DNA from: Bacteroidetes bacterium CG2_30_33_31
Lineage (GTDB): Bacteria > Bacteroidota > Bacteroidia > Bacteroidales > UBA1556
Assembly (NCBI GenBank): GCA_001872625.1
Contig: MNXP01000021.1
Coordinates: 2,052-66,051 of the forward strand
Length of the DNA: 64,000 nt
Reading direction: 5' to 3'
The notes under the pieces are model-generated. The model saw only the letters and a program-made list of their open reading frames with translations. It did not search any database and was not told the DNA's origin. The position numbers and the translations under genes were made by a program. Positions 1-64,000 of the stretch are shown piece by piece. How positions within the stretch are numbered: position 1 is the stretch's first letter; every line of letters begins with the position of its first letter.

Positions 1-376
1 TCCGGGTGATGCTATTTTTGGATTTGTAACTGTAGCCAAAGGTATTAGCATTCATAGGGCAGATTGTACAAATTCCATTTCTATGCACGAGCGTTATTTG
101 TACCGTATTTTGCCAGCAAAGTGGAAGAATAATGAAGAAAAAGAAAATTTTAGAGCCGAATTATTTATTAAAGGTTTCGATAAAGAAGGAGTCGTATCAG
201 ATATCACTAAAATAATAAGTCTTAATGGCAATTTGATTTCTATTAATTTGAATACTATTGGGAGAAATTTTCAAGGTAAAGTTGTTGTTTTGGTTCACGA
301 CTCAAATCAGTTGACACAATTATTAAAATCTCTTCTTAATCATCACGAAGTAATTGAGGTTTTTAGAAAAAAATAA
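1..376 (+). CDS. relA: RelA/SpoT (p)ppGpp synthetase/hydrolase, C-terminal part (5' truncated)
   Basis: Frame is open from base 2 (PGDAIFGFVTVAKGISIHRADC, the ZFD motif) and ends in an ACT domain (GFDKEGVVSDITKII). Confidence 0.85.
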   Translation, partial: PGDAIFGFVTVAKGISIHRADCTNSISMHERYLYRILPAKWKNNEEKENFRAELFIKGFDKEGVVSDITKIISLNGNLISINLNTIGRNFQGKVVVLVHDSNQLTQLLKSLLNHHEVIEVFRKK

Positions 377-480
377 ATTTATTTCAATAATTTTAATTTC
401 AAATTTGCAAATTTTATAAAAACCGTCATAATGTCATATATAATATTAGTGTAAATTTGCAGCATAATAATGATACCCAA

Positions 481-1758
481 ATGGACATTCAAACAATAAA
501 GCAAAGATTTGAGATTATTGGCAATGCGCCTCAACTAAATAGAGCAATAGATATTGCAGTTCAAGTTGCTGCAACAGATTTAACAGTTTTAATTACTGGA
601 GAAAGTGGTGTTGGAAAAGAATCTTTTCCAAAAATTATTCATAGCTTAAGTTCGCGAAAACATGGTAATTATATAGCTGTAAACTGTGGTGCAATTCCTG
701 AAGGCACTATTGATTCTGAGCTTTTTGGTCATGAAAAAGGCTCCTTCACTGGGGCTTTTGAAAGCCGTAAAGGATATTTTGAGGTTGCCAATGGTGGCAC
801 TATTTTTCTCGATGAGGTTGCTGAATTACCTCTTTCTACTCAAGTGCGACTCCTAAGAGTGTTGGAGTCGGGCGAATTTATGCGCGTTGGATCTTCCACA
901 GTTATCAAAACAGATGTTAGAGTGGTGGCAGCAACAAATGTTAACGTGCCAGAATCAATAAACAAAGGAAAATTTCGTGAAGATTTATATTATCGCTTGA
1001 ATACTGTGCCAATTAATGTGCCTGCTTTACGCGATAGAAAAGATGATATATTGTTGCTATTTAGGAAATTTAGCTCGGATTTTTCTGTGAAATATAGAAT
1101 GCCTGCTTTACAACTTTCTATTGATGCTGCTAATCTTTTGGTAAATTATCACTGGCGTGGAAATGTAAGACAGCTTAAAAATATTACCGAACAAATTTCC
1201 ATCATTGAAAAGGAGAGATTTATTGGTTCCGAAATTCTTTCTAAATATTTGCCCGACGATGGCTTTAAATCTAATTTACCTGTTATATTTCGTGAGCAAA
1301 TGGGCGATAACGAGCATATAAGTGAAAGAGATTTACTTTATAAAGTCCTTTTCGATATGAAAAGAGACCTAAACGACCTTAAGGAATTAGTTCATGAAAT
1401 TATGGACGAAGATGATTTGCCACAAAAACCTAGAAATTCTGATAGCCATATCATTAGAAAAATTATTAATGATGATATCGATGAATCTGGCAAATTGAAT
1501 CAAGATGACTTTGAGGCAGAAGAAATAAAAACTACAACATCAATTTTAAGTGGTTTTTCTAAGCAAAACAATTCATCAATAAATTCTCCAATACAAGAAT
1601 CTGTGGTGTTGGATGAGTCTCTTTCTCTCCAAAATAATGAGGTAGAAATGATAAAAAGAGCTTTGAAAAAACATAACAATAAAAGAAAAAATGCCGCATC
1701 AGATTTAGGTATTTCTGAACGAACACTTTATAGGAAAATTAAAGAATTTAATCTCTAA
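481..1758 (+). CDS. Sigma54-interacting AAA+ transcriptional activator with Fis-type HTH and no receiver domain
   Basis: GESGVGKE Walker A, ELFGHEKGSFTGA, FLDEV, FREDLYYRL and C-terminal LGISERTLYRK. The ATG at 481 is preferred over the TTG at 457. Confidence 0.9.
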   Translation: MDIQTIKQRFEIIGNAPQLNRAIDIAVQVAATDLTVLITGESGVGKESFPKIIHSLSSRKHGNYIAVNCGAIPEGTIDSELFGHEKGSFTGAFESRKGYFEVANGGTIFLDEVAELPLSTQVRLLRVLESGEFMRVGSSTVIKTDVRVVAATNVNVPESINKGKFREDLYYRLNTVPINVPALRDRKDDILLLFRKFSSDFSVKYRMPALQLSIDAANLLVNYHWRGNVRQLKNITEQISIIEKERFIGSEILSKYLPDDGFKSNLPVIFREQMGDNEHISERDLLYKVLFDMKRDLNDLKELVHEIMDEDDLPQKPRNSDSHIIRKIINDDIDESGKLNQDDFEAEEIKTTTSILSGFSKQNNSSINSPIQESVVLDESLSLQNNEVEMIKRALKKHNNKRKNAASDLGISERTLYRKIKEFNL

Positions 1759-1763
1759 AATCG

Positions 1764-2264
1764 ATGAAAAGTAGAAATATTTACGTCTTTATAATTTTTA
1801 TCTCATTGTTTACCTCTTCTTGTGGCATATATTCGTTTACAGGCTCAAAAATTAATGCAAAAACAATTTCCATAGATTATTTTGCTAATAAGGCTTCTAT
1901 AATACAGCCATCATTAAGTCAGATACTTACTGATGGTTTCCGCGATAAATTTGTTAATCAAACTAAACTTGATTTGGTTAAAAGAGATGCTGAATTACAC
2001 CTTGAAGGCGAGATTACTGAGTATTCTGTTTCACCTGTTGCAATTCAAAGCGATCAAACAGCTGCACTCAACAGACTTCTAATTAAAGTAAATGTTAGAT
2101 TCACTAATACTTTGGATGACAAACAAAGCTTCGAACAGACTTTTAGCCAATATAAAGATTTCCAATCTTCGCTTAGCCTTTCGGCAGTGGAATCTCAATT
2201 AATTGATGAAATTGTGAAAAGCATTGTTGAAGATGTATTTAATAAGGCACTTGTAAATTGGTAA
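1764..2264 (+). CDS. lptE: LptE-family lipoprotein
   Basis: Lipobox TSSC-GIYSFTG, C-terminal FNKALVNW, and the conserved position after the sigma54 activator in Bacteroidota. Confidence 0.7.
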   Translation: MKSRNIYVFIIFISLFTSSCGIYSFTGSKINAKTISIDYFANKASIIQPSLSQILTDGFRDKFVNQTKLDLVKRDAELHLEGEITEYSVSPVAIQSDQTAALNRLLIKVNVRFTNTLDDKQSFEQTFSQYKDFQSSLSLSAVESQLIDEIVKSIVEDVFNKALVNW

Positions 2265-2267
2265 AAT

Positions 2268-3116
2268 ATGAATAACAGCGATTTAAATAGATTTATTCAA
2301 CCAGATTACCACTTCAAAAAAGAAGATATTTTAATTTTACAGAATATTATTCAGAAACATCCTTGGTTTCAACTTGCACATCATTTTTTGGCAAAAGCTT
2401 GTTACCAAAATTCAACCAATGATTATAAAACGTGCTTAAACTCAGCAGCTTTCTATTCTAATGTTAGCGATGCTCTTTATAAATATATTTATGATGAAAA
2501 AGGAAAAGCAAATGAAACTTCAAATGAAATTATTGAATTAAAGAATAATTTTACTATTGAAAAAGATGGTGAAGAAAAAGAAATAAATTCTGTTGAAAAT
2601 CATAAGGAAATAATTAAAAATCGCTTAGCAGAAATTGAGAAAGAGAATGAAACTGCCTCAGAAAGTCTTGAGGAAAAGAAACTCTTAAATACAAATATTG
2701 CTGTAGAAGATAAACAAGATGTTGTTGTAAATGAAGAGCTTGCTGATAAGAAAGATGATTCTTCGTATTCAAGTTTTATTGAAAAGGGAGAAGATAATAT
2801 TATAAATACTGATGAATTATCTGAATTTTCTAAGCTCGGTGGCAAATTAGAACAGACAAGTATTCTTAATAAATTTATTCAAAATGAACCTTCGATTAAC
2901 AGACCTGCCGATGGACCTTATGGCGAAACCTTACGTCTGGCAAAGGAAAGTCTTGAAGATAGATTGGATGTGGTTTCGGAGACATTGGCAGAGATTTATT
3001 ATAAGCAAGATAATGCGCAAAAAGCTGTAAAAATATATAAACAATTAATTTTGAAAGTTCCAGAAAAAAAACGTTACTTTGCAGCCCGAATTAAGGAAAT
3101 ATTAGAAAATAAGTAA
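2268..3116 (+). CDS. Conserved hypothetical protein with C-terminal TPR-like motif
   Basis: SETLAEIYYKQ...KAVKIYKQLILKVPEKKRYFA C-terminus, located upstream of secG. Confidence 0.7.
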   Translation: MNNSDLNRFIQPDYHFKKEDILILQNIIQKHPWFQLAHHFLAKACYQNSTNDYKTCLNSAAFYSNVSDALYKYIYDEKGKANETSNEIIELKNNFTIEKDGEEKEINSVENHKEIIKNRLAEIEKENETASESLEEKKLLNTNIAVEDKQDVVVNEELADKKDDSSYSSFIEKGEDNIINTDELSEFSKLGGKLEQTSILNKFIQNEPSINRPADGPYGETLRLAKESLEDRLDVVSETLAEIYYKQDNAQKAVKIYKQLILKVPEKKRYFAARIKEILENK

Positions 3117-3128
3117 AATTAAATAGCT

Positions 3129-3515
3129 ATGGGTATTTATTATATGATTTCAATATTGATATTTATTGTATGTATATTATTGATATTGGTGGTTTTAGTA
3201 CAAAATTCAAAAGGTGGTGGACTCACTTCTACCTTCGCTGCATCCAATCAAGTTTTGGGTGTAAAAAAGACTGCAGACTTCCTCGAAAAGACTACTTGGA
3301 CACTTGCAATTTCTCTTTTATTACTTACTCTATCGACAATTTTTGTAATACCCCGCAGCGAAAATACTTCTGCAAGTGAAAATACCACACTTCAATATCT
3401 GCAAGAAAACGAAACTGCAAAACCTATAAATTATAATCCAGCTGTAAATCCTCAGGCAGAGAAACCTCAAGAAGCTCCAGCCAAAGAAAATGAAGGACAA
3501 CAAATACCAAAATAG
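3129..3515 (+). CDS. secG: Preprotein translocase subunit SecG
   Basis: Two TM helices, VLVQNSKGGGL and FLEKTTW. Confidence 0.92.
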   Translation: MGIYYMISILIFIVCILLILVVLVQNSKGGGLTSTFAASNQVLGVKKTADFLEKTTWTLAISLLLLTLSTIFVIPRSENTSASENTTLQYLQENETAKPINYNPAVNPQAEKPQEAPAKENEGQQIPK

Positions 3516-3533
3516 AGTTTGGAAAGATATCTT

Positions 3534-3571
3534 AAAATGTCAGAATGTCACAATGTTCTGACATTTTTTTT
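3534..3571 (+). terminator. Hairpin/intrinsic terminator after secG (also carries TGTCA repeats)
   Basis: AAAATGTCAGAA-N10-TTCTGACATTTT followed by a T run. Confidence 0.65.
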
Positions 3572-3659
3572 GCTATCATTATTAGTGCAAATTTCATCAT
3601 ATCAATATGATAAGTTAAATATTTATCCTAAAAACGGTTTCAATTTTATTATGTTCTAT

Positions 3660-3675
3660 TTGGCATAAAATTCGA
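3660..3675 (+). promoter_or_regulatory. Possible sigma54 (-24/-12)-like promoter of groES
   Basis: TTGGCATAAAATTCGA: GG-N10-GA, which departs from the canonical GC at -12. Confidence 0.4.
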
Positions 3676-3723
3676 CAAACCGAAAAAAGATTAAAATTAA
3701 TTTAAACAAATATTATATTTATT

Positions 3724-4002
3724 ATGAGCAAAACAAATATTAAACCTCTTGGAACTCGCGTTTTAGTTGAGGTTGTGGAGTCTGAAGAGAAGACTATAAG
3801 CGGAATTATCATCCCCGATTCAGCAAAAGAAAAACAACAAAAAGGCACTGTTTTAGCAGTAGGTAAAGGCACAGAAAAAGAAAAAATGGAAGTGAAAGTC
3901 GGTGATCTCGTTGTTTATGGCAAATATGCTGGTACCGAAATCGAAGATGGTGGGAAATCATATCTCATCTTAAATCAAAGCGATATCCTCGCAACTTTAT
4001 AA
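3724..4002 (+). CDS. groES: Co-chaperonin GroES
   Basis: [29 protein letters not shown]. Confidence 0.98.
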
Positions 4003-4017
4003 GACTATTTATTGTAA

Positions 4018-5670
<1,653 letters not shown>

Positions 5671-5699
5671 AATTAGCCTCAAATATTAATTTATTAAAT

Positions 5700-5733
5700 T
5701 AAAGCTCTTTCTTGATGGAAAGAGCTTTTTTTT
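5700..5733 (+). terminator. Intrinsic terminator after groEL
   Basis: AAAGCTCTTTC-TTGATG-GAAAGAGCTTT plus T tract. Confidence 0.85.
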
Positions 5734-5890
5734 CGTTGTCATCTTTAATATTTAAAACTTATTGTTAATGTCTTCATCGATTGAAGTAAAATCTTTAATT
5801 CAAATATTTTTATCGTCAGCTTTCTTTGATTTTATTTAGTAGGATGCGAATTTGTTCATTTTATATGAACTGAAACTATTCAGCTCTCGG

Positions 5891-7699
5891 TTAAATCTCA
5901 TTAAATCTTTTGCGAGCCTCTATAGTGAATAGACTTCCGGGATAATTAAGCAGCATTTTTTCATAATATACTTTTGCTTTTTTATTGTCTTTTAAAATAT
6001 TATCATAAAGCCTCGCCAGTTCAATTAAAGCATTATCGGCTATGGAAGAATTTGGAAAATTATCTACTGTTTTTTGAAAATGTTCAATAGCTTTTTGATA
6101 ATCAGCAAGTTCAAGATACATTTGAGCTCGTTTATATTCTACATTGGGTAAAATTAGGTAATTAGGAAAGAGATTTTCCAAGGTATCAAGTTTCAAAAAA
6201 GCTTCATCAAATTTTTTCTGTAGCACCAAGAGTTCAGCCTCTGCAAAGCGCGACAAAGAAGTATATGAAGAGTCTGGATCCATATTTTCAGAAATAAGAA
6301 GTGAAAGTTCCATCGCATCATTTGCTATAAGTTTTGATGTGGCTCCTTTCAGTACATCCAATTGTGTTTTGGCCCAATCTATTTGGCCTACGTAATAGAA
6401 AAATTTTGCCGCCTTAAATTTTGCCTCATAGCCAATTGGTTCATTGGTGTAAGCTTTTTCAACTTGTTTGTAAAGCAAACTTGCACTCCATTTTTCGCCT
6501 GCAAAAAGTAAAACATCACCGAGTTCTAATTTTATTTCTGCATTATCTAAAGGTTTTAAATTATTGATATTTAATATTCTGTTTAATAATGTCTTTGCAT
6601 AATCGGTATTGTGCAAATAAAAGGCTTCTATATGAGCAAGTTGCTTCATAAGCTCCATGGTATTTAGGTTTTCGCCATATTTATCAAGAACGTTTTTATA
6701 ATTTTCGGCTAATTTCTGGATTATAACTTTATTAATATTTGAATTTTTGGTGATATCCAGAAACTGAGCATTTAGGATATTAATTTCTGCTGAAATAAAA
6801 AATCTGTTTGATGTTCCCAAATTTAAAAGATATTGATATGCATCCACTGCTAATTTATATTGAAAATTAGAAATAAGAATATTCGCCAATTGAAAAACTC
6901 TTTCGCCGCCTTCATTAAATTGTTTGTCGAGTGATTTTGCCTGAATCAAGGCTAAATCAAATTCATGTTTTTGAAGTGAATACCAATAAAGTAACTCAGA
7001 ATAAATTGTCTTTGATGGATTATTTTGAGTTCGTTTCAACAGTTCGTCATGCAATGCATCAGAAATTTTTGAGCTTCCTTCGGCAGCAATTATAAGCTGA
7101 AGTTTCCCTTTTACCAAATCCAGATATTCTTGATTAGCATCTATCATATCTAAATAGCTGCTTATCATATTATTATATTCTCCTTTGCTCAAATACATAT
7201 CTGCAATTTCGATATTTAATGGAGGAGTAAACATGTTTTTGCCTTTTTCTAATATTTGAAGACTATAGTCGTAATGTTGCCTGTTTTGAAATGCGTTTGA
7301 GAGTTCAATATATTTTTCTCTATTCTTTGGAAGATCTTTAATGGTTTTTTTATAAATTTTTTCTGCCTTTTTTGTATCCCCTTTTAACTCATTAACATAT
7401 CCCAACTCTACATTATATTTTTGGTTTTCGGGATTTATCGAAGCAACTTTGGAAACAAATTTCTCTGCTGCATTATAGTCTTTTTGAGCAAAAAGACAGT
7501 TCAAATAGTAACCGTAATAGAAAGTTGACGGATTTTTATCATAGATAGCTTTATAAAGCTGTGAAGCTTTATCAAATTCTCCATTCTGATAATACTGTAA
7601 AGCAAGTTGCTCATTTACATCCACTTGACAAATTCCTTTAATGGATAAAACCATTAAAATAAATGACAGATATATAAAATGAGCAATGCCTTTAAACAT
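5891..7699 (-). CDS. Secreted tetratricopeptide repeat protein
   Basis: Signal peptide, many TPR-like helical repeats, LIANDAMELS motif. Confidence 0.8.
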   Translation of the reverse strand: MFKGIAHFIYLSFILMVLSIKGICQVDVNEQLALQYYQNGEFDKASQLYKAIYDKNPSTFYYGYYLNCLFAQKDYNAAEKFVSKVASINPENQKYNVELGYVNELKGDTKKAEKIYKKTIKDLPKNREKYIELSNAFQNRQHYDYSLQILEKGKNMFTPPLNIEIADMYLSKGEYNNMISSYLDMIDANQEYLDLVKGKLQLIIAAEGSSKISDALHDELLKRTQNNPSKTIYSELLYWYSLQKHEFDLALIQAKSLDKQFNEGGERVFQLANILISNFQYKLAVDAYQYLLNLGTSNRFFISAEINILNAQFLDITKNSNINKVIIQKLAENYKNVLDKYGENLNTMELMKQLAHIEAFYLHNTDYAKTLLNRILNINNLKPLDNAEIKLELGDVLLFAGEKWSASLLYKQVEKAYTNEPIGYEAKFKAAKFFYYVGQIDWAKTQLDVLKGATSKLIANDAMELSLLISENMDPDSSYTSLSRFAEAELLVLQKKFDEAFLKLDTLENLFPNYLILPNVEYKRAQMYLELADYQKAIEHFQKTVDNFPNSSIADNALIELARLYDNILKDNKKAKVYYEKMLLNYPGSLFTIEARKRFNEI

Positions 7700-7701
7700 T
7701 A

Positions 7702-8973
7702 TTAATCGATAAATTCAAAACCTGTGTAAGGCACTAAAAGCTTTGGAATTCTGATACGGTTTTCTTCTTGATTATTTTCAAGCAAGGCAGCTACAATTCT
7801 TGGTAAAGCAAGAGCGCTTCCATTTAATGTATGAGCTAAGGCCTTTTTCCCATTTTCATCATTGAATCTAAGTTTTAGTCTATTAGCTTGATAACTCTCA
7901 AAATTTGAAACAGAGCTAACTTCTAACCAACGTTTTTGTGCGGCAGAAAATACTTCCATATCATAAGTTAGGGCTGAAGTAAAACTTAAATCGCCTCCAC
8001 AAAGTCTAAGAACTCTATAAGGCAATTCCAAATCTACCAAAAGTGATTGAACATAAGTGCTCATTTCTTCCAATCTAATATAAGATTTTTCTGGATGCTC
8101 AATTACCACAATTTCTACTTTATCAAATTGGTGAAGTCGATTTAATCCACGAACATCTTTACCATAGGAGCCAGCTTCTCTACGAAAACATGCTGAGTAA
8201 GCTGTATTTCTGATAGGTAAATCATTCATTTCCACAATAGTATTTCTGTAGATATTTGTAACTGGAACTTCAGCGGTCGGGATTAAATAATATCCATCTT
8301 CGTTGGTAAAGTACATTTGACTGTCCTTATCTGGCAGTTGACCAGTACCATAGCCGCTTGCTTCATTTACCATGTATGGTGGCTGAATTTCGCGATAACC
8401 AGCAGCAGTAGCTCTATCTAAAAAGAAGTTGATAAGTGCTCTTTGAAGTCGAGCCCCTTTGCCTTTATATACTGGAAATCCAGCGCCAGTAATTTTATTG
8501 CCCAATTCAAAGTCAATAATATCGTATTTAGATGCTAATTCCCAATGAGGCAAAGCAGTTTTGGAAAGAAGTGGAATTTCACCCTTGCTGAGTACAATTT
8601 CGTTATCGGTTTCGGATTTGCCTTTAGGAACTGAAATGTGCGGTACATTAGGAATCACTAAGAGTTTGTTTACAAGCTCATTCGACACAGAATTTAAAGT
8701 TTCATTTAGGACTTTAGATCTTTCTTTAAATTCTCCAGTTTTAAATTTTGCTTTGCCAGCCTGCTCAATTTTACCACTTTTATAAAGCATGCCAATTTCC
8801 TTAGAAATTTTATTGCTTTCTGCTAAGATGTCGTCAAGTTCTTTCTGAATATTTTTGCGCTTGTTGTCAAGGCTCAAAATTTCTTTGAAAATTTTATTTG
8901 CATCATAGTTTTTTACTGCCAGAAGTTTGATGTATTCTTCTAAATTTTGCCTGATATTATTTACTGTAAGCAT
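7702..8973 (-). CDS. serS: Serine--tRNA ligase
   Basis: LIPTAEVP, FRREAGSYG, EVSSVSN, HTLNGSALA. Confidence 0.98.
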   Translation of the reverse strand: MLTVNNIRQNLEEYIKLLAVKNYDANKIFKEILSLDNKRKNIQKELDDILAESNKISKEIGMLYKSGKIEQAGKAKFKTGEFKERSKVLNETLNSVSNELVNKLLVIPNVPHISVPKGKSETDNEIVLSKGEIPLLSKTALPHWELASKYDIIDFELGNKITGAGFPVYKGKGARLQRALINFFLDRATAAGYREIQPPYMVNEASGYGTGQLPDKDSQMYFTNEDGYYLIPTAEVPVTNIYRNTIVEMNDLPIRNTAYSACFRREAGSYGKDVRGLNRLHQFDKVEIVVIEHPEKSYIRLEEMSTYVQSLLVDLELPYRVLRLCGGDLSFTSALTYDMEVFSAAQKRWLEVSSVSNFESYQANRLKLRFNDENGKKALAHTLNGSALALPRIVAALLENNQEENRIRIPKLLVPYTGFEFID

Positions 8974-8993
8974 TTTGTAATAATTTTAGCTTG

Positions 8994-9001
8994 CAAAAAT
9001 A
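8994..9001 (-). promoter_or_regulatory. Bacteroidota -7 promoter element for serS
   Basis: TATTTTTG (TAnnTTTG) on the minus strand, 20 nt upstream of the ATG. Confidence 0.55.
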
Positions 9002-9171
9002 TCATAATTTCGGTTTGCTTTTTGGTTTAATAATAATATTGAGTGGTTAAAATATTATAAAAATAATTATACGATTTGGAATTTTGAGATATAAACCAAA
9101 TTTGATTTTTATAAAAAAATTTAACTCACAATTAAGTCAAATAATAGCTTATAATGAAGTTATTAGTATTA

Positions 9172-9969
9172 TTATTTTGAAAATGAAAATACATTCCAAC
9201 CATTTTCTGCAGCCACTTTTTGAGCTCCTTGATTCTGCATAATTCCACCACCCCAGTAATTGAGGTCATATATATTTGGTTCTTTAAACCATTTTTCAAA
9301 ATTCATCCTGATGTTGATATTAGTGGTTACTCCACCTGATATTGTGAAAGAACTTGATGGCAAACTTACGCGGAAGGAATTATCAATAAAGGGTAAAATG
9401 ACATTGCCTAAGGAATCATAGTTTTGTCCAATTCCAAGATGGAACCCAAATCCCGCTTTAATATTATTAACATCTAACCACTTGCCATTTAGCTTCATAT
9501 AATGGTATCCTCCGCCAATTACATCTGGCCATGACATATCTTTTTCGGGAAAATTGACAAACATTCCAGTGATGTTTTTATCGCTGCTGATGCCAAAATG
9601 GAATGCTAAAGAGTCATAATCTCCTATGTTAATGTCATCATAAACATTCCAAACTAAACTACTTGGAATCTGAGAATCAATGTAATGATAGTCAACCCAG
9701 CCTTTTATCATTGTAGAATTGCCGCCATGTTTATACAAAGTAACATCGCTAATAAAATATTGAACATCACTAACAAGATAATGATTGCCAGCCGCATTTA
9801 TATAAATCATAGTATCAAAAATTGCTGGTGAGCCATCTACGTAGTTTTGGAAATTAATTTGTAATTTTCCTGTTGTAGGGTCGTTATTAACAACTGTTTT
9901 TTTGCAGGATACAAAAGTTAGACTTAAATAAGTAGCGGCTAATATTAAGGTAAAAAAGAGTTTTTTCAT
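9172..9969 (-). CDS. mbnP: MbnP-family copper-binding lipoprotein
   Basis: Lipobox FVSC, MSW...GGGYHYMKLNG, FHLG, directly downstream of the di-heme peroxidase. Start ATG at 9969 (MKKLFF). Confidence 0.75.
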   Translation of the reverse strand: MKKLFFTLILAATYLSLTFVSCKKTVVNNDPTTGKLQINFQNYVDGSPAIFDTMIYINAAGNHYLVSDVQYFISDVTLYKHGGNSTMIKGWVDYHYIDSQIPSSLVWNVYDDINIGDYDSLAFHFGISSDKNITGMFVNFPEKDMSWPDVIGGGYHYMKLNGKWLDVNNIKAGFGFHLGIGQNYDSLGNVILPFIDNSFRVSLPSSSFTISGGVTTNINIRMNFEKWFKEPNIYDLNYWGGGIMQNQGAQKVAAENGWNVFSFSK

Positions 9970-9979
9970 GGCAATACTT

Positions 9980-11083
9980 TTAAAGATGAATTTTTGCATA
10001 ATTTGGATTATGAATGTAGGATGTGTCTGTAAGGCACAAAAGAAATGCTTTTAAATCGGCTTTCTGCTGAGGATTTAGTGCTGCACCATGACCGTAAGGA
10101 GGTCTAACTTTATGCATGAGTGGATGCGCATATTCAGAATATACCAAGCCTTCGCTGTAAAAATTTATTACTTCGTCCAAAGTTTTGAATCTGCCATCGT
10201 GCATATATGGTCCAGTCAATTCTACATTTCTTAATGTTGGAGCTTTATATGCCCCAATATCATTGTGGTTTCCAGTAACAGAATACCTGTCTCCAATTCC
10301 ATTAAAAGAGCTGTCCTTTGCATTATTGTAAAAAAGGTTAGTAGTCATAAGTGGATTTGATGGTTGCCCATGACAATGAAAGCAATCTGCACCACTTTCG
10401 GTAGTAAAAAGAACCATACCGTTTCTTTCAGAGTTAGTAAAATTATATTCTCCTCTTAGTACTTTATCCAATTTGGAATCGCTCGAAACCATTGAACGTA
10501 CAAATTGGCCTATAGCTTTAGCAATCAACTCTTTGCTGATGACTTTTGTTCCAAAAGCGGCTTCAAACATAGCAGGATATTCTGGTACAGCCGACAAGGC
10601 AGCCACTACTTTTTCCCATGTAGAAGCGAATTCACTTTGAAGAGTTATGGCTCCATAAATATCTTCTTCAATTGATGATGCACCACCATTCCAGGCAAAA
10701 GTTCCAGGATTCCATGCAAGATTGATGTGAGGTAGCATTACATTATCTGTTTCTATTCCCATAACTCCAATTCCTTTTCCAGTGCCATTTTCAAAGGAAT
10801 TAATTTGCTTATGGCAAGATGAACAGCTGAGGCCTTTGCCTTCATCTGCTCTACCTGAAAGGCGGTCATCATAATACAAATAATGGCCAAGTTTTACGCC
10901 TTCAACTGTCAAAGGATTGTTGGCAGGGATATTTACATTTGTTGGAAAACCTTTTGGAATCACAAAATTATAAGGTGTTGGTGCTTTAATAGTTGTTACT
11001 GGCGGATCTTTCTTGCATGAATAAAATATATTTGTAGCAATTAAGAGTAACAAAAACACTTTTTTATGCGAAATGCTTTTCAT
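9980..11083 (-). CDS. mbnH: Di-heme cytochrome c peroxidase/MauG family lipoprotein (MbnH-like)
   Basis: CSSCH and CFHCH, NPLT..GV.LG..L.YD.RLS, APTLRNVELTGPYMHDGRF. Confidence 0.85.
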   Translation of the reverse strand: MKSISHKKVFLLLLIATNIFYSCKKDPPVTTIKAPTPYNFVIPKGFPTNVNIPANNPLTVEGVKLGHYLYYDDRLSGRADEGKGLSCSSCHKQINSFENGTGKGIGVMGIETDNVMLPHINLAWNPGTFAWNGGASSIEEDIYGAITLQSEFASTWEKVVAALSAVPEYPAMFEAAFGTKVISKELIAKAIGQFVRSMVSSDSKLDKVLRGEYNFTNSERNGMVLFTTESGADCFHCHGQPSNPLMTTNLFYNNAKDSSFNGIGDRYSVTGNHNDIGAYKAPTLRNVELTGPYMHDGRFKTLDEVINFYSEGLVYSEYAHPLMHKVRPPYGHGAALNPQQKADLKAFLLCLTDTSYIHNPNYAKIHL

Positions 11084-11389
11084 AGATATTTATTTGAATG
11101 GTTGTTTAAATATGGATTGCGTTTTAGACACCAGAATCATATTTAAAGTTGCTTTTTGAAAATTCAATAAAATTGGTTTGTTTATATGCTAATATTAGAT
11201 GCAAGAATAATTTAATTTAACTATTGAAGAGATCTCTCAAATATAATTTATAAAAATATATTAATTTAAAGTATTAATATACAATATTATAATGTAAAAA
11301 TAAAAATAAATTCTAAATAATTTATTTTATTATACAACTTATTAAATCATTTTTTAGTCTTTGGGAATATCAATTAAAACCAGAAATTC

Positions 11390-13759
11390 ATGAACATAAA
11401 ATTATTATTCTTTAGTTTTGGACTGCTTTTATTTTGGCAATTAGCAGCCTATGGACAAACTACAAATTTAAAGGGATTTGTAAAAGATTCAAAATCAAAT
11501 CAATCTATTGATGGAGCTACGATTTATTTTCCAACCTTAAAATTAGGTTGTATCTCAGAATTGGATGGATTATATAAAGTTGATAATATACCTTTTGGAA
11601 AATACAAAGTGGTTGTAAAGCACATTGGCTACATTACATTGGGGAAAGAAATTGAAATCTCGAAAGCTAAAGAGAATAATATTGATTTTTCATTAGAAAT
11701 GGAGGTCAAAGAATTATTAGGCATTGAGATTAAAAATGATTTGGACTTCAATCAAACTTTCATAAAAATCACAATAAAAAAATCCAATATTGAGGAAAAT
11801 TCAGTGCGGGATATTGGAGAATTGCTAAGAACTATTCCAAATATTCAGGCAGTAAGAAAAGGAGGAGCCAATCTTGATCCAGTTATTCGGGGCTTTAAAT
11901 TCGACCAGCTAAATGTGCAACTTGATAATGGAATGACGGTTGAGGGTGGATGTCCAAACCGAATGGATCCTACAACTTCTCATGTGGAAGCGGAGGATAT
12001 AGAATCTATTGAAGTGTTGAAAGGCCCTTTTACATTGCGCTATGGGCCTGTAATGGGAGGTGTTGTTAATCTTAATACTTTAAATCCACGGCCTTTCGAC
12101 AAGTTTGAAATTCATGTTAAAGGAAATATTAGTTATGAAAGCAATTGGAATGGTACTCGCCAACATTTTGCAGTATTGGGTGGTAATAAAAAGTTTTTTT
12201 TCACATTTACAGGAAACAATTCAGTTTATGGTGATTATGAAGATGGTGAAAACAATTCAGTTCCATCTTCTTTTCGAAAATTTGGAGTAACTGGTAAATT
12301 AGGATTTGCTATTAAAAAAAATCAAATAATCACTGCATCCTATTCTGAATTTTATGCTCGAAATATTAGTTTTCCTACTTTACCAATGGATGAAAGAAAA
12401 GACAACACAAAACTTTATTCTTTGGACTATAAAGCAAGAAATATTTCTAAATTAATTGAAACCATCAACATTAAATCTTATTTTACCGATGTTGATCATA
12501 CGATGGATAATTATGAGCGAAGTTCAAGTGATAGCATGGCTTCAGTTTCTCATATTCTTGCTACTCGTTTAGGTTATAGAGCTGAGATTGGCCTAAATGC
12601 TTTTACTGGTCACTTATTCGTTGGAACCGATTTTTACAAGATTAATAAAGATGGAGACAGAGTAAAGAATTTAATTATGCAAATGCCAACTTCTGCTGGT
12701 GTGGTACCTATTAAAGTTGAAGATCTTTGGAATAAAGCAGTAATTAATGATTTTGGATTTTTTAGCGAATATACTAAGAGAAAAGGGAGTTGGGAATATG
12801 TTGGTGCAGTAAGAATTGATTATAATTCAGCTTTTTGTGATTCGATAAACTTAAAAAATACAGCAGGTGCTTCCATATTAAGGGTTATTGCTGACAGTAC
12901 AATTTCAAGCTATTTAAATTTTAGTTTTAGCCTTGGCGCTACAAAAATGTTGTCAGAAAAGATGAGCTTATGAGCATCTTTTGGTAGAGGAACAAGAAGT
13001 CCTAATATGATTGAAAGGTTTATTATACAGCTTCCAGTGAGTTTTGATAACTTCGAATATATTGGAAACCCACTGTTAAAGCCTGAAACGAATAATGAGT
13101 TTGATTTGGTTCTCAAATATAAGGATTACAAATGGGGTGTCTTTGAGTTGACTGGATTCTATTCATTAGTAGAAAATTATATTGATGGTGTTTATTTGCC
13201 AAAATCTATAGTAAAACCTTTAACTGCTAAGGTTTACGGAGTAAAGAAATTTGAAAATACTGGAACGGCAAGTTTGTATGGTTTTGAATATTCATATAAA
13301 TCTCCTATTCAACATAAACTTCAGGGATTCCTAACTGCGGCTTATACTTTTGGAGTTCATAAGGAAGTTACTGTTTTAACTTTTGACGCCACCAATAATC
13401 CAATAAGCAGTCAAAAGGTTGAAAATGACCCTCTATCTGAAATTCCTCCTATGAATATTAATTTTGGAATTGTTTACGAACTGCTGAATGGTATCATCAT
13501 TCCAAAAATTAATATGAGATATATGGCTAAGCAAAATAAAATATCTACAGCTCAATTCGAAATTCCTACTGATGCAGCTTCAGTATTAAATGTTTCTTTA
13601 ACTTACAAGCAGAGTCAGGCATTAAGCATTGTTGGAGGTATCACCAATTTAATGAATAGCACTTATTATGAACATTTAAATAGAAGAATACTAGGAACAT
13701 CCACTCGAATGTACGAACCAGGTAGAGTTTTTTATATCAATATGATTTTTAACTTATAG
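11390..13759 (+). pseudogene. OprC-like TonB-dependent copper receptor interrupted by one in-frame TGA at 12971-12973
   Basis: ORFs 11390-12973 and 13007-13759 are in the same frame with no other stop between them (KMSL*ASFGRGTRSPNMIER). Motifs: GGCPNRMDP, HTM, IEVLKGP, GNPLLKPE, C-terminal PGR...FNL. Confidence 0.8.
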
Positions 13760-13769
13760 CATTAAAATT

Positions 13770-14156
13770 ATGAAAAAAATATTATTATTCTTTGTTATCA
13801 TTTTGTTGAGTCTTCAATCTTGCCAGAAAGAACCGACAATAAGAAAAGTCAAATATCAAATTAATGGGCTGAGCGATCCATACAAGATTGTATATTTTGA
13901 TCAAAATGGAAATACAATAAAACAAAATATTACACCTTCGAGTAATAAAGTTTGGAAGTTGGAATACACCGCCCCAGAAGGCAAAGTGATGTATTTATAT
14001 TTAGAATTTAAGGAAAACATAAGCAACAATATGGCATTTACAGCAGGAATTTATGTAGATGGGAAAGCATACTCTCAGACTAAAAACTTTGATGTAAGTG
14101 TAGGTGATACGATATTTAAAATAAAAAGGTCTGGAATTGTGCCATTTACAAATTAA
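13770..14156 (+). CDS. Small hypothetical lipoprotein
   Basis: Lipobox LQSC, 10 nt after the receptor. Confidence 0.7.
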   Translation: MKKILLFFVIILLSLQSCQKEPTIRKVKYQINGLSDPYKIVYFDQNGNTIKQNITPSSNKVWKLEYTAPEGKVMYLYLEFKENISNNMAFTAGIYVDGKAYSQTKNFDVSVGDTIFKIKRSGIVPFTN

Positions 14157-14342
14157 ATATACTGTTGCTCCTGTTTTCTTTTAGAGTGCATTATTGGATT
14201 TTAAAAATTTTCATTAAATAACAGATTATATGATATTTATGATTTTTTATTCAAAATTGTGCATTGTTTAAAATTAGATAGTTTTTTTATTCACTTGCTA
14301 AATTTGCAAAATTCTTTTCCTCTAAACCATTAAAGGTAGATT

Positions 14343-14777
14343 CTAATTATAAATTCTCAAAATATTTCCATCAAAAGTGGCATTATATCTTTTCATTGGC
14401 ACTGTTGCCGGGCCTGAAATTATTGAACCATCGAGTATCACAAATTGAGATTTGCAAACTGTATCCGTAACAGTTAGGTTGCTTAAATCCATTTCCAAAC
14501 GCGAATTGGCTACATAAGGATCATAAGGACAAGTGCGATCGTAGGCTACAAACTCATCTGCACTTATTCTATAAACCAAAATTCCTTTGTAGCCTCCGGT
14601 TAAATAAACCCAGCCTCCAACAGTGCTGAGCTGCACATAGATAGTTGAATTAATATCGAGATATAAATCTACTGCTACATTTGGAATTGTTTGATTCTGA
14701 TTTGGTTTATCGCATGATATTACTAAAATCATTGTACACGAAATCAAAAGAAATAATATAAATTTTAGCATTTTCAT
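14343..14777 (-). CDS. Rieske-like lipoprotein (Bacteroidota type, degenerate ligands)
   Basis: Lipobox ISC, GGYKGILVYR, AYDRTCPY, CKSQF..LDG...GPA..P. Confidence 0.65.
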   Translation of the reverse strand: MKMLKFILFLLISCTMILVISCDKPNQNQTIPNVAVDLYLDINSTIYVQLSTVGGWVYLTGGYKGILVYRISADEFVAYDRTCPYDPYVANSRLEMDLSNLTVTDTVCKSQFVILDGSIISGPATVPMKRYNATFDGNILRIYN

Positions 14778-14908
14778 AGTGTCTGCAAATGTAAGATATT
14801 TTATATCTTTAGGTTAAACGAAAAAATTAGTATATTATTTCCAATTAAATTTTAAAGAAGCCAAAGATTTCAAGAATCAGAAATATTTTTTCTGTTGAAT
14901 TAAAATCT

Positions 14909-15505
14909 TCAGAAATCAAATTTCAATTGCCGTTTTAAGTGAAAAGTTTTGCGATGATGGTTACAAAACCCAAATTCATCAATGGCCGCTACATGTGCTT
15001 TTGTTCCATAACCTTTGTTATTATCCCAATGGTATATGGGAAAATCGAGATGTAAATTTTTCATAATTTCATCTCTACAAGTTTTTGCAAGAATGGATGC
15101 AGCTGCAATTGACATATATTTTCCATCGCCTTTTACTATGGTAGTATATGGAATATTTTTGTAAGGCTTAAATTTATTACCATCGATTAAAATTTGTTCA
15201 GGGCAGATTGAAAGTTTTTCTAAAGCAATATGCATTGCAAGAATAGAGGCATTGAGTATATTAATTTTGTCTATTTCTTCAACGCTTACAATGCCTATTC
15301 CATAGGAAAGAGCATTGTCTTCAATAATTGTTTTTAGTAAAAGTCGATTTTTCTCAGTCAATTTTTTGCTGTCATCAAGTATTTGATTTTCAAAATTCTT
15401 TGGAAGAATCACAGCAGCAGCTACTACGGGCCCTGCAAGACAACCGCGGCCAGCTTCATCGCAACCTGCTTCTAATAATTCCGAAAAAAGCCATGGTTTT
15501 AGCAT
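14909..15505 (-). CDS. rnhB: Ribonuclease HII
   Basis: GCDEAGRGCLAGPV, DSKKL, KGDGKY..IAAASILAK. Confidence 0.97.
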   Translation of the reverse strand: MLKPWLFSELLEAGCDEAGRGCLAGPVVAAAVILPKNFENQILDDSKKLTEKNRLLLKTIIEDNALSYGIGIVSVEEIDKINILNASILAMHIALEKLSICPEQILIDGNKFKPYKNIPYTTIVKGDGKYMSIAAASILAKTCRDEIMKNLHLDFPIYHWDNNKGYGTKAHVAAIDEFGFCNHHRKTFHLKRQLKFDF

Positions 15506-15507
15506 TA

Positions 15508-16479
15508 TCAAAAATAAAAATATACTGATGAGATTATGTATATCGAAAAAATAATATCTAAATATAAGGTCTTCTTAAAATATTGTAGCCCAATTCCTAT
15601 AATTGCAGATATTGAGGGAATTAGCAAAATTATATTAATACTATTTGCTGCTTTGGAGAAGAAAGTTATGTAGGTGGTGATTAATAAAAATGCAATTGTG
15701 AGAGATATTATTGACCTGATGTGAATTAATCTATTTGCATAATTATTTATAACTTTCCATATAGAGAGTAAAAATAAAATAAGAGTAAATATTGAAGAAA
15801 TTAAGTTGTTGATGTTTAATGTTTCATATTTAAAATGAAAGTTGAGTAATTCAGTGGCGAAAATGCTTTTAAATGTGAGATTATTGCCTATTAAAAAATA
15901 ATAGACATAAAGGTAGATATAAGGTAACGACCACATTAATAAAGTAATTAAAATTAATTTGAATTTGAATTGTCGTAGCAATAATAATGCTATTGGAAGA
16001 TAAATTACTAAGATATAAAGTGGTTTATAAATCAGAGAAGAAAGGCTAAAAAGAATTGCAAGATTTATCAAGTCGGGTATTTTGAATTCCTGTAGAGAAG
16101 CCTCAAAAAGCAAGAAGATAGCGTAAAGTAATGTGAGAAAACCTAAAAGTTGGGAGCTTAAATTCCATAATTCAGGGAAAGCACATAGGATAAGTAAATA
16201 AGCAAAAAGAATAGAGAAATTATTTCGCGGAAGTAGAGCGAATTTTTTATAAAGTTCATTCAAGAATATTCCAATAAATAGTAAGGGAAAGAATGTAAAT
16301 ATTTGTGAAATGATGATACTGCTGCCGATAAAATAGATTATAAAATTGTACAGAAGCCCGTCGGAGGCTGATTTAATAATCATAAAATCATTTCTTAAGA
16401 AAAGTGATATAAAAATAATGCTAATAAATATTAAGAAAAATATTTGATTACCAGTGCTTTTTATAAAATGTTTAATCAA
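15508..16479 (-). CDS. Polytopic membrane protein (DUF6427-like)
   Basis: Highly hydrophobic with many TM segments, in the usual position downstream of purD. Confidence 0.6.
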   Translation of the reverse strand: MIKHFIKSTGNQIFFLIFISIIFISLFLRNDFMIIKSASDGLLYNFIIYFIGSSIIISQIFTFFPLLFIGIFLNELYKKFALLPRNNFSILFAYLLILCAFPELWNLSSQLLGFLTLLYAIFLLFEASLQEFKIPDLINLAILFSLSSLIYKPLYILVIYLPIALLLLRQFKFKLILITLLMWSLPYIYLYVYYFLIGNNLTFKSIFATELLNFHFKYETLNINNLISSIFTLILFLLSIWKVINNYANRLIHIRSIISLTIAFLLITTYITFFSKAANSINIILLIPSISAIIGIGLQYFKKTLYLDIIFSIYIISSVYFYF

Positions 16480-16484
16480 TTTAT

Positions 16485-17777
16485 TTAGTATTTAGACAGT
16501 AAATCTTTGCCGATATCCTTTCTGTAAACTACGCCATCGAATTTGATTTTTTTTGCTGCTTTATAAGAAAGAGCGATAGCGTCAATCAAATGTTTACCGT
16601 AGGATGAAACGGCCAAAACTCTGCCGCCGCTGCTTACAATTTGCTCTTTTTTGTTAAGCTTAGTGCCTGCATGAAATATCATGGTGTTTTCTGAAATATC
16701 AGAATCCAAACCTGTTATTTGCTTGTCAACAGAATAGCTTTCGGGATATCCATTTGAAGCCATCACAACAGTTGCTACACAGCGGCTATCGTACCTTATA
16801 TTTGCTTCAGAAGTTTTGCCTTCAGAAGTAAGTATAAGAGCTTTGAGCAAATCATTTTTAATTCTAGGAATTACAGATTGCGCTTCAGGGTCACCCAGCC
16901 TTACATTATATTCAATCACTAAAGGCTCGCCATTTACATTCATTAATCCGAAAAAAATAAAACCAAAATATTTCATTCCCTCTTTGTAAATTCCTTTCAC
17001 AGTGGGTTTTATAATCTTTTCCTCGACTTTAGTCATAAATTTATTTGAGGCAAAAGGTACTGGAGATATTGATCCCATTCCGCCAGTATTTAATCCTGTA
17101 TCGCCTTCTCCAATGCGTTTATAATCTTTGGCTTCTGGAAGCAAAATGTAATCTTTGCCATCGGTAAGAACAAATACCGAAAGTTCAATTCCATCAAGGA
17201 ATTCCTCTATAATTATTCTTTTGCCTGCGGCACCAAATTTTTCCTCAAAGAGTATGGACTTTATTTCTTCTTTTGCATTTTCAGCATCGTTTAAAATCAG
17301 CACGCCTTTTCCTGCAGCAAGTCCATCAACTTTTATTACGTAGGGCGGTTTTAGCTCATCAATAAATTTACAAGCTCCATTAAAAGAAACTTTGTTAAAT
17401 GACTGATATGCTGCTGTAGGAATATTATGTCGAGCCATAAATTGCTTTGCAAATTGCTTGCTGCCTTCCAATTGTGCAGAGATCTTCGAAGGAGCAATTA
17501 CTTTAACATTTTTTAGGTAAGGGTCGTTTTTGAAGAAATCGAAAATACCAGCTACTAAGGGTTGTTCTGGGCCAACAATTATCATGTCGAGTTCAACCTC
17601 AATGGCAAATGTTTTAATTTCCTCGAAATCCATAGGGTCAATTGGAAGATTCTTGCCAATTGCCTCAGTGCCAGCATTGCCAGGTGCAAAAAAAAGTTTT
17701 GAGAGTTTGTTGCTTTGAGCTATTTTCCAACCTAATGCATGTTCTCTTCCACCAGAACCAATAATCAATACCTTCAT
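16485..17777 (-). CDS. purD: Phosphoribosylamine--glycine ligase
   Basis: GSGGREHA, DGLAAGKGV, NTGGMG, RLGDPE. Confidence 0.98.
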   Translation of the reverse strand: MKVLIIGSGGREHALGWKIAQSNKLSKLFFAPGNAGTEAIGKNLPIDPMDFEEIKTFAIEVELDMIIVGPEQPLVAGIFDFFKNDPYLKNVKVIAPSKISAQLEGSKQFAKQFMARHNIPTAAYQSFNKVSFNGACKFIDELKPPYVIKVDGLAAGKGVLILNDAENAKEEIKSILFEEKFGAAGKRIIIEEFLDGIELSVFVLTDGKDYILLPEAKDYKRIGEGDTGLNTGGMGSISPVPFASNKFMTKVEEKIIKPTVKGIYKEGMKYFGFIFFGLMNVNGEPLVIEYNVRLGDPEAQSVIPRIKNDLLKALILTSEGKTSEANIRYDSRCVATVVMASNGYPESYSVDKQITGLDSDISENTMIFHAGTKLNKKEQIVSSGGRVLAVSSYGKHLIDAIALSYKAAKKIKFDGVVYRKDIGKDLLSKY

Positions 17778-17800
17778 AATTTTTTTCTCAATATATGTTA

Positions 17801-18451
17801 TTAATTTTTTACACCATAAGCCAAATCACCTGCGTCGCCGAGGCCAGGTACTATGTAAGATTGGGCGGTAAGTTCGTTGTCAATAGCACCAACCCAAAGT
17901 TTTACATTTTGACGAGATAATTGACTTTTTACAAAATTAATCCCATCTGTGCAGGCAATAGCCGATACAATGTGGGTGATGCTTGGCTTCCCAAAAGCAA
18001 GTAATGTTTTGTAGGTAAGTGCCATAGATGCACCTGTGGCAAGCATGGGATCTACAAGTATCAAAACACGGCCATCAATTTTTGGACATGAAGCATACTC
18101 CAGTTCTATATGGAATTTACCATTTTTATTATGTTTCCGATAAGCCGAAATAAATGCATTATCTGCTTTATCAAAAAAGTTTAAAAGTCCTTGATGTAAT
18201 GGTAATCCCGCACGCATAATAGTAGCTAAAACAGGCTGCTCTTTTATGTTGTTTATTTTTGAAATGCCTAAGGGCGATGTTATTTCCTTTTCCTGGTATT
18301 CAAGGGTTTTACTTATTTCATAGGCAAAAACTTCACCTATTCTCTCCATATTTTTTCTAAAACGCATTCTGTCTTTTTGCATTTCTGCATCTCTAATTTC
18401 GGAAATAAATTCATTGAAAATAGAGTTTTTCTCGCCAAGATTGGTAATCAT
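17801..18451 (-). CDS. upp: Uracil phosphoribosyltransferase
   Basis: MRAG, DPMLATGAS, YIVPGLGDAGD. Start ATG at 18451. Confidence 0.95.
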   Translation of the reverse strand: MITNLGEKNSIFNEFISEIRDAEMQKDRMRFRKNMERIGEVFAYEISKTLEYQEKEITSPLGISKINNIKEQPVLATIMRAGLPLHQGLLNFFDKADNAFISAYRKHNKNGKFHIELEYASCPKIDGRVLILVDPMLATGASMALTYKTLLAFGKPSITHIVSAIACTDGINFVKSQLSRQNVKLWVGAIDNELTAQSYIVPGLGDAGDLAYGVKN

Positions 18452-18574
18452 GATGTAAGTCTTTTGTTGATTTGAAGATGCTAAAATAAACAAAAAACCT
18501 AGATGGATTTTATCTTTTTATAGACTAAATATTTTCATCTTTTCAATTAGCTTTTTTTACTTAAAAAAATGTTA

Positions 18575-19516
18575 TTAAGCTTTTAAGTATGAATAAATTC
18601 TTTTTATTTGTTTCAATGGGAATTTAAATCTATTGATCTCGATGCTTTCATAATGAAATTTTTTGGCTCCAAAACTTTTATAAAATCTTGCTAAATTTAC
18701 GTCATTTGAGCCTTCAAAATCTAAAATATAGTTTTGATTTTGAAGTTTTTTTATTTGATTATCAATTAAATATGGCATAGCTCCAAGTTTTTTCCCTTCT
18801 TTAGTATTGCCGCTAAAAAGAAAAATGCTCCTTCCATTTCCGCTAACAAATAATGCTGTGGCAACAATATTATTATGTTCATCTATTACGCCTTTAACTT
18901 CGGCTTTCCCTTTGTGAATGAGCATATAAATTAGCTTTTGCAATCTGTTATAATCTTTGGACTTTAATTTTTTTATTTCTTTGCCTTTGTTTTCACGGAA
19001 CATTTTAATCAGTTCTTCGGGCTTTACATATTGTATTTCATTCAGATTATTTGCTTCTGCTTTCTTTAGATTTCTTTTTAAATTAGAAGAATATGATTCG
19101 TAAATAATCTTGTAATTTCCAGAAATTTCTAATTCAAAATTATCATTTTTTCTTGATATTAATTTATTAGAAATTTTTCCGAGAAGAAATTTATTGAGGT
19201 TTAAAGATATAAATTTGAATTCATTAGGGATGGCGTCTATGAATTCTTCCAAGACAGAGTTAGAGGCTGTATTTTTCCAAAAGATGCCAAGTTGCTGAAT
19301 AAAAAGTGGCTGATGAATATATTTGAAATCAAATTTTTTTGAATAGGGCAGAGGCATAAGTATCTCATAATCATCTTTTATTAAGGCATCCCAACTATTA
19401 TCTGTTAAAATATCGAGTAGGCTTGAATCGGCATAAATATAAGCATTTACAGATGAGTTTATTGATTTATCCCATTTGTTTTTGTCTATGAATTCATGCT
19501 TAACATATTTTATCAT
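18575..19516 (-). CDS. GNAT-fold (FemAB/BioF2-like) acetyltransferase
   Basis: QPLFIQQLG, YSSNLKRNLKKA, LDFEGS...LARFYKSFGA. Confidence 0.7.
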   Translation of the reverse strand: MIKYVKHEFIDKNKWDKSINSSVNAYIYADSSLLDILTDNSWDALIKDDYEILMPLPYSKKFDFKYIHQPLFIQQLGIFWKNTASNSVLEEFIDAIPNEFKFISLNLNKFLLGKISNKLISRKNDNFELEISGNYKIIYESYSSNLKRNLKKAEANNLNEIQYVKPEELIKMFRENKGKEIKKLKSKDYNRLQKLIYMLIHKGKAEVKGVIDEHNNIVATALFVSGNGRSIFLFSGNTKEGKKLGAMPYLIDNQIKKLQNQNYILDFEGSNDVNLARFYKSFGAKKFHYESIEINRFKFPLKQIKRIYSYLKA

Positions 19517-19524
19517 TAGATTAA

Positions 19525-20556
19525 TTATTTTACCAAATCATAGAGTTTTTCGAGATTTGGTTGCAAAATAATTTCTGAACGACGGTTTTTTGCTCTCCCT
19601 TCGCTGGTTTCATTTGATGATATTGGCATAAATTCGCCTCTTCCAGCTGCTGTAATTTGCTGCGGATTTATTTTGCTATTGATGGATAAAACTCTTACTA
19701 TACTTGTGGCACGTTTAACGCTCAAATCCCAGTTATCATTTACATTTCCTGCACCATTGTATGGTACATTATCGGTATGACCTTCCACTAAAATTTTAAT
19801 ATCTTTGTTGTTTTCTAACACTTTAGCAAGCTTAATCAATGCCTCTTGGCCTTTAGGGTTAATAGCAAAACTACCAGAAGCAAACAATAATTTTTCGTCC
19901 ATAGAGACATAAACCTGACCGTTTTTACGAGTTACAGTAAGTCCATTATTCTCAAATCCAGTAAGCGCATTGGAGACACTATTTTTTAGGCTGTTCATTA
20001 TCGAATCTTTTGCGGCAACCTCTTTTCTTAAATCGTTATATGCTTTTTCCTTTTCGGTTAATTCAGATTGAGCCTGAGTGAGTTGCTGACTCATTTTATC
20101 GAGAGTAAGTTTTTTATCAGCATATTCTTTTTCCAATTTGCTCAGAGCATTTTCGCGTCGCATTAAATCTTGTTGAGCTTTTTGAAGTTCAGTAAGTATT
20201 TTCTTTGTTTCAGCTTGATTTCCAGAGCTTAAGTCGTTATATTTAGAAAGCAAATCTTCGTAGCTGCTATTCAAATTATTATAGTTTTTTGAAGCAATTC
20301 TGTAATTTTTTCCAAGCGAGTTGGTATCTGCTTTCAAAGCTTCTATTTGCAATTGCATAGCAGAATTCTTCTGAGATAATTCGCTCACCATGGTGCTTAG
20401 TTGACGGTTTTCGTCTTTTAATTTGTTGTTTTCAACCTCGGTTATGTCGCGCTTACTTTGAAGCTCTTTGAATTTTTTGGAGCTTACACATGAAGTGAAG
20501 ATTAAGGTATTAACTATGCATAAAACCAGCATTTTATAAAAAATATTTTTCATCAT
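19525..20556 (-). CDS. OmpA/MotB-domain lipoprotein with long coiled coil
   Basis: TSCVS lipobox, heptad region, VEGHTD, NWDLSVKRA, NRRSEI. Confidence 0.88.
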   Translation of the reverse strand: MMKNIFYKMLVLCIVNTLIFTSCVSSKKFKELQSKRDITEVENNKLKDENRQLSTMVSELSQKNSAMQLQIEALKADTNSLGKNYRIASKNYNNLNSSYEDLLSKYNDLSSGNQAETKKILTELQKAQQDLMRRENALSKLEKEYADKKLTLDKMSQQLTQAQSELTEKEKAYNDLRKEVAAKDSIMNSLKNSVSNALTGFENNGLTVTRKNGQVYVSMDEKLLFASGSFAINPKGQEALIKLAKVLENNKDIKILVEGHTDNVPYNGAGNVNDNWDLSVKRATSIVRVLSINSKINPQQITAAGRGEFMPISSNETSEGRAKNRRSEIILQPNLEKLYDLVK

Positions 20557-20821
20557 TTGTCGTATTATTGTTTCAAAAAATTAAACATTTTACCAATTTC
20601 AAAGGTAAGTTTGGATTATATAACGGCCTTAATAATTAATTCTAAATACTAACATAAGTTTGTTAATATTATTGTGGTTGAATTTACCAGCTTGTGAAGG
20701 AATAAAAATTAAAAATTGATTTTTTATGTCAGTTTTCATTAAAGATTTTATTTTAATTTTGCTCTCTTCAAAGAGTCATTTAATATAGAAAATTTATCGA
20801 AATATTTTTAAAAACCATGAT

Positions 20822-21502
20822 ATGAAAAAAATCATAAGCCTTTTATCATTTTTTATAATGACCATCAGTATTACTGCTGCGCCAACCGACACAATTACAA
20901 GAAGTTTGGAAGATTTTCATGCCTTGGTAGTTTTTGGAAACATTAAAGTGGAGATGAGAAAAGCTGAAACTAATTCACTGACAATGTATTCACACTATTA
21001 CGATATTGCTAAGGTAACAACTATGGTGGTTAAGGGAATATTGCAATTGAAATCAAATGCCATTGGAGATGAAAAGGAAGTAATTGTAAAGCTTTTTTAT
21101 AAAAATATTGATGATTTAAAAGTTGATGCGGGAGCAAATATTGTAAAGACAGATTCCATAATTGTGGAGGATTTGCATATAAAAGTTACTAAAGGCTCTC
21201 TTTGCAGAATGCTTATTAGAGCACAAAAATTAGATGTTGAAATAAATCAAGGTTCAGAGTTTAGAGCCTATGGCAGTGCCAAAAACATAAGTGTGGTTTC
21301 AAATTCGGGAGCTCTTTTCGATTGTTATTCATTGATAACCAACAATGCCGAAATTAGGGCGAATACTGGAGGTAAAATAAATATCTTTGTAAAAGATAAG
21401 ATTACCGCATTTTCAAAAACTGGCTCTATAATTAATTATAAAGGTAAGCCAAAAATCGAGTCTGTAGATCCTTCAATGGGTGGCACCATTAATAAGTTGT
21501 AG
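20822..21502 (+). CDS. DUF2807/GIN-domain beta-helix protein
   Basis: Signal peptide, Gly-spaced repeats, INYKGKP end. Confidence 0.65.
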   Translation: MKKIISLLSFFIMTISITAAPTDTITRSLEDFHALVVFGNIKVEMRKAETNSLTMYSHYYDIAKVTTMVVKGILQLKSNAIGDEKEVIVKLFYKNIDDLKVDAGANIVKTDSIIVEDLHIKVTKGSLCRMLIRAQKLDVEINQGSEFRAYGSAKNISVVSNSGALFDCYSLITNNAEIRANTGGKINIFVKDKITAFSKTGSIINYKGKPKIESVDPSMGGTINKL

Positions 21503-21504
21503 AT

Positions 21505-22992
21505 TTAAAAGTTGAACATTATAGGTGTTAAAAAATAAGTCCAAAGGCTTATTACAAAAATTACCACAATATTTAATATCAATCCGACTTTAGCCATTTC
21601 CGATATTTTTATCCTTTGGGAGCTGAAAACTATAGCATTTGGAGGTGTTGCCACTGGCATCATAAAAGCCATTGAGGCCCCAAGGGTTGCTGGAATCATT
21701 AAATAAAGAGGATTTATTTCGGTGGCAATTGCTAAGGCAGCCAAAATTGGTAATATGATAACTGTTGATGATGAGTTAGAGGTGATTTCGGTGAGGAAAA
21801 TCATAAGACTCGTAACTATAAAAATTAAAAGAAATAGCGAACTCCCTTTAAAGAAATGAAGAATTTCGCCGATAGATTCCGACAAGCCTGATGTTCTGAA
21901 ACCTTCTGCCAGAGCAAAGCCTCCACCGAAAAGAATTATTATTCCCCAAGGCAAGGCTATAGTATCTTTCCAGTTCATCAGAAATTCCCCTTTTTTGTTT
22001 TTTGATGGAATTAAGAATAGTATGGTTGCCATCATTATCCCTACTGTTCCATCATTTAGATATTTGGGATGTGAAAATAACTGCGACCAGCCTGGTATAT
22101 GAACTCTTCCTATTTCCAATGGCGAACGTGTGAGCCATAGAAATGCCACCATTATAAAAATAACAAGTACCGATTTTTCTTCGAAACTCATATTTCCAAG
22201 TTTCTTATAATCAGCATGAAAATCAATTTTTATCTTACTTTCCCATTCTATGCATTTATTTTTTATAAATAGAAAGTATAAAAGAAAATAAAGAATTATC
22301 ATTAAAATCAACGAAAGAGGGAAAGCATAAATAAACCAATTAGCAAAGTTAACTTCAATGCCTTGTGGAAAATTTATTTGGTAGATACGCAAAAAAATTG
22401 GGTTTGGCGGCGTCCCTATTAAAGTTGCAATTCCACCAATTGACGAACTGTAGGCTATAGATAAAAGTACGCCGATGCTAAAGTAGTAAGTATTTTTTTT
22501 GCCATAAAGTTCGTCTAATTGCGATAAAACAGAAAGCACTATTGGTAGCAACATCATTGTGGTGGCTGTATTGCTAATCCACATAGAAATAGAATAAGTT
22601 GTAAGCATGAATCCAAGAAGAATTCTGGCGGGACTTGTGCCAGTTAACATCAACAATGTTAGCGCAATACGTTTATGGAAATTCCATTTCTGCATAGCAA
22701 TAGCTATTAAGAAACCACCAATAAAAAGAAAAATAATGCCATTAAAGTATTGTGATGAAACTTCTTCTCCATCCATAATTCCTAATAGTGGAAATAGCAC
22801 AACTGGCAAAAGTGCAGTTACCGACAAATTAACTGTTTCTAAAATCCACCATGAAGCCATCAAAAGTGCGACGGCAAGCATATAAGTGGCCTCTTTGTGC
22901 TCGGGATTTATGTCTAAAAATAATATTATGAGTATTGAAATTATTGGCATCACTGCAAAAGCGATGATATTTTTTATATTTCTAATTACCAT
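21505..22992 (-). CDS. DASS/SLC13 sodium:dicarboxylate or sulfate symporter
   Basis: SMWISNTAT, IGTPPN, AFMMPVATPPNAIVF. Confidence 0.92.
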   Translation of the reverse strand: MVIRNIKNIIAFAVMPIISILIILFLDINPEHKEATYMLAVALLMASWWILETVNLSVTALLPVVLFPLLGIMDGEEVSSQYFNGIIFLFIGGFLIAIAMQKWNFHKRIALTLLMLTGTSPARILLGFMLTTYSISMWISNTATTMMLLPIVLSVLSQLDELYGKKNTYYFSIGVLLSIAYSSSIGGIATLIGTPPNPIFLRIYQINFPQGIEVNFANWFIYAFPLSLILMIILYFLLYFLFIKNKCIEWESKIKIDFHADYKKLGNMSFEEKSVLVIFIMVAFLWLTRSPLEIGRVHIPGWSQLFSHPKYLNDGTVGIMMATILFLIPSKNKKGEFLMNWKDTIALPWGIIILFGGGFALAEGFRTSGLSESIGEILHFFKGSSLFLLIFIVTSLMIFLTEITSNSSSTVIILPILAALAIATEINPLYLMIPATLGASMAFMMPVATPPNAIVFSSQRIKISEMAKVGLILNIVVIFVISLWTYFLTPIMFNF

Positions 22993-23170
22993 GGAGCATT
23001 TAATTTTGGTTTGTGTTTCTGATTTTCAAATTTATAAAAAATCTATATCCTAAATGATAATAAATTTTTTAACAAATCAAATTCTTTGTATTTATTCTAC
23101 CTTTGTACTTATTAATGAAAATGGACTTAAGAAATATTTGATTTTATATGTATTAATTTGTGAAAAATAA

Positions 23171-23647
23171 ATGGAAATATCATCATTAAAGGAAATCAAA
23201 ACTGAGCTAATTAGCTTTCCTAATGCAAAATTAGTTGACTTAATAATTCGCTTATCAAAATATAAAAAGGAAAATAAAGAGTTGCTTTCTTACTTGCTTT
23301 TTGATGCAATAGATGAGGAGCTATTTATTAAAAATGTTAAGTGCGAAATAGACTCTGAATTTAGTAATTTAAATCTGTCGAGTTGGTTTTTAGCTAAAAA
23401 GACTATAAGAAAAGTGTTACGCACAACCAATAAGTTTATTAGATATTCTAAACGTAAAAGTACAGAGGCTGAGCTTCTTATGTATTTTTGCCATAAAATG
23501 AAAGAACCTGAAATTATTTTGGGTATTGACATGACTATGAGGAACCTTTATTCGCGTCAAATAGATAGAATTAATAAGGCCATCTTGAGCCTTCATGAAG
23601 ATTTGCAGTTTGATTTTAGGCAGGAAATGGCAGAAATGAATTTATAA
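23171..23647 (+). CDS. Conserved hypothetical protein
   Basis: 158-aa ORF with KYKKENKELLSYLLF and LHEDLQFD motifs. Confidence 0.7.
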   Translation: MEISSLKEIKTELISFPNAKLVDLIIRLSKYKKENKELLSYLLFDAIDEELFIKNVKCEIDSEFSNLNLSSWFLAKKTIRKVLRTTNKFIRYSKRKSTEAELLMYFCHKMKEPEIILGIDMTMRNLYSRQIDRINKAILSLHEDLQFDFRQEMAEMNL

Positions 23648-23790
23648 AGTTTTTGAATTTGGAGAAGTTTTTGCCTCATAAAATAAATCAGATAATTGGA
23701 AATAGACTTTAACTGTGAGATTTGCGAAAAAGATATTTTCTTGTTTTTAAAGTTTTTAATATTACATACATAAGTAGATATTGATAAAAA

Positions 23791-23822
23791 TAATAATAGA
23801 CGACAATTGCCGTCTATTATTA
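23791..23822. terminator. Bidirectional terminator between convergent genes
   Basis: TAATAATAGACG-N8-CGTCTATTATTA inverted repeat. Confidence 0.7.
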
Positions 23823-23846
23823 TTAAATGAAAACACGAATAATTAT

Positions 23847-26630
23847 TTAATAGTGCCCGTTTAATAGGGAATAAATAATTAAAATAACTAATGCAATTCC
23901 AGTAAACAAGAAAATGTATCCAAATGTTCTAATTAGTTTCATCCAAGAAGCAGAAAATTCTTTCTTTACCGTAACTTTATCCAATTTTCCAGCTTTTTCT
24001 AATTCGTCATATTCTTTTGGGCGGTCTTTTTTATATTCTTCTATTGGCACATGTCCTGTAAAAATAACTGTATCCATTGGAAAAGACTCAGGGCGTAGAT
24101 GTGTGTTAAAGAAATGAATTGTAAAAATAAATCCAACGGCAAGCAAAGCTTCATCACTGTGAATTATTTGAGCCACATTTATTACCCAACCTGATAGAAA
24201 CTTGGTAAAAAATTCAGGCTGCCATAAGATTAATCCCGATAAACCAATAACTGCAACTCCCCAAAATACAGCCATGTAATCGAATTTTTCCCAATAAGTC
24301 CATCGCCCGTAATATGGTCGAGGGCCTTTCCCTAAAAACCATTTAACAGTTGCAACAAAGTCTTTAATATCTTGTTTATTAAACATTAATGAATTTTTAC
24401 CGAAGATAAATGCCATAGGTTTAATTTTTTCTTTAACCATTGTTTTGATAAGCGAAGCCACATGGAAAATAAAATATCCGAATGTTATAACGGCTGCAAA
24501 ACGATGGATATTACCAGCAATACTAACTCCTCCAACTATTTTTGCTAAATTATATGCCCATTCCATGTGAGCAAATTTTAACATCATACCAGTTAATGCC
24601 AAAAGTATAAAACTTAATATTACAAATATGTGAGTGATGCGTTGGCTCTTTTTAAATCTACGGAAATATATTGCTTCGCCTTTTGGCATTGGGTGTTTTT
24701 TCTTTTTTCGCGCTTCCATAATCGATCGTGGTATCCATAAAAGTGTATGTAAGCCAAAGAATCCAAATACACCAAGTAATAATGATGTCATTGCCCAAAA
24801 TGTATAATAAAGAACTTTGTTGTCATTGTGTGTAGCATGAGTCAAATATCCTGCAAATTCAACTGTTGCACCTTCATGGCATTTTTTACACGTCTTTACA
24901 ATATTTTTTTGCCCTACACTCGATTCAAGATTAGAAATCTTTAATATTTTATGAGCGCCATGACAATCGGAGCATCGGGCAGCTTTTAAATATCCTAAGG
25001 TATAAGCTTTTCCATGGTATGTTTCCATATAAGTCTCCGATAATTTTTTATGGCAGCTTCCACATTGAAGAGTGATTTGAGTAAGAAATTTATCTTTATC
25101 AATTTCTGTAATTGTATGTGCTGTATGACAATTTGCACAAGTTGGAAATATTTTACCTTTACTGTTATTTTTTATTGAATGATCGCTATTCATGTAATCA
25201 TCATAAATGCTTTTATGACATTTTGCACAGGTAGCAGGAACATTTTTTGGATTTACAGTTGAATTTTTATCCGATTCTTTTAATATGTTGTGTGATGTAT
25301 GGCAATCAGTACAAATAGCACTCGAAAGCAATCCTTTATCTTTTAAACCTTTGCCATGTACACTTGATTTGTAATCGCTAAAAGCATTTATTTCTTTTAA
25401 ATGTGTTTTAATTGTCGCTTTTCCGTTTTTTTGATGACATTTGCCGCACATATCAGGAATTAATGCTCTGTACGTTGGTGATGTGTCGTCATATCTTGTT
25501 TTAATTTTGTGTGTTCCATGGCAATCGGTACAATAAGGAGCATTAGATTTTTTTGCAAAATATGCCTTTCCATGATCGCTGTTAATATACACATTTGAAA
25601 CTTGTTCGTGACAATTTGAACAATCAACTTTTTTGACTGTTGCACATGGTCGTACTTTATTGTTTGATATGGTAACGTCGGAATGACATTTTGTACATCC
25701 AATACTTTTATGTACAGAATTTTGAATATCCGATTTGTCAATTTTTAAAGATATTTTTTTGCCCCCTTTGGTGGTTTTAAAGGTATTATTTCCTTCGTGA
25801 CATTTTAAACAAATTTGGTTCGAAACTGTTTCCTCAATTTTCGTAATTTTTACAATATGTGATGGATGGCAATCTGAACATGCTGGAACAGAGCCTGCCT
25901 TCTTTTCCCAAAGTTCTCGCTTAATTACTTTCGTGTGTACTTTCTCTATTCGTGCATGACATTTCATGCAAGTTTTTGCAATATTTTTGCTATTTATCGA
26001 GGAATTTGGACTTGAATGAGGTAATATTAAATGATTTTCGTGGCAATCGTTACATGTTGCTGTAACAATAAGTCCACTTTTATACAAGCCTTTACCATGA
26101 ATACTTTCACTATAATGTTTTAAAATATTACTTTGAGGAATGTTATATAATCTGGCAATTGGCGAACCTTCTTTATGGCATTTCCCGCATAATATCGGAA
26201 TATTCATTTTATAAGTTCGAGATAGTGGGTTTGTCCTGCTTAAAATATCATGATTACCATGGCACTCTTTACAGCTAGGTGCATAAGGTGCATTTAATTT
26301 CAAGGCCTGTCCGTGAATGCCTTTTAAAAATTGAAATTGTGAATTTTTATGGCAACTACCGCAATCTACAAGTTTTAAATTTTCGGGATGAGGAAATTCT
26401 TTTACTGCTGCATCTTTATGGCATGAGGTACAAAGTACTTTCTTATGTACCGACTGAGAAATCTTATTATTTACATATAATGAAACAACTTTACCATGAC
26501 TTGTTTTTGACAAGGTCTCATCACTATGGCACATAAAGCAGTCATCATTCGACTGCGAAAACAAGTTTGATGGGTGAAAGGGAAATCCTACTGCCAACAA
26601 AAATAAAAATATTCTAAACTTTTTTAACAT
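23847..26630 (-). CDS. 19-heme c-type cytochrome fused to a C-terminal cytochrome b domain (CbcL-like quinol oxidoreductase)
   Basis: Signal peptide, 19 CxxCH counted by eye, then TM domain with RITH, IHR, RWTYWEKFDYMAVFWG, IIHSDEA, IHFFNTH. Confidence 0.88.
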   Translation of the reverse strand: MLKKFRIFLFLLAVGFPFHPSNLFSQSNDDCFMCHSDETLSKTSHGKVVSLYVNNKISQSVHKKVLCTSCHKDAAVKEFPHPENLKLVDCGSCHKNSQFQFLKGIHGQALKLNAPYAPSCKECHGNHDILSRTNPLSRTYKMNIPILCGKCHKEGSPIARLYNIPQSNILKHYSESIHGKGLYKSGLIVTATCNDCHENHLILPHSSPNSSINSKNIAKTCMKCHARIEKVHTKVIKRELWEKKAGSVPACSDCHPSHIVKITKIEETVSNQICLKCHEGNNTFKTTKGGKKISLKIDKSDIQNSVHKSIGCTKCHSDVTISNNKVRPCATVKKVDCSNCHEQVSNVYINSDHGKAYFAKKSNAPYCTDCHGTHKIKTRYDDTSPTYRALIPDMCGKCHQKNGKATIKTHLKEINAFSDYKSSVHGKGLKDKGLLSSAICTDCHTSHNILKESDKNSTVNPKNVPATCAKCHKSIYDDYMNSDHSIKNNSKGKIFPTCANCHTAHTITEIDKDKFLTQITLQCGSCHKKLSETYMETYHGKAYTLGYLKAARCSDCHGAHKILKISNLESSVGQKNIVKTCKKCHEGATVEFAGYLTHATHNDNKVLYYTFWAMTSLLLGVFGFFGLHTLLWIPRSIMEARKKKKHPMPKGEAIYFRRFKKSQRITHIFVILSFILLALTGMMLKFAHMEWAYNLAKIVGGVSIAGNIHRFAAVITFGYFIFHVASLIKTMVKEKIKPMAFIFGKNSLMFNKQDIKDFVATVKWFLGKGPRPYYGRWTYWEKFDYMAVFWGVAVIGLSGLILWQPEFFTKFLSGWVINVAQIIHSDEALLAVGFIFTIHFFNTHLRPESFPMDTVIFTGHVPIEEYKKDRPKEYDELEKAGKLDKVTVKKEFSASWMKLIRTFGYIFLFTGIALVILIIYSLLNGHY

Positions 26631-27417
26631 AATTTTATTTTATTTTATATTTTTTTTATAATAACTGCAAAGCAAAAGCCAATTAAAGTTTCTAAAATAA
26701 AAATGATTTTGTAGTAATTTTATTAATATTTTTCAGATACAAAATAGTACCCTTTAAAATTTATGCTGAAAATAGAATTTTTATATAAAACCTGATTTTC
26801 AACTATTACTCAAAACCTAAATTTTTCCAGTAAAAGTTATTCGCAATTAACTAACAAATAATCAAAATGTTACATTCAAATAAATTTAGCCTTTTGGACT
26901 TATTAAGTTTTAATAAAAAGTTGACGAGCCCATTATTTTTGCTTGCTTTTAAAATTTCTACCGATATTATAAATTAATTAGTCCCCTCAATTGAATAGAT
27001 TCAAAAGCTGTTGTGTTAACCAAATTATTGAGTAAACTCATGACATTGTCAAATTTATTAGTTTTGCTGATATGCAGCCAATATTCAAAGAACTTAGTAC
27101 TTTTTATAGAAGTAATTTTTAAAATTTTAATTTGTTTTTACCTTTACCATTATGAAGTTTGATATCTAATAAATCATTTGATAGAACATTTTTCCTAAAT
27201 AGAAGCATATAAATTATAATATAATAATTCATTTCCGGCTAATTTTACAGTTGAAGACTATTCAAATTGAGCTTCATTATGCCACCAATTATTCCTAATT
27301 TTTTAATTTCATATTATTAAAATTTAATTATCTACTTATTTCTATTTTAATAGAGTTTCTTTGGTAGCTTTAAAATTCTGCACAAATTAATTTAGGAACA
27401 TGATCCTACAAGATAAA

Positions 27418-27448
27418 AGGATAGGGGTATATTATATACCCCTATCCT
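27418..27448 (-). terminator. Intrinsic terminator downstream of the EB_dh-like lipoprotein
   Basis: Perfect 14-bp stem AGGATAGGGGTATA-TTA-TATACCCCTATCCT. Confidence 0.8.
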
Positions 27449-27466
27449 AAAATGAAATTATTTTAT

Positions 27467-28690
27467 TTATTGAATAAATTTCATATAATAATTTGGTGAA
27501 ACTCTGTGTTCGTAACCATGACGCGAATTATCAAATTGTGCAACATTAAAAAGGTATTCTTTAAGGAAATCTGTGTAATTGATGTCATCATCATGTCCTG
27601 TATTCAGTTTTCTTCCAATTTCTGCTTTCCATGTACCATTACTCCAAGTAGCTCCGAAAGTAAGATCAGCTCTGCTGCCAGTTGGTACGACATGAATTCG
27701 CTCACAAACAATTGCGTTTAGTGCAGCATATTTAGGCCAGTATAAAGCTGCATCAGCATCGCTTACACCTGTTGTTGCATCTCCTACGCATTCACCACCA
27801 TCTATTTCAGCTTTTGTAATAAACATAGCATCAGCGAAATCAGTTGGATTTTTTTCCATCCATTTTGGACGAGATTTATCAGCAATACGGTTGTGTGAAG
27901 CTGCGGCGGTTCCAGCATCGCCATAACGACCACCATCTTCACCATTAGTTCCTGACCACGGGCCAACATAAGTATCGTCAACATATCCAACCATAGAAAA
28001 TGTGCCAGCAGTTACTTCATGAGACGCTGGATCAACTGTTAAACCTGAACCCGTAGCAGAAGTGACGGCACCTGCACGTGCAGCTTTACTATGCCATAAA
28101 TCGGCACGACCTGCTGATAACCAAGCATCATCAACTATAGCATCTCCGTTTGCATGTGGATGAGGATCTGATTCTTGTGGCCAATACATGTGGCATTTAG
28201 CCATACATCCTTTTGTATTATATGGATCGCCTGTAGTGGCACCCATTGGCCAATAGAAAGAAATTCGATCTTCTGACTGAACTGTGTTCGGTTTTGCCCA
28301 AGAACCAGAAGCAAAGGACCAGGATCCATTTCTAGTAAAACTTGCTGTTGGATCAGACCATTCTGATAAAATATAAATGTCTGTAGCTGTATAAACTGCT
28401 CTTAATTTAACAGTTATAGCGCTATTATAAGCATGGCATCCTGCGCAGTTATTAATTTTTGATGGGTCATTTGGTGGATTGCCTGTCTCACCTATTGCTA
28501 CTGTCAAGATTGGAGCATTCGCCCATATACCATCGACAACTCCATCCACAGTTGGTGCCGTAGATGCTTTAATAGCATTTAACTTGGTTAAATCGTATGA
28601 AGGTGGCGTCACAGGGGGGACGTCCTTTTTACAGCTTACTGTAAATGTTAAAATTGCTAATGCAATTAAAATAAAATTAAAATTTTTCAT
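27467..28690 (-). CDS. Lipoprotein with ethylbenzene-dehydrogenase-like (EB_dh/DOMON) heme domain plus CxxCH and CxxxCH motifs
   Basis: VSC lipobox, PTVDG..D..W, W.DPT, EDR, DLWH.KA.R, W..E..RKL.TG..DD, CAGCH and CMAKCH. Confidence 0.7.
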   Translation of the reverse strand: MKNFNFILIALAILTFTVSCKKDVPPVTPPSYDLTKLNAIKASTAPTVDGVVDGIWANAPILTVAIGETGNPPNDPSKINNCAGCHAYNSAITVKLRAVYTATDIYILSEWSDPTASFTRNGSWSFASGSWAKPNTVQSEDRISFYWPMGATTGDPYNTKGCMAKCHMYWPQESDPHPHANGDAIVDDAWLSAGRADLWHSKAARAGAVTSATGSGLTVDPASHEVTAGTFSMVGYVDDTYVGPWSGTNGEDGGRYGDAGTAAASHNRIADKSRPKWMEKNPTDFADAMFITKAEIDGGECVGDATTGVSDADAALYWPKYAALNAIVCERIHVVPTGSRADLTFGATWSNGTWKAEIGRKLNTGHDDDINYTDFLKEYLFNVAQFDNSRHGYEHRVSPNYYMKFIQ

Positions 28691-28850
28691 GTTAAAATAA
28701 AATTAATAGTTAAAAAAATTATAAAAAGATAAAATATATTTGATTTAGACTCTCTATATTTCTATGGAGGGTGAATTTCATTATTTTCATTTGTTTGTAA
28801 ATTTATTTTCATCAAATTTTCCTTTTAAAAGTATTTGTCGTTACCATGTT

Positions 28851-31800
28851 TTAAAATCTGTCTGAAAATACCTTAGACTTATAATATTTAATGCCTGCTG
28901 AAATTATCAGAATAAAGATAGAGATAACGATGATTTTTGAGTACAAGGGGATTGCAAAAGCTTCACCAGCGCCATAAGAATGCATTCCTGATAGGAAGTA
29001 ATTTACTCCGAAGAAAGTCATTAAAATACTTCCAAAGCCTAAAACAGCTCCTGTACTAACTACAAATGAGGATTTGAAGCCTGGAATATGTCTTAAATGA
29101 CCAATGAAAGTATAAACTAAAATGCTTACCAATGCCCATGTTTCTTTGGGATCCCAACCCCAATAACGACCCCAAGATTCATTGGCCCAAACAGCTCCCA
29201 AAAATGTTCCGATAGTTAAAAGGTATAAACCAATTATCTGCGCCATTTCAATAATTGAGGATAGCTCTTTTATTGTTGGGAGCAGCTTTTCTGTGTTTCT
29301 TTCGTTGGTGGAAAGTAATAATATATGAATTAGCAAGCCCATTAAAGCTATTAAAGCGAAAAAGCCATAGCTTGAAGTTATTACAGCTACATGTATAATT
29401 AGCCAATAACTTTTTAATACTGGCACCAAATTAGTAATTTCTGGATCCATCCAACTTAAACCAGATATCAATATTAGTATGGCTGCAAGAATTGCAGTAA
29501 GTGCCAAGCTGATTGTGGATCTTTTGGCGAATAAAATTCCAGCCAATACTGTTGCCCAAGCTATAAAAAGTGTTGTCTCATAGCCATTGCTCCATGGTGC
29601 ATGCCCTGAAATATACCATCTTAAACCTAAAATTGCTGTTTGGAGTATGAATAGTAGAACAATCAAACTCATTGCACTATTTATTATCCACTTTATTTTC
29701 AGCTTGTTATTAAAAAGTTTTACAAACAAAGAAATGAGAAGAACTAATCCAAATACAAGATATAGTTTTGAAGCGTATTTAAAGAAATTTACTTTGTTGT
29801 AAAATACCTCCGCATCAACTTTTGCTGCTGGTGGCAGCTTATTTCCGCCAAATTTTTTCTGATATGCGAAAATTTTATCTAATGCAATATCAGCATTTTT
29901 CCAGTCACCAGATTGTATAGCTGATTTCACACTGCCGTAATACTGGCCATATAAATCTATTATTAATGCTTTTTGTTCTTTGTTTCCATCCTGATTCATT
30001 TCTGTTGCTGCAATCCATTTTCCAGTGCTATCACCAGGTAAAGGGAAAAAATTAAATAAACTTCCAGTAGATAACATTAAACTCAAATTTACTTTTTCGT
30101 CAAGTTTTAGTATTTCTTTATCATATTTGGTTCTAAGGTCTGCTTCTTTTTGATATATCTGATCTACTTCAGTTTTAATTAAATAGAGATCATAACTGCC
30201 TGGGGGCAATATTTGATTTATAGAAACTCTGTCGGAATTAAAATTGTATTTCTTTATAATTTCACTATTGGAAATTTTGATAGTAGGAACGTTTTCCCAC
30301 AGTTCTTGATTCATCATCATTGATAGAAAAAGCTCTGTTGAGGTATAACCATCAATAGAATTTTCTCGCATTATCTTCCTGTTAATTTCTGAGGCAAAAG
30401 TACTTATTGGTTTTATCCTCCCTATCGGGTCAGCGATTAGCAAATGACCAAATCTTTCTGCATGTTTGTGGTTTATATTGTTTGCTGGTGGATTTTGTAT
30501 AGGACTATTTGGTTGAGCTTGGCTGCTAAAGGCGGTAAATGTGCCAAGTAAAAATATTACTGCTATTTTGCTGTTTCTGTGCAAAAGTTCTCTGAAATGA
30601 CTTTTTTTGGAAAATAAGGCTAAGAACATTCCAACGACCATTAAAGAATATCCTAAATAAGTTACAATGGTTCCTATTGGATCGTAATTAACCGATAGAA
30701 TTGTTCCGTTTTCATCTTCATCATAGGATGACTGAAAAAACCTGTATCCTTTGTAATTCAAGATGTTGTTCATAAAAATACTAAATTCTTTTATCTCCTT
30801 GCCAGATTCATCAACAAGAGTGATATTGCTTTTAAAAGATGATGGGCTCATGGAATTAACGTATCTTTCAATTATAAAATCATCGAGCTTTAATGCAAAA
30901 GGCAGCTTAATAATTTCTGATCCGTAGGATATTTTAAAAGAGGCATCCGAGAAATTAACTATTTCTTCATCACCAGCCAAATTTTCCGCACCGAAAACGT
31001 ATTGTTCCTTTTTTTCTTCTCCATAGGAAATATCTAATTTTAGTGCATTCAATGGGTAATTTCCCGAATGCTCAGTCATCGAAACAACTTTTATTATTGC
31101 CGATGGATAATAATTTTTAATGGCGAAGCTATTATATGCTACTTGGTATAAAATATTATTAAGTGTTTTATGAATTGAATCAGGTGCAAGTTTTTGATGT
31201 TCCATGTTAATCATATCCACCTGATAAATCATTTCTTTGCTTTTTAAATATAGGCTATCATCTTTTTCTATGAAAATAATATCGGCATTTGGATTATCAC
31301 TAAAGGAATATGTAATATTTCCAAAAACGTAATCCTCGCCTTTATTTAAAAAAATATTTTTAAATTGAAATGAAGAATCTGAAATAGAAAGTGCGATAGT
31401 TTTCTTGCCTTCGGGTGAATCTTGTGCCATTTTAGCTGCATTCAGAATAAAATCTGATTGTTTAATTTGCAAAGTTTTGCTGCCTATATTGGTCGAAAAT
31501 GCTTCCATGGCTTTTATTCCTAAGCTGCTTTTTATTGCTTGCGAATAAATAGTTGAATCTGATTTGTTAACTGTTAGAGAAGTTTTTGCCGTGGTAATAA
31601 TATTTGAAGATTCGCCTTCTCTTATGTGCATAAATCCCTCATAACTAAAATATCTGGTAATACCTGCGCCAATAATTATTACGACGAATGAAAGATGAAA
31701 TAATATCAACGACCATTTTTTGTTTGCTAATGATTTATACTTTACCAAACTACCTAATAAATTTGCGCAAAGTAGAAAAAGCAATATTTCGAACCAACGG

Positions 31801-31940
31801 GCATCGTACACTAAGTTTCGAGCAGCATCTACACCTGTATTGTTCTCTACAAATGTGGCATATCCGATGGCTATGGCAAAAATTATAAGCAATATTGCTG
31901 AAAATGCCATCGAAAAAAAAACTGAAAATAATTTCTTCAT
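28851..31940 (-). CDS. ccsA: Fused System II cytochrome c maturase CcsBA (ResB-ResC)
   Basis: FHLSF, YRFFQSSYD, WLIIHV, GAVWANESWGRYWGWDPKETW, GMHSY. Confidence 0.95.
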   Translation of the reverse strand: MKKLFSVFFSMAFSAILLIIFAIAIGYATFVENNTGVDAARNLVYDARWFEILLFLLCANLLGSLVKYKSLANKKWSLILFHLSFVVIIIGAGITRYFSYEGFMHIREGESSNIITTAKTSLTVNKSDSTIYSQAIKSSLGIKAMEAFSTNIGSKTLQIKQSDFILNAAKMAQDSPEGKKTIALSISDSSFQFKNIFLNKGEDYVFGNITYSFSDNPNADIIFIEKDDSLYLKSKEMIYQVDMINMEHQKLAPDSIHKTLNNILYQVAYNSFAIKNYYPSAIIKVVSMTEHSGNYPLNALKLDISYGEEKKEQYVFGAENLAGDEEIVNFSDASFKISYGSEIIKLPFALKLDDFIIERYVNSMSPSSFKSNITLVDESGKEIKEFSIFMNNILNYKGYRFFQSSYDEDENGTILSVNYDPIGTIVTYLGYSLMVVGMFLALFSKKSHFRELLHRNSKIAVIFLLGTFTAFSSQAQPNSPIQNPPANNINHKHAERFGHLLIADPIGRIKPISTFASEINRKIMRENSIDGYTSTELFLSMMMNQELWENVPTIKISNSEIIKKYNFNSDRVSINQILPPGSYDLYLIKTEVDQIYQKEADLRTKYDKEILKLDEKVNLSLMLSTGSLFNFFPLPGDSTGKWIAATEMNQDGNKEQKALIIDLYGQYYGSVKSAIQSGDWKNADIALDKIFAYQKKFGGNKLPPAAKVDAEVFYNKVNFFKYASKLYLVFGLVLLISLFVKLFNNKLKIKWIINSAMSLIVLLFILQTAILGLRWYISGHAPWSNGYETTLFIAWATVLAGILFAKRSTISLALTAILAAILILISGLSWMDPEITNLVPVLKSYWLIIHVAVITSSYGFFALIALMGLLIHILLLSTNERNTEKLLPTIKELSSIIEMAQIIGLYLLTIGTFLGAVWANESWGRYWGWDPKETWALVSILVYTFIGHLRHIPGFKSSFVVSTGAVLGFGSILMTFFGVNYFLSGMHSYGAGEAFAIPLYSKIIVISIFILIISAGIKYYKSKVFSDRF

Positions 31941-32167
31941 AAGTTAAGGGGTTAATTTGAAGTTATCAAAATAGATATTTCTTGACGTTATTAAATAAAA
32001 TTAAAAAATTATAAGCATTATTAAGTTTTTACTTTTTAAATTAGAGCCTAAGTCAAAACATGAATAAGACTATAAGACATTTAGCAGCTATTAGCTACAA
32101 CTTTTATATTGTTTTCAGTATCATGTATTTATTATTCTTATAGATTTAGATTCTATTTTCAAATAAT

Positions 32168-32788
32168 CTAATGATTATCTTCATGCCAGCCAGTGATAAT
32201 TGACTTAAAATTTTTAAACGGCTTTTTCCCAATTGTACAAAAATAAATATGCACAAATAGAAAAATCGAAACAATAAAACCACCAATTATATGCAGCATA
32301 TCTGTAATAAATATTCCGCTGGTTTTTTGTAATTGATTTATTACTATCTCTGGAAACAATAATCCGAAGCCTGAAATTATTAATATTGGGAGCACTAAAT
32401 ACATTATTACCACATAGGAAAATTGCTGTAGAGGGTTAAATTTATTTGACTCATTTATGGGAAAAGGAGGGGCTTCACCTTTGAAAATTCCAATTGAATA
32501 ATAATATGATTGTTTCATCAGCTTGCTGATATATCCTTTAATTCTAAAAATATAATGCTTGCTGTTTCCCGTGATAATATTTCCAACAATAAAAATAATA
32601 TAATTAAATGCTAATAGAATTCCGCAGATATTATGAATAGCAACAGCCAAATCAAACCTCATAAATGGATATAAAGGATCTGAATATTGTAAGCTTATCC
32701 CTGTAATTATTAAAAATATTATAGCTAATGCATTTATTAAATGCCAAATACGTATTAATAATGGATATAAATATATTTTTGTGGACAT
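32168..32788 (-). CDS. Di-heme cytochrome b membrane subunit (Ni_hydr_CYTB / PhsC / CbcB-like)
   Basis: RIWH, IHN, KFNPLQ, MLH...FVHIY, SIITGW, about four TM helices. Confidence 0.88.
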   Translation of the reverse strand: MSTKIYLYPLLIRIWHLINALAIIFLIITGISLQYSDPLYPFMRFDLAVAIHNICGILLAFNYIIFIVGNIITGNSKHYIFRIKGYISKLMKQSYYYSIGIFKGEAPPFPINESNKFNPLQQFSYVVIMYLVLPILIISGFGLLFPEIVINQLQKTSGIFITDMLHIIGGFIVSIFLFVHIYFCTIGKKPFKNFKSIITGWHEDNH

Positions 32789-32792
32789 GGAG

Positions 32793-33734
32793 TTATTTTT
32801 TAAGTATTATGCGTATAAAGGCATGAATAAAAATTATTAAAAGCACTAATGAGAAAATACTAATACTTATAGAATTCAAATAGAAGTTCCTATTAGCACC
32901 AATTACAAAAGAATTCTTTAGCAAAACCCCATTAAAAAATCCGAATTTATTTCTATTTTCTTTTATGTCATGCTTATATAGCGATGACATTAATAATGAA
33001 TTATCCGAATGGCATTTCACACAAAGTTTTACCGCCTTTTCTTTTCCCAAAATGCGATGTGGTACTTTCAAGCTATCATTTTGCTGAGCATGACATTCCA
33101 AACATCTAACCTTTTTAAAATGTAATTCACGGTTTGGTAGCCAACTATGAGATTTTTCATCAATGGATGCAGTGCTATCTGACAGCAAATAGAATTTATT
33201 TTCTGTGTAATTATGACAATTTAAGCACATGTGATTACTGTAATCTACAATTTTGTTAATATCAGTTTTGTTACGGGCATTCAACTCGTAATAATGCTGT
33301 TTATGGCATCTCTCACAATTAAAATCTTCGCCCATCAATTTACCATGAATGCTCTTTTTAACTTCAACTTCAATCTCTTCAAAATGAAATTTTGCAAAAG
33401 TTTCGTCACTACCATGGCAGTCGAGGCAAGTATTTTTCGCCTCTAATTTTAATTCAGCTTTGTGTGGATAAATTTCATATTCAGTTGCATGACAATCAGT
33501 ACATTGAAAACTTTTATGTACACCTTTCTTGTAAAGAGTTTTATTTATAATAAAATATGGATTCATCCTATGATGAACTTCTTTGTCAATTACCCTATTA
33601 TAGAATTTATAATAATCATTTCCATGACACTTCAAACACTTGTTATTATTTGGTATCACAGTTTGAGTGAAAGAAGTAACAACTAAAAATAAGGCTAAAA
33701 TACTTAAGCTTAAGCTTTTGTTAATTATACACAT
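32793..33734 (-). CDS. Heptaheme cytochrome c with C-terminal membrane anchor (CbcA-like)
   Basis: Seven CxxCH (CLKCH, CTDCH, CLDCH, CERCH, CLNCH, CLECH, CVKCH), VIGANR, C-terminal TM helix containing His. Confidence 0.85.
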   Translation of the reverse strand: MCIINKSLSLSILALFLVVTSFTQTVIPNNNKCLKCHGNDYYKFYNRVIDKEVHHRMNPYFIINKTLYKKGVHKSFQCTDCHATEYEIYPHKAELKLEAKNTCLDCHGSDETFAKFHFEEIEVEVKKSIHGKLMGEDFNCERCHKQHYYELNARNKTDINKIVDYSNHMCLNCHNYTENKFYLLSDSTASIDEKSHSWLPNRELHFKKVRCLECHAQQNDSLKVPHRILGKEKAVKLCVKCHSDNSLLMSSLYKHDIKENRNKFGFFNGVLLKNSFVIGANRNFYLNSISISIFSLVLLIIFIHAFIRIILKK

Positions 33735-33751
33735 AATAATAAGTTAAAAAT

Positions 33752-33784
33752 AAAAAAAATAACTCAGAGAATTTCTCTGAGTTA
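33752..33784 (-). terminator. Intra-cluster terminator after the monoheme cytochrome c
   Basis: TAACTCAGAGA-ATT-TCTCTGAGTTA inverted repeat with a U tract on the minus strand. Confidence 0.7.
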
Positions 33785-33796
33785 CCTACTAACAAA

Positions 33797-34213
33797 CTAC
33801 TTTTTCAAAGTTCTCATATAATTTATTAAAGCCCAGCGGTCATTCTCGCTTAAAATTTTCTTTTCAAAATTAGGCATTTCGGTACGACCAACAATTGCTT
33901 CGTAATAAATTTCACCATCTGATTGTCCTTGAAATTTTGCAGATGAAAAATCACCGCAATTTGTTTTAAGTGTTTTAGATCTTGGGCTATCTCCTTTACC
34001 CAAAGCTCCGTGGCAAGTTTTGCAATATTTGCTGTAAAGTGATTTTCCAGTATCGACATTTTTACCTGGAATTGGATTTTTCATACTCTTATATTTTGCT
34101 GGAATTGTCCAGGGCGCTGCTGCTTTCTGTTGTGGTACCGAAAAAGCAAAAACAATGATTATTGCTAATGTAGAAACAGATGCAAGAACTAATTTACTAA
34201 ATTGTGTTTTCAT
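33797..34213 (-). CDS. Periplasmic monoheme cytochrome c (class I, His/Met)
   Basis: Signal sequence, NP...GK.LY..YCKTCHG, GR.EMP.F, RW.LINY.R.L. Confidence 0.9.
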   Translation of the reverse strand: MKTQFSKLVLASVSTLAIIIVFAFSVPQQKAAAPWTIPAKYKSMKNPIPGKNVDTGKSLYSKYCKTCHGALGKGDSPRSKTLKTNCGDFSSAKFQGQSDGEIYYEAIVGRTEMPNFEKKILSENDRWALINYMRTLKK

Positions 34214-34243
34214 AATGTAAATATTTAAATGATTAAAAAAAAA

Positions 34244-35164
34244 TTAAAAGCTCCAAATTCGAGTTATTACAAAACCAAATGCCATACCACCTTTAGTGAA
34301 ATCATTTACATTATGCATAATAATTTCTTGTGGCAAAATGCCAGCAGATGTTCCAATAAATATTTGGAATGCATGAGCGCTCGTAGCTATTTCCAATCCA
34401 AATGCTAAATTTGGTTTAGGAGGATTTGTAAATGGTATATTTTCTGACATAGATTTTAAATTCAATGGCATATCGTAAGTAAAAATAAATGATCCTTGAG
34501 GAGAAAATTTCATTTTGCCATTAAAATGTATCGCAATTTTATCATGTTCCATCAATGAATCAACAGCGTTGAAGTGTGTAAAACTCGCAGCGGCTTGTAG
34601 GCTTAGCCATTCATTAAATTTTCTACTAATAATGAGTTGTGAGAAGTATGCCACCCTATCCCCAAATGAATAGGTTTTTCCAAATGCTGTTTTGTTTCTC
34701 GAATCAAAAGCCATATCGCCAAATAGTGATACTGCTATTGGAATAGTATTTTTCCTAGTTTGCTCAAGAATTGTCCACTTAATATTAAAGTCGTTATACA
34801 TATTCAACTTTGAAATACCCCAACCTAATTGTAGGTTTTTCAATATCACATAGTTGATGCCCATTCTGATATTAGCTCCTGGTGCATAAATACCCCATAA
34901 ATCCCCAATACCGTTGGTGGACATAGAGCCAAAACGATGCTGAATTACATACTCCAAAGTCTTAGATGATGGAATATAGGTCGTTTGTGCATCAATTAAA
35001 TAGCCGCTGGAGAATGTTTCGCTAACGGGCTCATCTATAATAGATTCTTCTTCTATAGCTGCTGCTGTATCTACTACAACAACATTTGTATCTGTTTCAA
35101 TTTCCTGAGCTGATATTCTTGTAGAAAATATCAACAAAAAAATGGAGATTAATATTTTATTCAT
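34244..35164 (-). CDS. Outer-membrane beta-barrel protein (DUF5777-like)
   Basis: Signal peptide, QHRFG, EIATSAHAFQIF, C-terminal GFVITRIWSF. Confidence 0.75.
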   Translation of the reverse strand: MNKILISIFLLIFSTRISAQEIETDTNVVVVDTAAAIEEESIIDEPVSETFSSGYLIDAQTTYIPSSKTLEYVIQHRFGSMSTNGIGDLWGIYAPGANIRMGINYVILKNLQLGWGISKLNMYNDFNIKWTILEQTRKNTIPIAVSLFGDMAFDSRNKTAFGKTYSFGDRVAYFSQLIISRKFNEWLSLQAAASFTHFNAVDSLMEHDKIAIHFNGKMKFSPQGSFIFTYDMPLNLKSMSENIPFTNPPKPNLAFGLEIATSAHAFQIFIGTSAGILPQEIIMHNVNDFTKGGMAFGFVITRIWSF

Positions 35165-35174
35165 TTTCAGTGTA

Positions 35175-35549
35175 TTAATTGTTTTTTGCTCCTTGAGTTA
35201 TCCACATTAAAATGATTGCAGCTTGATTATCAGTGTATTTTTTCCAACTGTGTGTAGATGTAGAGGCTAAAGGATGTTGATAAAGTTTGCTTTGAGCAGG
35301 GTCAGTGAGATTCAATAAACCCATAGAAGTTATTTCGCTGTATGCTGCGCTTGCAGATAAGTCTGGCCTTGTGCTTCCAGATTTGTGGCAACTAATACAA
35401 GTGGCATCAGAAAATATAGGCACCACTTGAGTGGCAAACTTTACTGTGTCTGTGGGATTTATAATAACCCCACTTTCTTTTATATTATATTTATAAGTGC
35501 AACTTCCAAAGAATAGCATTACAAATATTATCAAAAAAATTTTTTTCAT
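35175..35549 (-). CDS. Monoheme cytochrome c lipoprotein
   Basis: FGSC lipobox, V.F...V.PIF...CISCH, WITQGAKNN. Confidence 0.8.
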   Translation of the reverse strand: MKKIFLIIFVMLFFGSCTYKYNIKESGVIINPTDTVKFATQVVPIFSDATCISCHKSGSTRPDLSASAAYSEITSMGLLNLTDPAQSKLYQHPLASTSTHSWKKYTDNQAAIILMWITQGAKNN

Positions 35550-35632
35550 TAGTATAATATTTAGTTAAGGTAATATTGAATTCATTTTTGAACTAAATTA
35601 TTCTTTATTAAATTTCAAATTGGTTTTTATAA

Positions 35633-35663
35633 AAAGGAATCAGATTATTAATCCGATCCCTTT
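35633..35663 (-). terminator. Hairpin/terminator after the hexaheme cytochrome gene
   Basis: AAAGGaATCaGATT-ATT-AATCcGATcCCTTT. The mismatches are G-U pairs on the minus strand, followed by a U tract. Confidence 0.6.
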
Positions 35664-35696
35664 CAATTAATGTTTAATAAAATTATAAGAACTTAT

Positions 35697-36725
35697 TTAT
35701 TTCTTAGCTGCTGCTATAGAATTTTCAAGAAGCTTTTTAGCATAGTTGAAATTATGTACACCTTTACTTTTATCTTCCATAACAAATTGATAATTGTATA
35801 TAATTCCAGCATTGTCATTAGTATAAGTGCCAGTTACAACATTACCAGAAGCAGTCATATATCCTTTGGTTACTAAAATTGTTTTTAGGCTATCCAATAA
35901 ATTTTGAGTTGTAGCTTGAGTGGCAATAATTTTATTCTTCAAGGAAGTTGCATCTGCATGGCAAGAAGTGCATCCTGCTGTATTTACTGTACCAGATGTT
36001 CCATACCTCATGCCTAATTGATGACCACCAGCTTGATTACCATAAGCTTTAGCCATGTGACATTGAACGCATGAATTGCTAACCATGGTAGTATGAGATG
36101 AATTTATATAACCTGTTCCTAATTCATATCCACCAGTACCATTAAATAAGTTTCCCTGAGGGCCATGATGAGTTCCATAACGAAAGCTCGTAATTGTAAT
36201 AGTTGCAGACCCTTGAGATAAATCCCACATTGGATCAGGTTTTCTAATCTGATGACAATTAATACATAAATTAGCTTTTCCTTGATCGCTTGTAATTCCA
36301 TTTACTTTGAAAACTACAGGAGTTGTTGCTGTCAAAGCCCAATCATCTTGCGTGTAAGTTGTGTGAATTTTGTGGCATGTGTAGCAATTTTGAGGATTTG
36401 GATTGCTAATCACGCTTGCACATACTTCAGCTCCAGTTTTGAGAACTTCTAAAAAACCTTGGCTTGTATGACAAGGTGCACAATCAACGGCATTTCTTGC
36501 ATAATTTCCATTTACTGCATGCCCAGAAGCTGCCCATTGATTGCTTTTTTCGAAAATATTCTGTGAATTGTCGTGACATTTGATACAATCCACTGTCCCA
36601 TTAGTTCCATTGGTACCATTAGTACCGTTGATGCCTGCAGGACCTTGAGGTCCCTCTTTAGTGCAGGATGCTATTATTAGTGTACTTAGAACTAATAATG
36701 CTGTAATTTTTTGTAATGATTTCAC
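35697..36725 (-). CDS. Hexaheme c-type cytochrome lipoprotein with collagen-like Gly-X-Y linker
   Basis: GTG start, IIASC lipobox, GPQGPAGINGTNGTNGTNG, six CxxCH, C-terminal helical region with GVHN..YA..LL..S. Confidence 0.88.
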   Translation of the reverse strand: MKSLQKITALLVLSTLIIASCTKEGPQGPAGINGTNGTNGTNGTVDCIKCHDNSQNIFEKSNQWAASGHAVNGNYARNAVDCAPCHTSQGFLEVLKTGAEVCASVISNPNPQNCYTCHKIHTTYTQDDWALTATTPVVFKVNGITSDQGKANLCINCHQIRKPDPMWDLSQGSATITITSFRYGTHHGPQGNLFNGTGGYELGTGYINSSHTTMVSNSCVQCHMAKAYGNQAGGHQLGMRYGTSGTVNTAGCTSCHADATSLKNKIIATQATTQNLLDSLKTILVTKGYMTASGNVVTGTYTNDNAGIIYNYQFVMEDKSKGVHNFNYAKKLLENSIAAAKK

Positions 36726-36764
36726 TTGTATTTATATTTAATTTATAAATTGTTAATTAGATAA

Positions 36765-36772
36765 CAAAATTA
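36765..36772 (-). promoter_or_regulatory. Bacteroidota -7 element of the cytochrome operon
   Basis: TAATTTTG on the minus strand. Confidence 0.6.
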
Positions 36773-36793
36773 TTTTTTGTTTTGCATCTAACA

Positions 36794-36828
36794 ATGATAT
36801 AAATCAAAGCAAAATTGATATATATCAA
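36794..36828. promoter_or_regulatory. Tandem FNR/Crp boxes
   Basis: ATGAT-ATAA-ATCAA (36794-36807) and perfect TTGAT-ATAT-ATCAA (36815-36828), 21 bp apart. Confidence 0.8.
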
Positions 36829-36843
36829 CAATGTGAAAAAATG

Positions 36844-37545
36844 TTAATTATATTGACTTAACTTCTTGAGTTCATTTAAGTTATGTATTTCAAAATCATC
36901 TCCCTTAATTGAAATAATTTTATCTTCTTTATAGCTTTTCAGGATACGAATCATGCACTCTTTAGATAAGGCACAAAAATCTGCCAAGTCTTGTCTCTTT
37001 AATGTTGTAGTGAATTTATTACTCTTATATATAATTGTAGAAAGATAAATTATCATATCGGCAACTCTTGCATACATTGTCTTAGAGGTTAAATCGATGG
37101 TTCTATTTTTAGATTTAATGGCAAGTTGGTTTAATCTTTTTAATAAGGAAAGACTGAATTTAATGTTTGTTTCCAATACCTGTTTAAATGAATTTACTTC
37201 AAGTAAACATACCTTAATGTCTGTTATTGCTTGGAAGGATGAATGATGAATTTCATCTACATAAAGGCCTGTAATTCCAAAAATATCTCCTGGCTGACTT
37301 ATTCCAATAAGTAAGGTTTTGCCTTGGTGAGCTTCCGCAGTGATTTTTACAAACCCTTCTCTTAAGCAAGCTATATGTGTAATTGCAGTAGATTGTTTGA
37401 AAATAGTTTCACCTGCTTTAAACTCAACTTCGCGTCTATGATAAAAAAGTATTTCTTTATTTTCTTTAGATAAATCGTTATATAGCAATGGCTTAACGGG
37501 GCAGCAGCATTCATTGCAATTTTCGTATTGAGCACAGTCAAACAT
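36844..37545 (-). CDS. Crp/Fnr-family regulator with N-terminal Cys cluster
   Basis: MFDCAQYENCNECCC, cNMP-like domain with central VC, HTH RQDLADFCALSKECMIR. Start ATG at 37545. Confidence 0.9.
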   Translation of the reverse strand: MFDCAQYENCNECCCPVKPLLYNDLSKENKEILFYHRREVEFKAGETIFKQSTAITHIACLREGFVKITAEAHQGKTLLIGISQPGDIFGITGLYVDEIHHSSFQAITDIKVCLLEVNSFKQVLETNIKFSLSLLKRLNQLAIKSKNRTIDLTSKTMYARVADMIIYLSTIIYKSNKFTTTLKRQDLADFCALSKECMIRILKSYKEDKIISIKGDDFEIHNLNELKKLSQYN

Positions 37546-37681
37546 ATTATATAATTTTATCTTCCAGTTTATTATTGAGATTGCCAACAGACAAATAAAG
37601 CATTATTTTCCTAAATATGCAATATATTATTCAGATTCAAAAATACATTAATTTTTCTGTAGTCTAAAGAATTTTTTATTT

Positions 37682-38191
37682 TTATTTTTTTGTTTTATTA
37701 TACTGGTCATAAGTCATTGTTTTGTATTTATTCTTTGCTATATAAGAAAGATATTGCATCCATCTATCTTTTGGTTGGTAACCTTTCACAATAGTAATAC
37801 CCTTAGACTTTTCATCCATAAAAACATAGCTTGGATAGCTCAAATTTCCTTGTAAAAGTATTCGAGCAAAATCATGTACACTTCTTGCTTTGCCATAGTT
37901 TTTATTTGTAAACCTTTGTCCAGCAATAAATATAGTATCGCCACCTTCGGCATTAAATTTTACGCAATAGAAATTTTGGTTCATATATTTTACAACTGCA
38001 GGATTGGTAAATGTGCTTGCATCCATTTTTTTACACCATCCGCACCATTCAGTATAAACATCAACTATAATTTTTTTTGGTTTAGTACGTTGCAAATCAA
38101 TAGCTTGTTGAAATGTGTACCACTTTACGACTTCGGTATTATTTGAAGGCATAAAGTTTAAACTTAATAATAATAAAATCAAGATATTCAT
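37682..38191 (-). CDS. Exported thioredoxin-fold protein (DUF255/SoxW-like)
   Basis: DVYTEWCGWCKKMD, SYPS. The ATG at 38191 is preferred because the upstream extension overlaps the tpx terminator. Confidence 0.85.
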   Translation of the reverse strand: MNILILLLLSLNFMPSNNTEVVKWYTFQQAIDLQRTKPKKIIVDVYTEWCGWCKKMDASTFTNPAVVKYMNQNFYCVKFNAEGGDTIFIAGQRFTNKNYGKARSVHDFARILLQGNLSYPSYVFMDEKSKGITIVKGYQPKDRWMQYLSYIAKNKYKTMTYDQYNKTKK

Positions 38192-38203
38192 AACTACAAA
38201 AGT

Positions 38204-38239
38204 AAAAAAAAGCTGACTCAATTTGAGCCAGCTTTTTTT
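38204..38239 (-). terminator. Terminator after tpx
   Basis: AAAAAAAGCTGaCTCA-ATT-TGAGcCAGCTTTTTTT. Confidence 0.75.
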
Positions 38240-38254
38240 AAATAGTTTAGAAAT

Positions 38255-38755
38255 TTATTTAATAACGCTTAAAGCTTTTTCATAATTGGGCTCATCAACA
38301 ATTTCGGCTACTTGTTCAGTGTAAATAACTTTTCCTGTTTCATCAACTATAACTACAGCGCGACTTTCCAGACCAGCAAGTGGTCCATTTGTAATTTCCA
38401 CAGCATAGTCTCTACCAAAAGCCCCAGATCTAAAATCAGAAAGTGTATGTACGTTATCGAGACCTTCAGCCCCACAAAAACGCGCTTGAGCAAAAGGTAA
38501 ATCCTTGGAGATACAAAGTACAACTGTATTTTTTAATTTCGATGCCTCTTGGTTAAATCTGCGCACTGATGCAGCGCAGGTGCCAGTATCCAAGCTTGGG
38601 AAAATATTTAAAATTATCTTTTGTCCTTTATAATCTGCCAATGATTTAACAGATAAGTCATTCGCAACGAGTTTAAAATCAGCTGCTTTTGAGCCTATTT
38701 TAGGAAGATTTCCTAAGGTGTTAATTTTATTTCCTTTTAATGTTATTTCTGCCAT
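38255..38755 (-). CDS. tpx: Thiol peroxidase Tpx
   Basis: FPSLDTGTCA, DLPFAQARFCG. Confidence 0.96.
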   Translation of the reverse strand: MAEITLKGNKINTLGNLPKIGSKAADFKLVANDLSVKSLADYKGQKIILNIFPSLDTGTCAASVRRFNQEASKLKNTVVLCISKDLPFAQARFCGAEGLDNVHTLSDFRSGAFGRDYAVEITNGPLAGLESRAVVIVDETGKVIYTEQVAEIVDEPNYEKALSVIK

Positions 38756-38884
38756 TATACAATTAGTTAAATATGAGTGGCAAATATAAGCACATGTCTT
38801 TCGCTCATTTGTTAATAAATGTTTAATATTTTTTTAGTTCAGAAATAATTAAATTTGCCTCCTAATTTTAAAGCTATAATCTGT

Positions 38885-40852
38885 TTGATACCAAAGGAAA
38901 CCATAGATAAAATATTTGATGCATCACGTATTGATGAAGTGGTGGGTGATTTTTTGCCATTAAAAAAGCGAGGTGTTAATTTATTGGGATTATGCCCTTT
39001 TCATAATGAAAAAACACCATCTTTTACAGTTTCTCCTGCAAAGGGAATATACAAGTGCTTTGGTTGCGGTGAGGCTGGCAATTCGATTAACTTTGTGATG
39101 AAGCACGAAAATTACACTTATCCTGAAGCTCTTCGTTATTTAGCCGCTAAATATGGAATTGAAGTAAAAGAAAAAGAGCAAACTGACGAAGGGAAACGGA
39201 TAGAGGTGGAAAGGGAATCCATGATGGGGGTAACTGCTTTTGCTCAGAAATATTTTTCTGAAAATTTAAAAAATCATTCGGAAGGTATAGCAATTGGTTT
39301 GCAATACTTTAATGAAAGAGGTTTTAATGATTTTATTATTGAAAAATTCCAATTGGGTTATGCAATCGATAGTTTTGATGCCCTTCAAAGTGAAGCAAAA
39401 GCTAAAGGCTATTCCGAAGATGTTCTAATTAGAACTGGACTTTTAGTAAAGACAGAGGAAGGTAAAGTTTATGACCGCTTTCGTGGTCGAGTAATATTTC
39501 CAATAAATAATATTTCTGGACGAACCATTGGTTTTGGTGGTAGAATTTTAGATTCTTCAAAAAGCAAAGCTAAATATGTAAATTCTCCTGAATCTGAAAT
39601 TTATCACAAAAGTGATGTGCTCTATGGCATTCATTTGGCTCGTACCGCTATTATGAAAGCCGAAAACTGTTTCCTTGTTGAAGGATATACTGATGTTATT
39701 AGTATGCACATTGCTGGAGTAGAAAATGTTGTTGCATCTTCTGGCACTTCGCTTACTACTGGGCAAATCAAACTCTTGAAACGATATACCAACAAAGTAA
39801 CTATTCTTTATGATGGTGATGCTGCTGGTATCAAAGCGTCTTTCCGTGGTATGGATATGATAATTGAAGAAGGCCTTAATGTAAAAATTGTTTTATTTCC
39901 CGATGGAGATGACCCTGATTCTTTTGCGCGTAAACATTCCGCCGAAGATGTAAGCAAATTCATTACAGAAAAGGCAAAAGATTTTATACTTTTTAAATCC
40001 GACATACTTTCAGAAGAGGCAGGAAATGATCCTGCCAAGAAAGCTGCCATGATTAAAGACATTGTACAATCAATTTCGCTGGTACCTGAGAATATCGATA
40101 GGCTTCTTTATACTCGCGAAGCTTCACAAATTGTTAATATTGATGAGCAATTGCTTATAAATGAAGTAAATAAATATAGGAGAAACAAGCTATATAAAGA
40201 TAATAAATATGTTTCCACCGAAATTATTGAACCTGCTGAAAATATTTCAAAACCGCAGATTATTTTAGAAGAATCGAATGCCTACAATGAAAAAGAATTG
40301 GTGCGAGTGCTTTTAAATTATGGAGATATGAAATTTTGTCCAAAACACTCCGGATTATCTTTGAATATCGACTCAAATAGCGATGAAACCATTGGAGTTG
40401 CATTATTTATTGTCGGAAGTCTCTTAGTTGATGAAATGCGTTTTGAGGAGGATGAAATTTTAAAGAAAATATTTTCGGAATACCAAGAAGCCATAGAGCA
40501 AGATAATATTCCTTCCCAAAAATATTTTGTCAATCATACCGACGAAGAGATTAGAAGAAGCGCCATAGACCTTATTACCTTGAATTATCAGCTTAGCGAA
40601 AATTGGGAGAAAATGCATAAAATTTTTGTAACTCTGGAGAATGATAATAAAGTCTTGGCAAGATTGGTTATTTCTGCCGTTTATGCTTTCAAATTGAAAT
40701 ATCTAAATAAAAAAATTGAAGAGCTGAACAACAAGCTGAAAGATAATGAATTAGAAGCTATTGCAATAGAAAATATCCAAAGACAAGCTATGTCTTTTAC
40801 CACTTCAAGAAATAAAATGGCATCTGATTTAGGTCGAATTATTTTAAAATAA
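38885..40852 (+). CDS. dnaG: DNA primase
   Basis: CPFHNEKTPSF, KCFGC, KYVNSPE, VEGYTDV, YDGDAAG. Probable TTG start at 38885. Confidence 0.97.
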   Translation: MIPKETIDKIFDASRIDEVVGDFLPLKKRGVNLLGLCPFHNEKTPSFTVSPAKGIYKCFGCGEAGNSINFVMKHENYTYPEALRYLAAKYGIEVKEKEQTDEGKRIEVERESMMGVTAFAQKYFSENLKNHSEGIAIGLQYFNERGFNDFIIEKFQLGYAIDSFDALQSEAKAKGYSEDVLIRTGLLVKTEEGKVYDRFRGRVIFPINNISGRTIGFGGRILDSSKSKAKYVNSPESEIYHKSDVLYGIHLARTAIMKAENCFLVEGYTDVISMHIAGVENVVASSGTSLTTGQIKLLKRYTNKVTILYDGDAAGIKASFRGMDMIIEEGLNVKIVLFPDGDDPDSFARKHSAEDVSKFITEKAKDFILFKSDILSEEAGNDPAKKAAMIKDIVQSISLVPENIDRLLYTREASQIVNIDEQLLINEVNKYRRNKLYKDNKYVSTEIIEPAENISKPQIILEESNAYNEKELVRVLLNYGDMKFCPKHSGLSLNIDSNSDETIGVALFIVGSLLVDEMRFEEDEILKKIFSEYQEAIEQDNIPSQKYFVNHTDEEIRRSAIDLITLNYQLSENWEKMHKIFVTLENDNKVLARLVISAVYAFKLKYLNKKIEELNNKLKDNELEAIAIENIQRQAMSFTTSRNKMASDLGRIILK

Positions 40853-40952
40853 AATTTTCAAATCATTACTCATAGAAACTAATCTAAATCATATCATCTT
40901 TTGGAAATGAGGTTCTATTTATCCTTATTTTTGCGTCGTTAAATAACAATTT

Positions 40953-42203
40953 ATGACAGCAAAGGATGTTGAAATAATGTCGCCAGTAGGCTCTTATGAA
41001 ATGCTTATGGCTGCATTTCAAGGCGGAGCTAATTCAGTATATTTTGGTATTGGTAATTTGAATATGAGATCAAAATCTTCTAAAAATTTTGGTCTTGAAG
41101 ATATGAAAAAAATTGCTGAAATGTGCATTGAAAAGGGTGTGAAATCATATATCACACTAAACACTATTGTTTATGATAAGGAGCTTCAAGATATGAAAGT
41201 GATAGTAGATGCTGCCAAGAAAAATAATATTTCTGCTATTATTGCTTCCGATATCTCAGTTATACAATACGCTTATTCGCAAGGAGTTGAAGTTCATATT
41301 TCAACTCAAAGTAATGTAACTAATATTGAAGCCGTTAGATTTTATTCTCATTTTGCCGATGTTATGGTTACCGCACGTGAGCTGAATTTGGTTCAGGTAA
41401 AAGATATAATTGACACCATTGAAAAGGAAAATATAAGAGGTCCAAAAGGTGATTTAGTAAGAATTGAGGTTTTTGCTCACGGAGCACTCTGTATGGCGGT
41501 TTCTGGCAAATGTTACATAAGCCTCGATTTGATGAATTCTTCGGCAAATCGTGGTGCTTGTTTGCAAGCTTGCCGTCGCCCTTATAAAGTTACCGACAAA
41601 GATGGTGGATTGGAGATGGAAGTAGATAATGAGTATATCATGTCTCCAGAAGATCTCAAAACAGTTGATTTTATTGATAAAATATTATATGCTGGTGTTA
41701 GGGTTTTGAAGATAGAAGGGCGAGGTAGAAATCCAGAATATGTAAAAAAAGTAACTGCTACTTATAGAGCTGCCGTTGATGCTTATTTTGCTGGTGAATA
41801 TTCTCAGGAAAATATCTTAAAATGGAATCAGGAACTTGCATCTGTTTACAATAGAGGCTTCTGGGATGGTTATTATCTGGGGCGTAAAACTGGTGAATGG
41901 ACTAAACTTTATGGCTCGCGCGCAACAAAGAAGAAAGTATATATTGGTAAAGTTACTAATTTTTTTAAGAATCTTAATGTAGCCGAAATAACCATGGAAT
42001 CTCATGATTTGAATCTGGGCGATGAAATATATGCAATTGGCTCTTTAACTGGGGTTTATGAGGATACTATTGACGAAATGAGGCTTGATTTAATTGCCGT
42101 AGATAAAGTAAAAAAAGGAGATGTATTTTCTTTTAAATCTAAATCATTATTAAGAAGAAATGATAAAATTTATAAACTCATTGCTGTAGAGGAAATTCTT
42201 TAA
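40953..42203 (+). CDS. Peptidase U32 family protein (TrhP/RlhA-like RNA hydroxylase)
   Basis: HGALCMAVSGKC, NRGACLQACR, KIEGR. Confidence 0.88.
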   Translation: MTAKDVEIMSPVGSYEMLMAAFQGGANSVYFGIGNLNMRSKSSKNFGLEDMKKIAEMCIEKGVKSYITLNTIVYDKELQDMKVIVDAAKKNNISAIIASDISVIQYAYSQGVEVHISTQSNVTNIEAVRFYSHFADVMVTARELNLVQVKDIIDTIEKENIRGPKGDLVRIEVFAHGALCMAVSGKCYISLDLMNSSANRGACLQACRRPYKVTDKDGGLEMEVDNEYIMSPEDLKTVDFIDKILYAGVRVLKIEGRGRNPEYVKKVTATYRAAVDAYFAGEYSQENILKWNQELASVYNRGFWDGYYLGRKTGEWTKLYGSRATKKKVYIGKVTNFFKNLNVAEITMESHDLNLGDEIYAIGSLTGVYEDTIDEMRLDLIAVDKVKKGDVFSFKSKSLLRRNDKIYKLIAVEEIL

Positions 42204-42218
42204 TATTAAAAACACCAT

Positions 42219-42251
42219 AAAAAAAGGTCGGCATTTATTGCCGACCTACTT
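42219..42251. terminator. Bidirectional terminator
   Basis: AGGTCGGCA-TTTAT-TGCCGACCT between convergent genes. Confidence 0.8.
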
Positions 42252-42258
42252 TGCTTAA

Positions 42259-42648
42259 TTAAAAAGAAAGTTTTGCTCTCATTTGCTCAGCTCTTTCGCG
42301 ATAGCGATTCAGCTGCTCTTTCTCAGGATCTATGCCTTTTGGACGCGCTTTTATACTCATATTATATTCGTCATTACGAAACAACATAAACTGGCAAATA
42401 CGTTTGTATGCTTCTCTTTGGTCAAAAGATGGAAATTGCTTCAACTCATTAACAACTTTATCAGTAAAGCCATCTTTGTCTGCTTCCCAAATTCTTAAAA
42501 CTTCCTTGCGTTCACTTCCAGACATGTTAAAATCGTGATCAAAAACTTTGTCCACCCATTTGCGTTCTCTTTTGTCAACTTCACCGTCAACGGCAGCAAT
42601 AGCCACCATTCCAGCATAAATGATTTGTTTAAAATTAAATTCAGCCAT
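42259..42648 (-). CDS. TerB-like protein
   Basis: AIAAVDGEVDKRE motif. Confidence 0.65.
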   Translation of the reverse strand: MAEFNFKQIIYAGMVAIAAVDGEVDKRERKWVDKVFDHDFNMSGSERKEVLRIWEADKDGFTDKVVNELKQFPSFDQREAYKRICQFMLFRNDEYNMSIKARPKGIDPEKEQLNRYRERAEQMRAKLSF

Positions 42649-42801
42649 AATTATACGTTTAATTGGTTTTTCAAAAATTTCATGATTTGTAAAAATAATA
42701 CAATTATCAAAGTTTGCAATTTTTTTTTTAAAAAAGCTTATTTTTTATATTGCAATCTCATTTATACTAACTTTGCTTAGACTTTTTTAAAATCTATAAT
42801 A

Positions 42802-43524
42802 TTGAAATTCAGAGTTATAATTATAATTTACCTTGCTTTTATAAGCTTTTTTGGTTACTCCCAAAAGAAGAATAGTTACGAGCAAAATATAAAAATGTTT
42901 ACCGCCGACAAGATTTTAATAGCCATAAATTTCCTTAAATGGCAAAATTTGCCGTCAAAAATTGCATTGAAGGGCATAAATCGTGGATTTTATTTTGCAT
43001 ATTTCTACGATCAGCCTTTGGGAGGAAGTCGATTTAGTTTGGCTCTTGGAACTTCTTTGAATTCTAATAATATTTTCTCTAATTCAATTCCAAAATTTCT
43101 TGTTGATTCCAGCAGCAATTCAAATTATACTGATTTTGTTGGGCTCGATAAATTATTTAATAAACCCTATTCTTACGTTAACAATAAAATGGCATTTACT
43201 TATATCAGCATTCCTTTTGAGGTGAGATTGCGACCTGGTAAAAATGAGCAATGGCGTATTGCTGCTGGTTTTGATGCTGGATTCTTATTAAGTAGTTATG
43301 TAAAATATAATGGAGATAATGTCTTTCAGAACAAGAATGAATATATAAAATTCAAATTTTTTGGGATTCCAAATACTCTAAAATTTCGAAGTGGGGTATC
43401 ATTTCGCATGGGTTATGATAGATTTACTTTGAGGTTTTATTATCCATTAACTACTGTATTTCAAAAAGATAAAGGCCCACAGATTTTCCCTATCGAGATT
43501 GGCTTATCGCTGATGGTTTTTTAG
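42802..43524 (+). CDS. Outer-membrane beta-barrel (PorT/OmpA-like)
   Basis: Signal peptide, YISIPFEVRLR, C-terminal F. Confidence 0.7.
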   Translation: MKFRVIIIIYLAFISFFGYSQKKNSYEQNIKMFTADKILIAINFLKWQNLPSKIALKGINRGFYFAYFYDQPLGGSRFSLALGTSLNSNNIFSNSIPKFLVDSSSNSNYTDFVGLDKLFNKPYSYVNNKMAFTYISIPFEVRLRPGKNEQWRIAAGFDAGFLLSSYVKYNGDNVFQNKNEYIKFKFFGIPNTLKFRSGVSFRMGYDRFTLRFYYPLTTVFQKDKGPQIFPIEIGLSLMVF

Positions 43525-43527
43525 CTC

Positions 43528-44808
43528 TTAAAATAATTTTATCAATTGCTTTGTCAATTCTCTTCTCGAGTAATGTTTTCGTTTACTTGAATCTACAATT
43601 TCAGAGATGTTTTTATCTTCATAAAACTTCAGAACAGCAATTTTAAAACCTTGTAAATCTTCAAAATCTAAAATCTTTCCAGCTCCAGTTTCCTTCATAA
43701 TTTCAGTAGCATCACCATGAATATTGCCAATACCAATTATAGGCACATTACATGCTAAATATTCAAAAAACTTTCCTGAAAGCACTCCTTTTGAATTCGG
43801 CGTATTATTAAGAGGAAGATAGAGTAAATTTGCTGCAAATAAATGCCTAATAATTTGATTGTGTGGAATATATTTGATTATTTCAATTTTATGAGTAAGT
43901 TGGTATTTTTCGATATCATCATATACTGAATAATCTAATTTGCCAACAAAAATTATACGCAAATCTTTTTCAAATGCCATATTTTCGGCACATAATTCTT
44001 TCAAACCTTTCCAAAAAATATCATGATTTCTGTCGGAATTTATTGATCCTACATGAACAATTGTAAATCCAGATTCCTTCATGGAATTTTGATTTATAAA
44101 GTCATCTTCATCAAATCCGTTAGTAATTATTTTGACTTCTCTTCGGCTAATATTTTCTAACTCAAGACCAATAGTTTTACCAATGGTGATTACTTCGTCA
44201 GCATTTTTTAGGATTTCTTTTTCAAGTCGATGATGCTTTTTATCAGCTAATTTTGTGAGCATAAGGTCTTTGTAGAAATCAATATTTGTCCAAGGATCGC
44301 GAAAATCCGCTATCCATTTAATATCTAATTTCTTTTTCAACGCGTCAGCTATCAAATGCATACTGTGGGGAGGTCCAGTGGAAACAACTACTTTTATATC
44401 ATTTTCTTTAATATAGTGGGCAAGAAATTTAATTGATGGTTTCACCCATAAAACTCTTGCGTCAGGAATAAAAAAATTTCCTCTAAGCCATACAGAAATT
44501 GTCTCTGAAATTTTTTTTCTTGAATCTTTTTCTTCAGAAAGAAATCCAGCGTTTACATTTCCTTTTTTACCTGTAAATTTTTTATATAGGCTGTAAGGTT
44601 CAAAAATCTTACGTTTGATTATTACCGCTTCTTTGGGAATATCTTTTTCAAGAGATAAATCTAAAGCTGGTGCCTCTGGATTTTCGGGTGTATAAATATG
44701 AGGTTCCCAACCAAACTCGGGTAAATATTTGGCAAACTTAAGCCAGCGCTGTACTCCAGCTCCTCCACTTGGTGGCCAATAATATGTTATGATTAGAACT
44801 TTCTGCAA
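43528..44808 (-). CDS. Glycosyltransferase family 4
   Basis: YYWPPSGGAGVQRW, TGPPHS, DFRDPW, GKFFEY. Confidence 0.9.
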   Translation of the reverse strand: MQKVLIITYYWPPSGGAGVQRWLKFAKYLPEFGWEPHIYTPENPEAPALDLSLEKDIPKEAVIIKRKIFEPYSLYKKFTGKKGNVNAGFLSEEKDSRKKISETISVWLRGNFFIPDARVLWVKPSIKFLAHYIKENDIKVVVSTGPPHSMHLIADALKKKLDIKWIADFRDPWTNIDFYKDLMLTKLADKKHHRLEKEILKNADEVITIGKTIGLELENISRREVKIITNGFDEDDFINQNSMKESGFTIVHVGSINSDRNHDIFWKGLKELCAENMAFEKDLRIIFVGKLDYSVYDDIEKYQLTHKIEIIKYIPHNQIIRHLFAANLLYLPLNNTPNSKGVLSGKFFEYLACNVPIIGIGNIHGDATEIMKETGAGKILDFEDLQGFKIAVLKFYEDKNISEIVDSSKRKHYSRRELTKQLIKLF

Positions 44809-44813
44809 ATCGT

Positions 44814-47564
44814 TTAGTCTTTCGGGCTAACTTTCTTTTTGGGCATTAAGAATTGAAATAACATAAAAGCCAATAAAAGAATTATCACAGATGAGCTTGC
44901 TAAAGAGATTTTCTTGCCAATAAAATAACTTTCTGGGTGGAACTTAAATTCTACTTGGTGCTTGCCTGCTGGAATCAACATTCCTCTTAGTATATAATTG
45001 GTTCTGAAATATTTAGATTCTTTTCCATCGATATATGCTTTCCAACCTTTGGGATAATAAATCTCAGAAAATACTGCTAATCCTACTTTTTGAGTATTGC
45101 TTTCATATTTTAAATCATTTGGCTCGTAGGATATTAATTTTATAGAAGCATTGGAGTCTTTTTGGATTGCAAAATCGCCAACAATATTTTTAAAATCATT
45201 GCCAATTACTACATCATTTCGTGCATCAAACGAAGATATAACCTGAACCCTAAACTGCTTTGCAGCTATAAGTTGTGGATTTTTTATTTCAGTTAGATTG
45301 ATAAAATCTGCTGTGGAATCTTTAGCATTTACACCAAAAATGTAAGTATGCCCTGCTTGTAAATTATATCTGCTTAATTCAATTTTTTCTACCGTGCTTT
45401 GGTCTATAGCAGAAATTATTTCTATAGGAGCTGTTAGCATCATGGTATCAACAGCATTTAAATTTCTTCCATATATTTGAAATTCAGATTTGGGTGACAG
45501 GGATTCAATTCTAATAATTTTCCCCAATGAGCTAATTTCTTGGTCAGCATTTTTGGCCCATTTAATATTATTTATAAACCAAGCATTTCCAAGAGTAGCG
45601 TAATTAGGTTGTGCTATTGGCTGTCCATCTTGCCCTTTCTGAATTATATATTTAGTATTCAGCATATTAATTACTTCCATATTGAATTTTCCAATATGAA
45701 AATCAATCAAATCTTGATAACGGCGGAATTTTGCACCATGATAACCACCTATAGATTTATGATAATAGGAGGTTGAAGCATCTTGAAATGGGTTAACAGC
45801 TAAATTTAATACTCTATAATTGGGGTCTTTATCATTAAGAATTTGAAGGTCGGCATTAGTTGGAATAAATGGCGTCTGAACAGTTTTTTCTCTTTCATAG
45901 TTCTTATCGGAGAGATATCTTGAATCTACGGGAATAATATCCACAACCATAAGGATTCCTAGGATAGCCAGGAATGCTGCTTTTGGAATCTTCTTCATAG
46001 AATAAACCCATAGCAAAGCCGCTCCAAGTAAAATAAATATAAATGAGCGCATGGCATCGGCAGTAAATACTGACTTGCGAACTTGCTGCATGGCATCAAA
46101 AACCATTTGATAATTTACTGCATTTGCTGGGTCTGATGACTGAAGACTATCGAATTGACTAACTTCAGCTTGAGATAAAAAGTTAAAAAATACACTTGGC
46201 ATAAGATAGAATAATAGGCTTAGACCTCCAGTCAATCCAAAAGCTATGAAGAAATTCTTTTTTTGTTCTTTTATTATCTCAGGCCGCTTCAATATTTCTG
46301 ATAAACCTAAGAAAGCCAACATCACCATAGTAAGTTCAGCTATTACTAATATCATAGAAACTGCTCGAAATTTATTATACGCTGGAATGTAATCGAGGAA
46401 GAAGTCGGTAAACCACATCATGTTTTTACCCCAACTTAAAAATATAGATAAAAGTGTGGCTATCAATAATATCCATTTCAATTCACTTTTAACTATAAAT
46501 ATGCTAAATATAAATAGGAAAACCAAAATAGCTCCAATATATACCGGGCCTGATGTAAAAGGTTGATCTCCCCAATAAACATTTTGTTGAGCTACAGTAC
46601 TTTGTAAATTAGGATCAACTTTCGCTATTGCTTCTTTATATTCGCCAAGATAGCCGCTTGCCCCACCTTTTGCATTGGGGATAAGCAGCGAGAAAGTTTC
46701 TGCTTTTCCATAGCTCCATTGCGTAGCATAATCTTTATCAAGCCCACTCGAAGATTTATGATTTTTATCGAAGCTCAATTCTGCTTTTCCCCTTATGGTA
46801 TATGGTGTATATTCCATAGTAGTAAGCAAATTTCCAATATTTGCTCCCACTGCTAATATTAATGCAATAACTAATATTCCGGTGGCTTTTAAAAAATTTG
46901 GAAGTGTTTTATTTTTTATCGATTTTACTAACTCAGCTATTCCTATAATTAGAATAATCAAGCCTAAATAATATGTAATCTGAGGATGATTTGCATAAAT
47001 TTCCAAACCAAGGAAAAGTGCTGACAAAATACCACCAGCTAAATATTTACCTCGATAGGTTAGAATTAGAAATGCTAATGTTGGTGCCATATAACCGATG
47101 GCAAGAGCTTTTGAATTGTGTCCAGCTTCTAATATTATTAAAAAATAAGAAGAGAATGCGAATGCTACTGCGCCAATTAGACTTAGCCAAGGATCAATTT
47201 TTAAAACTCGCATAAGAATAAAAAAGCCGAGCATATAAACGAAAAAATAATCTGCTGGACGTGGCAAACTTAGCCTGATAATTTTAGTATCGATATATTG
47301 CAATAAATTGCTGCTATATGCTACCGAAATCTGATATGCTGGCATTCCGCCAAACATTGAATTTGTCCACAATGGTTCTTCGCCCTTGTGTGAATCTCGG
47401 TAATCAGCAATCTCTTTTGACATTCCAATATGATTTTTTATATCGCTTTGTTTCATTTGTTTCCCATCAAATAAAGGATTGAAAAAGAAAAAAGTGATTA
47501 GTAAAAAAACCAATACTGCCGCAGCATCTGGCATAATCTTTTTAAAGTCAATGTTTTTTAGCAT
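44814..47564 (-). CDS. YfhO-family membrane protein (GT-C-like)
   Basis: WTNSMFGGMPAY, YWGDQPFTSGP, GYHGAK, FSEIYYPKGW. Confidence 0.88.
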   Translation of the reverse strand: MLKNIDFKKIMPDAAAVLVFLLITFFFFNPLFDGKQMKQSDIKNHIGMSKEIADYRDSHKGEEPLWTNSMFGGMPAYQISVAYSSNLLQYIDTKIIRLSLPRPADYFFVYMLGFFILMRVLKIDPWLSLIGAVAFAFSSYFLIILEAGHNSKALAIGYMAPTLAFLILTYRGKYLAGGILSALFLGLEIYANHPQITYYLGLIILIIGIAELVKSIKNKTLPNFLKATGILVIALILAVGANIGNLLTTMEYTPYTIRGKAELSFDKNHKSSSGLDKDYATQWSYGKAETFSLLIPNAKGGASGYLGEYKEAIAKVDPNLQSTVAQQNVYWGDQPFTSGPVYIGAILVFLFIFSIFIVKSELKWILLIATLLSIFLSWGKNMMWFTDFFLDYIPAYNKFRAVSMILVIAELTMVMLAFLGLSEILKRPEIIKEQKKNFFIAFGLTGGLSLLFYLMPSVFFNFLSQAEVSQFDSLQSSDPANAVNYQMVFDAMQQVRKSVFTADAMRSFIFILLGAALLWVYSMKKIPKAAFLAILGILMVVDIIPVDSRYLSDKNYEREKTVQTPFIPTNADLQILNDKDPNYRVLNLAVNPFQDASTSYYHKSIGGYHGAKFRRYQDLIDFHIGKFNMEVINMLNTKYIIQKGQDGQPIAQPNYATLGNAWFINNIKWAKNADQEISSLGKIIRIESLSPKSEFQIYGRNLNAVDTMMLTAPIEIISAIDQSTVEKIELSRYNLQAGHTYIFGVNAKDSTADFINLTEIKNPQLIAAKQFRVQVISSFDARNDVVIGNDFKNIVGDFAIQKDSNASIKLISYEPNDLKYESNTQKVGLAVFSEIYYPKGWKAYIDGKESKYFRTNYILRGMLIPAGKHQVEFKFHPESYFIGKKISLASSSVIILLLAFMLFQFLMPKKKVSPKD

Positions 47565-47575
47565 GGTAATAATTA

Positions 47576-47851
47576 TTATTCTTTAATTTCTTCGTAATCA
47601 ATATAATCGCCAAAATCGTCTTTGGACTTTTCTTGCGAATCTGGCTTCTTTTTCACATGAATCTCTCCTTCTTTCCCTCTGGATTTTTCGGGGTCGAGAT
47701 GTGGGTTTTGATCATAAAAATTTTTCTGTGCTTTTTTAACGAAATTTCTTACAAGTATTGGGAATAAGTATCTAACTATAAATTTGAATAAGTAATAAGA
47801 TATCATTAAAATAAGTAAAAATCGAAATACACCTGGTAAGCCCGCTATCAT
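47576..47851 (-). CDS. DUF4834-like small membrane protein
   Basis: N-terminal TM helix and GDYIDYEEIK C-terminus. Confidence 0.75.
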   Translation of the reverse strand: MIAGLPGVFRFLLILMISYYLFKFIVRYLFPILVRNFVKKAQKNFYDQNPHLDPEKSRGKEGEIHVKKKPDSQEKSKDDFGDYIDYEEIKE

Positions 47852-47948
47852 TTGTCCAAAATTTAATTTACCGCGAAATTATTTATTTTTCAAATATAAG
47901 CATATTAATATTTTAAAATTGATGCCTTTGTTCAAAAAAAAGCAAAGT

Positions 47949-49601
47949 TTATTTGTATTTTTTTAGCTGATTGTTTTTTACTTTAGCCATATAATTATTC
48001 ATATCTTTGAAAACTTCAGGTGCCAAAATTATCAGACCAATAATATTTGGGAAAGCCATAGATAAAATCATCATATCTGCAAAATTCATTACTGAACCCA
48101 TATTTGAAGCAGAGCCTACAACAATAAAAGCAAGAAAAATGATGAAGAAAAAATAATTCTTGGTATTTTTATTGGTGAAAAATTTATCAATAAAGTCTCC
48201 AAAAAGATAGTTAAACCCTTTTAATCCATAGTACGACCATGAAATCATAGTGGACACAGCAAATAAAATTATGGCTAATGCTAAAACATAAGGAAACCAA
48301 TTAAAAACACTTCCAAAAGCTTTTGATGTGAGTTGAGCGCCATCGAATCCTTGGGCTAATATTGGGTCGTGATAGCCAGTAAAAATAATCACTAATGCTG
48401 TCATAGTGCAAATCATGACGGTGTCCACAAATGGCTCTAAAAGAGCTACAATTCCTTCACTGACAGGCTCATTGGTTTTGACTGCCGAATGTGCAATTGA
48501 TGCTGAACCAACTCCAGATTCATTGGAAAAGGCTGCACGCTGAAATCCTACTATCAGCACTCCAATAAAGCCACCGCGAATGGCTTCAGGGTGAAATGCA
48601 CCATTGAAAATTAAAGATATTACTTCAGGGATTCTTTGATAGTTCATTCCAATTATTACAAGTGCAGCACCAACATACACAATAGCCATTAACGGAACTA
48701 ACTTTTCTGTAACCTTAGCAATTTTCTTTATGCCTCCAATAATTACAAAACCAACTAAAATAGCCATCACTATTCCAAAATAGGCACCATAACCAGCAGA
48801 AGAGGGTAGCAGCAATTCAAATTGTTGAAAAGTTTGATTAGCTTGAAACATATTTCCACCACCTATTGCAGCCCCCATAAGTAGAGTAGCATATATTATA
48901 GCAAGAGTTTTTCCAAGACCACCAAGGTTTATTTTTCCAATATTTTTAAGTTTAAGCCCTTTAGTAAGGTAGTACATTGGACCTCCAGAAACAACGCCAT
49001 TCTCATCAATATTTCTGTATTTTACTCCAAGAGTTACTTCAGTAAATTTTAATGACATACCCAAAAGCCCTGCAATAATGAGCCAAAATGTTGCCCCAGG
49101 ACCTCCAACAGTGATGGCAATTGCTACTCCAGCAATATTTCCTAAACCTACAGTACCTGATAATGCTGTTGCAAGAGCTTGAAAATGTGATACTTCTCCA
49201 GGGTCATCAGGGTTGTCATACCTTCCTCGAAGAAGACCTAAGGAATGACGAAATCCCCTAATATTTATAAATTTCATTCTTAGGGTGAAATAAAAAGCTC
49301 CCATAACAAGCCAAAAAACAATTAATGGGAAATGTTTTTCTATAGGTTTGCCATTAATATTGTGCATAGGATTTCCTTTGGTATCGCGAACAACAGGATC
49401 ATAAATTCCCACAGCTTCAAAAGGATCCCAAAATAAAATAGCTCCAATAATTTCTACTTTTGGAGCAAACCAAGCATCTATTCGAGCACTTAATTTCTGC
49501 CCTTTGGAAATCGTTGTTTTATTTTGAATTGATTTATCAGAATTGGCAAAGGTGGGCATGGCCAGAAAAATAAATATTACTGCATAAAAGATTTGTTTCA
49601 T
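47949..49601 (-). CDS. Alanine/glycine:cation symporter (AGCS)
   Basis: GTVGLGNIAGVA, GGPGA.FW, GGPMYY, FSNE.G.GS. Confidence 0.93.
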   Translation of the reverse strand: MKQIFYAVIFIFLAMPTFANSDKSIQNKTTISKGQKLSARIDAWFAPKVEIIGAILFWDPFEAVGIYDPVVRDTKGNPMHNINGKPIEKHFPLIVFWLVMGAFYFTLRMKFINIRGFRHSLGLLRGRYDNPDDPGEVSHFQALATALSGTVGLGNIAGVAIAITVGGPGATFWLIIAGLLGMSLKFTEVTLGVKYRNIDENGVVSGGPMYYLTKGLKLKNIGKINLGGLGKTLAIIYATLLMGAAIGGGNMFQANQTFQQFELLLPSSAGYGAYFGIVMAILVGFVIIGGIKKIAKVTEKLVPLMAIVYVGAALVIIGMNYQRIPEVISLIFNGAFHPEAIRGGFIGVLIVGFQRAAFSNESGVGSASIAHSAVKTNEPVSEGIVALLEPFVDTVMICTMTALVIIFTGYHDPILAQGFDGAQLTSKAFGSVFNWFPYVLALAIILFAVSTMISWSYYGLKGFNYLFGDFIDKFFTNKNTKNYFFFIIFLAFIVVGSASNMGSVMNFADMMILSMAFPNIIGLIILAPEVFKDMNNYMAKVKNNQLKKYK

Positions 49602-49796
49602 AAAATAATGTTTGATTCGATAAAAATGGATTAAACCCCGAATATTTTAGATAAAAAAATTGTCTTTGCGAAATTAATTTAGCAAAATTAGAAAATTCTA
49701 AACACAACAGTTTATATTTTAAAAATGGATTGTATTGAGTTTACATGATGGTGAAATATTTTAAAAGAAAATGCGTTCAAACATAAATAATTACTT

Positions 49797-50306
49797 GTGA
49801 AAACTTCCATCATTTCATTTATTTCGCTTTTAATAGTGGTAATATTTAGTTCTTCTGCCAACGAGGATTCTCAACTTACTGCTAATGAGCAGGCAGAAAT
49901 AATTTCAATACACAATAAATGGCGCGCCGAAGTTGGAATAGCCGGCCTTCAATGGAGTAAAGAACTTGCTTCCGAAGCTCAAAAATGGGCGAATTATCTT
50001 GCCAAATCTGGCTGTCAACTGAAGCATAGCAGCTCAAAAAATGGCGAAAATATCTATTGGAGCAGCATGGAATCAACTCCAGACGAGGTGGTTAATGATT
50101 GGGCTACCGAAAAGAAAGAATATAAAGGCGAGAAAATTAGTGTTTCTAATTATGAAAAATTCGGGCATTATACTCAGGTAGTTTGGGAAAACACAAAATT
50201 TGTCGGTTGCGGAAAAGCAAAATGTAAAGATGGTGAAGAAATTTGGGTTTGCAACTATTCGCCAGCGGGAAATTATATAGGAGAATATCCATACAAAAAA
50301 AAATAG
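49797..50306 (+). CDS. CAP/SCP (PR-1-like) secreted protein
   Basis: HNKWR, GENIYW, GHYTQVVW...VGCG, VCNYSPAGN. Confidence 0.9.
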   Translation: MKTSIISFISLLIVVIFSSSANEDSQLTANEQAEIISIHNKWRAEVGIAGLQWSKELASEAQKWANYLAKSGCQLKHSSSKNGENIYWSSMESTPDEVVNDWATEKKEYKGEKISVSNYEKFGHYTQVVWENTKFVGCGKAKCKDGEEIWVCNYSPAGNYIGEYPYKKK

Positions 50307-50416
50307 TTTTTTTTAGCTTATTGAATTGTTGGCTTTCAAATAGTTGTCATTAAATTATTTCATAAAGATTTTTATTTGCGAGTTTCAAAATTGCAAACTA
50401 TCTTTGGCGACTTTAT

Positions 50417-51568
50417 ATGACAACTGCAATATTAATATTATTTTATTTAGTTACTCCTGCTTTGATAATTCACTTTGCAGGAAAATACTTGCTTTTGAAA
50501 AAAGCTGGATCAGTATTAATTGCATATATAATAGGTCTCATTATTGGAAATTTCGGTTGCCTGCCTCAATCAGCATCAAATGTACAGGAGATGCTAATGA
50601 GCATATCTATACCTCTGGCTTTGCCTTTACTGCTTATGACTTTAAAGCTTGATAATTGGCAGAATCTTGCAAAAAAAACACTAATTTCACTTTTAACTGG
50701 TGTAGCATCAGTGATAATCGTTGTTATAATTGCCGATTTGATTTTTAGAAATTTTATTCCTGATGAATGGAAAGTATCAGGGATGCTTATTGGAAACTAC
50801 ACTGGTGGGACTCCTAATTTAGCAGCAATTAAAACGGCTCTGAATGTTGATGCCAATACTTATATGTTGACTTTTTCCTCTGATATAGTAGTATCTGCAA
50901 TTTATTTATTATTCTTGATGACTTTAGGAAAAAGATTTTTCAAGAAGATTCTGCCTTATAAATATTCTTATTCTGGTAGATTTGCACAAGAAGAAACTGT
51001 TTATTCTAATTTCGAAGATTATACTGATTTTTTCAAGAAGCATAATATTATCCCAACATTAAAGGCTTTTGGAATTTCCATATTAATTTTATTAATTGGT
51101 GGTGGAGTTTCTATGTTATCACCCGAAAGTTTAAAGCTTATTTCGGCTATATTAATTATTACTACATTAGGAATTGCAACTTCTTTTATTCCCACTTTAA
51201 GGCGAGGTCCCAAAAATTTTGAAACTGGCATGTATTTCATATTAGTTTTTAGTTTGGTGGTTTCATCTCAAGCCGATTTCAGTAAATTTACTTCAGAAGC
51301 TTTGCCAATATTTCTCAATGTAAGTTTTGTAATTTTATTTGTAATGTTAATGCATACCGCTTTTGCAAAATTTTTTAAATTAGATGCCGACACAGTTATG
51401 ATTACTTCTACAGCCTTAATTTGCTCACCACCATTTGTTCCTTTAATTGCAGGCACAATAAATAATCGTCAAATTATTGTTTCAGGGCTTACAGTTGGTT
51501 TAGTGGGCTATGCAATAGGCAATTATCTGGGAATCATGATTGGATATTCTTTAAGGTTTTGGTTCTGA
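50417..51568 (+). CDS. DUF819-family membrane protein
   Basis: YTGGTPN and GYAIGNYLG motifs, about ten TM helices. Confidence 0.8.
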   Translation: MTTAILILFYLVTPALIIHFAGKYLLLKKAGSVLIAYIIGLIIGNFGCLPQSASNVQEMLMSISIPLALPLLLMTLKLDNWQNLAKKTLISLLTGVASVIIVVIIADLIFRNFIPDEWKVSGMLIGNYTGGTPNLAAIKTALNVDANTYMLTFSSDIVVSAIYLLFLMTLGKRFFKKILPYKYSYSGRFAQEETVYSNFEDYTDFFKKHNIIPTLKAFGISILILLIGGGVSMLSPESLKLISAILIITTLGIATSFIPTLRRGPKNFETGMYFILVFSLVVSSQADFSKFTSEALPIFLNVSFVILFVMLMHTAFAKFFKLDADTVMITSTALICSPPFVPLIAGTINNRQIIVSGLTVGLVGYAIGNYLGIMIGYSLRFWF

Positions 51569-51686
51569 TTTTGTTTATTTTTCTCCATATTTTTTAAAAA
51601 TAAATTTTCTTAGCATTTCATTTTATATCAATACTAAATAAAAATATATCTGCAAATTATTTTAATATAAAATAATACCAAAATTA

Positions 51687-51717
51687 TTTGTTTCCAAAGT
51701 CTTAATATATATATTTG
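51687..51717 (+). promoter_or_regulatory. Bacteroidota -33/-7 promoter of gcvP
   Basis: TTTG-N19-TATATTTG. Confidence 0.65.
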
Positions 51718-51764
51718 CCGCCAACAAATTCACGTACTTTTTTATACATAAATGCTTAATAATC

Positions 51765-54629
51765 ATGGTACAAAATATATTTAATCAACGACATATTGGT
51801 CCAAATACCGAGGAGACCAAATTAATGTTGAATGAGATTGGGGTTTCAAGCCTCGACGAACTTATAAATCAAACTATCCCACAAAGTATACGATTAGAAA
51901 AGGATCTTGATTTGCCAAAAGGCATTTCAGAATACGAATTTCTGAGCTTAATGAAGAATCTTGCATCAAAAAACAAAGTTTTCAGATCATTCATAGGCAT
52001 GGGTTATTATGACACAATTATGCCATCGGTAATTCAAAGAAATATATTGGAAAATCCTTCTTGGTATACTTCCTATACTCCCTATCAAGCTGAAATATCA
52101 CAAGGAAGATTAGAAGCTTTATTGAATTTTCAAACAGTAATTTCTGAATTGACACAGTTGCCAATAGCAAATTGCTCACTTTTAGATGAAGGAACTGCCG
52201 CTGCTGAAGCAATGGTTTTGGCTTTTGGTTCGCGTTCACGTCAAAGTGTAAAAGATGGAAATAATATGTTCTTTATAGATGAAAAAATGTTCCCACAAAC
52301 TATTGATGTGCTTAAAACCAGAGCATTAAATAGAAATATCGACATTTTTATTGGCAATCCCGACACTTATATTTTTACTGAAAAAGTCTTTGGAGCAATT
52401 ATTCAATATACAGATAAATTTGGTAAAATTAATGATTACAGCGCATTTATAGAAAAAGCCCATCAAAATAACTCGGTGGTTGCCATGGCCGCTGATTTAA
52501 TGAGCTTGCTCGTTTTGAAATCTCCCGGTGAAATGGGCGTTGATATTGCTTTTGGTTCAACACAACGTTTTGGAATTCCAATGGGATTTGGTGGCCCACA
52601 TGCTGCTTATTTTGCCGTAACCGAAACATATAAAAGAAATATTCCTGGAAGAATTATTGGAATTTCTGTTGATCATCAAGGCAATAGAGCTCTTAGAATG
52701 GCACTTCAGACCAGAGAACAACATATAAAGAGAGAAAAAGCTACCTCCAATATTTGTACTGCTCAGGCTCTTTTAGCTACTATGGCTGGAATGTATGCCA
52801 TTTATCATGGTAAATCAGGGCTTAAATCTATTGCTAAAGATATTCATGCTTTGGCTGTAATTCTCTCATCTGAAATTATCAAATTAGGTTATCAACAGCT
52901 CAACGATAATTTTTTTGACACACTTTATGTTGAAATTCCAAAGGGAGTTTACATAAATGAAATTAAAAAACAAACAGAAAAATTGAATATTAATCTTGCT
53001 TATTTCGATGATAAGCATGTAGGTATTAGCATTGATGAAACAAAGTCTATACAGGATTTAAAAGATTTATTGCTTGTATTATCAAGTCTTGTTTCCAAAG
53101 ATATTGAACTATCAAACTCCTACAATGCTGATGATTACATTGATAAAAATATCGCACCTAAATTTATTCGTACCTCAGATTATCTTAATCACAAAATTTT
53201 CAGATCATATCAGTCTGAAACTGCAATGATGAGATATATTAAAAAACTAGAAAACCGAGATTTATCGCTTAATACCTCAATGATTCCGCTTGGTTCTTGC
53301 ACCATGAAATTGAATGCTGCTTCAGAAATGATTCCGCTGAGCTGGCCTGAATTAGGAGCAATTCATCCTTTTGCCCCTAAAAATCAAACTTTAGGTTATC
53401 AAGCAATTATTAAAGAATTAGCAGAATCGCTATGTAAAATTACTGGATTCGATGATATTACTTTTCAACCTAATAGCGGTGCCTCTGGCGAATATGCTGG
53501 CCTAATAACAATTATGAGCTTTCATAGAGCAAATGGACAAGGACACAGAAATCTTTGTTTAATTCCTTCATCTGCACATGGAACAAACCCGGCATCAGCT
53601 GTAATGGCTGGTATGGAAGTTATGGTGGTAAACACTAAGGATGACGGTGAAATTGATTTGCTTGATTTGAGGACAAAAGCTGAAGAAAACAAAGATAGAC
53701 TTGCTGCTTTGATGATTACATACCCTTCAACTCATGGGGTTTTTGAAGAATCCGTTATAGAAGTTGTAAAAATAATTCATGATAATGGTGGTCAAGTTTA
53801 TATGGATGGAGCCAATATGAATGCTCAGGTTGGATACACAAATCCTGGACATATTGGAGCAGATGTTTGTCATTTGAATCTCCATAAAACATTTGCAATT
53901 CCTCATGGCGGCGGCGGTCCAGGAGTTGGCCCAATTGCAACAGCAAAGCATTTGAGCAAATTTTTGCCGGGTCATGTTTTTTCAATCGAAGAATCTAGCA
54001 AATCCAATACAGCGGTAGCTTCGGCACCTTACGGAAGTGCAATGATATTGCCTATATCTTTTGGCTATATAAAAATGCTTGGCGGTGATGGCCTTAAAGA
54101 GGCGACAGCTTATGCCATCTTAAATGCAAATTACATTAAAGCAAAACTCGAAAATCATTATCAAATACTTTTCTCTGGCAAAAATGGAAGAGTTGCTCAT
54201 GAGCTTATTCTCGACTGCAATAAATATCTGAAAACTGCAAATGTGCCAGTTATCGATATTGCCAAAAGGCTAATGGATTATGGCTTTCATGCTCCTACGG
54301 TGGCATTCCCCGTTCATGGTACTTTGATGGTTGAGCCCACTGAAAGCGAGCCACTTGCCGAAATTGATAGGTTTATTGAAGCAATGATTTCTATAAGAAA
54401 AGAAATTGCTGATATTGAGAATGGCATGGCAGATAAAGATAATAATGTTGTGGTAAATGCACCGCATACAATGGCAATGGTTACTGGCGAAGAATGGACA
54501 ATGCCTTATTCAAGAGAAACTGCTGCTTTCCCATCAAATCATGTTAAAGAGTCTAAATTCTGGCCTTTTATTACAAAGATTGATGATGGTTATGGCGATA
54601 GAAATCTAATGTGTACTTGCGAACTCTAA
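51765..54629 (+). CDS. gcvP: Glycine dehydrogenase (decarboxylating), P protein
   Basis: YTPYQAEISQGRLE, REKATSNICTAQ, HLNLHKTF, DRNL.C.C. Confidence 0.98.
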   Translation: MVQNIFNQRHIGPNTEETKLMLNEIGVSSLDELINQTIPQSIRLEKDLDLPKGISEYEFLSLMKNLASKNKVFRSFIGMGYYDTIMPSVIQRNILENPSWYTSYTPYQAEISQGRLEALLNFQTVISELTQLPIANCSLLDEGTAAAEAMVLAFGSRSRQSVKDGNNMFFIDEKMFPQTIDVLKTRALNRNIDIFIGNPDTYIFTEKVFGAIIQYTDKFGKINDYSAFIEKAHQNNSVVAMAADLMSLLVLKSPGEMGVDIAFGSTQRFGIPMGFGGPHAAYFAVTETYKRNIPGRIIGISVDHQGNRALRMALQTREQHIKREKATSNICTAQALLATMAGMYAIYHGKSGLKSIAKDIHALAVILSSEIIKLGYQQLNDNFFDTLYVEIPKGVYINEIKKQTEKLNINLAYFDDKHVGISIDETKSIQDLKDLLLVLSSLVSKDIELSNSYNADDYIDKNIAPKFIRTSDYLNHKIFRSYQSETAMMRYIKKLENRDLSLNTSMIPLGSCTMKLNAASEMIPLSWPELGAIHPFAPKNQTLGYQAIIKELAESLCKITGFDDITFQPNSGASGEYAGLITIMSFHRANGQGHRNLCLIPSSAHGTNPASAVMAGMEVMVVNTKDDGEIDLLDLRTKAEENKDRLAALMITYPSTHGVFEESVIEVVKIIHDNGGQVYMDGANMNAQVGYTNPGHIGADVCHLNLHKTFAIPHGGGGPGVGPIATAKHLSKFLPGHVFSIEESSKSNTAVASAPYGSAMILPISFGYIKMLGGDGLKEATAYAILNANYIKAKLENHYQILFSGKNGRVAHELILDCNKYLKTANVPVIDIAKRLMDYGFHAPTVAFPVHGTLMVEPTESEPLAEIDRFIEAMISIRKEIADIENGMADKDNNVVVNAPHTMAMVTGEEWTMPYSRETAAFPSNHVKESKFWPFITKIDDGYGDRNLMCTCEL

Positions 54630-54766
54630 AACCATAAAAATAAATGATCTAAACAACCTTTTTGATATTATTTTGTCTGTTTTTTCAATTCGAGCGAAAA
54701 TATTTATATTTTTGCTGAGCGTTTTTTACAAATCAAGAAATATTATAAACCTATAAACAATTAATT

Positions 54767-56077
54767 ATGAGAAAAATTTACCTTACTTTGGCATTGATAA
54801 TCGGCTTCGGTTGGTCCTATGCACAAAACAATCAATTACCTGTTCTTAAAAAAGAATCAACCCAGTTTACAAAAGCTGAAATGGAACAGAAAGCCAATTC
54901 AGTTAGAAAATACATTAGCAACAGAGACGCATCAAGCAGCAAGGCTACATTATCGCGTTGGTATGGTTTTGCTTTTGCGATAGACGATAAACTTGGAAAT
55001 ATTGCAACCGCCGGAGCTAATAATATTTGGCCAGATACTACAGTTTTAGTTAATTATGGTTCATCGGGATACAGCGGACCATGGATTCATGCTATTGGTG
55101 AATGTATTAACCCAGTTTCTGATTGGTTTGACCCGGCAGTTCCTACTGATTTAGACATAAATAAATATATGTCATATTCAGTGGATAGCATCAACTTCTA
55201 TGGCTTTTATAATAGAACAGCAGCTCACTCTAGTGCTGTGGATACTATTGCTATTCAGCTTCTTGCTAATGGTGATGGAAATTATCAATGGAATCAAAGT
55301 AATAATCCTTGGGTTATGACAGATTATGGTACAGATACATTGTTATTTAAAGGAATAAAACATGCATCATTAATAAATTACTCAACAAGTTCAATTTATA
55401 CTACTATTAAATTTCCTTTAACAGCAGGGATGCAAAATGATACACTTTCAAACGGAGTTAATTTCTTTCAAATTCCTGTTAATTTACAAGTTCCAGCAGG
55501 TCAAGTTTTTGTAGCATCAATTAGATTTATTCCTGGTTATACTTGGACTGCTAATGTTGATACAATAGATAATTTAAATTCATTGCGCTTTATTTCTTAC
55601 GAAGAAAATGGCGATGGCGGCGGAAGTGGTACACTTCCATCATACACTAAACGCGATTGGAATTGCTCATATATTCTTTCGCAACAATCGATGTATAATG
55701 CTGCAAGTGCTGTGTTTATGCCATCTTATGGCTATACTGCACCTTTCGGTTATGAGCATCATTGGTTAGAGTTTTTACTCACTTCAAATCAAACAAGTAT
55801 TGCTACCTCAAGCGCAAGCAATCTTTCAGTTTCTCAAAATCAACCAAATCCATTTAATGGAACCACAACAATTGAATATTCTATCAACACTAAAGCTAAT
55901 GTAATGTTGAACGTTTATAATGTGGCTGGCGCAAAAGTTTTAACGATAGATGAAGGCACAAAAGCTGCTGGAAATCATTCTATTAAAATAAATTCTTCTA
56001 ATTTGAAATCAGGAGTTTATTACTACTCTGTTAATGCTGGTGATTATAAAATTACAAAGAAAATGATTGTTTATTAA
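54767..56077 (+). CDS. T9SS type A sorting domain-containing secreted protein
   Basis: Signal peptide and C-terminal QNQPNPF...L.SGVYYY...TKKMIV. Confidence 0.85.
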   Translation: MRKIYLTLALIIGFGWSYAQNNQLPVLKKESTQFTKAEMEQKANSVRKYISNRDASSSKATLSRWYGFAFAIDDKLGNIATAGANNIWPDTTVLVNYGSSGYSGPWIHAIGECINPVSDWFDPAVPTDLDINKYMSYSVDSINFYGFYNRTAAHSSAVDTIAIQLLANGDGNYQWNQSNNPWVMTDYGTDTLLFKGIKHASLINYSTSSIYTTIKFPLTAGMQNDTLSNGVNFFQIPVNLQVPAGQVFVASIRFIPGYTWTANVDTIDNLNSLRFISYEENGDGGGSGTLPSYTKRDWNCSYILSQQSMYNAASAVFMPSYGYTAPFGYEHHWLEFLLTSNQTSIATSSASNLSVSQNQPNPFNGTTTIEYSINTKANVMLNVYNVAGAKVLTIDEGTKAAGNHSIKINSSNLKSGVYYYSVNAGDYKITKKMIVY

Positions 56078-56099
56078 TCATTATTCTACTAAAGGAAAT

Positions 56100-56126
56100 G
56101 CTGCTCTTAGGGGCAGCTTTTTTTTT
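56100..56126 (+). terminator. Intrinsic terminator
   Basis: GCTGCTC-TTA-GGGCAGC plus T run. Confidence 0.75.
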
Positions 56127-56233
56127 GAAAGCAATTTTATTTCAGCAATATAATTCAATATTATTTTACAGAAAATATATTAATATTAAAAGAGACACCA
56201 AAAGTTCTCTTGAAATAATTTTTATAATAAAAC

Positions 56234-56263
56234 TTTGAAGTTCAAAATATTTTTATACTTTTG
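56234..56263 (+). promoter_or_regulatory. Bacteroidota -33/-7 promoter of rplU-rpmA
   Basis: TTTG-N18-TACTTTTG. Confidence 0.7.
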
Positions 56264-56303
56264 CACACCATTTTATAAATGATATTTAAATACAATCAAA
56301 TAG

Positions 56304-56618
56304 ATGTACGCAATAGTAGAAATCGCCGGTCAACAGTTCAAAGTGGAGAAAGATCAATCGATCTTTGTTCATAGATTGGAGGGCGAAGAAGGCAGTAGCG
56401 TAGATTTTGACCAAGTTTTTTTAATTGAGAACGACAGCAAAATCAACGTCGGAACACCTCTTGTTGAAGGTGCCAAAGTTTCCGCAAAAATCCTAACACA
56501 CCTTAAAGGTGACAAAGTAATTGTTTTCAAAAAGAAACTTCGTAAAGGTTATCGTAAAAAAAATGGCCACCGCCAATATTTTACAAAAATTCTTATTGAA
56601 AATATTAAAGAAAATTAG
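56304..56618 (+). CDS. rplU: 50S ribosomal protein L21
   Basis: MYAIVEIAGQQFKV, GHRQ. Confidence 0.98.
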   Translation: MYAIVEIAGQQFKVEKDQSIFVHRLEGEEGSSVDFDQVFLIENDSKINVGTPLVEGAKVSAKILTHLKGDKVIVFKKKLRKGYRKKNGHRQYFTKILIENIKEN

Positions 56619-56642
56619 TTTTAACCATTAAAATCGAAAGTT

Positions 56643-56900
56643 ATGGCTCATAAAAAAGGTGCCGGTAGTTCTAGAAATGGACGCGAATCAGAAAGCAAAC
56701 GCCTTGGCGTAAAGAAATTTGGTGGTGAACAAGTAGTTGCTGGCAATATTATTATAAGACAAAGAGGTACAACACACCATGCTGGTCTTAATGTAGGTAT
56801 GGGAAGAGATCATACTCTATTTGCCCTGATTGATGGCATGGTTGCTTTTAGAAAGAAAAAAGATAATCGCTCCTACGTCAGCGTTGTTGGTGAAGAATAG
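56643..56900 (+). CDS. rpmA: 50S ribosomal protein L27
   Basis: [21 protein letters not shown]. Confidence 0.98.
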
Positions 56901-56921
56901 CTACTCCAAAAATATTTATTT

Positions 56922-56948
56922 AAAGGTCGGTTTTGCCGACCTTTTTTT
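56922..56948 (+). terminator. Intrinsic terminator after rpmA
   Basis: AAAGGTCGG-TTTTG-CCGACCTTT plus T run. Confidence 0.85.
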
Positions 56949-57046
56949 ATGGATAAAGATGCAATATTTTAAATAAATTTTAGTTAATCAAAAGTTCATT
57001 AATTGCAAGGTTTATTTGGTATTGAACTCAATTTTTATTTTCAATT

Positions 57047-59380
57047 ATGATAAGATACTCTTCCTTAATTATTTTTCTTTTATTATCTTTTTTCCAAGGC
57101 AAGGCTCAAATTCCAATAGGGCAGTGGAGAGAACATCTTCCATATAATCAAGCTACTGCAATTGCAGAAGATGGCTTTGACAGGGTCTATTGTGCCACAC
57201 AATTTAGCCTTTTCTACTATAGTCGACTTGATGAAAGCATAAATAAAATGAATAGCATCAATAGTTTATCGGACATTGGCGTGAGTTCAATAAATTTTGA
57301 CAAGGTTTCCAAAACATTATTTATTGGATATGCAAATGGAAATATTGACCTTCTGATTGATGATAAAATTTATAATATTTCAGACCTCAAAAGAAAGCAA
57401 ATGATTGGAAGCAAAAGGATAAACAGTATTTTGTTTTCTGATGAAATGGCTTATATTTCCACCGATTTTGGCGTTATTGTGTTTGATATCAAAAATAGAG
57501 AGATACTCGATACATATTATATTGGTATTGGAGGCAAAGCATTGAAAGTATTCAAAATGCTTATAGATTCTCAAAACATCTACGCAGCCACAAATGAAGG
57601 TATTTATATTGCCAATAAAAATAATTCAAATTTAGCTAATTATCAAAATTGGCACCGCGATGAAACAATTAATAATTATGCTGCTAAATTCAATCAAATA
57701 ACTGTTTATAAAGAACAAATTATTGTTAATCAGGCTGGTAACACCTATGGTACAGATACAATGTATATTAATAATAATGGCATTTGGAAGCATTTTAAGC
57801 CTTTCAAAAATGGCCCATTCACTGTTCTTAAAGCTTATAATGATACTTTAATTGTGGGGGAAGAATATGGTTTTACGTATTTTTACAATAATCTTCTCGA
57901 TTCTTTTATTGTATTTAATTACAACCAAGGAGTAAACGATAATGAAATGCCAATGCCAAGGGATATAGTAGTTGATAATAAAGGAATAGTTTGGATAGCA
58001 GATAAGACTCGATCGTTGGTTCGCAATCCTATAGCTTGGAGTTATCAGATAATTATTCCCTCTGGACCCGAATCAAAAAATGCTACTGCAATGTCGTTGG
58101 AAAATGGCAAACTCTTGGTTGCCTCGGGTGGTAGAGAACCCACAGGCGCAAATTTATATATTAATCAAGGTGTTTATGAATTTGCCGATGAAAAATGGAC
58201 TTCATATAATAAAAGAAATAATTCTGTATTTGATACCATTAGCGATGTTATTTCTGTAGTTGTGAATCCTGAAAAATCGAACGAAATGTTTGTTGGTACT
58301 TGGGGTCAAGGGCTTATAAAAATGATTAATGGAAAAGTTGTTGCATCATATAATTCAAATAATTCTACTTTGGAGCAGGCATCAAATCGCCCTAAATTCA
58401 TCGGAATCAGCGGTTTGTGTTTTGATAGTGACAACAATCTATGGGTAGTCAACACTTCTACACCAAATGGATTATCGATGCTGAGTCCCAAAGGTGTTTG
58501 GAAATCTTATAGTCTTTCACCTTTCGTTAATGAAGATTTAACTGGTGACATCATTATTGATGACTTAAATCAAAAATGGATAGTGCTTCCGCGAGGAAAT
58601 GGAATATTAGTTTATAATGATAATTTTACTTTGGATAATCCTTGGGACGATCAAAAGAAATTATTGAATGGGAGTGTTGGGAATGGTAAATTGCCGAGCA
58701 GCGAAGTTTTTAGCATAGCAAAAGATTTAGATGGCGAAATATGGGTTGGTACTGCAAAAGGTGTGGCGGTTTTTTATTCCCCTGAGCTTATTTTTAGTGG
58801 CCATGAGTTCGATGCACAACAAATTTATATAGACCAGGCCGGTATTTCGCAATATCTTCTTGAGTCTGAAGAGGTCAGCGCCATAGCTATTGATGGTGCA
58901 AACAGAAAATGGTTTGGGACTCATAATGCTGGTGTTTTTCTAATGTCTGCTGATGGATCTAAATTGATACATAATTTTAATATTGATAACAGTCCATTGC
59001 TTTCTAATAATATTTTTAGTATCGCTATTGACAAAATTAGCGGTGAAGTATTTTTTGCAACGGAAAATGGAATAATCTCTTATAGAAGTGATGCCACTGC
59101 TGGCAGCGAAACAAATGCCGCTGTTAAAATTTTTCCAAATCCTGTGAGACCTGAATATTCTGGAAATATTGCAATCTCAGGATTGGTAGCTAATTCTTCA
59201 ATAAAAATTACAGATATTGCTGGAAACTTGATATATGAAACCAATGCAAATGGTGGAGAAGCCTTATGGAATGGTAAAAATTATTCTGGCAATAGAGCTG
59301 CTACTGGCGTCTATTTAGTGTTTTCTACAAATGAAGATGGCTCACAAACAAAAGTCGCCAAAATTCTCTTTATTCATTAA
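57047..59380 (+). CDS. porZ: T9SS PorZ-like beta-propeller protein with type A CTD
   Basis: GQWREHLPY, DGANRKW.GT, FPNPVRP, position upstream of recO. Confidence 0.85.
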   Translation: MIRYSSLIIFLLLSFFQGKAQIPIGQWREHLPYNQATAIAEDGFDRVYCATQFSLFYYSRLDESINKMNSINSLSDIGVSSINFDKVSKTLFIGYANGNIDLLIDDKIYNISDLKRKQMIGSKRINSILFSDEMAYISTDFGVIVFDIKNREILDTYYIGIGGKALKVFKMLIDSQNIYAATNEGIYIANKNNSNLANYQNWHRDETINNYAAKFNQITVYKEQIIVNQAGNTYGTDTMYINNNGIWKHFKPFKNGPFTVLKAYNDTLIVGEEYGFTYFYNNLLDSFIVFNYNQGVNDNEMPMPRDIVVDNKGIVWIADKTRSLVRNPIAWSYQIIIPSGPESKNATAMSLENGKLLVASGGREPTGANLYINQGVYEFADEKWTSYNKRNNSVFDTISDVISVVVNPEKSNEMFVGTWGQGLIKMINGKVVASYNSNNSTLEQASNRPKFIGISGLCFDSDNNLWVVNTSTPNGLSMLSPKGVWKSYSLSPFVNEDLTGDIIIDDLNQKWIVLPRGNGILVYNDNFTLDNPWDDQKKLLNGSVGNGKLPSSEVFSIAKDLDGEIWVGTAKGVAVFYSPELIFSGHEFDAQQIYIDQAGISQYLLESEEVSAIAIDGANRKWFGTHNAGVFLMSADGSKLIHNFNIDNSPLLSNNIFSIAIDKISGEVFFATENGIISYRSDATAGSETNAAVKIFPNPVRPEYSGNIAISGLVANSSIKITDIAGNLIYETNANGGEALWNGKNYSGNRAATGVYLVFSTNEDGSQTKVAKILFIH

Positions 59381-59389
59381 TTTTGCCCC

Positions 59390-60109
59390 ATGCTTTACAA
59401 AAGTCCGGCAATTGTTTTATCCAAAATGAACTATTCCGAATCAGGGATGATTGTGAGGCTTTATACCAAAAAATTTGGTCTGCTTTCCATACTTCAAAAA
59501 GGTATTAGAACATCTAAAGGTAAAAAAGCTTCTCTATTTCAACCTCTTAGCATTTTGGAAATTGTAATATCATTGAATGAAAAAAAAGATTTGCATTTTA
59601 CCAGAGAAATTAGCCTCAGATATAATCTTCACAATTTACATTATGATGTAGTTAAAACCTCCTTAGCTTTTTTTATTTCTGAACTCATTTCTAAATCAAT
59701 TCATGAAAGAGAAGAAAATTCACTTCTTTATGATTTTTTAGAAAAAAGTATTCTTTTTCTTGATGAAACTTCAGAATCAGTGTCAAATTTTCATTTAGTA
59801 TTTATGCTTAAATATGCGTCAATGTTGGGTTTTGGAATAGAAAATCCTCGAAATAAAATAGATAAATATTTTGATATGCAGAAAGGAGTATTCTCTCAAA
59901 TACCTACACATAGCCAATTTCTAAACCTTGAGTCAAGTGGTATTTTGATGCAAATTATTGATAAAAATTATTTGACTATGAATAATGTTTTTATGTCAAA
60001 TAAACAGCGAAATGAGACAATAGATTTTTTAATAGAATTTTATTATTTGCACATTGAAGGTATCCGACAACTAAAATCAAAGGAAGTTTTGAAGATGCTT
60101 TTTGAATAA
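59390..60109 (+). CDS. recO: DNA repair protein RecO
   Basis: AIVL...YSES..IV..YT..FG, FQPL, LKS..VL. Confidence 0.9.
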   Translation: MLYKSPAIVLSKMNYSESGMIVRLYTKKFGLLSILQKGIRTSKGKKASLFQPLSILEIVISLNEKKDLHFTREISLRYNLHNLHYDVVKTSLAFFISELISKSIHEREENSLLYDFLEKSILFLDETSESVSNFHLVFMLKYASMLGFGIENPRNKIDKYFDMQKGVFSQIPTHSQFLNLESSGILMQIIDKNYLTMNNVFMSNKQRNETIDFLIEFYYLHIEGIRQLKSKEVLKMLFE

Positions 60110-60170
60110 TATAGGAGGAATTCTATCGTCAAAGGTTTTTTAGAGTTTAGAATTTTCAAAAACAAATATT

Positions 60171-60407
60171 TTAATAACATTCCCAAACAATAGAATCGGT
60201 TCCGCTAATAACTGGAGCAGCATTTTCTTTGGCAAAAAGGTCGTTACCACAAAATTCAATAGGATCTTGCCTGTCTATCACATTGCTGGTGCCAGTTTTA
60301 TAGGTTACAACTTCACAGCTTTTGCAGCTATCCTCTGGCACGCAAGAGTTTAAAAAAGCTGTTGCCATTATTACCAATAAGCCCAAAAATATTTGATTAA
60401 ATTTCAT
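60171..60407 (-). CDS. Small Cys-rich lipoprotein
   Basis: LNSC lipobox, CKSC, FCG, terminal ECY. Confidence 0.6.
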   Translation of the reverse strand: MKFNQIFLGLLVIMATAFLNSCVPEDSCKSCEVVTYKTGTSNVIDRQDPIEFCGNDLFAKENAAPVISGTDSIVWECY

Positions 60408-60458
60408 GATACAATTATTTAATAATATAGACTTCAAAATTAACTAATTTTGCTATTT

Positions 60459-61004
60459 ATGATTGAAAGAACTTTTAAAATATTAGTTTTACTTATGACA
60501 ACATTTTATATGTCGGGTTGTTCAAGTAACAATGATGATGCCATGCGCTATTTTGAGGATCGTTATTTTGCAATTGAAAAAGTGATTGATGCGGATACTG
60601 ATTTTCAGAATTCTTTGGAAAAAATTTTGAGCGAGAATGCTGATGATACTTTATTTGGTGATGAATATATTGCCATAATTGATGAAATAAATTTTAAATT
60701 CAATACTTTGGCTAATGTAATAAATGAATTGAAAGTCAATAATTTGCTAGAAGAAACCAATGATAATAATCTCAATAGAGCTTATCGACTGTTGATTGAA
60801 ACTTATAGAGAAGTAATTGAGAGCGATTACTCGCAAATAGTAGAGTTAGTTAAAAATTCCGACCATGGGGAAGAGGAATCAAACCAAAAATTCAATACTT
60901 TATATACAAATGCTTCTGATAAATTAAACAAAAAGGTTGATTTATTTTATGAAGCCTTGCACGAATATTCCATTGCAAAAGATTTAGAAATTGATTTGAA
61001 GTAG
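60459..61004 (+). CDS. Hypothetical helical lipoprotein
   Basis: MSGC lipobox and acidic helical body. Confidence 0.6.
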   Translation: MIERTFKILVLLMTTFYMSGCSSNNDDAMRYFEDRYFAIEKVIDADTDFQNSLEKILSENADDTLFGDEYIAIIDEINFKFNTLANVINELKVNNLLEETNDNNLNRAYRLLIETYREVIESDYSQIVELVKNSDHGEEESNQKFNTLYTNASDKLNKKVDLFYEALHEYSIAKDLEIDLK

Positions 61005-61051
61005 CTCCAATACTTGCAATATGAGTTAAGGATTAAAAGAAGCAAAAAAAA

Positions 61052-61086
61052 CAGAGCCATTAGGGTTTTATGCAATAATGGCTCTG
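61052..61086. terminator. Terminator hairpin between convergent genes
   Basis: CAGAGCCATTA-N13-TAATGGCTCTG. Confidence 0.7.
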
Positions 61087-61116
61087 AATTTTTAAAAGTA
61101 TTTTAAATAAATTAAA

Positions 61117-61443
61117 CTATTTAATCACAGCAAGAAGAGAATTTTTAGGAACAATATCCCCAATTTTTACATTTACACTTTCAATGATTCCTGCCATTGG
61201 AGCAATGATTTTATTTTTCATTTTCATTGCCTCTAGAATTAAAATAATATCACCTTTTGCGACTTTAGATCCCGCTTTTATATTTATTTCGGTTATAGTT
61301 CCTGGAATAAAAGAGTGAATTTCTTTAATCTTTATTTTAGAATAAGCCTTACGGCTTTTAAATTTTGTTGTCAAAATCGTACGATAGGTGGCATCACCTA
61401 TGGTAAAATCGCTATAATCATTGTTTATATTTTCTTCCATCAT
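61117..61443 (-). CDS. Biotin carboxyl carrier protein
   Basis: EAMKM biotinylation motif. Confidence 0.92.
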   Translation of the reverse strand: MMEENINNDYSDFTIGDATYRTILTTKFKSRKAYSKIKIKEIHSFIPGTITEINIKAGSKVAKGDIILILEAMKMKNKIIAPMAGIIESVNVKIGDIVPKNSLLAVIK

Positions 61444-61481
61444 TCAAATTTTTTATTGATTAATAATATTGATATTAAATT

Positions 61482-63029
61482 TTAAAATGGTGGAATACCA
61501 TGTTTTTTATCTGGATTATGAATTATTTTATTTTTAGATATTTCCAAGGCATGAACAATAAATCTTCGTGTTTCTTTTGGTTCAATCACAGCATCAATAT
61601 AGCCATAAGCAGCAGCCACATAAGGATTTGCAAATTTAGTCTTATATTCTTCAACTTTTTCCTGACGCATTTTATCTGGGTCGGCAGCCTCGTTTATTTC
61701 TTTACGGAAGATGATATTAGCTGCACCTTCTGGCCCCATTACAGCGATTTCTGCTGTAGGCCAAGCAAACACAAAGTCGGCACGTAAATGGTTGGAGCAC
61801 ATTGCAATATATCCCCCTCCATAAGCTTTACGAAGTATTACTGTAATTTTTGGAACTGTAGCTTCTGAATATGCATAAAGCAATTTTGCACCATGACGTA
61901 TAACTCCAGCATGCTCTTGGTCAATTCCAGGAAGATAGCCCGGTAGATCGACAAGTGTAAGCAATGGGATATTAAAAGCATCGCAGTAGCGAATGAATCT
62001 GGCGGCTTTGTCCGATGAATCAACATCCAAAACACCAGCAAGATACATTGGTTGATTTGCCACAATACCAACAGTTTCACCATTAACTCTGGCAATTCCA
62101 ATAGTAATATTTTGAGCAAACATAGCTTGAATTTCAAAGAAGTCGGAGTTATCTGATATGGCTCTGATTACATCTCTCACATCATAAGGTTGTTTTGAAT
62201 CAGAGGGCATTATAGAACCAATTTTAAAGGTTCTCGATTTAGGCATTTTAATAGGATAAGCTTTAGCTTTATTCTTATTATTCCATGGTATATATGAGAA
62301 AAGAGTTTTAATTTGTGTAAAACATTCTTTTTCGCTTTCTGCATAAAAGTGAGCATTTCCAGTGATAGCAGCATGAACTCTTGCTCCGCCCAAATCTTCC
62401 ATAGATATTTCTTCACCAAGAACTGATTTGATTACTTCTGGTCCAGTGATGAACATTTTAGAAATTTTATCAACCACAAAAACAAAATCTGTGAGTGCTG
62501 GAGAATAAACGGCTCCACCAGCGCAAGGTCCTAATATTACAGATATTTGCGGTATTACTCCTGATGCTAATGTGTTGCGATAGAATATTTCGCCATAGCC
62601 AGCCAAAGAATTTACGCCTTCTTGAATACGAGCTCCACCAGAGTCGTTGATACCAATTAAAGGGACTTGCAATTTCAGCGCATGATCCATTATTTTTACA
62701 ATTTTACGTGCATGCATATAGCCCAAAGAGCCACCAGCAACAGTAAAATCTTGTGCATAAATGCAAACTGGGTAGCCATTCATCAAACCAGTTCCTGTCA
62801 ACACTCCATCGCCAGCAAGATATTTTTTATCCATGTCGAAATCTTTGGCAGCATGCTCAACAAATAAGTCATACTCTTGAAAGGAATTCTCGTCTAACAA
62901 TGCTATAATTCTTTCGCGAGCAGTCATTTTCCCCATTGCAACTTGTTTTTCAATTGCTTTGTCTCCTCCACCGCTGGCAGCATTTTTCATGCGCTTGCGG
63001 AGTTCATTAGTTTTTGATCTTAAAGACAT
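61482..63029 (-). CDS. pccB: Acyl-CoA carboxyltransferase beta subunit (PccB/MmdA)
   Basis: DSGGARIQEG, GPCAGGAVYSPA, RKAYGG, KKHG.PP. Confidence 0.9.
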   Translation of the reverse strand: MSLRSKTNELRKRMKNAASGGGDKAIEKQVAMGKMTARERIIALLDENSFQEYDLFVEHAAKDFDMDKKYLAGDGVLTGTGLMNGYPVCIYAQDFTVAGGSLGYMHARKIVKIMDHALKLQVPLIGINDSGGARIQEGVNSLAGYGEIFYRNTLASGVIPQISVILGPCAGGAVYSPALTDFVFVVDKISKMFITGPEVIKSVLGEEISMEDLGGARVHAAITGNAHFYAESEKECFTQIKTLFSYIPWNNKNKAKAYPIKMPKSRTFKIGSIMPSDSKQPYDVRDVIRAISDNSDFFEIQAMFAQNITIGIARVNGETVGIVANQPMYLAGVLDVDSSDKAARFIRYCDAFNIPLLTLVDLPGYLPGIDQEHAGVIRHGAKLLYAYSEATVPKITVILRKAYGGGYIAMCSNHLRADFVFAWPTAEIAVMGPEGAANIIFRKEINEAADPDKMRQEKVEEYKTKFANPYVAAAYGYIDAVIEPKETRRFIVHALEISKNKIIHNPDKKHGIPPF

Positions 63030-63212
63030 AATTTATATTTTGTTTGTCAATAAATTCTTTAATAATTTAGTACATTAAATTTCCTTCCCAACCATCGGCA
63101 AAAGTATATTATATTATGGTTTGTTCCAACATAAAATTTTCAACCTTATTGCTTAAAATATTATAATTCAGATTAATAGATGATAAATTTAGACTAATTA
63201 TATATAAAAGCT

Positions 63213-63899
63213 TTACTCAATAAAATCTTTTGATTTTGAGTTACAAACTATTACAAACTCGCCTTTTAATACGTTGTTGTTGAAATGATTAATAACTTCC
63301 AAAATGCTTCCTCTGACAGTTTCTTCAAACATTTTGCTCAGCTCTCTACTGACAGAAATTTGATGTTCTTCGCCAAAAATTTCCATCAATTGCGTCAAAG
63401 TTTTAATAATTCGGTAGGGCGATTCATAGAGGACAAAAGTGTATTTGCTTTCTGCGAGTTCTTTTAGTCGAGTTTGGCGACCTTTTTTATGAGGTAAAAA
63501 ACCTTCAAAGGTAAATCTATCGCAAGCCAATCCTGAATTTACAAGTGCTGGAATTAATGCCGTTGCTCCTGGAAGTGTTTCAATTTCAATGCCTTGAGCA
63601 ACGCATTCGCGAGCTATGAAAAAGCCTGGGTCGCTAATTCCGGGCGTGCCTGCATCTGTAACTAAAGCAATGTTTTTACCTGTTTTCAACTCTTCAATTA
63701 TTTTTTCTGTTACCTTGTGTTCATTATGCTGATGATACGACCACAATTGATTTGTTATACCATAATGTTGTAATAATTTGGAAGTTACGCGAGTGTCTTC
63801 TGCTAAAATCAAATTTACTTCCTTTAGAATTCTTACAGCTCTGAAAGTAATATCTTCTAAATTTCCTATGGGAGTAGGTACAAGATAAAGTTTTGCCAT
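63213..63899 (-). CDS. rsmI: 16S rRNA (cytidine1402-2'-O)-methyltransferase
   Basis: PTPIGNLEDIT, AEDTR, DAGTPGISDPG, YESP.R. Confidence 0.96.
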   Translation of the reverse strand: MAKLYLVPTPIGNLEDITFRAVRILKEVNLILAEDTRVTSKLLQHYGITNQLWSYHQHNEHKVTEKIIEELKTGKNIALVTDAGTPGISDPGFFIARECVAQGIEIETLPGATALIPALVNSGLACDRFTFEGFLPHKKGRQTRLKELAESKYTFVLYESPYRIIKTLTQLMEIFGEEHQISVSRELSKMFEETVRGSILEVINHFNNNVLKGEFVIVCNSKSKDFIE

Positions 63900-64000
63900 T
63901 AGATTGATTTTAAAAATTCAAGCATAAGTTTAAAAAAATTGTTGTATTCTGTAAAAGGCAAATCTTTATATTTATCCATAACATTATGATATTCAGAATA
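63899..64000 (-). CDS. C-terminal end of an upstream gene (possibly M28 peptidase), 5' truncated
   Basis: Open frame YSEYHNVMDKYKDLPFTEYNNFFKLMLEFLKSI*, whose TAA overlaps the rsmI ATG. Confidence 0.5.
   Translation of the reverse strand, partial: YSEYHNVMDKYKDLPFTEYNNFFKLMLEFLKSI

Follow-up and report, generated by a model that had tools for sequence, protein, structure and literature searches.

A cytochrome-rich gene island in a member of the Bacteroidota as a candidate route for extracellular electron transfer

Described counterparts in architecture of the inner-membrane proteins considered here are quinol oxidoreductases of the Geobacter type, for which architectures have been published: CbcA carries seven haems and a C-terminal helix, CbcB has four helices, CbcL joins a multihaem domain to a C-terminal dihaem b domain, and ImcH combines three helices with seven haem motifs (10.1101/2023.05.03.539133). 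The CbcL family is described as spanning 3–23 haems and 416–1034 aa (PMC6295460). At the outer membrane, MtrB sheathes a multihaem cytochrome. The first-pass annotation of the locus described below was not aware of such a system being characterised in Bacteroidota; homologues of CbcBA, CbcL and ImcH from Bacteroidetes are, however, already in print. The Discussion of 10.1101/2023.05.03.539133 mentions that Prolixibacter, Marinilabiliales and Labilibaculum have cbcBA homologues, which it regards as a possible marker of extracellular electron transfer, and Zhong and Shi (2018) report five CbcL-type homologues and one ImcH homologue in Bacteroidetes.

We analysed a 64-kb stretch of DNA (the window) from Bacteroidetes bacterium CG2_30_33_31. 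As first annotated, ten open frames lie together on the minus strand between positions 23847 and 37587, and all protein features given below are on that strand. The initial estimate of about 36 c-type haem motifs agrees with our motif count of 35 CXXCH and one CX3CH: 19 CXXCH in MHC19b, seven in MHC7, six in MHC6 and one each in CytC, Lip1 and the EB_dh-like protein, the second motif of the latter (CMAKCH) being the CX3CH and not a CXXCH. Pfam matches uphold the two cytochrome b domains (PF01292 in the 206-aa CytB and at the C terminus of MHC19b), the beta-barrel (DUF5777) and the local CcsBA (PF01578 and PF05140). Lipoboxes read by eye (IASC, FGSC and TVSC among the three) identify MHC6, Lip1 and the EB_dh-like protein as the three haem lipoproteins, and cNMP_binding and HTH_Crp_2 domains, together with FNR-like cysteines, identify the Fnr-like regulator. 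The density of haem motifs is far above the genome background: the 2.87-Mb genome has 5343 ORFs of 60 aa or longer, and at least two CXXCH are present in just 12 of them and at least six in four, three of these four being island genes.

MHC19b is parted from the remaining nine genes by a spacer and by a terminator-like hairpin (27448–27418), so that there are at least two transcription units. The spacer (26631..27466, no strand assigned) comprises 830 bp of AT-rich, non-coding DNA with no recognisable feature; it holds no ORF of at least 60 aa, no Rfam match and no remnant of cluster proteins, and its sequence occurs once in the genome. A promoter scan placed a sigma-70-like site (TTGACA-17-AATAAT) within it at 27052–27024. 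Genes for a thiol peroxidase (Tpx) and a thioredoxin-like protein adjoin the island.

Three island proteins resemble the published quinol oxidoreductases in architecture, in support of the parts list first proposed. MHC7 (32793..33734) has seven CXXCH, a signal-like N terminus, cytochrome c3/c7 Pfam matches and a C-terminal membrane helix (residues 293–311), the arrangement of CbcA. CytB (32168..32788) is a four-helix cytochrome b (PF01292, 86.9 bits; four transmembrane segments), as is CbcB; it scores 181.8 bits against NF011582 (PhsC), under the cut-off of 204, and is of the type annotated 'thiosulfate reductase cytochrome b'. MHC19b (23847..26630) fuses a 19-haem periplasmic domain to an FdnI/HydC-type cytochrome b membrane domain (five transmembrane segments; PF01292 at the C terminus, 36.2 bits, cut-off 30.1; TIGR01583, 46.8 bits, under cut-off), an architecture that is both CbcL-like and MtoC/MtrH-like. 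All 19 haem motifs are kept in 71 of 74 full-length homologues, with 18–19 further conserved histidines in the haem domain and 7–8 in the membrane domain, and a relative is encoded in 439 of 450 candidate genome stretches. A seven-haem protein of ImcH architecture is encoded on a separate contig (C10), unlinked to the island.

Haem attachment is represented by a CcsBA fusion, the system II cytochrome c synthase (28851..31940; PF01578, 128.9 bits; PF05140, 71.9 bits; TIGR03144, 176.3 bits, under the cut-off of 187.6). The gene is present in the island as annotated; it is not the sole Cytochrom_C_asm gene of the genome, being one of three matches. Among the 32 related loci with full flanks, 11 have it linked to the cluster, as does the same-genus genome G006.

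The likely periplasmic carrier is CytC (33797..34213), a 138-aa class-I monohaem cytochrome c (PF13442, 44 bits; PF00034, 43.4 bits) followed by a terminator-like hairpin (33787–33757). Lip1 (35175..35549) is a 124-aa monohaem lipoprotein with a lipobox and a single CXXCH; it has no Pfam match itself, while 7 of 35 homologues match Cytochrome_CBB3 and Cytochrom_C. In an alignment of 35 sequences the lipobox Cys (C17) and the haem motif C51xxC54H55 are invariant and H100 nearly so. The barrel (34244..35164) has 306 aa, a signal peptide and a match to DUF5777 (PF19089, 244.4 bits); 15 of 105 family members also match OMP_b-brl. An ESM Atlas model has a pTM of 0.80, a crude amphipathicity count gives about 14–16 strands, and a sequence search at E up to 10 returned no PDB relative. 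In a departure from the initial account, this barrel is far too small to be an MtrB or Pcc-type porin and is not one; its neighbours are monohaem proteins. Of 400 other Bacteroidota genomes that were sampled, 166 encode DUF5777, usually beside YceI, a tRNA_anti-like protein and a monohaem cytochrome, and so the family is no particular mark of metal respiration. Contig C45 carries a second Lip1-like/DUF5777/cytochrome c module, beside a dihaem redox protein with a T9SS tail. We propose that Lip1 and the barrel form an uncharacterised, new kind of outer-membrane module.

Two lipoproteins are candidate surface cytochromes. MHC6 (35697..36725) has six haems and a collagen-like Gly-X-X tether, and matches the MtrC/MtrF domain II/IV family (PF22113, 40 bits, cut-off 30). 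Its lipobox Cys and six haem motifs are invariant among 28 aligned sequences, as are, or nearly so, six further histidines, matching the six haems. Because every haem has a conserved second histidine, no open haem site is apparent; on the strength of their conserved extra histidines, MHC6 and MHC19b are probably non-catalytic. Similarity of MHC6 to NrfA and octahaem nitrite reductases is faint (PDB E 0.015–0.2; PF02335, 21 bits, under cut-off). After the lipid-bearing Cys, 27 of 28 homologues read C-x-K-E/D-G, a partial fit to the described lipoprotein export signal K-(D/E)2 (PMC5080379), with one acidic residue and then Gly. The second candidate (27467..28690) is an EB_dh/DOMON-like dihaem c lipoprotein (PF09459, 80 bits; CAGCH and CMAKCH), whose GCMxKCH never varies across 25 aligned sequences and whose CXXCH almost never does; it is a rare addition, with homologues in three of the 300 further genomes of the order. 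Neither island protein has a T9SS tail. Their placement at the surface is argued from relatives and structural neighbours that do: 98% of a 1184-member cluster of structural neighbours of MHC6 (TM 0.76 by query) and 27 of 116 EB_dh homologues (PF18962), others of which bear PKD, collagen or Big_2 domains. We infer that both proteins may be exposed and may act on an extracellular acceptor.

The Crp/Fnr-family regulator (36844..37587; PF00027, 59.4 bits; PF13545, 35.4 bits) scores 52.6 bits against the NCBIfam Fnr profile, far under the cut-off of 228. Its frame opens with TTG at 37587; the ATG at 37545 adopted in the first-pass annotation, 14 codons inside, fits the N termini of homologues and is the likely start. 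FNR-like cysteines at positions 24, 27 and 127 are conserved in 97%, 97% and 100% of 38 cluster-linked homologues. Two FNR-type boxes (36794..36828, no strand assigned) lie in the 118-bp region between the regulator and MHC6, the first cytochrome gene: an exact TTGAT-N4-ATCAA upstream of MHC6 (36815–36828) and one with a single mismatch (36794–36807). The former is the sole exact match in the window and one of 11 genome-wide, the remaining intergenic exact boxes sitting before housekeeping-type genes. A box with at most one mismatch precedes MHC6 in 15 of 30 related loci (eight exact), compared with 207 of 5201 background windows of 250 bp (4%). No box was found upstream of MHC19b, the ImcH-like gene or the C45 module. 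The cysteines and the conserved box together support the Fnr-type control that had been suggested.

The genes are kept together in relatives. In the same-genus genome G006 the core Fnr–MHC6–Lip1–Barrel–CytC–MHC7–CytB–CcsBA is colinear at 47–65% identity, and a near-complete eight-gene core occurs in four other families, in one case (G032) again beside a Tpx homologue. Of 80 related loci, 19 show the run MHC6–Lip1–Barrel–MHC7–CytB–MHC19b without a break. Where at least 6 kb is available on both sides (n=32), the barrel is present in 27 loci, Lip1 (always adjoining the barrel gene) in 23, CytB in 22, MHC7 and Fnr in 21 each and MHC6 in 20; of 300 other genomes sampled across the order, 66 have a member of the MHC6 family. 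It is the eight-gene core that forms the stable unit, MHC19b and the EB_dh-like protein being patchy additions. Recurrent neighbours include a four-haem soluble cytochrome (48 of 80 loci), ImcH-like proteins, sets of NrfD, FeS and four-haem proteins, regulators, and the haem-uptake gene ChaN (6 of 80). The four-haem cytochrome was not found in the island's own genome, and the ImcH-like protein lies on another contig; contrary to the first-pass annotation, the island is not self-contained. The island has no catalytic reductase, as was noted at the outset, and none recurs across the 80 loci.

The island is best read as a system for extracellular electron transfer, a view that we hold to be somewhat better than an even bet. 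It builds on what was observed: the gene content and architectures, the conservation of the genes side by side, an FNR-type box that recurs in related loci, and T9SS tails on related proteins. The groundwater or aquifer habitat and the second module on contig C45 also count in its favour. The island would be an Fnr-type, low-oxygen-induced respiratory module, made up almost entirely of cytochromes, that connects menaquinol at one end with the cell surface at the other. At the inner membrane the CbcBA-like pair MHC7 and CytB would oxidise quinol, as here would the CbcL-like MHC19b and the unlinked ImcH-like protein; electrons would pass to the small periplasmic CytC, cross the outer membrane by way of Lip1 and the small DUF5777 barrel, and reach the lipid-anchored MHC6 and, in this genome, the EB_dh/DOMON-type dihaem protein. 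From these proteins electrons would go to insoluble or extracellular acceptors, for example Fe(III)/Mn(IV) oxides or humic substances; CcsBA would attach the haems. Cellular locations, partners, the outer-membrane passage, the direction of flow and the acceptor are what we infer from these data. Against the proposal, the barrel is too small to form an MtrB-like sheath around a multihaem cytochrome, and multihaem cytochromes are few in the genome, four having at least six haems. The occurrence of DUF5777 in other settings, the partial export signal, the lack of T9SS tails on the island's own MHC6 and EB_dh-like proteins, and the distribution of FNR boxes elsewhere in the genome weigh on the same side.

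The same genes could instead serve a network confined to the periplasm, with lipoprotein cytochromes facing inward, a barrel acting as solute channel, and MHC6 or an unlinked enzyme reducing a soluble acceptor (chelated Fe(III), nitrogen or sulfur oxyanions, or selenite). The barrel is indeed of ordinary small-channel size with transporter-like feature neighbours (Phenol_MetA_deg, HAEPLYID); MHC6 shows its faint nitrite reductase similarity and only a partial export signal, CytB scores nearest to thiosulfate reductase cytochrome b, and a molybdopterin enzyme with an FeS partner is encoded on contig C57. Yet the window has no linked catalytic subunit and the 80 loci have no recurrent one, NrfA was not found in the genome, all six MHC6 haems have their second histidine, T9SS tails on relatives or structural neighbours mark cargo sent outside, and a plain solute channel leaves the strict pairing of Lip1 and barrel unexplained; we consider this account unlikely. 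Quite improbable, in our judgement, is an inward flow, with electrons drawn from outside the cell: from Fe(II) or Fe(0), from reduced humics or from a partner cell. Lip1 and the barrel would then play the part of a Cyc2-like oxidase, with CytC handing electrons on to the caa3 oxidase or some other reductase and the b/c complexes running backwards to supply the quinone pool. The Fnr-type activator and FNR box point to induction at scarce oxygen, and the clustering of CbcBA-, CbcL- and ImcH-like modules in relatives parallels the outward Geobacter pathway; direction cannot be read from sequence. The family of CbcL, MtoC and MtrH is described from both metal reducers and metal oxidisers (PMC6295460), and a monohaem cytochrome, a small barrel and a class-I cytochrome c mirror the Cyc2 and Cyc1 of iron oxidisers (PMC8406198). 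The caa3-type cytochrome c oxidase in the genome, the cbb3-subunit-III/c-class type of CytC and the aquifer or groundwater habitat also fit an inward flow.

We give very little credence to a role in envelope redox maintenance or haem and iron handling instead of respiration, with electrons provided or taken up for the repair of the outer membrane or periplasm, for dealing with peroxide or superoxide, or for reductive uptake of iron. For housekeeping, about 36 haems together with as many as three complexes of quinol-oxidase type and a CcsBA of their own would be a heavy cost, and the partners that recur are respiratory-type modules; this stands against the adjacency of Tpx (repeated in G032) and the thioredoxin-like gene, the company of DUF5777 and YceI in other genomes, and ChaN in 6 of the 80 loci. 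In E. coli, YceI is paired with a cytochrome b561.

The genome also encodes possible electron sinks that weigh against extracellular transfer: the caa3-type oxidase, a cytochrome bd and the one molybdopterin enzyme. Four short, low-depth contigs from RNA libraries are identical to parts of the EB_dh-like gene and CytC and give a weak hint of transcription, DNA carry-over being possible. The stretch itself was found in 23 groundwater or aquifer DNA runs, possibly from one campaign.

The island comprises ten genes on the minus strand of the window, between positions 23847 and 37587. In order of transcription they encode a regulator with a Crp/Fnr fold by Pfam (Fnr), a six-haem lipoprotein (MHC6), a monohaem lipoprotein of 124 aa (Lip1), a DUF5777 beta-barrel of 306 aa (Barrel), a class-I monohaem cytochrome c (CytC), a seven-haem cytochrome with a C-terminal helix (MHC7), a four-helix cytochrome b (CytB), a CcsBA fusion, an EB_dh-type lipoprotein with CAGCH and CMAKCH motifs (EB_dh) and a 927-aa protein in which 19 CXXCH motifs are fused to a cytochrome b domain (MHC19b). 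The total is 35 CXXCH motifs and one CX3CH motif; at least six CXXCH motifs are found in just 4 of the genome's 5343 ORFs, three of them within the island. The gene set and haem motifs recorded in the first-pass annotation agree in every item with the ORF list, the Pfam matches and the motif count. The CcsBA protein joins ResB-like and CcsA-like parts (PF05140 and PF01578) in one polypeptide, as in system II cytochrome c synthases, and scores slightly below the TIGR03144 cut-off (176.3 against 187.6 bits).

MHC19b is preceded by a terminator-like hairpin and by an AT-rich spacer of 830 bp (26631-27466) that separates it from the EB_dh gene. The spacer carries one strong sigma-70-like site (27052-27024); it holds no ORF of at least 60 aa, no Rfam match, no protein remnant and no sequence repeated in the genome. 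The only Rfam match between 23500 and 38900 is a sub-threshold L20 leader at 38198-38283 (29.7 bits against 58.7, E 0.021); its position overlaps that of a terminator-like hairpin, and chance probably accounts for the match. Directly upstream of the regulator, at 37682-38755, lie a thioredoxin-like (DUF255/TlpA-type) gene and the thiol peroxidase gene tpx, and a CCP_MauG dihaem cytochrome c peroxidase (126 bits) is encoded some 13 kb from the island at 9980-11083.

The distribution of the ten genes among related genomes provides information on which of them belong together. MHC19b is a member of a large, uncharacterised family: 3881 of 7999 scored proteins match at E ≤1e-10, the best 120 are at least 63% identical, and a relative is encoded in 439 of 450 candidate stretches of the genome collection. 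Named isolates were sought among the MHC19b clusters and none was found. The best 80 MHC19b loci were retained and all their ORFs clustered. The canonical order in these loci is Fnr-MHC6-Lip1-Barrel-MHC7-CytB-MHC19b, followed by an optional ImcH-like protein of 500 aa, an optional four-haem protein of 165 aa, and CcsBA; the run from MHC6 to MHC19b is unbroken in 19 of the 80, and the closest relatives have a shorter arrangement, Lip1-Barrel-(CytC)-MHC19b. Among the 32 loci flanked by at least 6 kb on each side, Barrel is present in 27, Lip1 in 23, the four-haem protein and CytB each in 22, the ImcH-like protein, Fnr and MHC7 each in 21, MHC6 in 20, CcsBA in 11 and CytC in 3; one locus has none of the cluster families.

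MHC19b itself is patchy, being found in none of 14 genomes of the same genus and in 3 of 26 from other families (3 of 40 relatives). In one same-genus genome (G006) the eight genes from Fnr to CcsBA are colinear with those of the island, at 47-65% identity, with unrelated genes at both ends; near-complete versions of this core occur in three further genomes (G025, G017 and G032), and a partial one in a fourth (G022). Of 300 genomes drawn evenly from the order, 66 encode a relative of MHC6 and only 3 the EB_dh protein. The eight-gene core is thus conserved while MHC19b is patchy and EB_dh rare, and so the core is the unit under selection. In the genome under study EB_dh and MHC19b are additions to this core, placed downstream of CcsBA, and the ImcH-like gene stays on another contig (C10). 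A search of same-genus genomes for flanking synteny that might mark insertion boundaries did not find the Tpx/TlpA side, the contigs being short. Recent horizontal acquisition of the island was considered and rejected: its GC-content resembles that of the remainder of the window, a same-genus genome has the core in colinear order, and a Tpx homologue adjoins the cluster in a member of another family (G032), as it does in the window. A variant cluster (locus L105, G114:C139) begins with an EB_dh-like lipoprotein that has C-S-D-D-D-D-D after the lipid Cys and lacks CXXCH; a divergent Fnr, MHC6, Lip1, Barrel, a TAT-type FeS protein, NrfD, a 296-aa unknown, CytC, MHC7 and CytB follow.

In architecture, the inner-membrane components can be compared with the quinol oxidases of Geobacter as these are described in the ImcH preprint (10.1101/2023.05.03.539133): CbcA has a C-terminal helix besides its seven haems, CbcB is a four-helix dihaem cytochrome b, in CbcL a multihaem domain and a dihaem b domain form one polypeptide, and ImcH has three helices and seven haem motifs. 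By architecture, MHC7 plus CytB, MHC19b and the protein on contig C10 fit CbcBA, CbcL and ImcH one for one. MHC7 has seven CXXCH motifs and a single C-terminal transmembrane segment (residues 293-311). The adjoining CytB has four transmembrane segments and matches PF01292 at 86.9 bits; its nearest model is a thiosulfate-reductase cytochrome b (NF011582, 181.8 bits, below the cut-off of 204), an annotation that is typical of CbcB-type cytochromes according to the CbcBA preprint, whose Discussion also lists Prolixibacter, Marinilabiliales and Labilibaculum as carrying cbcBA homologues. Like the CbcBA (Cbc5) complex of G. sulfurreducens, the island thus pairs a seven-haem, one-helix c subunit with a four-helix cytochrome b. 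Two differences are apparent: the Geobacter genes answer to a sigma-54-dependent BccR-type regulator, whereas here the regulator is of Crp/Fnr type and the island contains no response regulator; and the pair here sits within a cluster that also holds an outer-membrane barrel and lipoprotein cytochromes.

MHC19b has the same domain order as the CbcL/MtoC/MtrH family, in which a multihaem c domain is joined to a cytochrome b of FdnI/HydC type, and its 19 haems and 927 aa lie within the range given for that family (3-23 haems, 416-1034 aa) in PMC6295460, where Zhong and Shi (2018) count five CbcL-type homologues and one ImcH homologue in Bacteroidetes. CbcL, however, has 9 haems rather than 19, and MHC19b is a patchy add-on to a core cluster (3 of 40 relatives). 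The 19 CXXCH motifs of the N-terminal domain are retained in 71 of 74 homologues. The membrane domain exceeds the PF01292 cut-off (36.2 bits) and falls below that of TIGR01583 (46.8 bits); a crude hydropathy scan shows five hydrophobic segments, where the family mostly has six helices, and 7-8 His are conserved, as counted among homologues in an alignment that did not include CbcL. The ImcH-like protein (500 aa; C10:55252-56754, minus strand; locus L010 7253-8755) has three N-terminal transmembrane segments (17-35, 44-62 and 98-116), an NrfH-like region (TIGR03153, 52.3 bits over residues 103-210, below cut-off) and seven haem motifs, one CX3CH and six CXXCH. It resembles ImcH, the NapC/NirT-like quinol oxidase of the Geobacter inner membrane for which His/Gln ligation is described, in each of these features and differs in that its first haem motif is the CX3CH. 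Of the best 80 loci, 42 have its homologue within the cluster; in the genome under study it is unlinked. The ImcH-like protein co-occurs with MHC19b in three of the sampled genomes (G030, G032 and G035). The inner-membrane half is of a known kind, earlier spotted in Bacteroidetes.

The regulator is best considered together with its likely target. FNR binds a [4Fe-4S] cluster through four Cys ligands, has an N-terminal C-x2-C as well as a central Cys, and recognises the consensus TTGAT-N4-ATCAA. The window contains a single exact copy of this consensus, at 36815-36828, and a copy with one mismatch at 36794-36807; both fall between the regulator and MHC6 genes, which are 118 bp apart. Genome-wide there are 11 exact sites, this one included. 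Boxes are also enriched upstream of MHC6 in orthologous loci, where 15 of 30 regions carry one with at most one mismatch (8 of them exact), compared to 207 of 5201 background windows. Across 38 regulator sequences Cys24 and Cys27 are kept in 97% and Cys127 in 100%. The Crp/Fnr fold, the conserved Cys residues and the site are shared with E. coli-type FNR; in contrast, the fourth Cys position is variable, and the protein scores only 52.6 bits against the NCBIfam Fnr model (cut-off 228). From these sequence features we read the regulator as a putative FNR-like oxygen sensor that would govern at least the MHC6-Lip1-Barrel-CytC unit. No FNR box was found upstream of MHC19b, of the ImcH-like gene or of a second DUF5777 module on contig C45. 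The idea that exact boxes mark a wider anaerobic regulon received no support; the genes that follow the remaining intergenic boxes are purH-like or encode a hybrid kinase or a tRNA methyltransferase.

The outer half of the cluster (Lip1, Barrel, MHC6 and EB_dh) is uncharacterised and stands outside the Mtr, Pcc and Cyc2 families. Barrel belongs to DUF5777 (PF19089, 244.4 bits against 23.1), on which no paper was found in the literature searched; weak Pfam co-hits and feature neighbours identify the family as an outer-membrane barrel. A search of PDB sequences with the Barrel profile found no relative at E up to 10. DUF5777 is encoded by 166 of 400 other sampled Bacteroidota genomes (about 40%). 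Outside the cluster (loci L106-L135) the usual order is monohaem cytochrome c, tRNA_anti-like protein, YceI, DUF5777, which suggests that the family has a general role in envelope redox chemistry; in the cluster subfamily Lip1 holds the neighbour position instead. The module on contig C45 (locus L009 9242-13778, minus strand) encodes a cytochrome c of 123 aa, a DUF5777 protein of 285 aa, a Lip1-like protein of 124 aa and a PSCyt1/CBB3-type cytochrome of 272 aa; ahead of it is encoded a C_GCAxxG_C_C redox protein of 394 aa that has two CXXCH motifs and a type IX secretion (T9SS) tail.

As in the porin-cytochrome complexes MtrCAB, MtoAB/PioAB, OmaB-OmbB-OmcB and ExtABCD, a periplasmic cytochrome, a barrel and a lipoprotein multihaem cytochrome are encoded together. 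The likeness does not extend to the barrel. The large porins of the Mtr and Pcc systems have 20-26 strands and enclose a multihaem cytochrome; in PMC8406198, MtrB is given 26 strands and Cyc2 a predicted 16, whereas a crude amphipathicity count gives the 306 residues of Barrel about 14-16. The barrel partners are of 8-10 haems in those systems and monohaem here, and no homology of Barrel to MtrB or OmbB was seen by Pfam. Cyc2 is closer in layout: there too a single c-type haem is combined with a small barrel and followed by a class-I periplasmic cytochrome (PMC8406198). Yet in Cyc2 the haem domain and porin are fused, whereas Lip1 is a separate lipoprotein, encoded apart from the barrel at every locus seen; and the Cyc2 model needs Fe2+ to enter the pore, while the cluster here adds larger candidate surface cytochromes. 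Tentatively, and against the odds as we judge them, Lip1 and the DUF5777 barrel might form a two-piece Cyc2-like cytochrome-porin: a lipid-anchored single haem docked in or on a small barrel, bridging the periplasmic cytochrome c to surface cytochromes delivered by lipoprotein export or type IX secretion, and thus a new route for electrons across the outer membrane. If this is true, then trans-outer-membrane redox exchange would be a widespread and unrecognised trait of Bacteroidota.

The candidate surface cytochromes are the two larger lipoproteins. MHC6, a lipobox protein, exceeds the Pfam threshold for MtrC/MtrF domain II/IV; against PDB sequences it gives weak NrfA and octahaem reductase matches alone. 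One structural neighbour of MHC6 (TM 0.76 by query) is a cluster of 1184 members, 98% of which have a T9SS tail. EB_dh matches PF09459 at 80 bits (against 33.3) and nothing among PDB sequences; both of its c-type motifs, CXXCH and CX3CH, are conserved, and 27 of 116 homologues bear a T9SS sorting domain. The surface lipoprotein export signal (LES) of Bacteroidota consists of K-(D/E)2, Q-A-(D/E)2 or S-D-D-D-D after the lipid Cys (PMC5080379). The corresponding residues are C-T-K-E-G in MHC6, C-K-K-D-V in EB_dh and C-T-Y-K-Y in Lip1; MHC6 homologues retain C-x-K-E/D-G followed by a collagen-like tether, a partial fit to the published signal. Three lines of evidence therefore point outward for MHC6 and EB_dh, which we infer to lie on the cell surface, and together the data suggest that type IX secretion and lipoprotein export bring cytochromes there. 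Each haem of MHC6 and of MHC19b has a conserved second His, as expected if both proteins are electron carriers rather than catalysts.

The cluster is thus real, conserved, linked to FNR boxes and built like an envelope-spanning electron conduit. The absence of a catalytic terminal reductase, claimed in the first-pass annotation, extends to relatives: the recurrent neighbours of the best 80 loci are NrfD, FeS and four-haem electron-transfer modules, two-component regulators, a ChaN-type protein and unrelated genes. An NrfHA-type nitrite reductase operon was also considered and rejected, since the 500-aa cytochrome has no Cytochrom_C552 match and is built like ImcH, and no NrfA was found in the genome. 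Transfer of electrons to extracellular acceptors is the best reading, one that we hold somewhat above even odds. A function confined to the periplasm is distinctly less probable. Inward uptake of electrons, for which the same conduit would run in reverse, is less probable again, and a role in envelope redox maintenance, to which the context of DUF5777 outside the cluster and the neighbouring thiol peroxidase might be related, appears very improbable.

Outward transfer, our preferred reading, bears on the Bacteroidales, which are usually regarded as fermenters although they abound in aquifers, in bioelectrochemical reactors and in anoxic sediments. The cluster is conserved and easily recognised, its six-haem marker occurring in about one fifth of sampled genomes of the order; it joins Geobacter-type quinol oxidases to a previously undescribed outer-membrane module. 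This set of genes provides a concrete basis, open to test, on which Bacteroidales might respire minerals or humic substances or take up electrons. Two families hitherto uncharacterised, the barrels of DUF5777 and those EB_dh-type c-cytochromes that bear secretion tails, are thereby placed in a functional context for the first time. The first-pass annotation knew of no such system characterised in Bacteroidota. This holds for the cluster as a whole, of which no description was found in the literature searched, but not for its parts, as CbcBA, CbcL and ImcH homologues in Bacteroidetes are already published. Bacteroidota clusters are not mentioned in PMC11475568 or 10.64898/2026.05.27.727921, and PMC7914226, in the part available, covers general Bacteroidales metabolism only.

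Named homologues assign the assembly (2.87 Mb in 76 contigs, 94.6% complete) to the Bacteroidales, broadly defined. Besides the island it carries genes for a caa3-type oxidase, for cytochrome bd and for a single molybdopterin enzyme. Near-identical DNA occurs in 23 groundwater or aquifer DNA runs, perhaps from one campaign and two of them perhaps the source. Four short contigs from an RNA library (X24), at a depth of 2.4-4.3, are identical in sequence to parts of EB_dh, the CytC/barrel junction and Tpx, a weak hint of expression; coverage extends to 9 of 30 bins, those without coverage being uninformative. In two aquifer DNA runs (X3 and X4) contigs join over a 123-base skip (24134-24258) in the cytochrome b part of MHC19b, with short flanking sides of 19 and 38 letters; this may be an in-frame length variant of related populations. 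A weak paralogue of MHC6 on contig C5 (5741-6190; 32% over residues 10-149), whose read-through match is crossed by two stop codons (TGA and TAA), may be a broken copy, or else an artefact of the reading frame.

Follow-up and report, generated by a model that had tools for sequence, protein, structure and literature searches.

A 927-residue protein with 19 c-type haem-binding motifs and a fused dihaem cytochrome b domain is encoded on the minus strand (positions 23847–26630) of the window, the whole stretch of 64,000 nucleotides of Bacteroidetes bacterium CG2_30_33_31 analysed here. Taken as a whole, the protein very probably belongs to the CbcL/MtrH/MtoC family and acts as an inner-membrane quinol:cytochrome c oxidoreductase. 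Its long haem chain is the product of an internal duplication of an eight-haem module. The 19-haem design is real, widespread and already catalogued; as first stated, the finding is an ordinary one, adding one more member to a known family. Two features merit a closer look, namely a conserved cysteine in the haem domain (Cys329) and the gene neighbourhood.

Reading frame and haem motifs

The gene was recognised from its open reading frame, its motifs and its Pfam and NCBIfam matches. The protein contains exactly 19 CxxCH motifs, all between residues 31 and 585, which is the count given in an earlier sequence-only reading of this DNA; the variants CxxxCH, CxxxxCH and CxxCK do not occur in it. 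Its 39 cysteines comprise the 38 of the CxxCH motifs and one other. The start at position 26630 is supported because homologues of 925–935 residues align with the protein from residue 1 onwards. A stored call for the same gene (P0001) has 895 residues and 18 motifs, and therefore begins past the signal peptide and the first haem cysteine. The signal peptide (approximately residues 1–25; 26556–26630, minus strand) was identified by eye from basic residues followed by a hydrophobic run, and the structural model has a helix at residues 2–18.

Assignment to the CbcL/MtrH/MtoC family rests on architecture and on a published list of homologues. The architecture comprises an N-terminal periplasmic domain with several (here 19) CxxCH motifs behind the signal peptide read by eye; a C-terminal membrane domain that has about six helices and is related to the b-type cytochromes HydC and FdnI; and conserved histidines in the membrane helices as putative b-haem ligands. 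The description as CbcL-like in the sequence-only reading thus holds, the more so as an orthologue with 64% identity (P0111, that is C0595_11120 or PLX02355.1) is listed in the published survey, as far as the available parts of that source go.

Duplication of an eight-haem module

The haem domain is built from two eight-haem modules and a short tail. Module A (haems 1–8, residues 28–267; 25830–26549, minus strand) is the membrane-distal copy, module B (haems 9–16, residues 271–512; 25095–25820, minus strand) follows it, and the tail (haems 17–19, residues 513–604; 24819–25094, minus strand) is a partial third repeat beside the membrane, as judged from motifs and BLASTP. Whole-protein self-BLAST returned the identity match only; the repeat surfaced when segment was compared with segment. 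In that BLASTP comparison, residues 28–267 and 271–512 share 36% identity over 244 columns with 6 gaps (E 5e-49). The alignment is significant beyond its haem motifs: the Smith–Waterman score of the two modules is 434, compared with 108.7 ± 18.9 (maximum 165 in 300; z = 17) when module B was permuted with every motif C, C and H held in place, and 63 of the 214 positions outside the motif letters (29%) are identical.

An internal tandem duplication had been proposed from the letters alone, with modules at about 25860–26540 and 25210–25815 (residues 31–257 and 272–474). The alignment statistics, a module tree and the haem spacing all bear this out; both modules are real, and the six motif strings quoted for them are found in both copies. 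The limits of the second module need correction at its end near 25210, which was drawn too short: because the BLASTP alignment spans residues 271–512, module B reaches to about 25095. Within the tail, haems 17–19 (residues 523–585) match haems 3–5 of the modules (E 1.9e-15 and 7.2e-15). Of the 19-haem rows, all but the two most distant keep the tail spacing of 25, 30 and 28, as do most 11-haem rows.

The origin of the extra module can be read from the 11-haem relatives, which align to residues 270–923 of the present protein. Their haem spacing is 37, 23, 30, 28, 45, 28, 30 followed by 25, 30, 28; 19-haem proteins have the same series plus one eight-haem block. In the module tree, one clade (SH-aLRT 96) unites the A modules from 12 of the 14 19-haem proteins sampled. 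B modules group instead with the closest 11-haem proteins, to whose single module B is orthologous. The eight-haem block of an 11-haem ancestor would thus have doubled to give the 19-haem chain, with module A as the new or diverged copy, placed at the distal tip. The duplication would be old and common to a clade that extends across many phyla.

Membrane domain

The predicted model has six long membrane helices. The first (residues 605–642; 24705–24818, minus strand) carries the nearly invariant His628. It is followed by a dihaem cytochrome b core of the FdnI/HydC type (residues 652–885; 23976–24677, minus strand) with His667, His709, His824 and His839, recognised by both structure and sequence match to FdnI, and by a sixth, C-terminal helix (residues 894–924; 23859–23951, minus strand). 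In a 105-row alignment, His709 and His598 are invariant, and His667, His824, His839, His628 and His844 are each present in at least 90% of rows.

The closest known structure is FdnI, the cytochrome b556 of E. coli formate dehydrogenase-N (1kqf chain C), with which the protein has the four-helix dihaem core and four histidine positions in common. The core superposes on this chain with Z 15.1 and an rmsd of 2.8 Å over 203 of 216 residues (VIA-align), and Foldseek gives E 2.6e-4 and TM 0.78; in a Foldseek search with the 927-residue model, nothing but FdnI fell below E 0.001. The four histidines of the b domain align with His18, His57 and the two histidines of the last helix of FdnI (phmmer, E 3.7e-4). 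Sequence likeness is nevertheless weak, and the 19-haem protein adds one helix on each side of the core. The Pfam family Ni_hydr_CYTB (PF01292) matches residues 658–839 with 36.2 bits, above its cut-off of 30.1, and the NCBIfam equivalog TIGR01583 scores 46.8 bits against a cut-off of 115.85; the protein is therefore a member of the family and not a formate dehydrogenase gamma subunit. The electron partner differs in kind, being an iron–sulfur subunit for FdnI and the fused c-haem chain here. A search of PDB sequences with the whole protein gave one weak match (28pb_A, E 1.1e-5), which is uninformative for the haem domain.

Shape of the haem chain

The whole-protein model has a pLDDT of 87.2, which falls below 50 at the junction of modules A and B (residues 238–240 and 259–266); the model of the 11-haem unit has one of 92.4. 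The 11-haem unit superposes on MtrA, the linear decahaem cytochrome of the Shewanella Mtr complex (6r2q chain A), with Z 8.5 and an rmsd of 4.2 Å over 210 of 265 residues, at 24% identity. Both proteins have a thin polypeptide wrapped on a chain of haems, with about 30 residues per haem. The likeness is at fold level only, the DmsE/MtrA family model TIGR03508 scoring 80.6 bits against a cut-off of 192.2. Unlike MtrA, the 19-haem protein is anchored in the inner membrane, lacks the sheath of an outer-membrane barrel and has nearly twice the haems.

The 11-haem unit also superposes on octahaem proteins of the hydroxylamine oxidoreductase (HAO) type with Z 8.2–8.7, equal to the MtrA match. The haem-packing core of such enzymes is matched with Z 7.3–8.7 and without any match to their sequence families; Z values near 8 can reflect mere shared haem packing. 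All haems have conserved distal ligands, which argues against an open catalytic haem of the HAO type. The earlier suggestion of an extended wire that spans much of the periplasm may hold in part: in the predicted model, the MtrA superposition speaks against a globular fold without setting a length, and the HAO-type match is equally good. The ten haems of MtrA span about 80 Å, from which a straight chain of 19 haems is estimated at about 160 Å.

Distal haem ligands and Cys329

Among 58 aligned 19-haem proteins, 20 histidines outside the motifs are kept in at least 90% of rows, which, as judged from sequence, is enough for bis-His ligation. The haem domain also has a single cysteine outside the motifs, Cys329, in the sequence RPC (codon at 25644–25646, minus strand). 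A cysteine occupies this position in 63 of 64 19-haem orthologues. At the paralogous site, module A has His81, present in all 58 rows, and 11 of 17 11-haem relatives have a histidine preceded by proline at the corresponding site. Cys329 thus appears to replace a conserved distal histidine, which is a new observation here. Its conservation makes it a candidate axial ligand, in a His/Cys haem. If it is a ligand, it would put a haem of very low potential into the path, which does not agree well with a simple downhill wire. A literature search on cysteine-ligated haems did not return the phrase ‘his cys ligated’ in the text available.

Distribution and published homologues

The sequence-only reading calls the protein giant; taken to mean an oddity, this is not supported. 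When haem counts were compared, 19 motifs were found in 109 of the 120 closest homologues and in 64 of 80 species-genome loci, the latter drawn from at least a dozen phyla. Having 19 motifs is the rule in a large multi-phylum clade, and a one-off expansion is ruled out. Carriers belong mostly to anaerobic heterotroph lineages and include Bacteroidota, Ignavibacteriales, Calditrichota, Acidobacteriota, Planctomycetota and others. Cultured carriers include Maribellus sp. YY47 and Mangrovibacterium lignilyticum BM_7 (loci L020 and L028).

Zhong and Shi (2018, PMC6295460), in the passages available, describe CbcL/MtrH/MtoC homologues with 3–23 motifs, 416–1034 residues and six helices. Their Supplementary Table S2 includes C0595_11120 (PLX02355.1), with 19 motifs in a spacing like that found here. 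The 19-motif homologues PLX00698.1 and PLX02355.1 (Marinilabiliales), PKP08298.1 (Bacteroidetes) and OGG45190.1 (Handelsmanbacteria) have 913–932 residues, near-identical CxxCH positions and six helices, as does the present protein. In the available parts of PMC6295460, these proteins are catalogued and none is the subject of study. The word ‘duplication’ occurs nowhere in that paper, and in its accessible passages we found no mention of the extra cysteine or the synteny of the 19-haem form. Term searches of the available text of a peat preprint (10.64898/2026.05.27.727921) and of the Caldithrix genome paper (PMC5317091) returned nothing on the 19-haem protein.

Among the closest known systems is CbcL of Geobacter sulfurreducens (GSU0274), an inner-membrane cytochrome needed for low-potential acceptors. 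In it, too, a multihaem c domain in the periplasm is joined to a dihaem b domain of six helices that resembles HydC and FdnI (passages in PMC6295460 and PMC13591261). The statement in the sequence-only reading that it has nine haems agrees with passages of the same survey (PMC6295460) and of a review (PMC13591261). The present protein differs in having 19 haems rather than nine, an extra eight-haem module and hence a different module count. The haems of Geobacter CbcL are bis-His according to the accessible part of PMC13591261, and here the conserved histidines suffice for the same ligation, apart from the one distal histidine exchanged, as it seems, for Cys329. The carrier differs as well, being a Bacteroidia genome with only four frames of at least three CxxCH motifs, among which no PpcA-like pool was seen.

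Gene neighbourhood and regulation

Upstream of the 19-haem gene, on the same strand, lies a cluster of genes for further electron-transfer proteins. At its head is a Crp/FNR-family regulator (36844–37587, minus strand; found in 13 of 80 related loci). Then come genes for a six-haem lipoprotein-like cytochrome of 342 residues with a match to MtrC domain II/IV (35697–36725, minus strand; 16 of 80 loci), a monohaem lipoprotein-like protein of 124 residues (35175–35549, minus strand; 13 of 80) and a DUF5777 β-barrel protein of 306 residues (34244–35164, minus strand; Pfam E 1.4e-72), a candidate outer-membrane part. In 19 of 80 loci the DUF5777 gene is no more than 6 kb away from the 19-haem gene, and in the loci of G198 and G073 it sits a few hundred bases upstream. 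In the present cluster it is followed by a monohaem cytochrome c of 138 residues (33797–34213, minus strand), a seven-haem CbcA-like cytochrome of 313 residues with a C-terminal membrane helix (32793–33734, minus strand; homologue within 6 kb in 26 of 80 loci) and a CbcB-like cytochrome b of 206 residues (32168–32788, minus strand; within 6 kb in 18 of 80). The best NCBIfam match of the latter, to ‘thiosulfate reductase cytochrome B subunit’, scores 181.8 bits and misses the cut-off of 204. Nearer to the 19-haem gene are a fused ResB/CcsA (CcsBA) cytochrome c maturation protein of 1029 residues (28851–31940, minus strand), with a homologue near the 19-haem gene in 10 of 80 loci, and a lipoprotein-like EB_dh (ethylbenzene dehydrogenase gamma-type) domain protein of 407 residues with one CxxCH (27467–28690, minus strand).

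The genes for the six-haem lipoprotein, one-haem lipoprotein, DUF5777 protein, seven-haem cytochrome, cytochrome b and 19-haem protein are collinear in 12 loci, and full-length ImcH-like genes are present in the cluster in 23 loci. Sequence comparison of the loci thus points to a conserved operon of lipoprotein cytochromes, DUF5777 barrel and CbcBA-like genes, a new observation here. Literature searches returned nothing on DUF5777, nor on multihaem extracellular electron transfer in Prolixibacteraceae. The pair at 32168–33734 can be likened by its arrangement to Geobacter CbcBA, in which the seven-haem CbcA with its C-terminal membrane helix stands beside a cytochrome b labelled ‘thiosulfate reductase-like’. 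In contrast to Geobacter, the pair here and in 12 related loci belongs to one collinear cluster with the 19-haem gene, DUF5777 and lipoprotein cytochromes, and the regulator is of the Crp family rather than BccR-like. Homologues of cbcBA have been noted in Prolixibacter, Marinilabiliales, Labilibaculum and Caldithrix, in the part of Joshi et al. (2021, bioRxiv 10.1101/2021.04.15.440034) that was available.

In the present genome, the CcsBA and EB_dh genes, a terminator-like hairpin and a spacer separate the 19-haem gene from the cluster. The hairpin has 14 pairs and follows the EB_dh gene (27418–27448, minus strand), and the AT-rich spacer upstream of the 19-haem gene has 836 bp (26631–27466); together they suggest that the gene is its own transcription unit here. 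Neither this spacer nor the 854 bp downstream has a blastx match to the neighbour proteins of related loci, and therefore no gene remnant was seen. A box search found the perfect Crp/FNR-type palindrome TTGATATATATCAA (36815–36828) between the Crp-family and six-haem genes, the sole zero-mismatch box in the window; boxes with at most one mismatch number 16 in the window against 10.1 ± 3.4 by chance, which is not above chance, and the 836-bp spacer contains none. A scan for sigma-70 promoters gave 21 against 24.7 in shuffled sequence, below expectation; the sigma-70 model is unsuited to Bacteroidota.

Proposed mode of action

As an inner-membrane quinol:cytochrome c oxidoreductase, the protein would work as follows. 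The Sec signal peptide would take the first 580 residues into the periplasm, and the 19 haems would be attached there by the CcsBA system encoded nearby. The FdnI-type four-helix core, among five further helices, would hold two b-haems, one between His667 and His839 and the other between His709 and His824. Menaquinol would be oxidised at this b domain. The last c-haem lies about 20 residues ahead of the first membrane helix, and electrons would pass from the b-haems to haem 19 and then outward, through a chain with mostly bis-His ligation that extends from the membrane as far as haem 1. In this genome, where there are no more than four multihaem frames, the long chain probably replaces soluble periplasmic carriers, and its electrons would go to the conserved cluster's lipoprotein cytochromes and DUF5777 barrel. 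That the protein might oxidise quinol on behalf of extracellular acceptors of low potential is suggested by the gene context. In the Mtr complex, the barrel around MtrA is far larger than the 306 residues of the DUF5777 protein, for which a conduit of the sheath type is therefore doubtful.

The direction of flow could also be the reverse. FdnI works towards quinone reduction, and the b core superposes on it. Acting as a quinone reductase, the protein would draw electrons from outside (Fe(II), a cathode, reduced humics or a partner cell) through the 19 haems and the b-haems and reduce menaquinone on the cytoplasmic side, in the manner of formate dehydrogenase-N, and so build proton motive force. 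MtoC of Fe(II) oxidisers belongs to the family, in which the survey reports no feature that tells oxidisers from reducers (passages of PMC6295460). Carriers of the 19-haem form are, however, mostly anaerobic heterotrophs, and the gene clusters with CbcBA-like and, in the 23 loci named above, ImcH-like genes; in Geobacter, CbcBA and ImcH serve quinol oxidation (PMC13591261 and bioRxiv 10.1101/2021.04.15.440034, in the parts available). Reverse flow is thus considered unlikely. Equally improbable is that the chain acts chiefly as an electron store (capacitor) or as a hub with several exits at the membrane surface, with soluble or lipoprotein partners docking along it, rather than as a bridge to the outer membrane. 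The flexible or uncertain A/B junction in the model and the equal fit to HAO-like packing would suit such a role, as would the sharing of electrons by Geobacter CbcL and PpcA as ‘dynamic redox reservoirs’ (available part of the review PMC13591261), but the genome has few other cytochromes to serve, and linkage to the barrel protein and lipoprotein cytochromes is conserved.

Cys329 invites yet another reading. His/Cys haems in TsdA, SoxA and DsrJ serve sulfur chemistry, and the haem at Cys329 could be catalytic or substrate-binding, as in TsdA or SoxXA, which would make the protein a quinol-linked reductase or oxidase of sulfur compounds rather than a pure wire. The near-universal cysteine where the paralogous module has histidine is in keeping with this, as is the model confidence of the Cys329 loop, the lowest anywhere in the module (block 51–60, pLDDT 72). 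Against it, comparisons with Pfam, NCBIfam, PDB sequences and folds gave no match to TsdA or SoxA, the contact between Cys329 and a haem is only a candidate, and the cluster showed no genes of sulfur metabolism. For the b subunit encoded there, the label ‘thiosulfate reductase cytochrome B’ is not only below its cut-off but, in the available text of Joshi et al. (2021, bioRxiv 10.1101/2021.04.15.440034), the usual mislabel of CbcB. Such an enzyme is highly improbable. Within the preferred reading of a quinol-oxidising wire, a more specific proposal may be advanced as a tentative one, itself rather improbable: after the duplication, the membrane-proximal copy may have swapped one distal histidine for Cys329, which would place a thiolate-ligated haem of very low potential mid-wire, as a possible redox gate or sensing point controlling electrons on their way from the quinol site to module A. 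The wire would then constitute, with the DUF5777 barrel and lipoprotein cytochromes inherited alongside it, a compact, horizontally mobile and as yet undescribed system for extracellular electron transfer that needs no soluble periplasmic cytochrome pool.

Significance

Although the 19-haem forms are standard in many anaerobic lineages outside the model metal reducers, none is known to have been studied. The conserved exchange of histidine for cysteine offers a natural experiment on how a thiolate haem behaves within an electron wire. In Bacteroidota, 19-haem genes are accompanied by genes for CbcBA-like, ImcH-like, small barrel and lipoprotein cytochrome proteins. The Bacteroidota cluster thus offers a minimal candidate path, open to testing, by which electrons from quinol could reach the surface of cells usually deemed fermenters.

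The 19-haem protein and its relatives

The 927-residue product of the open reading frame at 26630..23847 (-) contains exactly 19 CxxCH motifs, all within residues 31-585, which bears out the count made in the sequence-only reading for 23847..26630; variant haem-binding motifs are absent. It has 39 cysteines in total, the sole non-motif one being residue 329. Within the first 590 residues, Pfam matches are to cytochrome c7/c3, paired-CXXCH and MtrC domains. All NCBIfam matches of this protein are sub-threshold, namely those to the models for DmsE-type decahaem proteins (80.6 bits against a cut-off of 192.2) and formate dehydrogenase gamma (46.8 bits against 115.85). The stored gene call (P0001) has only 895 residues and 18 motifs; it thus uses a later start that excludes the signal peptide as well as the first haem cysteine (26535-26630 (-)). 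Homologues of 925-935 residues that align from residue 1 lend support to the longer start. A late start of this kind is also suggested for four other close homologues of 895-898 residues, each with just 18 motifs.

Within the CbcL/MtrH/MtoC family, the protein is a typical representative of a 19-haem branch that is widespread and has been catalogued, but whose members have not been studied. The homologue survey of Zhong & Shi 2018 (PMC6295460) covers 15 phyla, including five homologues from Bacteroidetes, and describes proteins of 416-1034 residues with 3-23 motifs, mostly six helices and three conserved histidines. Its table lists two Marinilabiliales proteins with 19 motifs each, PLX00698.1 (931 residues) and PLX02355.1 (932 residues; tag C0595_11120), as well as one Bacteroidetes and one Handelsmanbacteria protein with 19 motifs apiece. 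In all four entries, the motif positions are nearly the same as in the protein studied here; the architecture was therefore already catalogued. C0595_11120 corresponds to our database homologue P0111, which is 64% identical to the 19-haem protein, and the presence of this orthologue in the table upholds the CbcL-like assignment. The term 'duplication' is absent from the survey. Geobacter CbcL itself is described in a 2026 review (PMC13591261) as having nine bis-His haems and a midpoint potential of -194 mV, and as passing electrons to PpcA.

The protein had also been regarded as an exceptional giant, and this view does not survive a count of motifs among homologues. The best 120 matches in a collection of 5.8 billion proteins (825-949 residues, 63-100% identical) have 19 motifs in 109 cases, 18 in ten (five with the late start) and 16 in one; the 19-haem form is hence the typical one. 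Relatives are encoded by 599 stretches in a collection of species genomes, the best 80 of which span almost the entire query. In 64 of these 80, the plus-strand frame richest in motifs has exactly 19; the other 16 frames are mostly below full length, some lying at the end of a locus, and three have 21 motifs. Judged by record titles, carriers include Bacteroidales, Prolixibacteraceae, Draconibacterium, Maribellus sp. YY47, Mangrovibacterium lignilyticum and Lentimicrobiaceae. Further titles name Chlorobiota/Ignavibacteriales, Calditrichota, Latescibacterota, Aminicenantes, Eisenbacteria, Krumholzibacteriia, Zixiibacteriota, Acidobacteriota, Gemmatimonadota, Planctomycetota and Nitrospinota.

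Internal duplication and its origin

The haem domain comprises two modules of eight haems each, A (residues 28-267) and B (271-512), which align over 244 columns with 36% identity, six gaps and an E-value of 5e-49. As haem motifs alone might inflate such a score, module B was shuffled 300 times with the C, C and H of each motif fixed. The true alignment scores 434, compared with 108.7 +/- 18.9 for the shuffled sequences (maximum 165), and identity beyond the motif letters amounts to 63/214. The internal tandem duplication proposed from the sequence is thus confirmed; the module boundaries given there were roughly correct, except that the second module reaches further, to about 25095. Haems 17-19, at the end of the chain, resemble haems 3-5 of a module (E 1.9e-15 and 7.2e-15), so that the overall plan is 8 + 8 + 3.

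When 1.84 billion representatives are scanned in full with HMMER, 6102 relatives reach an E-value of 0.001 or lower. A b domain that is close to complete occurs in 101 of the 150 relatives listed. In these 101, motif counts are highest at 11 (32 proteins) and 9 (18), with 19 in four and 22 in one; the numbers are rough, since fragments are frequent among metagenome entries. The 11-haem proteins align to query residues 270-923. Their motif spacing is 37,23,30,28,45,28,30|25,30,28, and that of the 19-haem form is the same string with one additional eight-haem block ahead of it. In a quick maximum-likelihood tree of 45 hand-picked modules (14 A, 14 B and 17 single), 12 A modules form one clade (SH-aLRT 96), and the corresponding B modules group with the single modules from the nearest 11-haem relatives. 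P0203 and P0213, the most distant of the 19-haem proteins, have long branches and no resolved placement. A single old duplication thus accounts for the clade to which the 19-haem protein belongs, and it is the membrane-proximal copy together with the tail that corresponds to the 11-haem form. Variants with 21 or 22 CxxCH motifs occur in Zixiibacteriota and other MAGs (L051, L065, L067 and P0124); some lineages have thus lengthened the haem domain still further.

Cytochrome b domain and shape of the haem domain

An AlphaFold2 model of the whole protein (105-row alignment, mean pLDDT 87.2, pTM 0.70) predicts six long helices, at residues 605-642, 661-685, 702-733, 779-803, 815-843 and 894-924. 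For residues 652-885 of the model, superposition on FdnI, a subunit of formate dehydrogenase-N from E. coli, gives Z 15.1 and an rmsd of 2.8 A over 203/216 residues (Foldseek E 2.6e-4). Together with a Pfam match to Ni_hydr_CYTB (PF01292; residues 658-839) that exceeds its cut-off, this establishes the cytochrome b domain. In the phmmer alignment, His667 and His709 correspond to FdnI His18 and His57, and His824 and His839 to the two histidines in the last FdnI helix; these four are the haem ligands of FdnI. Across the 105 rows, His709 is invariant, and His667, His824, His839, His628 and His844 are each present in at least 90%.

The junction between modules A and B is ill-defined in the model (pLDDT <50 at 238-240 and 259-266). 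A separate model of residues 271-612, an 11-haem unit, has a pLDDT of 92.4 and a pTM of 0.86. When this is compared with 48,161 PDB representatives, the 16 best matches are multihaem cytochromes without exception, and matches below Z 3 are to unrelated proteins. HAO-type octahaem proteins (Z 8.2-8.7) are among the top matches and are tied with MtrA of the Mtr complex (Z 8.5, rmsd 4.2 A, 210/265 residues; model 63-337 on chain 62-328), a Z of ~8 being modest in either case. The MtrA match, which extends across about nine haems, argues for a predicted 11-haem unit that is elongated rather than globular. That both modules together form an extended wire, which could span much of the periplasm as the sequence-only reading proposed, is reasonable as a hypothesis.

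A conserved His-to-Cys swap

Among 58 aligned 19-haem sequences, twenty non-motif histidines reach a conservation of at least 90%; module A contains nine of them, module B seven and the tail four. The eight haems of module B are thus matched by seven histidines and Cys329 (codon 25644-25646 (-)), the only non-motif cysteine of the haem domain. This residue lies in an 'RPC' context, 15-18 residues past the first cysteine of motif 10, in the loop that forms the lowest-confidence block of the module model. Cysteine occupies this site in 63 of 64 19-haem orthologues, the exception being a Nitrospinota MAG, and is the sole extra cysteine in 61 of them. At the paralogous position, module A has a histidine (His81) in 58/58 rows; 11-haem relatives have P-H in 11/17 rows and cysteine in 0/17. 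The simplest reading of these alignments is that a cysteine supplanted a distal histidine after duplication, giving one candidate His/Cys haem.

Genomic context

The cluster at 27467-37587 (-) begins with a gene for a Crp-family regulator. In the 118-bp gap between this and the gene for a six-haem lipoprotein-like cytochrome lies a perfect Crp/FNR-type palindrome, TTGATATATATCAA (36815-36828), the only exact match in the 64-kb window; a one-mismatch copy (36794-36807) lies 21 bp away in the same gap. There follow genes for a one-haem lipoprotein-like protein, a DUF5777 barrel, a monohaem cytochrome, a seven-haem protein with a C-terminal helix, a 206-residue cytochrome b, a fused CcsBA and an EB_dh-domain (ethylbenzene-dehydrogenase gamma-type, haem-binding) lipoprotein-like protein, all on the same strand. 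The last (27467-28690 (-); 407 residues, one CxxCH) adjoins CcsBA and has a homologue near the 19-haem gene in just one related locus (L006). A terminator-like hairpin of 14 pairs (27418-27448) and an AT-rich spacer of 836 bp (26631-27466), which contains no ORF and no protein-level match to neighbours from related loci, precede the 19-haem gene.

Twelve related loci (L009, L011, L014-L017, L020-L023, L028 and L034) show a tight, collinear arrangement of the six-haem, one-haem, DUF5777, seven-haem, cytochrome b and 19-haem genes. The Crp-family gene is upstream in 11 of these, and CcsBA lies downstream within the fetched stretch in eight; in the window, by contrast, CcsBA and the EB_dh gene are shifted between cytochrome b and the 19-haem gene. 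Loci L002 and L003 have DUF5777, monohaem cytochrome and 19-haem genes, the seven-haem/cytochrome b pair being absent between them. In the two genomes of the order with the closest homologues, DUF5777 is a few hundred bases upstream of the 19-haem gene. The seven-haem/cytochrome b pair agrees with how CbcBA is described; homologues of CbcBA in Prolixibacter, Marinilabiliales, Labilibaculum and Caldithrix are noted by Joshi et al. (bioRxiv 10.1101/2021.04.15.440034). No papers came up in literature searches on DUF5777 or on multihaem extracellular electron transfer in Prolixibacteraceae.

A 500-residue NapC/NirT-type cytochrome (L020:8967-10469 (+)) that combines membrane helices at its N-terminus with six CxxCH and one CxxxCH is ImcH-like by architecture. 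Of the 80 loci, 23 have a full-length homologue of it next to the 19-haem gene, mostly directly downstream; in the window's own genome the homologue stands alone on another contig (G000:C10:55255-56766 (-)). This genome (2.87 Mb) has only four frames with at least three CxxCH (19, 7, 6 and 6), and half of their 38 motifs belong to the 19-haem protein. Elsewhere in the window, an open frame of 369 residues with two CxxCH runs over 9983-11089 (-), where the ORF call is 9980-11083 (367 residues).

The distribution of the 19-haem gene across the window's own order is patchy: 18 genomes out of 201 have it, the window's own included. It is missing from both congeneric genomes (96-97% complete), and a search with the window's DUF5777 query found no such gene in either; both carry a different, shorter CcsBA-like gene. 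Given this patchiness and the absence from the two congeners, the cluster looks like accessory DNA, probably transferred.

The interest of the locus rests on two features that go beyond the published descriptions, as far as their accessible text extends: the His-to-Cys swap, which is conserved among orthologues, and a conserved cluster in which the 19-haem gene is joined by those for the DUF5777 barrel, the lipoprotein cytochromes and the CbcBA-like and ImcH-like proteins.

Follow-up and report, generated by a model that had tools for sequence, protein, structure and literature searches.

Regulators of the FNR type that respond to oxygen are described, in the literature searched here, from Proteobacteria and Firmicutes. 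In E. coli, promoters such as yfiD, ndh and nrdD are reportedly bound by two FNR dimers at a spacing of whole helical turns, and the upstream dimer is said to add to, dampen or repress transcription, depending on its position. The sensor ligands and their location vary within the family. FnrN of rhizobia has four cysteines and FixK none, according to the part of PMC3590769 available to us, and the accessible text of PMC8510549 places the sensor of Bacillus subtilis Fnr at the C-terminus. For Bacteroidota, neither an FNR-box regulon nor a cysteine-bearing FNR-like sensor was described in the searched literature. Homologues from Bacteroidota and Ignavibacteria are treated as carbon sensors in one paper. 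Publications on the TTGAT/ATCAA box in this literature dealt with rhizobia, proteobacterial regulon networks and green sulfur bacteria and contained no FNR box of Bacteroidota. The searched literature likewise held nothing relevant on FNR of Bacteroidetes together with multihaem outer-membrane extracellular electron transfer, and no mention of “DUF5777”. The solved structure closest to the regulator studied here, both in sequence and by TM-score, is CrpPg (PG0396) of P. gingivalis (2GAU; E 7e-33; TM-score 0.84/0.89), a Crp/Fnr protein with unknown ligand from the same order as our host. In the accessible part of PMC12040651 it is presented as a cAMP-independent global regulator, and neither an Fe-S cluster nor an FNR box is mentioned for it there. 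CrpPg is free of cysteines, has Leu at the position of C113, and its alignment begins only after the cysteine segment of our regulator.

The locus compared with these systems lies in a 64,000-nucleotide stretch of a contig of Bacteroidetes bacterium CG2_30_33_31, here called the window (Table 1). Regulator, cytochrome and downstream genes are all encoded on the minus strand; thiol peroxidase and thioredoxin-like genes are found just upstream. The hexahaem cytochrome starts with GTG and carries a lipoprotein signal, a Gly-X-Y stalk after the lipobox Cys and six CxxCH motifs, all of which are invariant in the alignment of its orthologues; Pfam assigned Mtrc-MtrF_II-IV_dom and Cytochrome_C7. It is followed by a one-haem lipoprotein (124 aa), a DUF5777 beta-barrel (306 aa) and a one-haem cytochrome c (138 aa), and the intergenic gaps from the hexahaem gene through the last of these are 147, 10 and 30 bp. 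The pair of small lipoprotein and DUF5777 protein adjoins regulator homologues in other loci too. The terminator-like hairpin behind these genes may be the end of the first transcription unit, and pattern matching found no such hairpin between the regulator and the cytochrome gene. The cluster continues with a membrane-anchored seven-haem cytochrome (313 aa), a PhsC-like cytochrome b (206 aa) and a ResB-CcsA haem-attachment fusion (1029 aa). In appearance, the operon is a periplasmic respiratory chain or one for electron export.

Table 1 Features of the regulator-cytochrome locus, in positions of the window.
Feature	Position	Strand	Description and basis
Crp/Fnr-family regulator	37545..36844	minus	233 aa from ATG; ORF, Pfam, hhalign
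Distal box	36815-36828	none	TTGATATATATCAA; perfect palindrome TTGAT-N4-ATCAA; predicted centre -61.5
Proximal box	36794-36807	none	ATGATATAAATCAA; one mismatch; gene strand TTGATTTATATCAT; predicted centre -40.5
Possible -33 element	36792..36794	minus	TTG; predicted -34 to -32; putative role, from sequence
-7 element	36765..36772	minus	TAATTTTG; perfect Bacteroidota sigma-A TAnnTTTG; predicted transcription start near 36760
Hexahaem c-type cytochrome lipoprotein	36725..35697	minus	342 aa; ORF, Pfam, haem-motif count
Three genes downstream of the hexahaem cytochrome	33797..35549	minus	ORFs, Pfam, haem counts
Terminator-like hairpin	33757..33787	minus	14 pairs, then T run; pattern match only
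Further cluster genes	28851..33734	minus	ORFs, Pfam, NCBIfam, haem counts

A perfect and a one-mismatch copy of TTGAT-N4-ATCAA, 21 bp apart, had been proposed in an earlier note on this DNA, and all coordinates were confirmed on re-reading the sequence; the box centres lie at 36821.5 and 36800.5, inside an intergenic region of 118 bp (36726-36843). The boxes exceed the AT-rich background at orthologous upstream regions, whereas the counts within the window alone are not significant: one perfect box versus 0.49 expected (at least one in 38 of 100 shuffles) and 16 boxes with at most one mismatch versus 10.1 expected (16 reached in 7 of 100 shuffles). These counts, as well as the GC content of about 30% in intergenic DNA, are what speaks for chance palindromes. 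The significance of the boxes is drawn from their rank in the genome and from their conservation in front of orthologous cytochrome genes, not from the window. Perfect boxes occur 11 times genome-wide, three of them intergenic. With a weight matrix derived from 48 orthologous promoters, the own genome being left out (consensus TATTGATATATATCAATA), the distal box reaches 22.3 bits and is the top site of the 2.87-Mb genome; the runner-up, with 18.6 bits, lies within coding sequence. The proximal box, with 15.2 bits, ranks 7 of 65 sites of at least 11 bits and 3 among the intergenic sites. A further box with one mismatch (28802-28815), which separates the genes for CcsBA and EB_dh, scored below 8 bits and was dismissed as chance.

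Conservation in front of orthologous hexahaem genes, named in the earlier note as a check, was found in loci picked by the cytochrome gene alone (80 kept of 528 cytochrome relatives). Upstream sequence of 300 bp or more was available for 78 loci. In these 300 bp, 47 of them carry a box with one mismatch or none, 18 carry a perfect one, and 31 have no box with at most one mismatch. The 23.7 kb of upstream sequence hold 57 boxes, about 12-fold more than the mean of 4.8 (maximum 11) in 200 dinucleotide shuffles, and perfect boxes are enriched about 95-fold (19 versus 0.2 expected from such shuffles). The other 428 kb of the same loci contain 49 boxes, just one of them perfect. Related genomes are not independent samples in these locus counts; by alignable upstream sequence, the 48 box-bearing loci form 38 clusters. 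A second set, picked by similarity of the regulator, comprised 29 loci in further genomes of this order; no more than 400 bp from the regulator gene, 21 of them carry a box with one mismatch or none, and seven a perfect box. The regulator genes of this set mostly adjoin the same type of hexahaem cytochrome gene or the pair of small lipoprotein and DUF5777 protein. Given the enrichment at orthologous promoters, the top genomic score of the distal box, the rigid spacing to -7-like elements described below and the conserved footprint, we regard an origin of the boxes by chance as extremely improbable.

The tandem layout with two helical turns between the boxes, also put forward earlier, recurs in other lineages. 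Across the 48 box-bearing loci, copies resembling the box are most frequent at 21 bp and at 43 bp downstream of the main one; copies with at least 7 of 10 consensus positions occur at +21 in 13 loci and at +43 in 10. In the alignment with L032 and L033, loci of two close relatives whose regulators share about 47% identity with ours, the -7 element and the two boxes are conserved between diverged flanks.

Does the adjacent regulator bind these boxes? In 43 of the 80 cytochrome-selected loci, a homologue of it is encoded upstream of the cytochrome gene at a distance of no more than 2.5 kb, divergently in 30 and co-directionally, as here, in 13. With the same distance limit, 33 loci have regulator and box, 10 the regulator only, 15 the box only and 22 neither. 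The 15 loci with a box and without a nearby regulator would also fit binding by another Crp/Fnr paralogue, the adjacent regulator having its targets elsewhere or also elsewhere. The genome encodes five HTH_Crp_2 proteins, and the sole other homologue of the regulator, on contig C6, likewise combines an E-x2-I-R helix with an N-terminal C-x2-C. This protein is, however, only 24% identical and lacks the central Cys; the weight matrix detected no high-scoring intergenic box near its gene, and the syntenic partner in the 43 loci is of the type of the adjacent regulator and not of the C6 type. Binding by a paralogue is in our view very unlikely. The boxes are real, conserved and linked to both regulator and promoter, and it is very probably the adjacent FNR-like regulator that docks there. 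Going by the sequences compared, the pairing of this regulator with such boxes is common to many uncultured Bacteroidales.

No wider regulon emerged from the intergenic weight-matrix sites of the genome. Other intergenic matches precede genes for an unknown 414-aa protein, a PLP enzyme, an arginine deiminase, an ABC ATPase, a PspC protein and a citrate synthase; none of them is claimed as a target. Among the intergenic weight-matrix sites, a -7 element 19-24 nt downstream together with a good score was found at the present locus only. The regulator appears here to be local, serving a single operon, rather than global.

The earlier note had further placed a Bacteroidota TAnnTTTG element downstream of the boxes, and the minus-strand sequence fits this motif. 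The possible -33 TTG overlaps the proximal box by a single base and is located 19 nt upstream of the -7 element; the optimum spacing between the two elements is 19 nt. The source for the -33 consensus is the available part of PMC7366714. According to the accessible text of PMC9723704, TAnnTTTG spans -12 to -5, and the box centres predicted at -40.5 and -61.5 follow from this assignment. The proposal of a proximal box near -41, as in class II promoters, agrees with the predicted -40.5 at this locus, while elsewhere such a position is predicted only in L032 and L033 (-41.5 in both). The centres predicted here, -40.5 and -61.5, are not far from where sites lie in classical class II (near -41.5) and class I promoters. 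For the majority of orthologous promoters, the prediction puts the strongest box at about -96.5 or -117.5 and the closest weak copy at about -52.5, and most relatives have predicted sites near -96.5, -74.5 and -52.5.

Among the orthologous loci, the strict TAnnTTTG is not conserved at a constant distance to the box, L033 being the sole match; TACTTTTG is aligned with the -7 element in L032 and L033. A relaxed search for TAnnnTTG resulted in sharp spacing classes from the centre of the main box: 84.5 bp in 17 loci (14 clusters), 81.5-83.5 bp in 8 loci, 104.5-106.5 bp in 13 loci (11 clusters), 50.5 bp in L032 and L033, and 49.5 bp here. The spacing between box and promoter is rigid within each lineage. 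With conserved boxes, rigid spacing and synteny with the regulator, the boxes are indeed tied to the Bacteroidota-type promoter of the hexahaem gene, as had been suggested.

The same geometry bears on the sign of the regulation. Due to the perfect -7 consensus and the -33 TTG, the promoter may work without an activator, and the one-base overlap of the proximal box with the putative -33 element would be compatible with repression, in which the cytochromes would be made only when the regulator is inactive. Tandem dimers might then cover -33 here, or block polymerase contacts from upstream in relatives. The sites of the relatives near -96.5, -74.5 and -52.5, the outer two of which are 44 bp apart, recall the tandem sites by which E. 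coli ndh is reportedly repressed. Against repression, the -7-like element of the majority class is imperfect (TAATATTG or TAATCTTG) and its -33 element weak, which is the usual mark of dependence on an activator. The predicted sites at -40.5, -52.5, -61.5, -74.5 and -96.5 are also roughly whole helical turns apart, which fits activation from one face of the helix, and cytochrome operons of this kind are usually switched on by anaerobic regulators. We consider repression improbable, and activation is the sign assumed below.

The regulator itself begins with the same Met as its homologues, and the TTG at 37587 further upstream is therefore not taken as its start. Pfam detected PF00027 (3e-16) and PF13545 (9.7e-09). 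The AlphaFold2 model (mean pLDDT 90.7) has the layout of beta-roll sensor, dimerisation helix and C-terminal HTH, with low confidence for the N-terminal cysteine segment (pLDDT 51 for residues 1-10 and 71 for residues 11-20). All top Foldseek matches of the model are Crp/Fnr proteins, and this fold search did not separate FNR from cAMP-binding CRPs. The NCBIfam models for Fnr (NF008365; 52.6 bits versus a cut-off of 228, residues 36-231 only) and for CRP (45.2 bits versus a cut-off of 266) were both far from being reached. The box beside the regulator is of the TTGAT type and not of the TGTGA type of CRP.

An N-terminal C-x5-C-x2-CCC and a central Cys, as read earlier, are present (C4, C10, C13-C15 and C113), and further cysteines occupy positions 60, 191 and 197. 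The protein also has H57 and a recognition helix E196-x2-I199-R200. With E. coli FNR, hhalign gave a probability of 98.75 over residues 8-230 and paired C10 with C20, C13 with C23, C113 with C122, E196 with E209 and R200 with R213; in a MAFFT alignment including E. coli FNR, the positions of C20, C23 and C122 are invariant in 14 of 14 sequences. The described resemblance to [4Fe-4S] FNR holds for these three ligand positions and ends at the fourth. C29, from the C-x2-C-x5-C spacing of FNR, has no counterpart in the hhalign alignment, where Pro19 takes its place; C14, C15 and C60, which might stand in for it, are not equivalent in position. The helix is not E-x2-S-R either, as Ile replaces S212 of FNR. 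Compared with FNR of E. coli and Aliivibrio fischeri (PDB 5E44 and related structures), the regulator shares the Crp/Fnr fold (TM-score 0.80 to holo-FNR in Foldseek), the three Cys positions, Glu and Arg of the recognition helix and, by comparative inference, the FNR-consensus box. It differs in an identity of about 20%, in the candidate ligands and helix residue just described, in its low score against the Fnr model, in the -33/-7 promoter of Bacteroidota, in its apparently local role here and in the relatives' phased arrays, whose two or three sites are located far upstream. FnrN, FixK and Bacillus Fnr illustrate that ligand set and position vary in the family, and none of them has C-x2-C-C-C with C113, or C-x2-C, H-x2-C and C113, or comes from Bacteroidota. 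In contrast to yfiD, ndh and nrdD, polymerase and promoter are of another type, and the arrangement here, with up to three sites, is fixed across many genera.

Among the 43 syntenic regulators, C10 is present in 36, C15 in 39, C60 in 33, C113 in 40, H57 in 41, E196 in 41, I199 in 39 and R200 in 42; C113 is also found in 30 of 30 order-wide homologues. The close clade keeps four cysteines (C10, C13, C15 and C113), which is the number that a cubane cluster needs. Across the wider family, C-x2-C and C113 are the only near-universal cysteines, so that from sequence a thiol switch or another cofactor is equally possible. The same wiring could thus serve another signal, namely redox state, NO or metal availability sensed through thiol-disulfide exchange, haem, [2Fe-2S] or another metal. 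Only three FNR ligand positions are matched, and the constant set of the wider family consists of C-x2-C, H57, C60 (33/43) and C113. C60 and C113 are located on predicted strands (57-63 and 110-116) that would be neighbours in the known jelly roll of Crp, and a disulfide between them is therefore conceivable. The thiol peroxidase and thioredoxin-like genes would also suit a redox signal, and the available part of PMC12040651 describes haem binding by two more Crp/Fnr proteins of this order, P. gingivalis HcpR and PgRsp. On the other hand, the close clade offers the four cysteines of a cubane cluster, the three matched positions are exactly those of FNR ligands, and a respiratory cytochrome operon is a typical target of anaerobic regulators. 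Another signal is, in our judgement, unlikely.

We hypothesize that both boxes are operator sites of the Crp/Fnr regulator encoded upstream, to which two dimers would bind on one face of the DNA, 21 bp apart and about 40.5 and 61.5 bp before a predicted start near 36760. The sigma-A promoter TTG-N19-TAATTTTG would drive the operon of hexahaem cytochrome, one-haem lipoprotein and DUF5777 barrel. The regulator most likely holds a Cys-bound iron-sulfur cluster, for which C10, C13 and C113 together with one of C14, C15 and C60 are the candidate ligands. Similar to FNR, it would bind DNA and activate only without oxygen, signal and sign being predicted from the likeness to FNR. Since the operon resembles a periplasmic respiratory chain or one for electron export, its expression would be confined to anoxia. 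Taken as a whole, this account of an adjacent Fe-S regulator that binds both boxes and activates the cytochrome operon under control of oxygen is, on balance, somewhat more probable than not.

A broader reading is possible, and we advance it only tentatively. The regulator might belong to a distinct FNR-like lineage found throughout Bacteroidota, which would jointly combine its own ligand set, cooperative phased arrays and the role of a master switch for an electron conduit. Its cofactor would be held by the N-terminal C-x2-C, by His57/Cys60 of the beta-roll and by Cys113. The cooperative arrays would consist of two or three boxes, 21-22 bp apart and at a distance to the -7 element that is exact to the base pair. 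They would exert on/off control over an undescribed conduit of outer-membrane cytochrome and DUF5777 protein in anaerobic Bacteroidales, Lentimicrobiaceae and relatives.

In conclusion, regulator, operator array and phylum-specific promoter are all conserved and form a testable unit. Because the pairing of regulator and boxes is kept across many uncultured Bacteroidales, it is a good candidate for oxygen or redox switching of an electron-export chain. The switch precedes an unstudied operon of multihaem cytochrome and DUF5777 barrel, and knowing it gives a means to induce and study this operon. It also makes it possible to examine the contact between a Crp/Fnr activator and the unusual RNA polymerase of Bacteroidota. 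In Bacteroidales of groundwater and sediment, the operon may carry electrons to the cell surface. If the broader reading is true, the switch would be a control point for extracellular respiration in a major group of sediment and aquifer bacteria.

All genes around the locus lie on the minus strand, and a spacer of 118 bp separates the end of the regulator gene from the start codon of the hexahaem cytochrome gene. On re-reading of the sequence, every coordinate in the earlier note was correct, as was its Cys pattern C4-x5-C10-x2-C13-C14-C15 for the Crp/Fnr-family regulator, which has further Cys residues at 60 and 113. A TTG at 37587 was dismissed as the regulator start because homologues begin at the Met of the ATG at 37545. 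When the spacer was aligned with those of two close relatives, L032 and L033, both boxes, the -7 element and, at its aligned position, TTAACAAT were kept, and other positions varied.

Features of the regulator/cytochrome locus and its surroundings (window positions)
Feature	Position	Strand	Description
Secreted thioredoxin-like and thiol peroxidase (Redoxin/Tpx-type) genes	37682-38755	-	just upstream of regulator
Terminator-like hairpin	38205-38239		after thiol peroxidase gene
Regulator ORF	37545 (ATG) to 36844	-	233 aa
Distal box	36828..36815	gene strand	TTGATATATATCAA; then seven bases to proximal box
Proximal box	36807..36794	gene strand	TTGATTTATATCAT
TTG		gene strand	one base in common with proximal box; 19 bases before -7 element
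-7 element	36772..36765	gene strand	TAATTTTG; 39 bases to GTG
TTAACAAT	36749-36756	-	predicted 5' leader
Cytochrome start	36725 (GTG)	-	342-aa lipoprotein, six CxxCH motifs
Gly-X-Y run	36591-36653	-	seven triplets (GPQ GPA GIN GTN GTN GTN GTV) directly after lipobox Cys
Terminator-like hairpin	33757-33787	-	strong; 14 pairs, then T run; between one-haem cytochrome c and seven-haem cytochrome genes
EB_dh lipoprotein	27467-28690	-	407 aa; ethylbenzene-dehydrogenase-type domain, one CxxCH, one CxxxCH
19-haem cytochrome	23847-26630	-	927 aa; 19 CxxCH fused to C-terminal cytochrome b (Ni_hydr_CYTB) membrane domain

Within the window, neither perfect boxes (1 vs 0.49 expected) nor near-matches with at most one mismatch (16 vs 10.1 expected) exceed chance; the decisive tests are comparative, and they exclude a chance origin. 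Twelve orthologous hexahaem proteins, whose six haem motifs are invariant, were aligned, and the alignment retrieved 528 relatives; from these 80 loci were kept, all of them in metagenome-assembled genomes labelled Bacteroidales, Lentimicrobiaceae, Saprospiraceae/Lewinellaceae, Marinimicrobia or 'Chlorobiota'. The conservation of boxes upstream of orthologous hexahaem genes, proposed earlier as a check, was borne out: of the 78 loci whose upstream sequence spans 300 bp or more, 47 have a near-match or better in these 300 bp and 18 a perfect box. This upstream DNA (23.7 kb) holds 57 boxes vs a mean of 4.8 in dinucleotide shuffles (maximum 11, 200 shuffles), 19 of them perfect vs 0.2 expected; outside it, 428 kb of locus sequence hold 49, one perfect. 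Relatives are not independent samples, and the 48 box-bearing loci form 38 groups once upstream sequences alignable at 75% identity or above are merged. Loci free of boxes are mainly from Saprospiraceae, Lewinellaceae and Marinimicrobia. A regulator homologue adjoins the cytochrome gene in 43 of the 80 loci, divergently in 30 and co-directionally in 13; regulator and box occur together in 33, the regulator only in 10, the box only in 15 and neither in 22. In a converse search by regulator, which covered 301 genomes within the order, 225 contained homologues at E 1e-20 or better. Among the best 29 loci from other genomes, a near-match or better lies within 400 bp of the regulator gene in 21 and a perfect box in seven; next to it stands, in most cases, either the same hexahaem MtrC/MtrF-domain lipoprotein gene or a small lipoprotein gene with a DUF5777 barrel gene after it. 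The boxes are very probably real Crp/Fnr-type operators of the cytochrome promoter.

The whole 2.87-Mb genome (33% GC) has 11 perfect boxes, three of them intergenic by crude gene calls; of the other two intergenic boxes, one precedes purH and one lies in the gap from rlmD to a hybrid kinase (names from reading translations, not a family scan). With a weight matrix built from 48 orthologous sites, this genome excluded, the distal box obtains the top score of the genome (22.3 bits) and the proximal box 15.2 bits, and the remaining intergenic matches stand before unrelated genes. No -7 element was found at class II distance from any other good site in the genome. In this genome the regulator appears to act as a local switch for a single operon. 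On contig C9 of the genome, at about 4990-5003, a 13.4-bit box (AAATGATTTAAATCAAAT) stands 22 bp upstream of the start called for an arginine deiminase gene. Other bacteria have arginine deiminase operons under FNR-type control; we do not claim this gene as a target, the box being too weak.

With each of 48 loci anchored on its best box, the mean consensus match peaks 21 bp and 43 bp gene-ward, and at least 7 of 10 positions match at +21 in 13 loci and at +43 in 10. The consensus of the largest class shows the right half-site again every 22 bp (ATCAA, aTC, TCA). The 21-bp pair of the window is therefore one instance of a recurring two- or three-site array, whose best-matching site is the one furthest from the gene. 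A strict TAnnTTTG at fixed distance from the box was not found among the orthologous loci. A relaxed -7-like element (TA, three bases, TTG; usually TAATATTG, TATTATTG or TAATCTTG) does stand at fixed distances, and lies between box and gene in 44 of the 48 loci. Measured from the main box centre to the first T of the element (the one nearest the gene where several occur), distances fall into sharp classes: 84.5 bp (17 loci, 14 sequence groups), 81.5-83.5 bp (8 loci), 87.5-88.5 bp (3 loci), 104.5-106.5 bp (13 loci, 11 sequence groups), 62.5 bp (1 locus) and 50.5 bp (L032 and L033). In most orthologous promoters, as in L092, L099, L102, L104 and other loci of the 84.5-bp class, the second and third boxes retain just their right half-sites (aTC and TCA, 22 bp apart), and the -7-like element persists in imperfect form, TAATATTG or TAATCTTG.

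In the window, the -7 element lies 49.5 bp from the distal and 28.5 bp from the proximal box. In Flavobacterium psychrophilum, a transcriptome study put TAnnTTTG at -12 to -5 (PMC9723704); with this placement, the window boxes would be centred at predicted -40.5 and -61.5, with a start near 36760. The boxes of L032 and L033 come to predicted -41.5 and -62.5, those of the majority class to about -96.5, -74.5 and -52.5, and those of the next class one step (21 bp) further out. The predicted positions all lie about whole helical turns apart. The class II-like geometry proposed in the earlier note is thus predicted to hold for the small clade of the window, L032 and L033, but it is not a general rule. 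Repression instead of activation from these sites appears quite unlikely.

The regulator has Pfam cNMP-binding and HTH_Crp_2 domains, and its best NCBIfam model is Fnr (52.6 bits, below the cut-off of 228). A profile comparison with E. coli FNR, in the sequence of the annotated K-12 record, gave a probability of 98.75 over residues 8-230 and paired C10, C13 and C113 with FNR C20, C23 and C122, and E196, I199 and R200 with E209, S212 and R213. In a MAFFT alignment of 14 sequences, C20, C23, C122 and R213 (FNR numbering) are invariant. The regulator therefore has exact counterparts for three of the four FNR ligands, but the fourth, C29, is paired with P19; C14, C15 or C60 would have to replace it. 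Only ten proteins in a large collection are at least 49% identical to the regulator, and this clade keeps C10, C13, C15 and C113. Among 30 regulators (the 29 loci and the window protein), C10 and C15 occur in 29 each, C113 in all 30 and C60 in 20; the N-terminal motif is in most cases a plain C-x2-C, and C-x2-C-C-C is found in only three (the window protein, L002 and L003). The 43 cytochrome-adjacent regulators keep C10 in 36, C15 in 39, C113 in 40, C60 in 33 and H57 in 41, and in the recognition helix E196 in 41, I199 in 39 and R200 in 42. Another cofactor or a thiol switch in the regulator seems unlikely.

The AlphaFold2 model has high overall confidence (pLDDT 90.7) but is weak over residues 1-20 (51 and 71 per block of ten). 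Foldseek returned mycobacterial CRP, holo-FNR (TM 0.80) and 2GAU (TM 0.84) together and therefore does not discriminate FNR from CRP. 2GAU is the cAMP-independent CrpPg of P. gingivalis (PMC12040651); its alignment with the regulator begins past the Cys segment, and it differs in having Leu at the C113 position. The one other homologue detectable by tblastn in the genome (contig C6, 72186-72863) is 24% identical and has no central Cys. It has C-x2-C near the N-terminus and shares the E-x2-I-R recognition helix, and might recognise similar boxes. That such a paralogue, rather than the adjacent regulator, binds the boxes of the cytochrome promoter is highly improbable. A literature search found no paper describing a Bacteroidota FNR-like regulator/box/cytochrome system. 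In one metagenomic study, Crp/Fnr homologues of Bacteroidota/Ignavibacteria were classed as MalR-like carbon sensors (PMC8510549).

The hexahaem gene is followed by genes for a one-haem lipoprotein, a DUF5777 barrel and a one-haem cytochrome c, then by a hairpin and further cluster genes, namely, in order, a seven-haem membrane-anchored cytochrome, a PhsC-like cytochrome b and a ResB-CcsA fusion. This hairpin may act as a terminator or attenuator and so divide the cluster into two units. An EB_dh protein also adjoins the regulator/cytochrome pair in locus L024. The 19-haem gene lies 836 bp beyond the EB_dh gene and has no good box in front; the sole nearby box (25089-25102, 12.8 bits) is inside its own coding sequence. 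The Gly-X-Y run of the hexahaem lipoprotein looks like a collagen-type stalk and has a counterpart of variable length at the corresponding position of each of the 12 aligned orthologues. DNA runs containing the window stretch are labelled groundwater or aquifer metagenomes. The gene content of the cluster points to a putative quinol-linked chain that extends to the outer membrane.

We propose that dimers of the adjacent regulator would occupy both boxes while a Cys-bound Fe-S cluster is intact and would recruit sigma-A polymerase, so that the operon would be switched on under anoxia. The full chain from regulator and Fe-S cluster through boxes to activation under anoxia is somewhat favoured. 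FNR, the FNR box and tandem-site promoters are textbook knowledge; the novelty lies in the phylum, in a ligand set and recognition helix that differ from those of FNR, in the bp-exact distances at which the boxes are coupled to a -33/-7 promoter, in their phased arrays and in the target operon.
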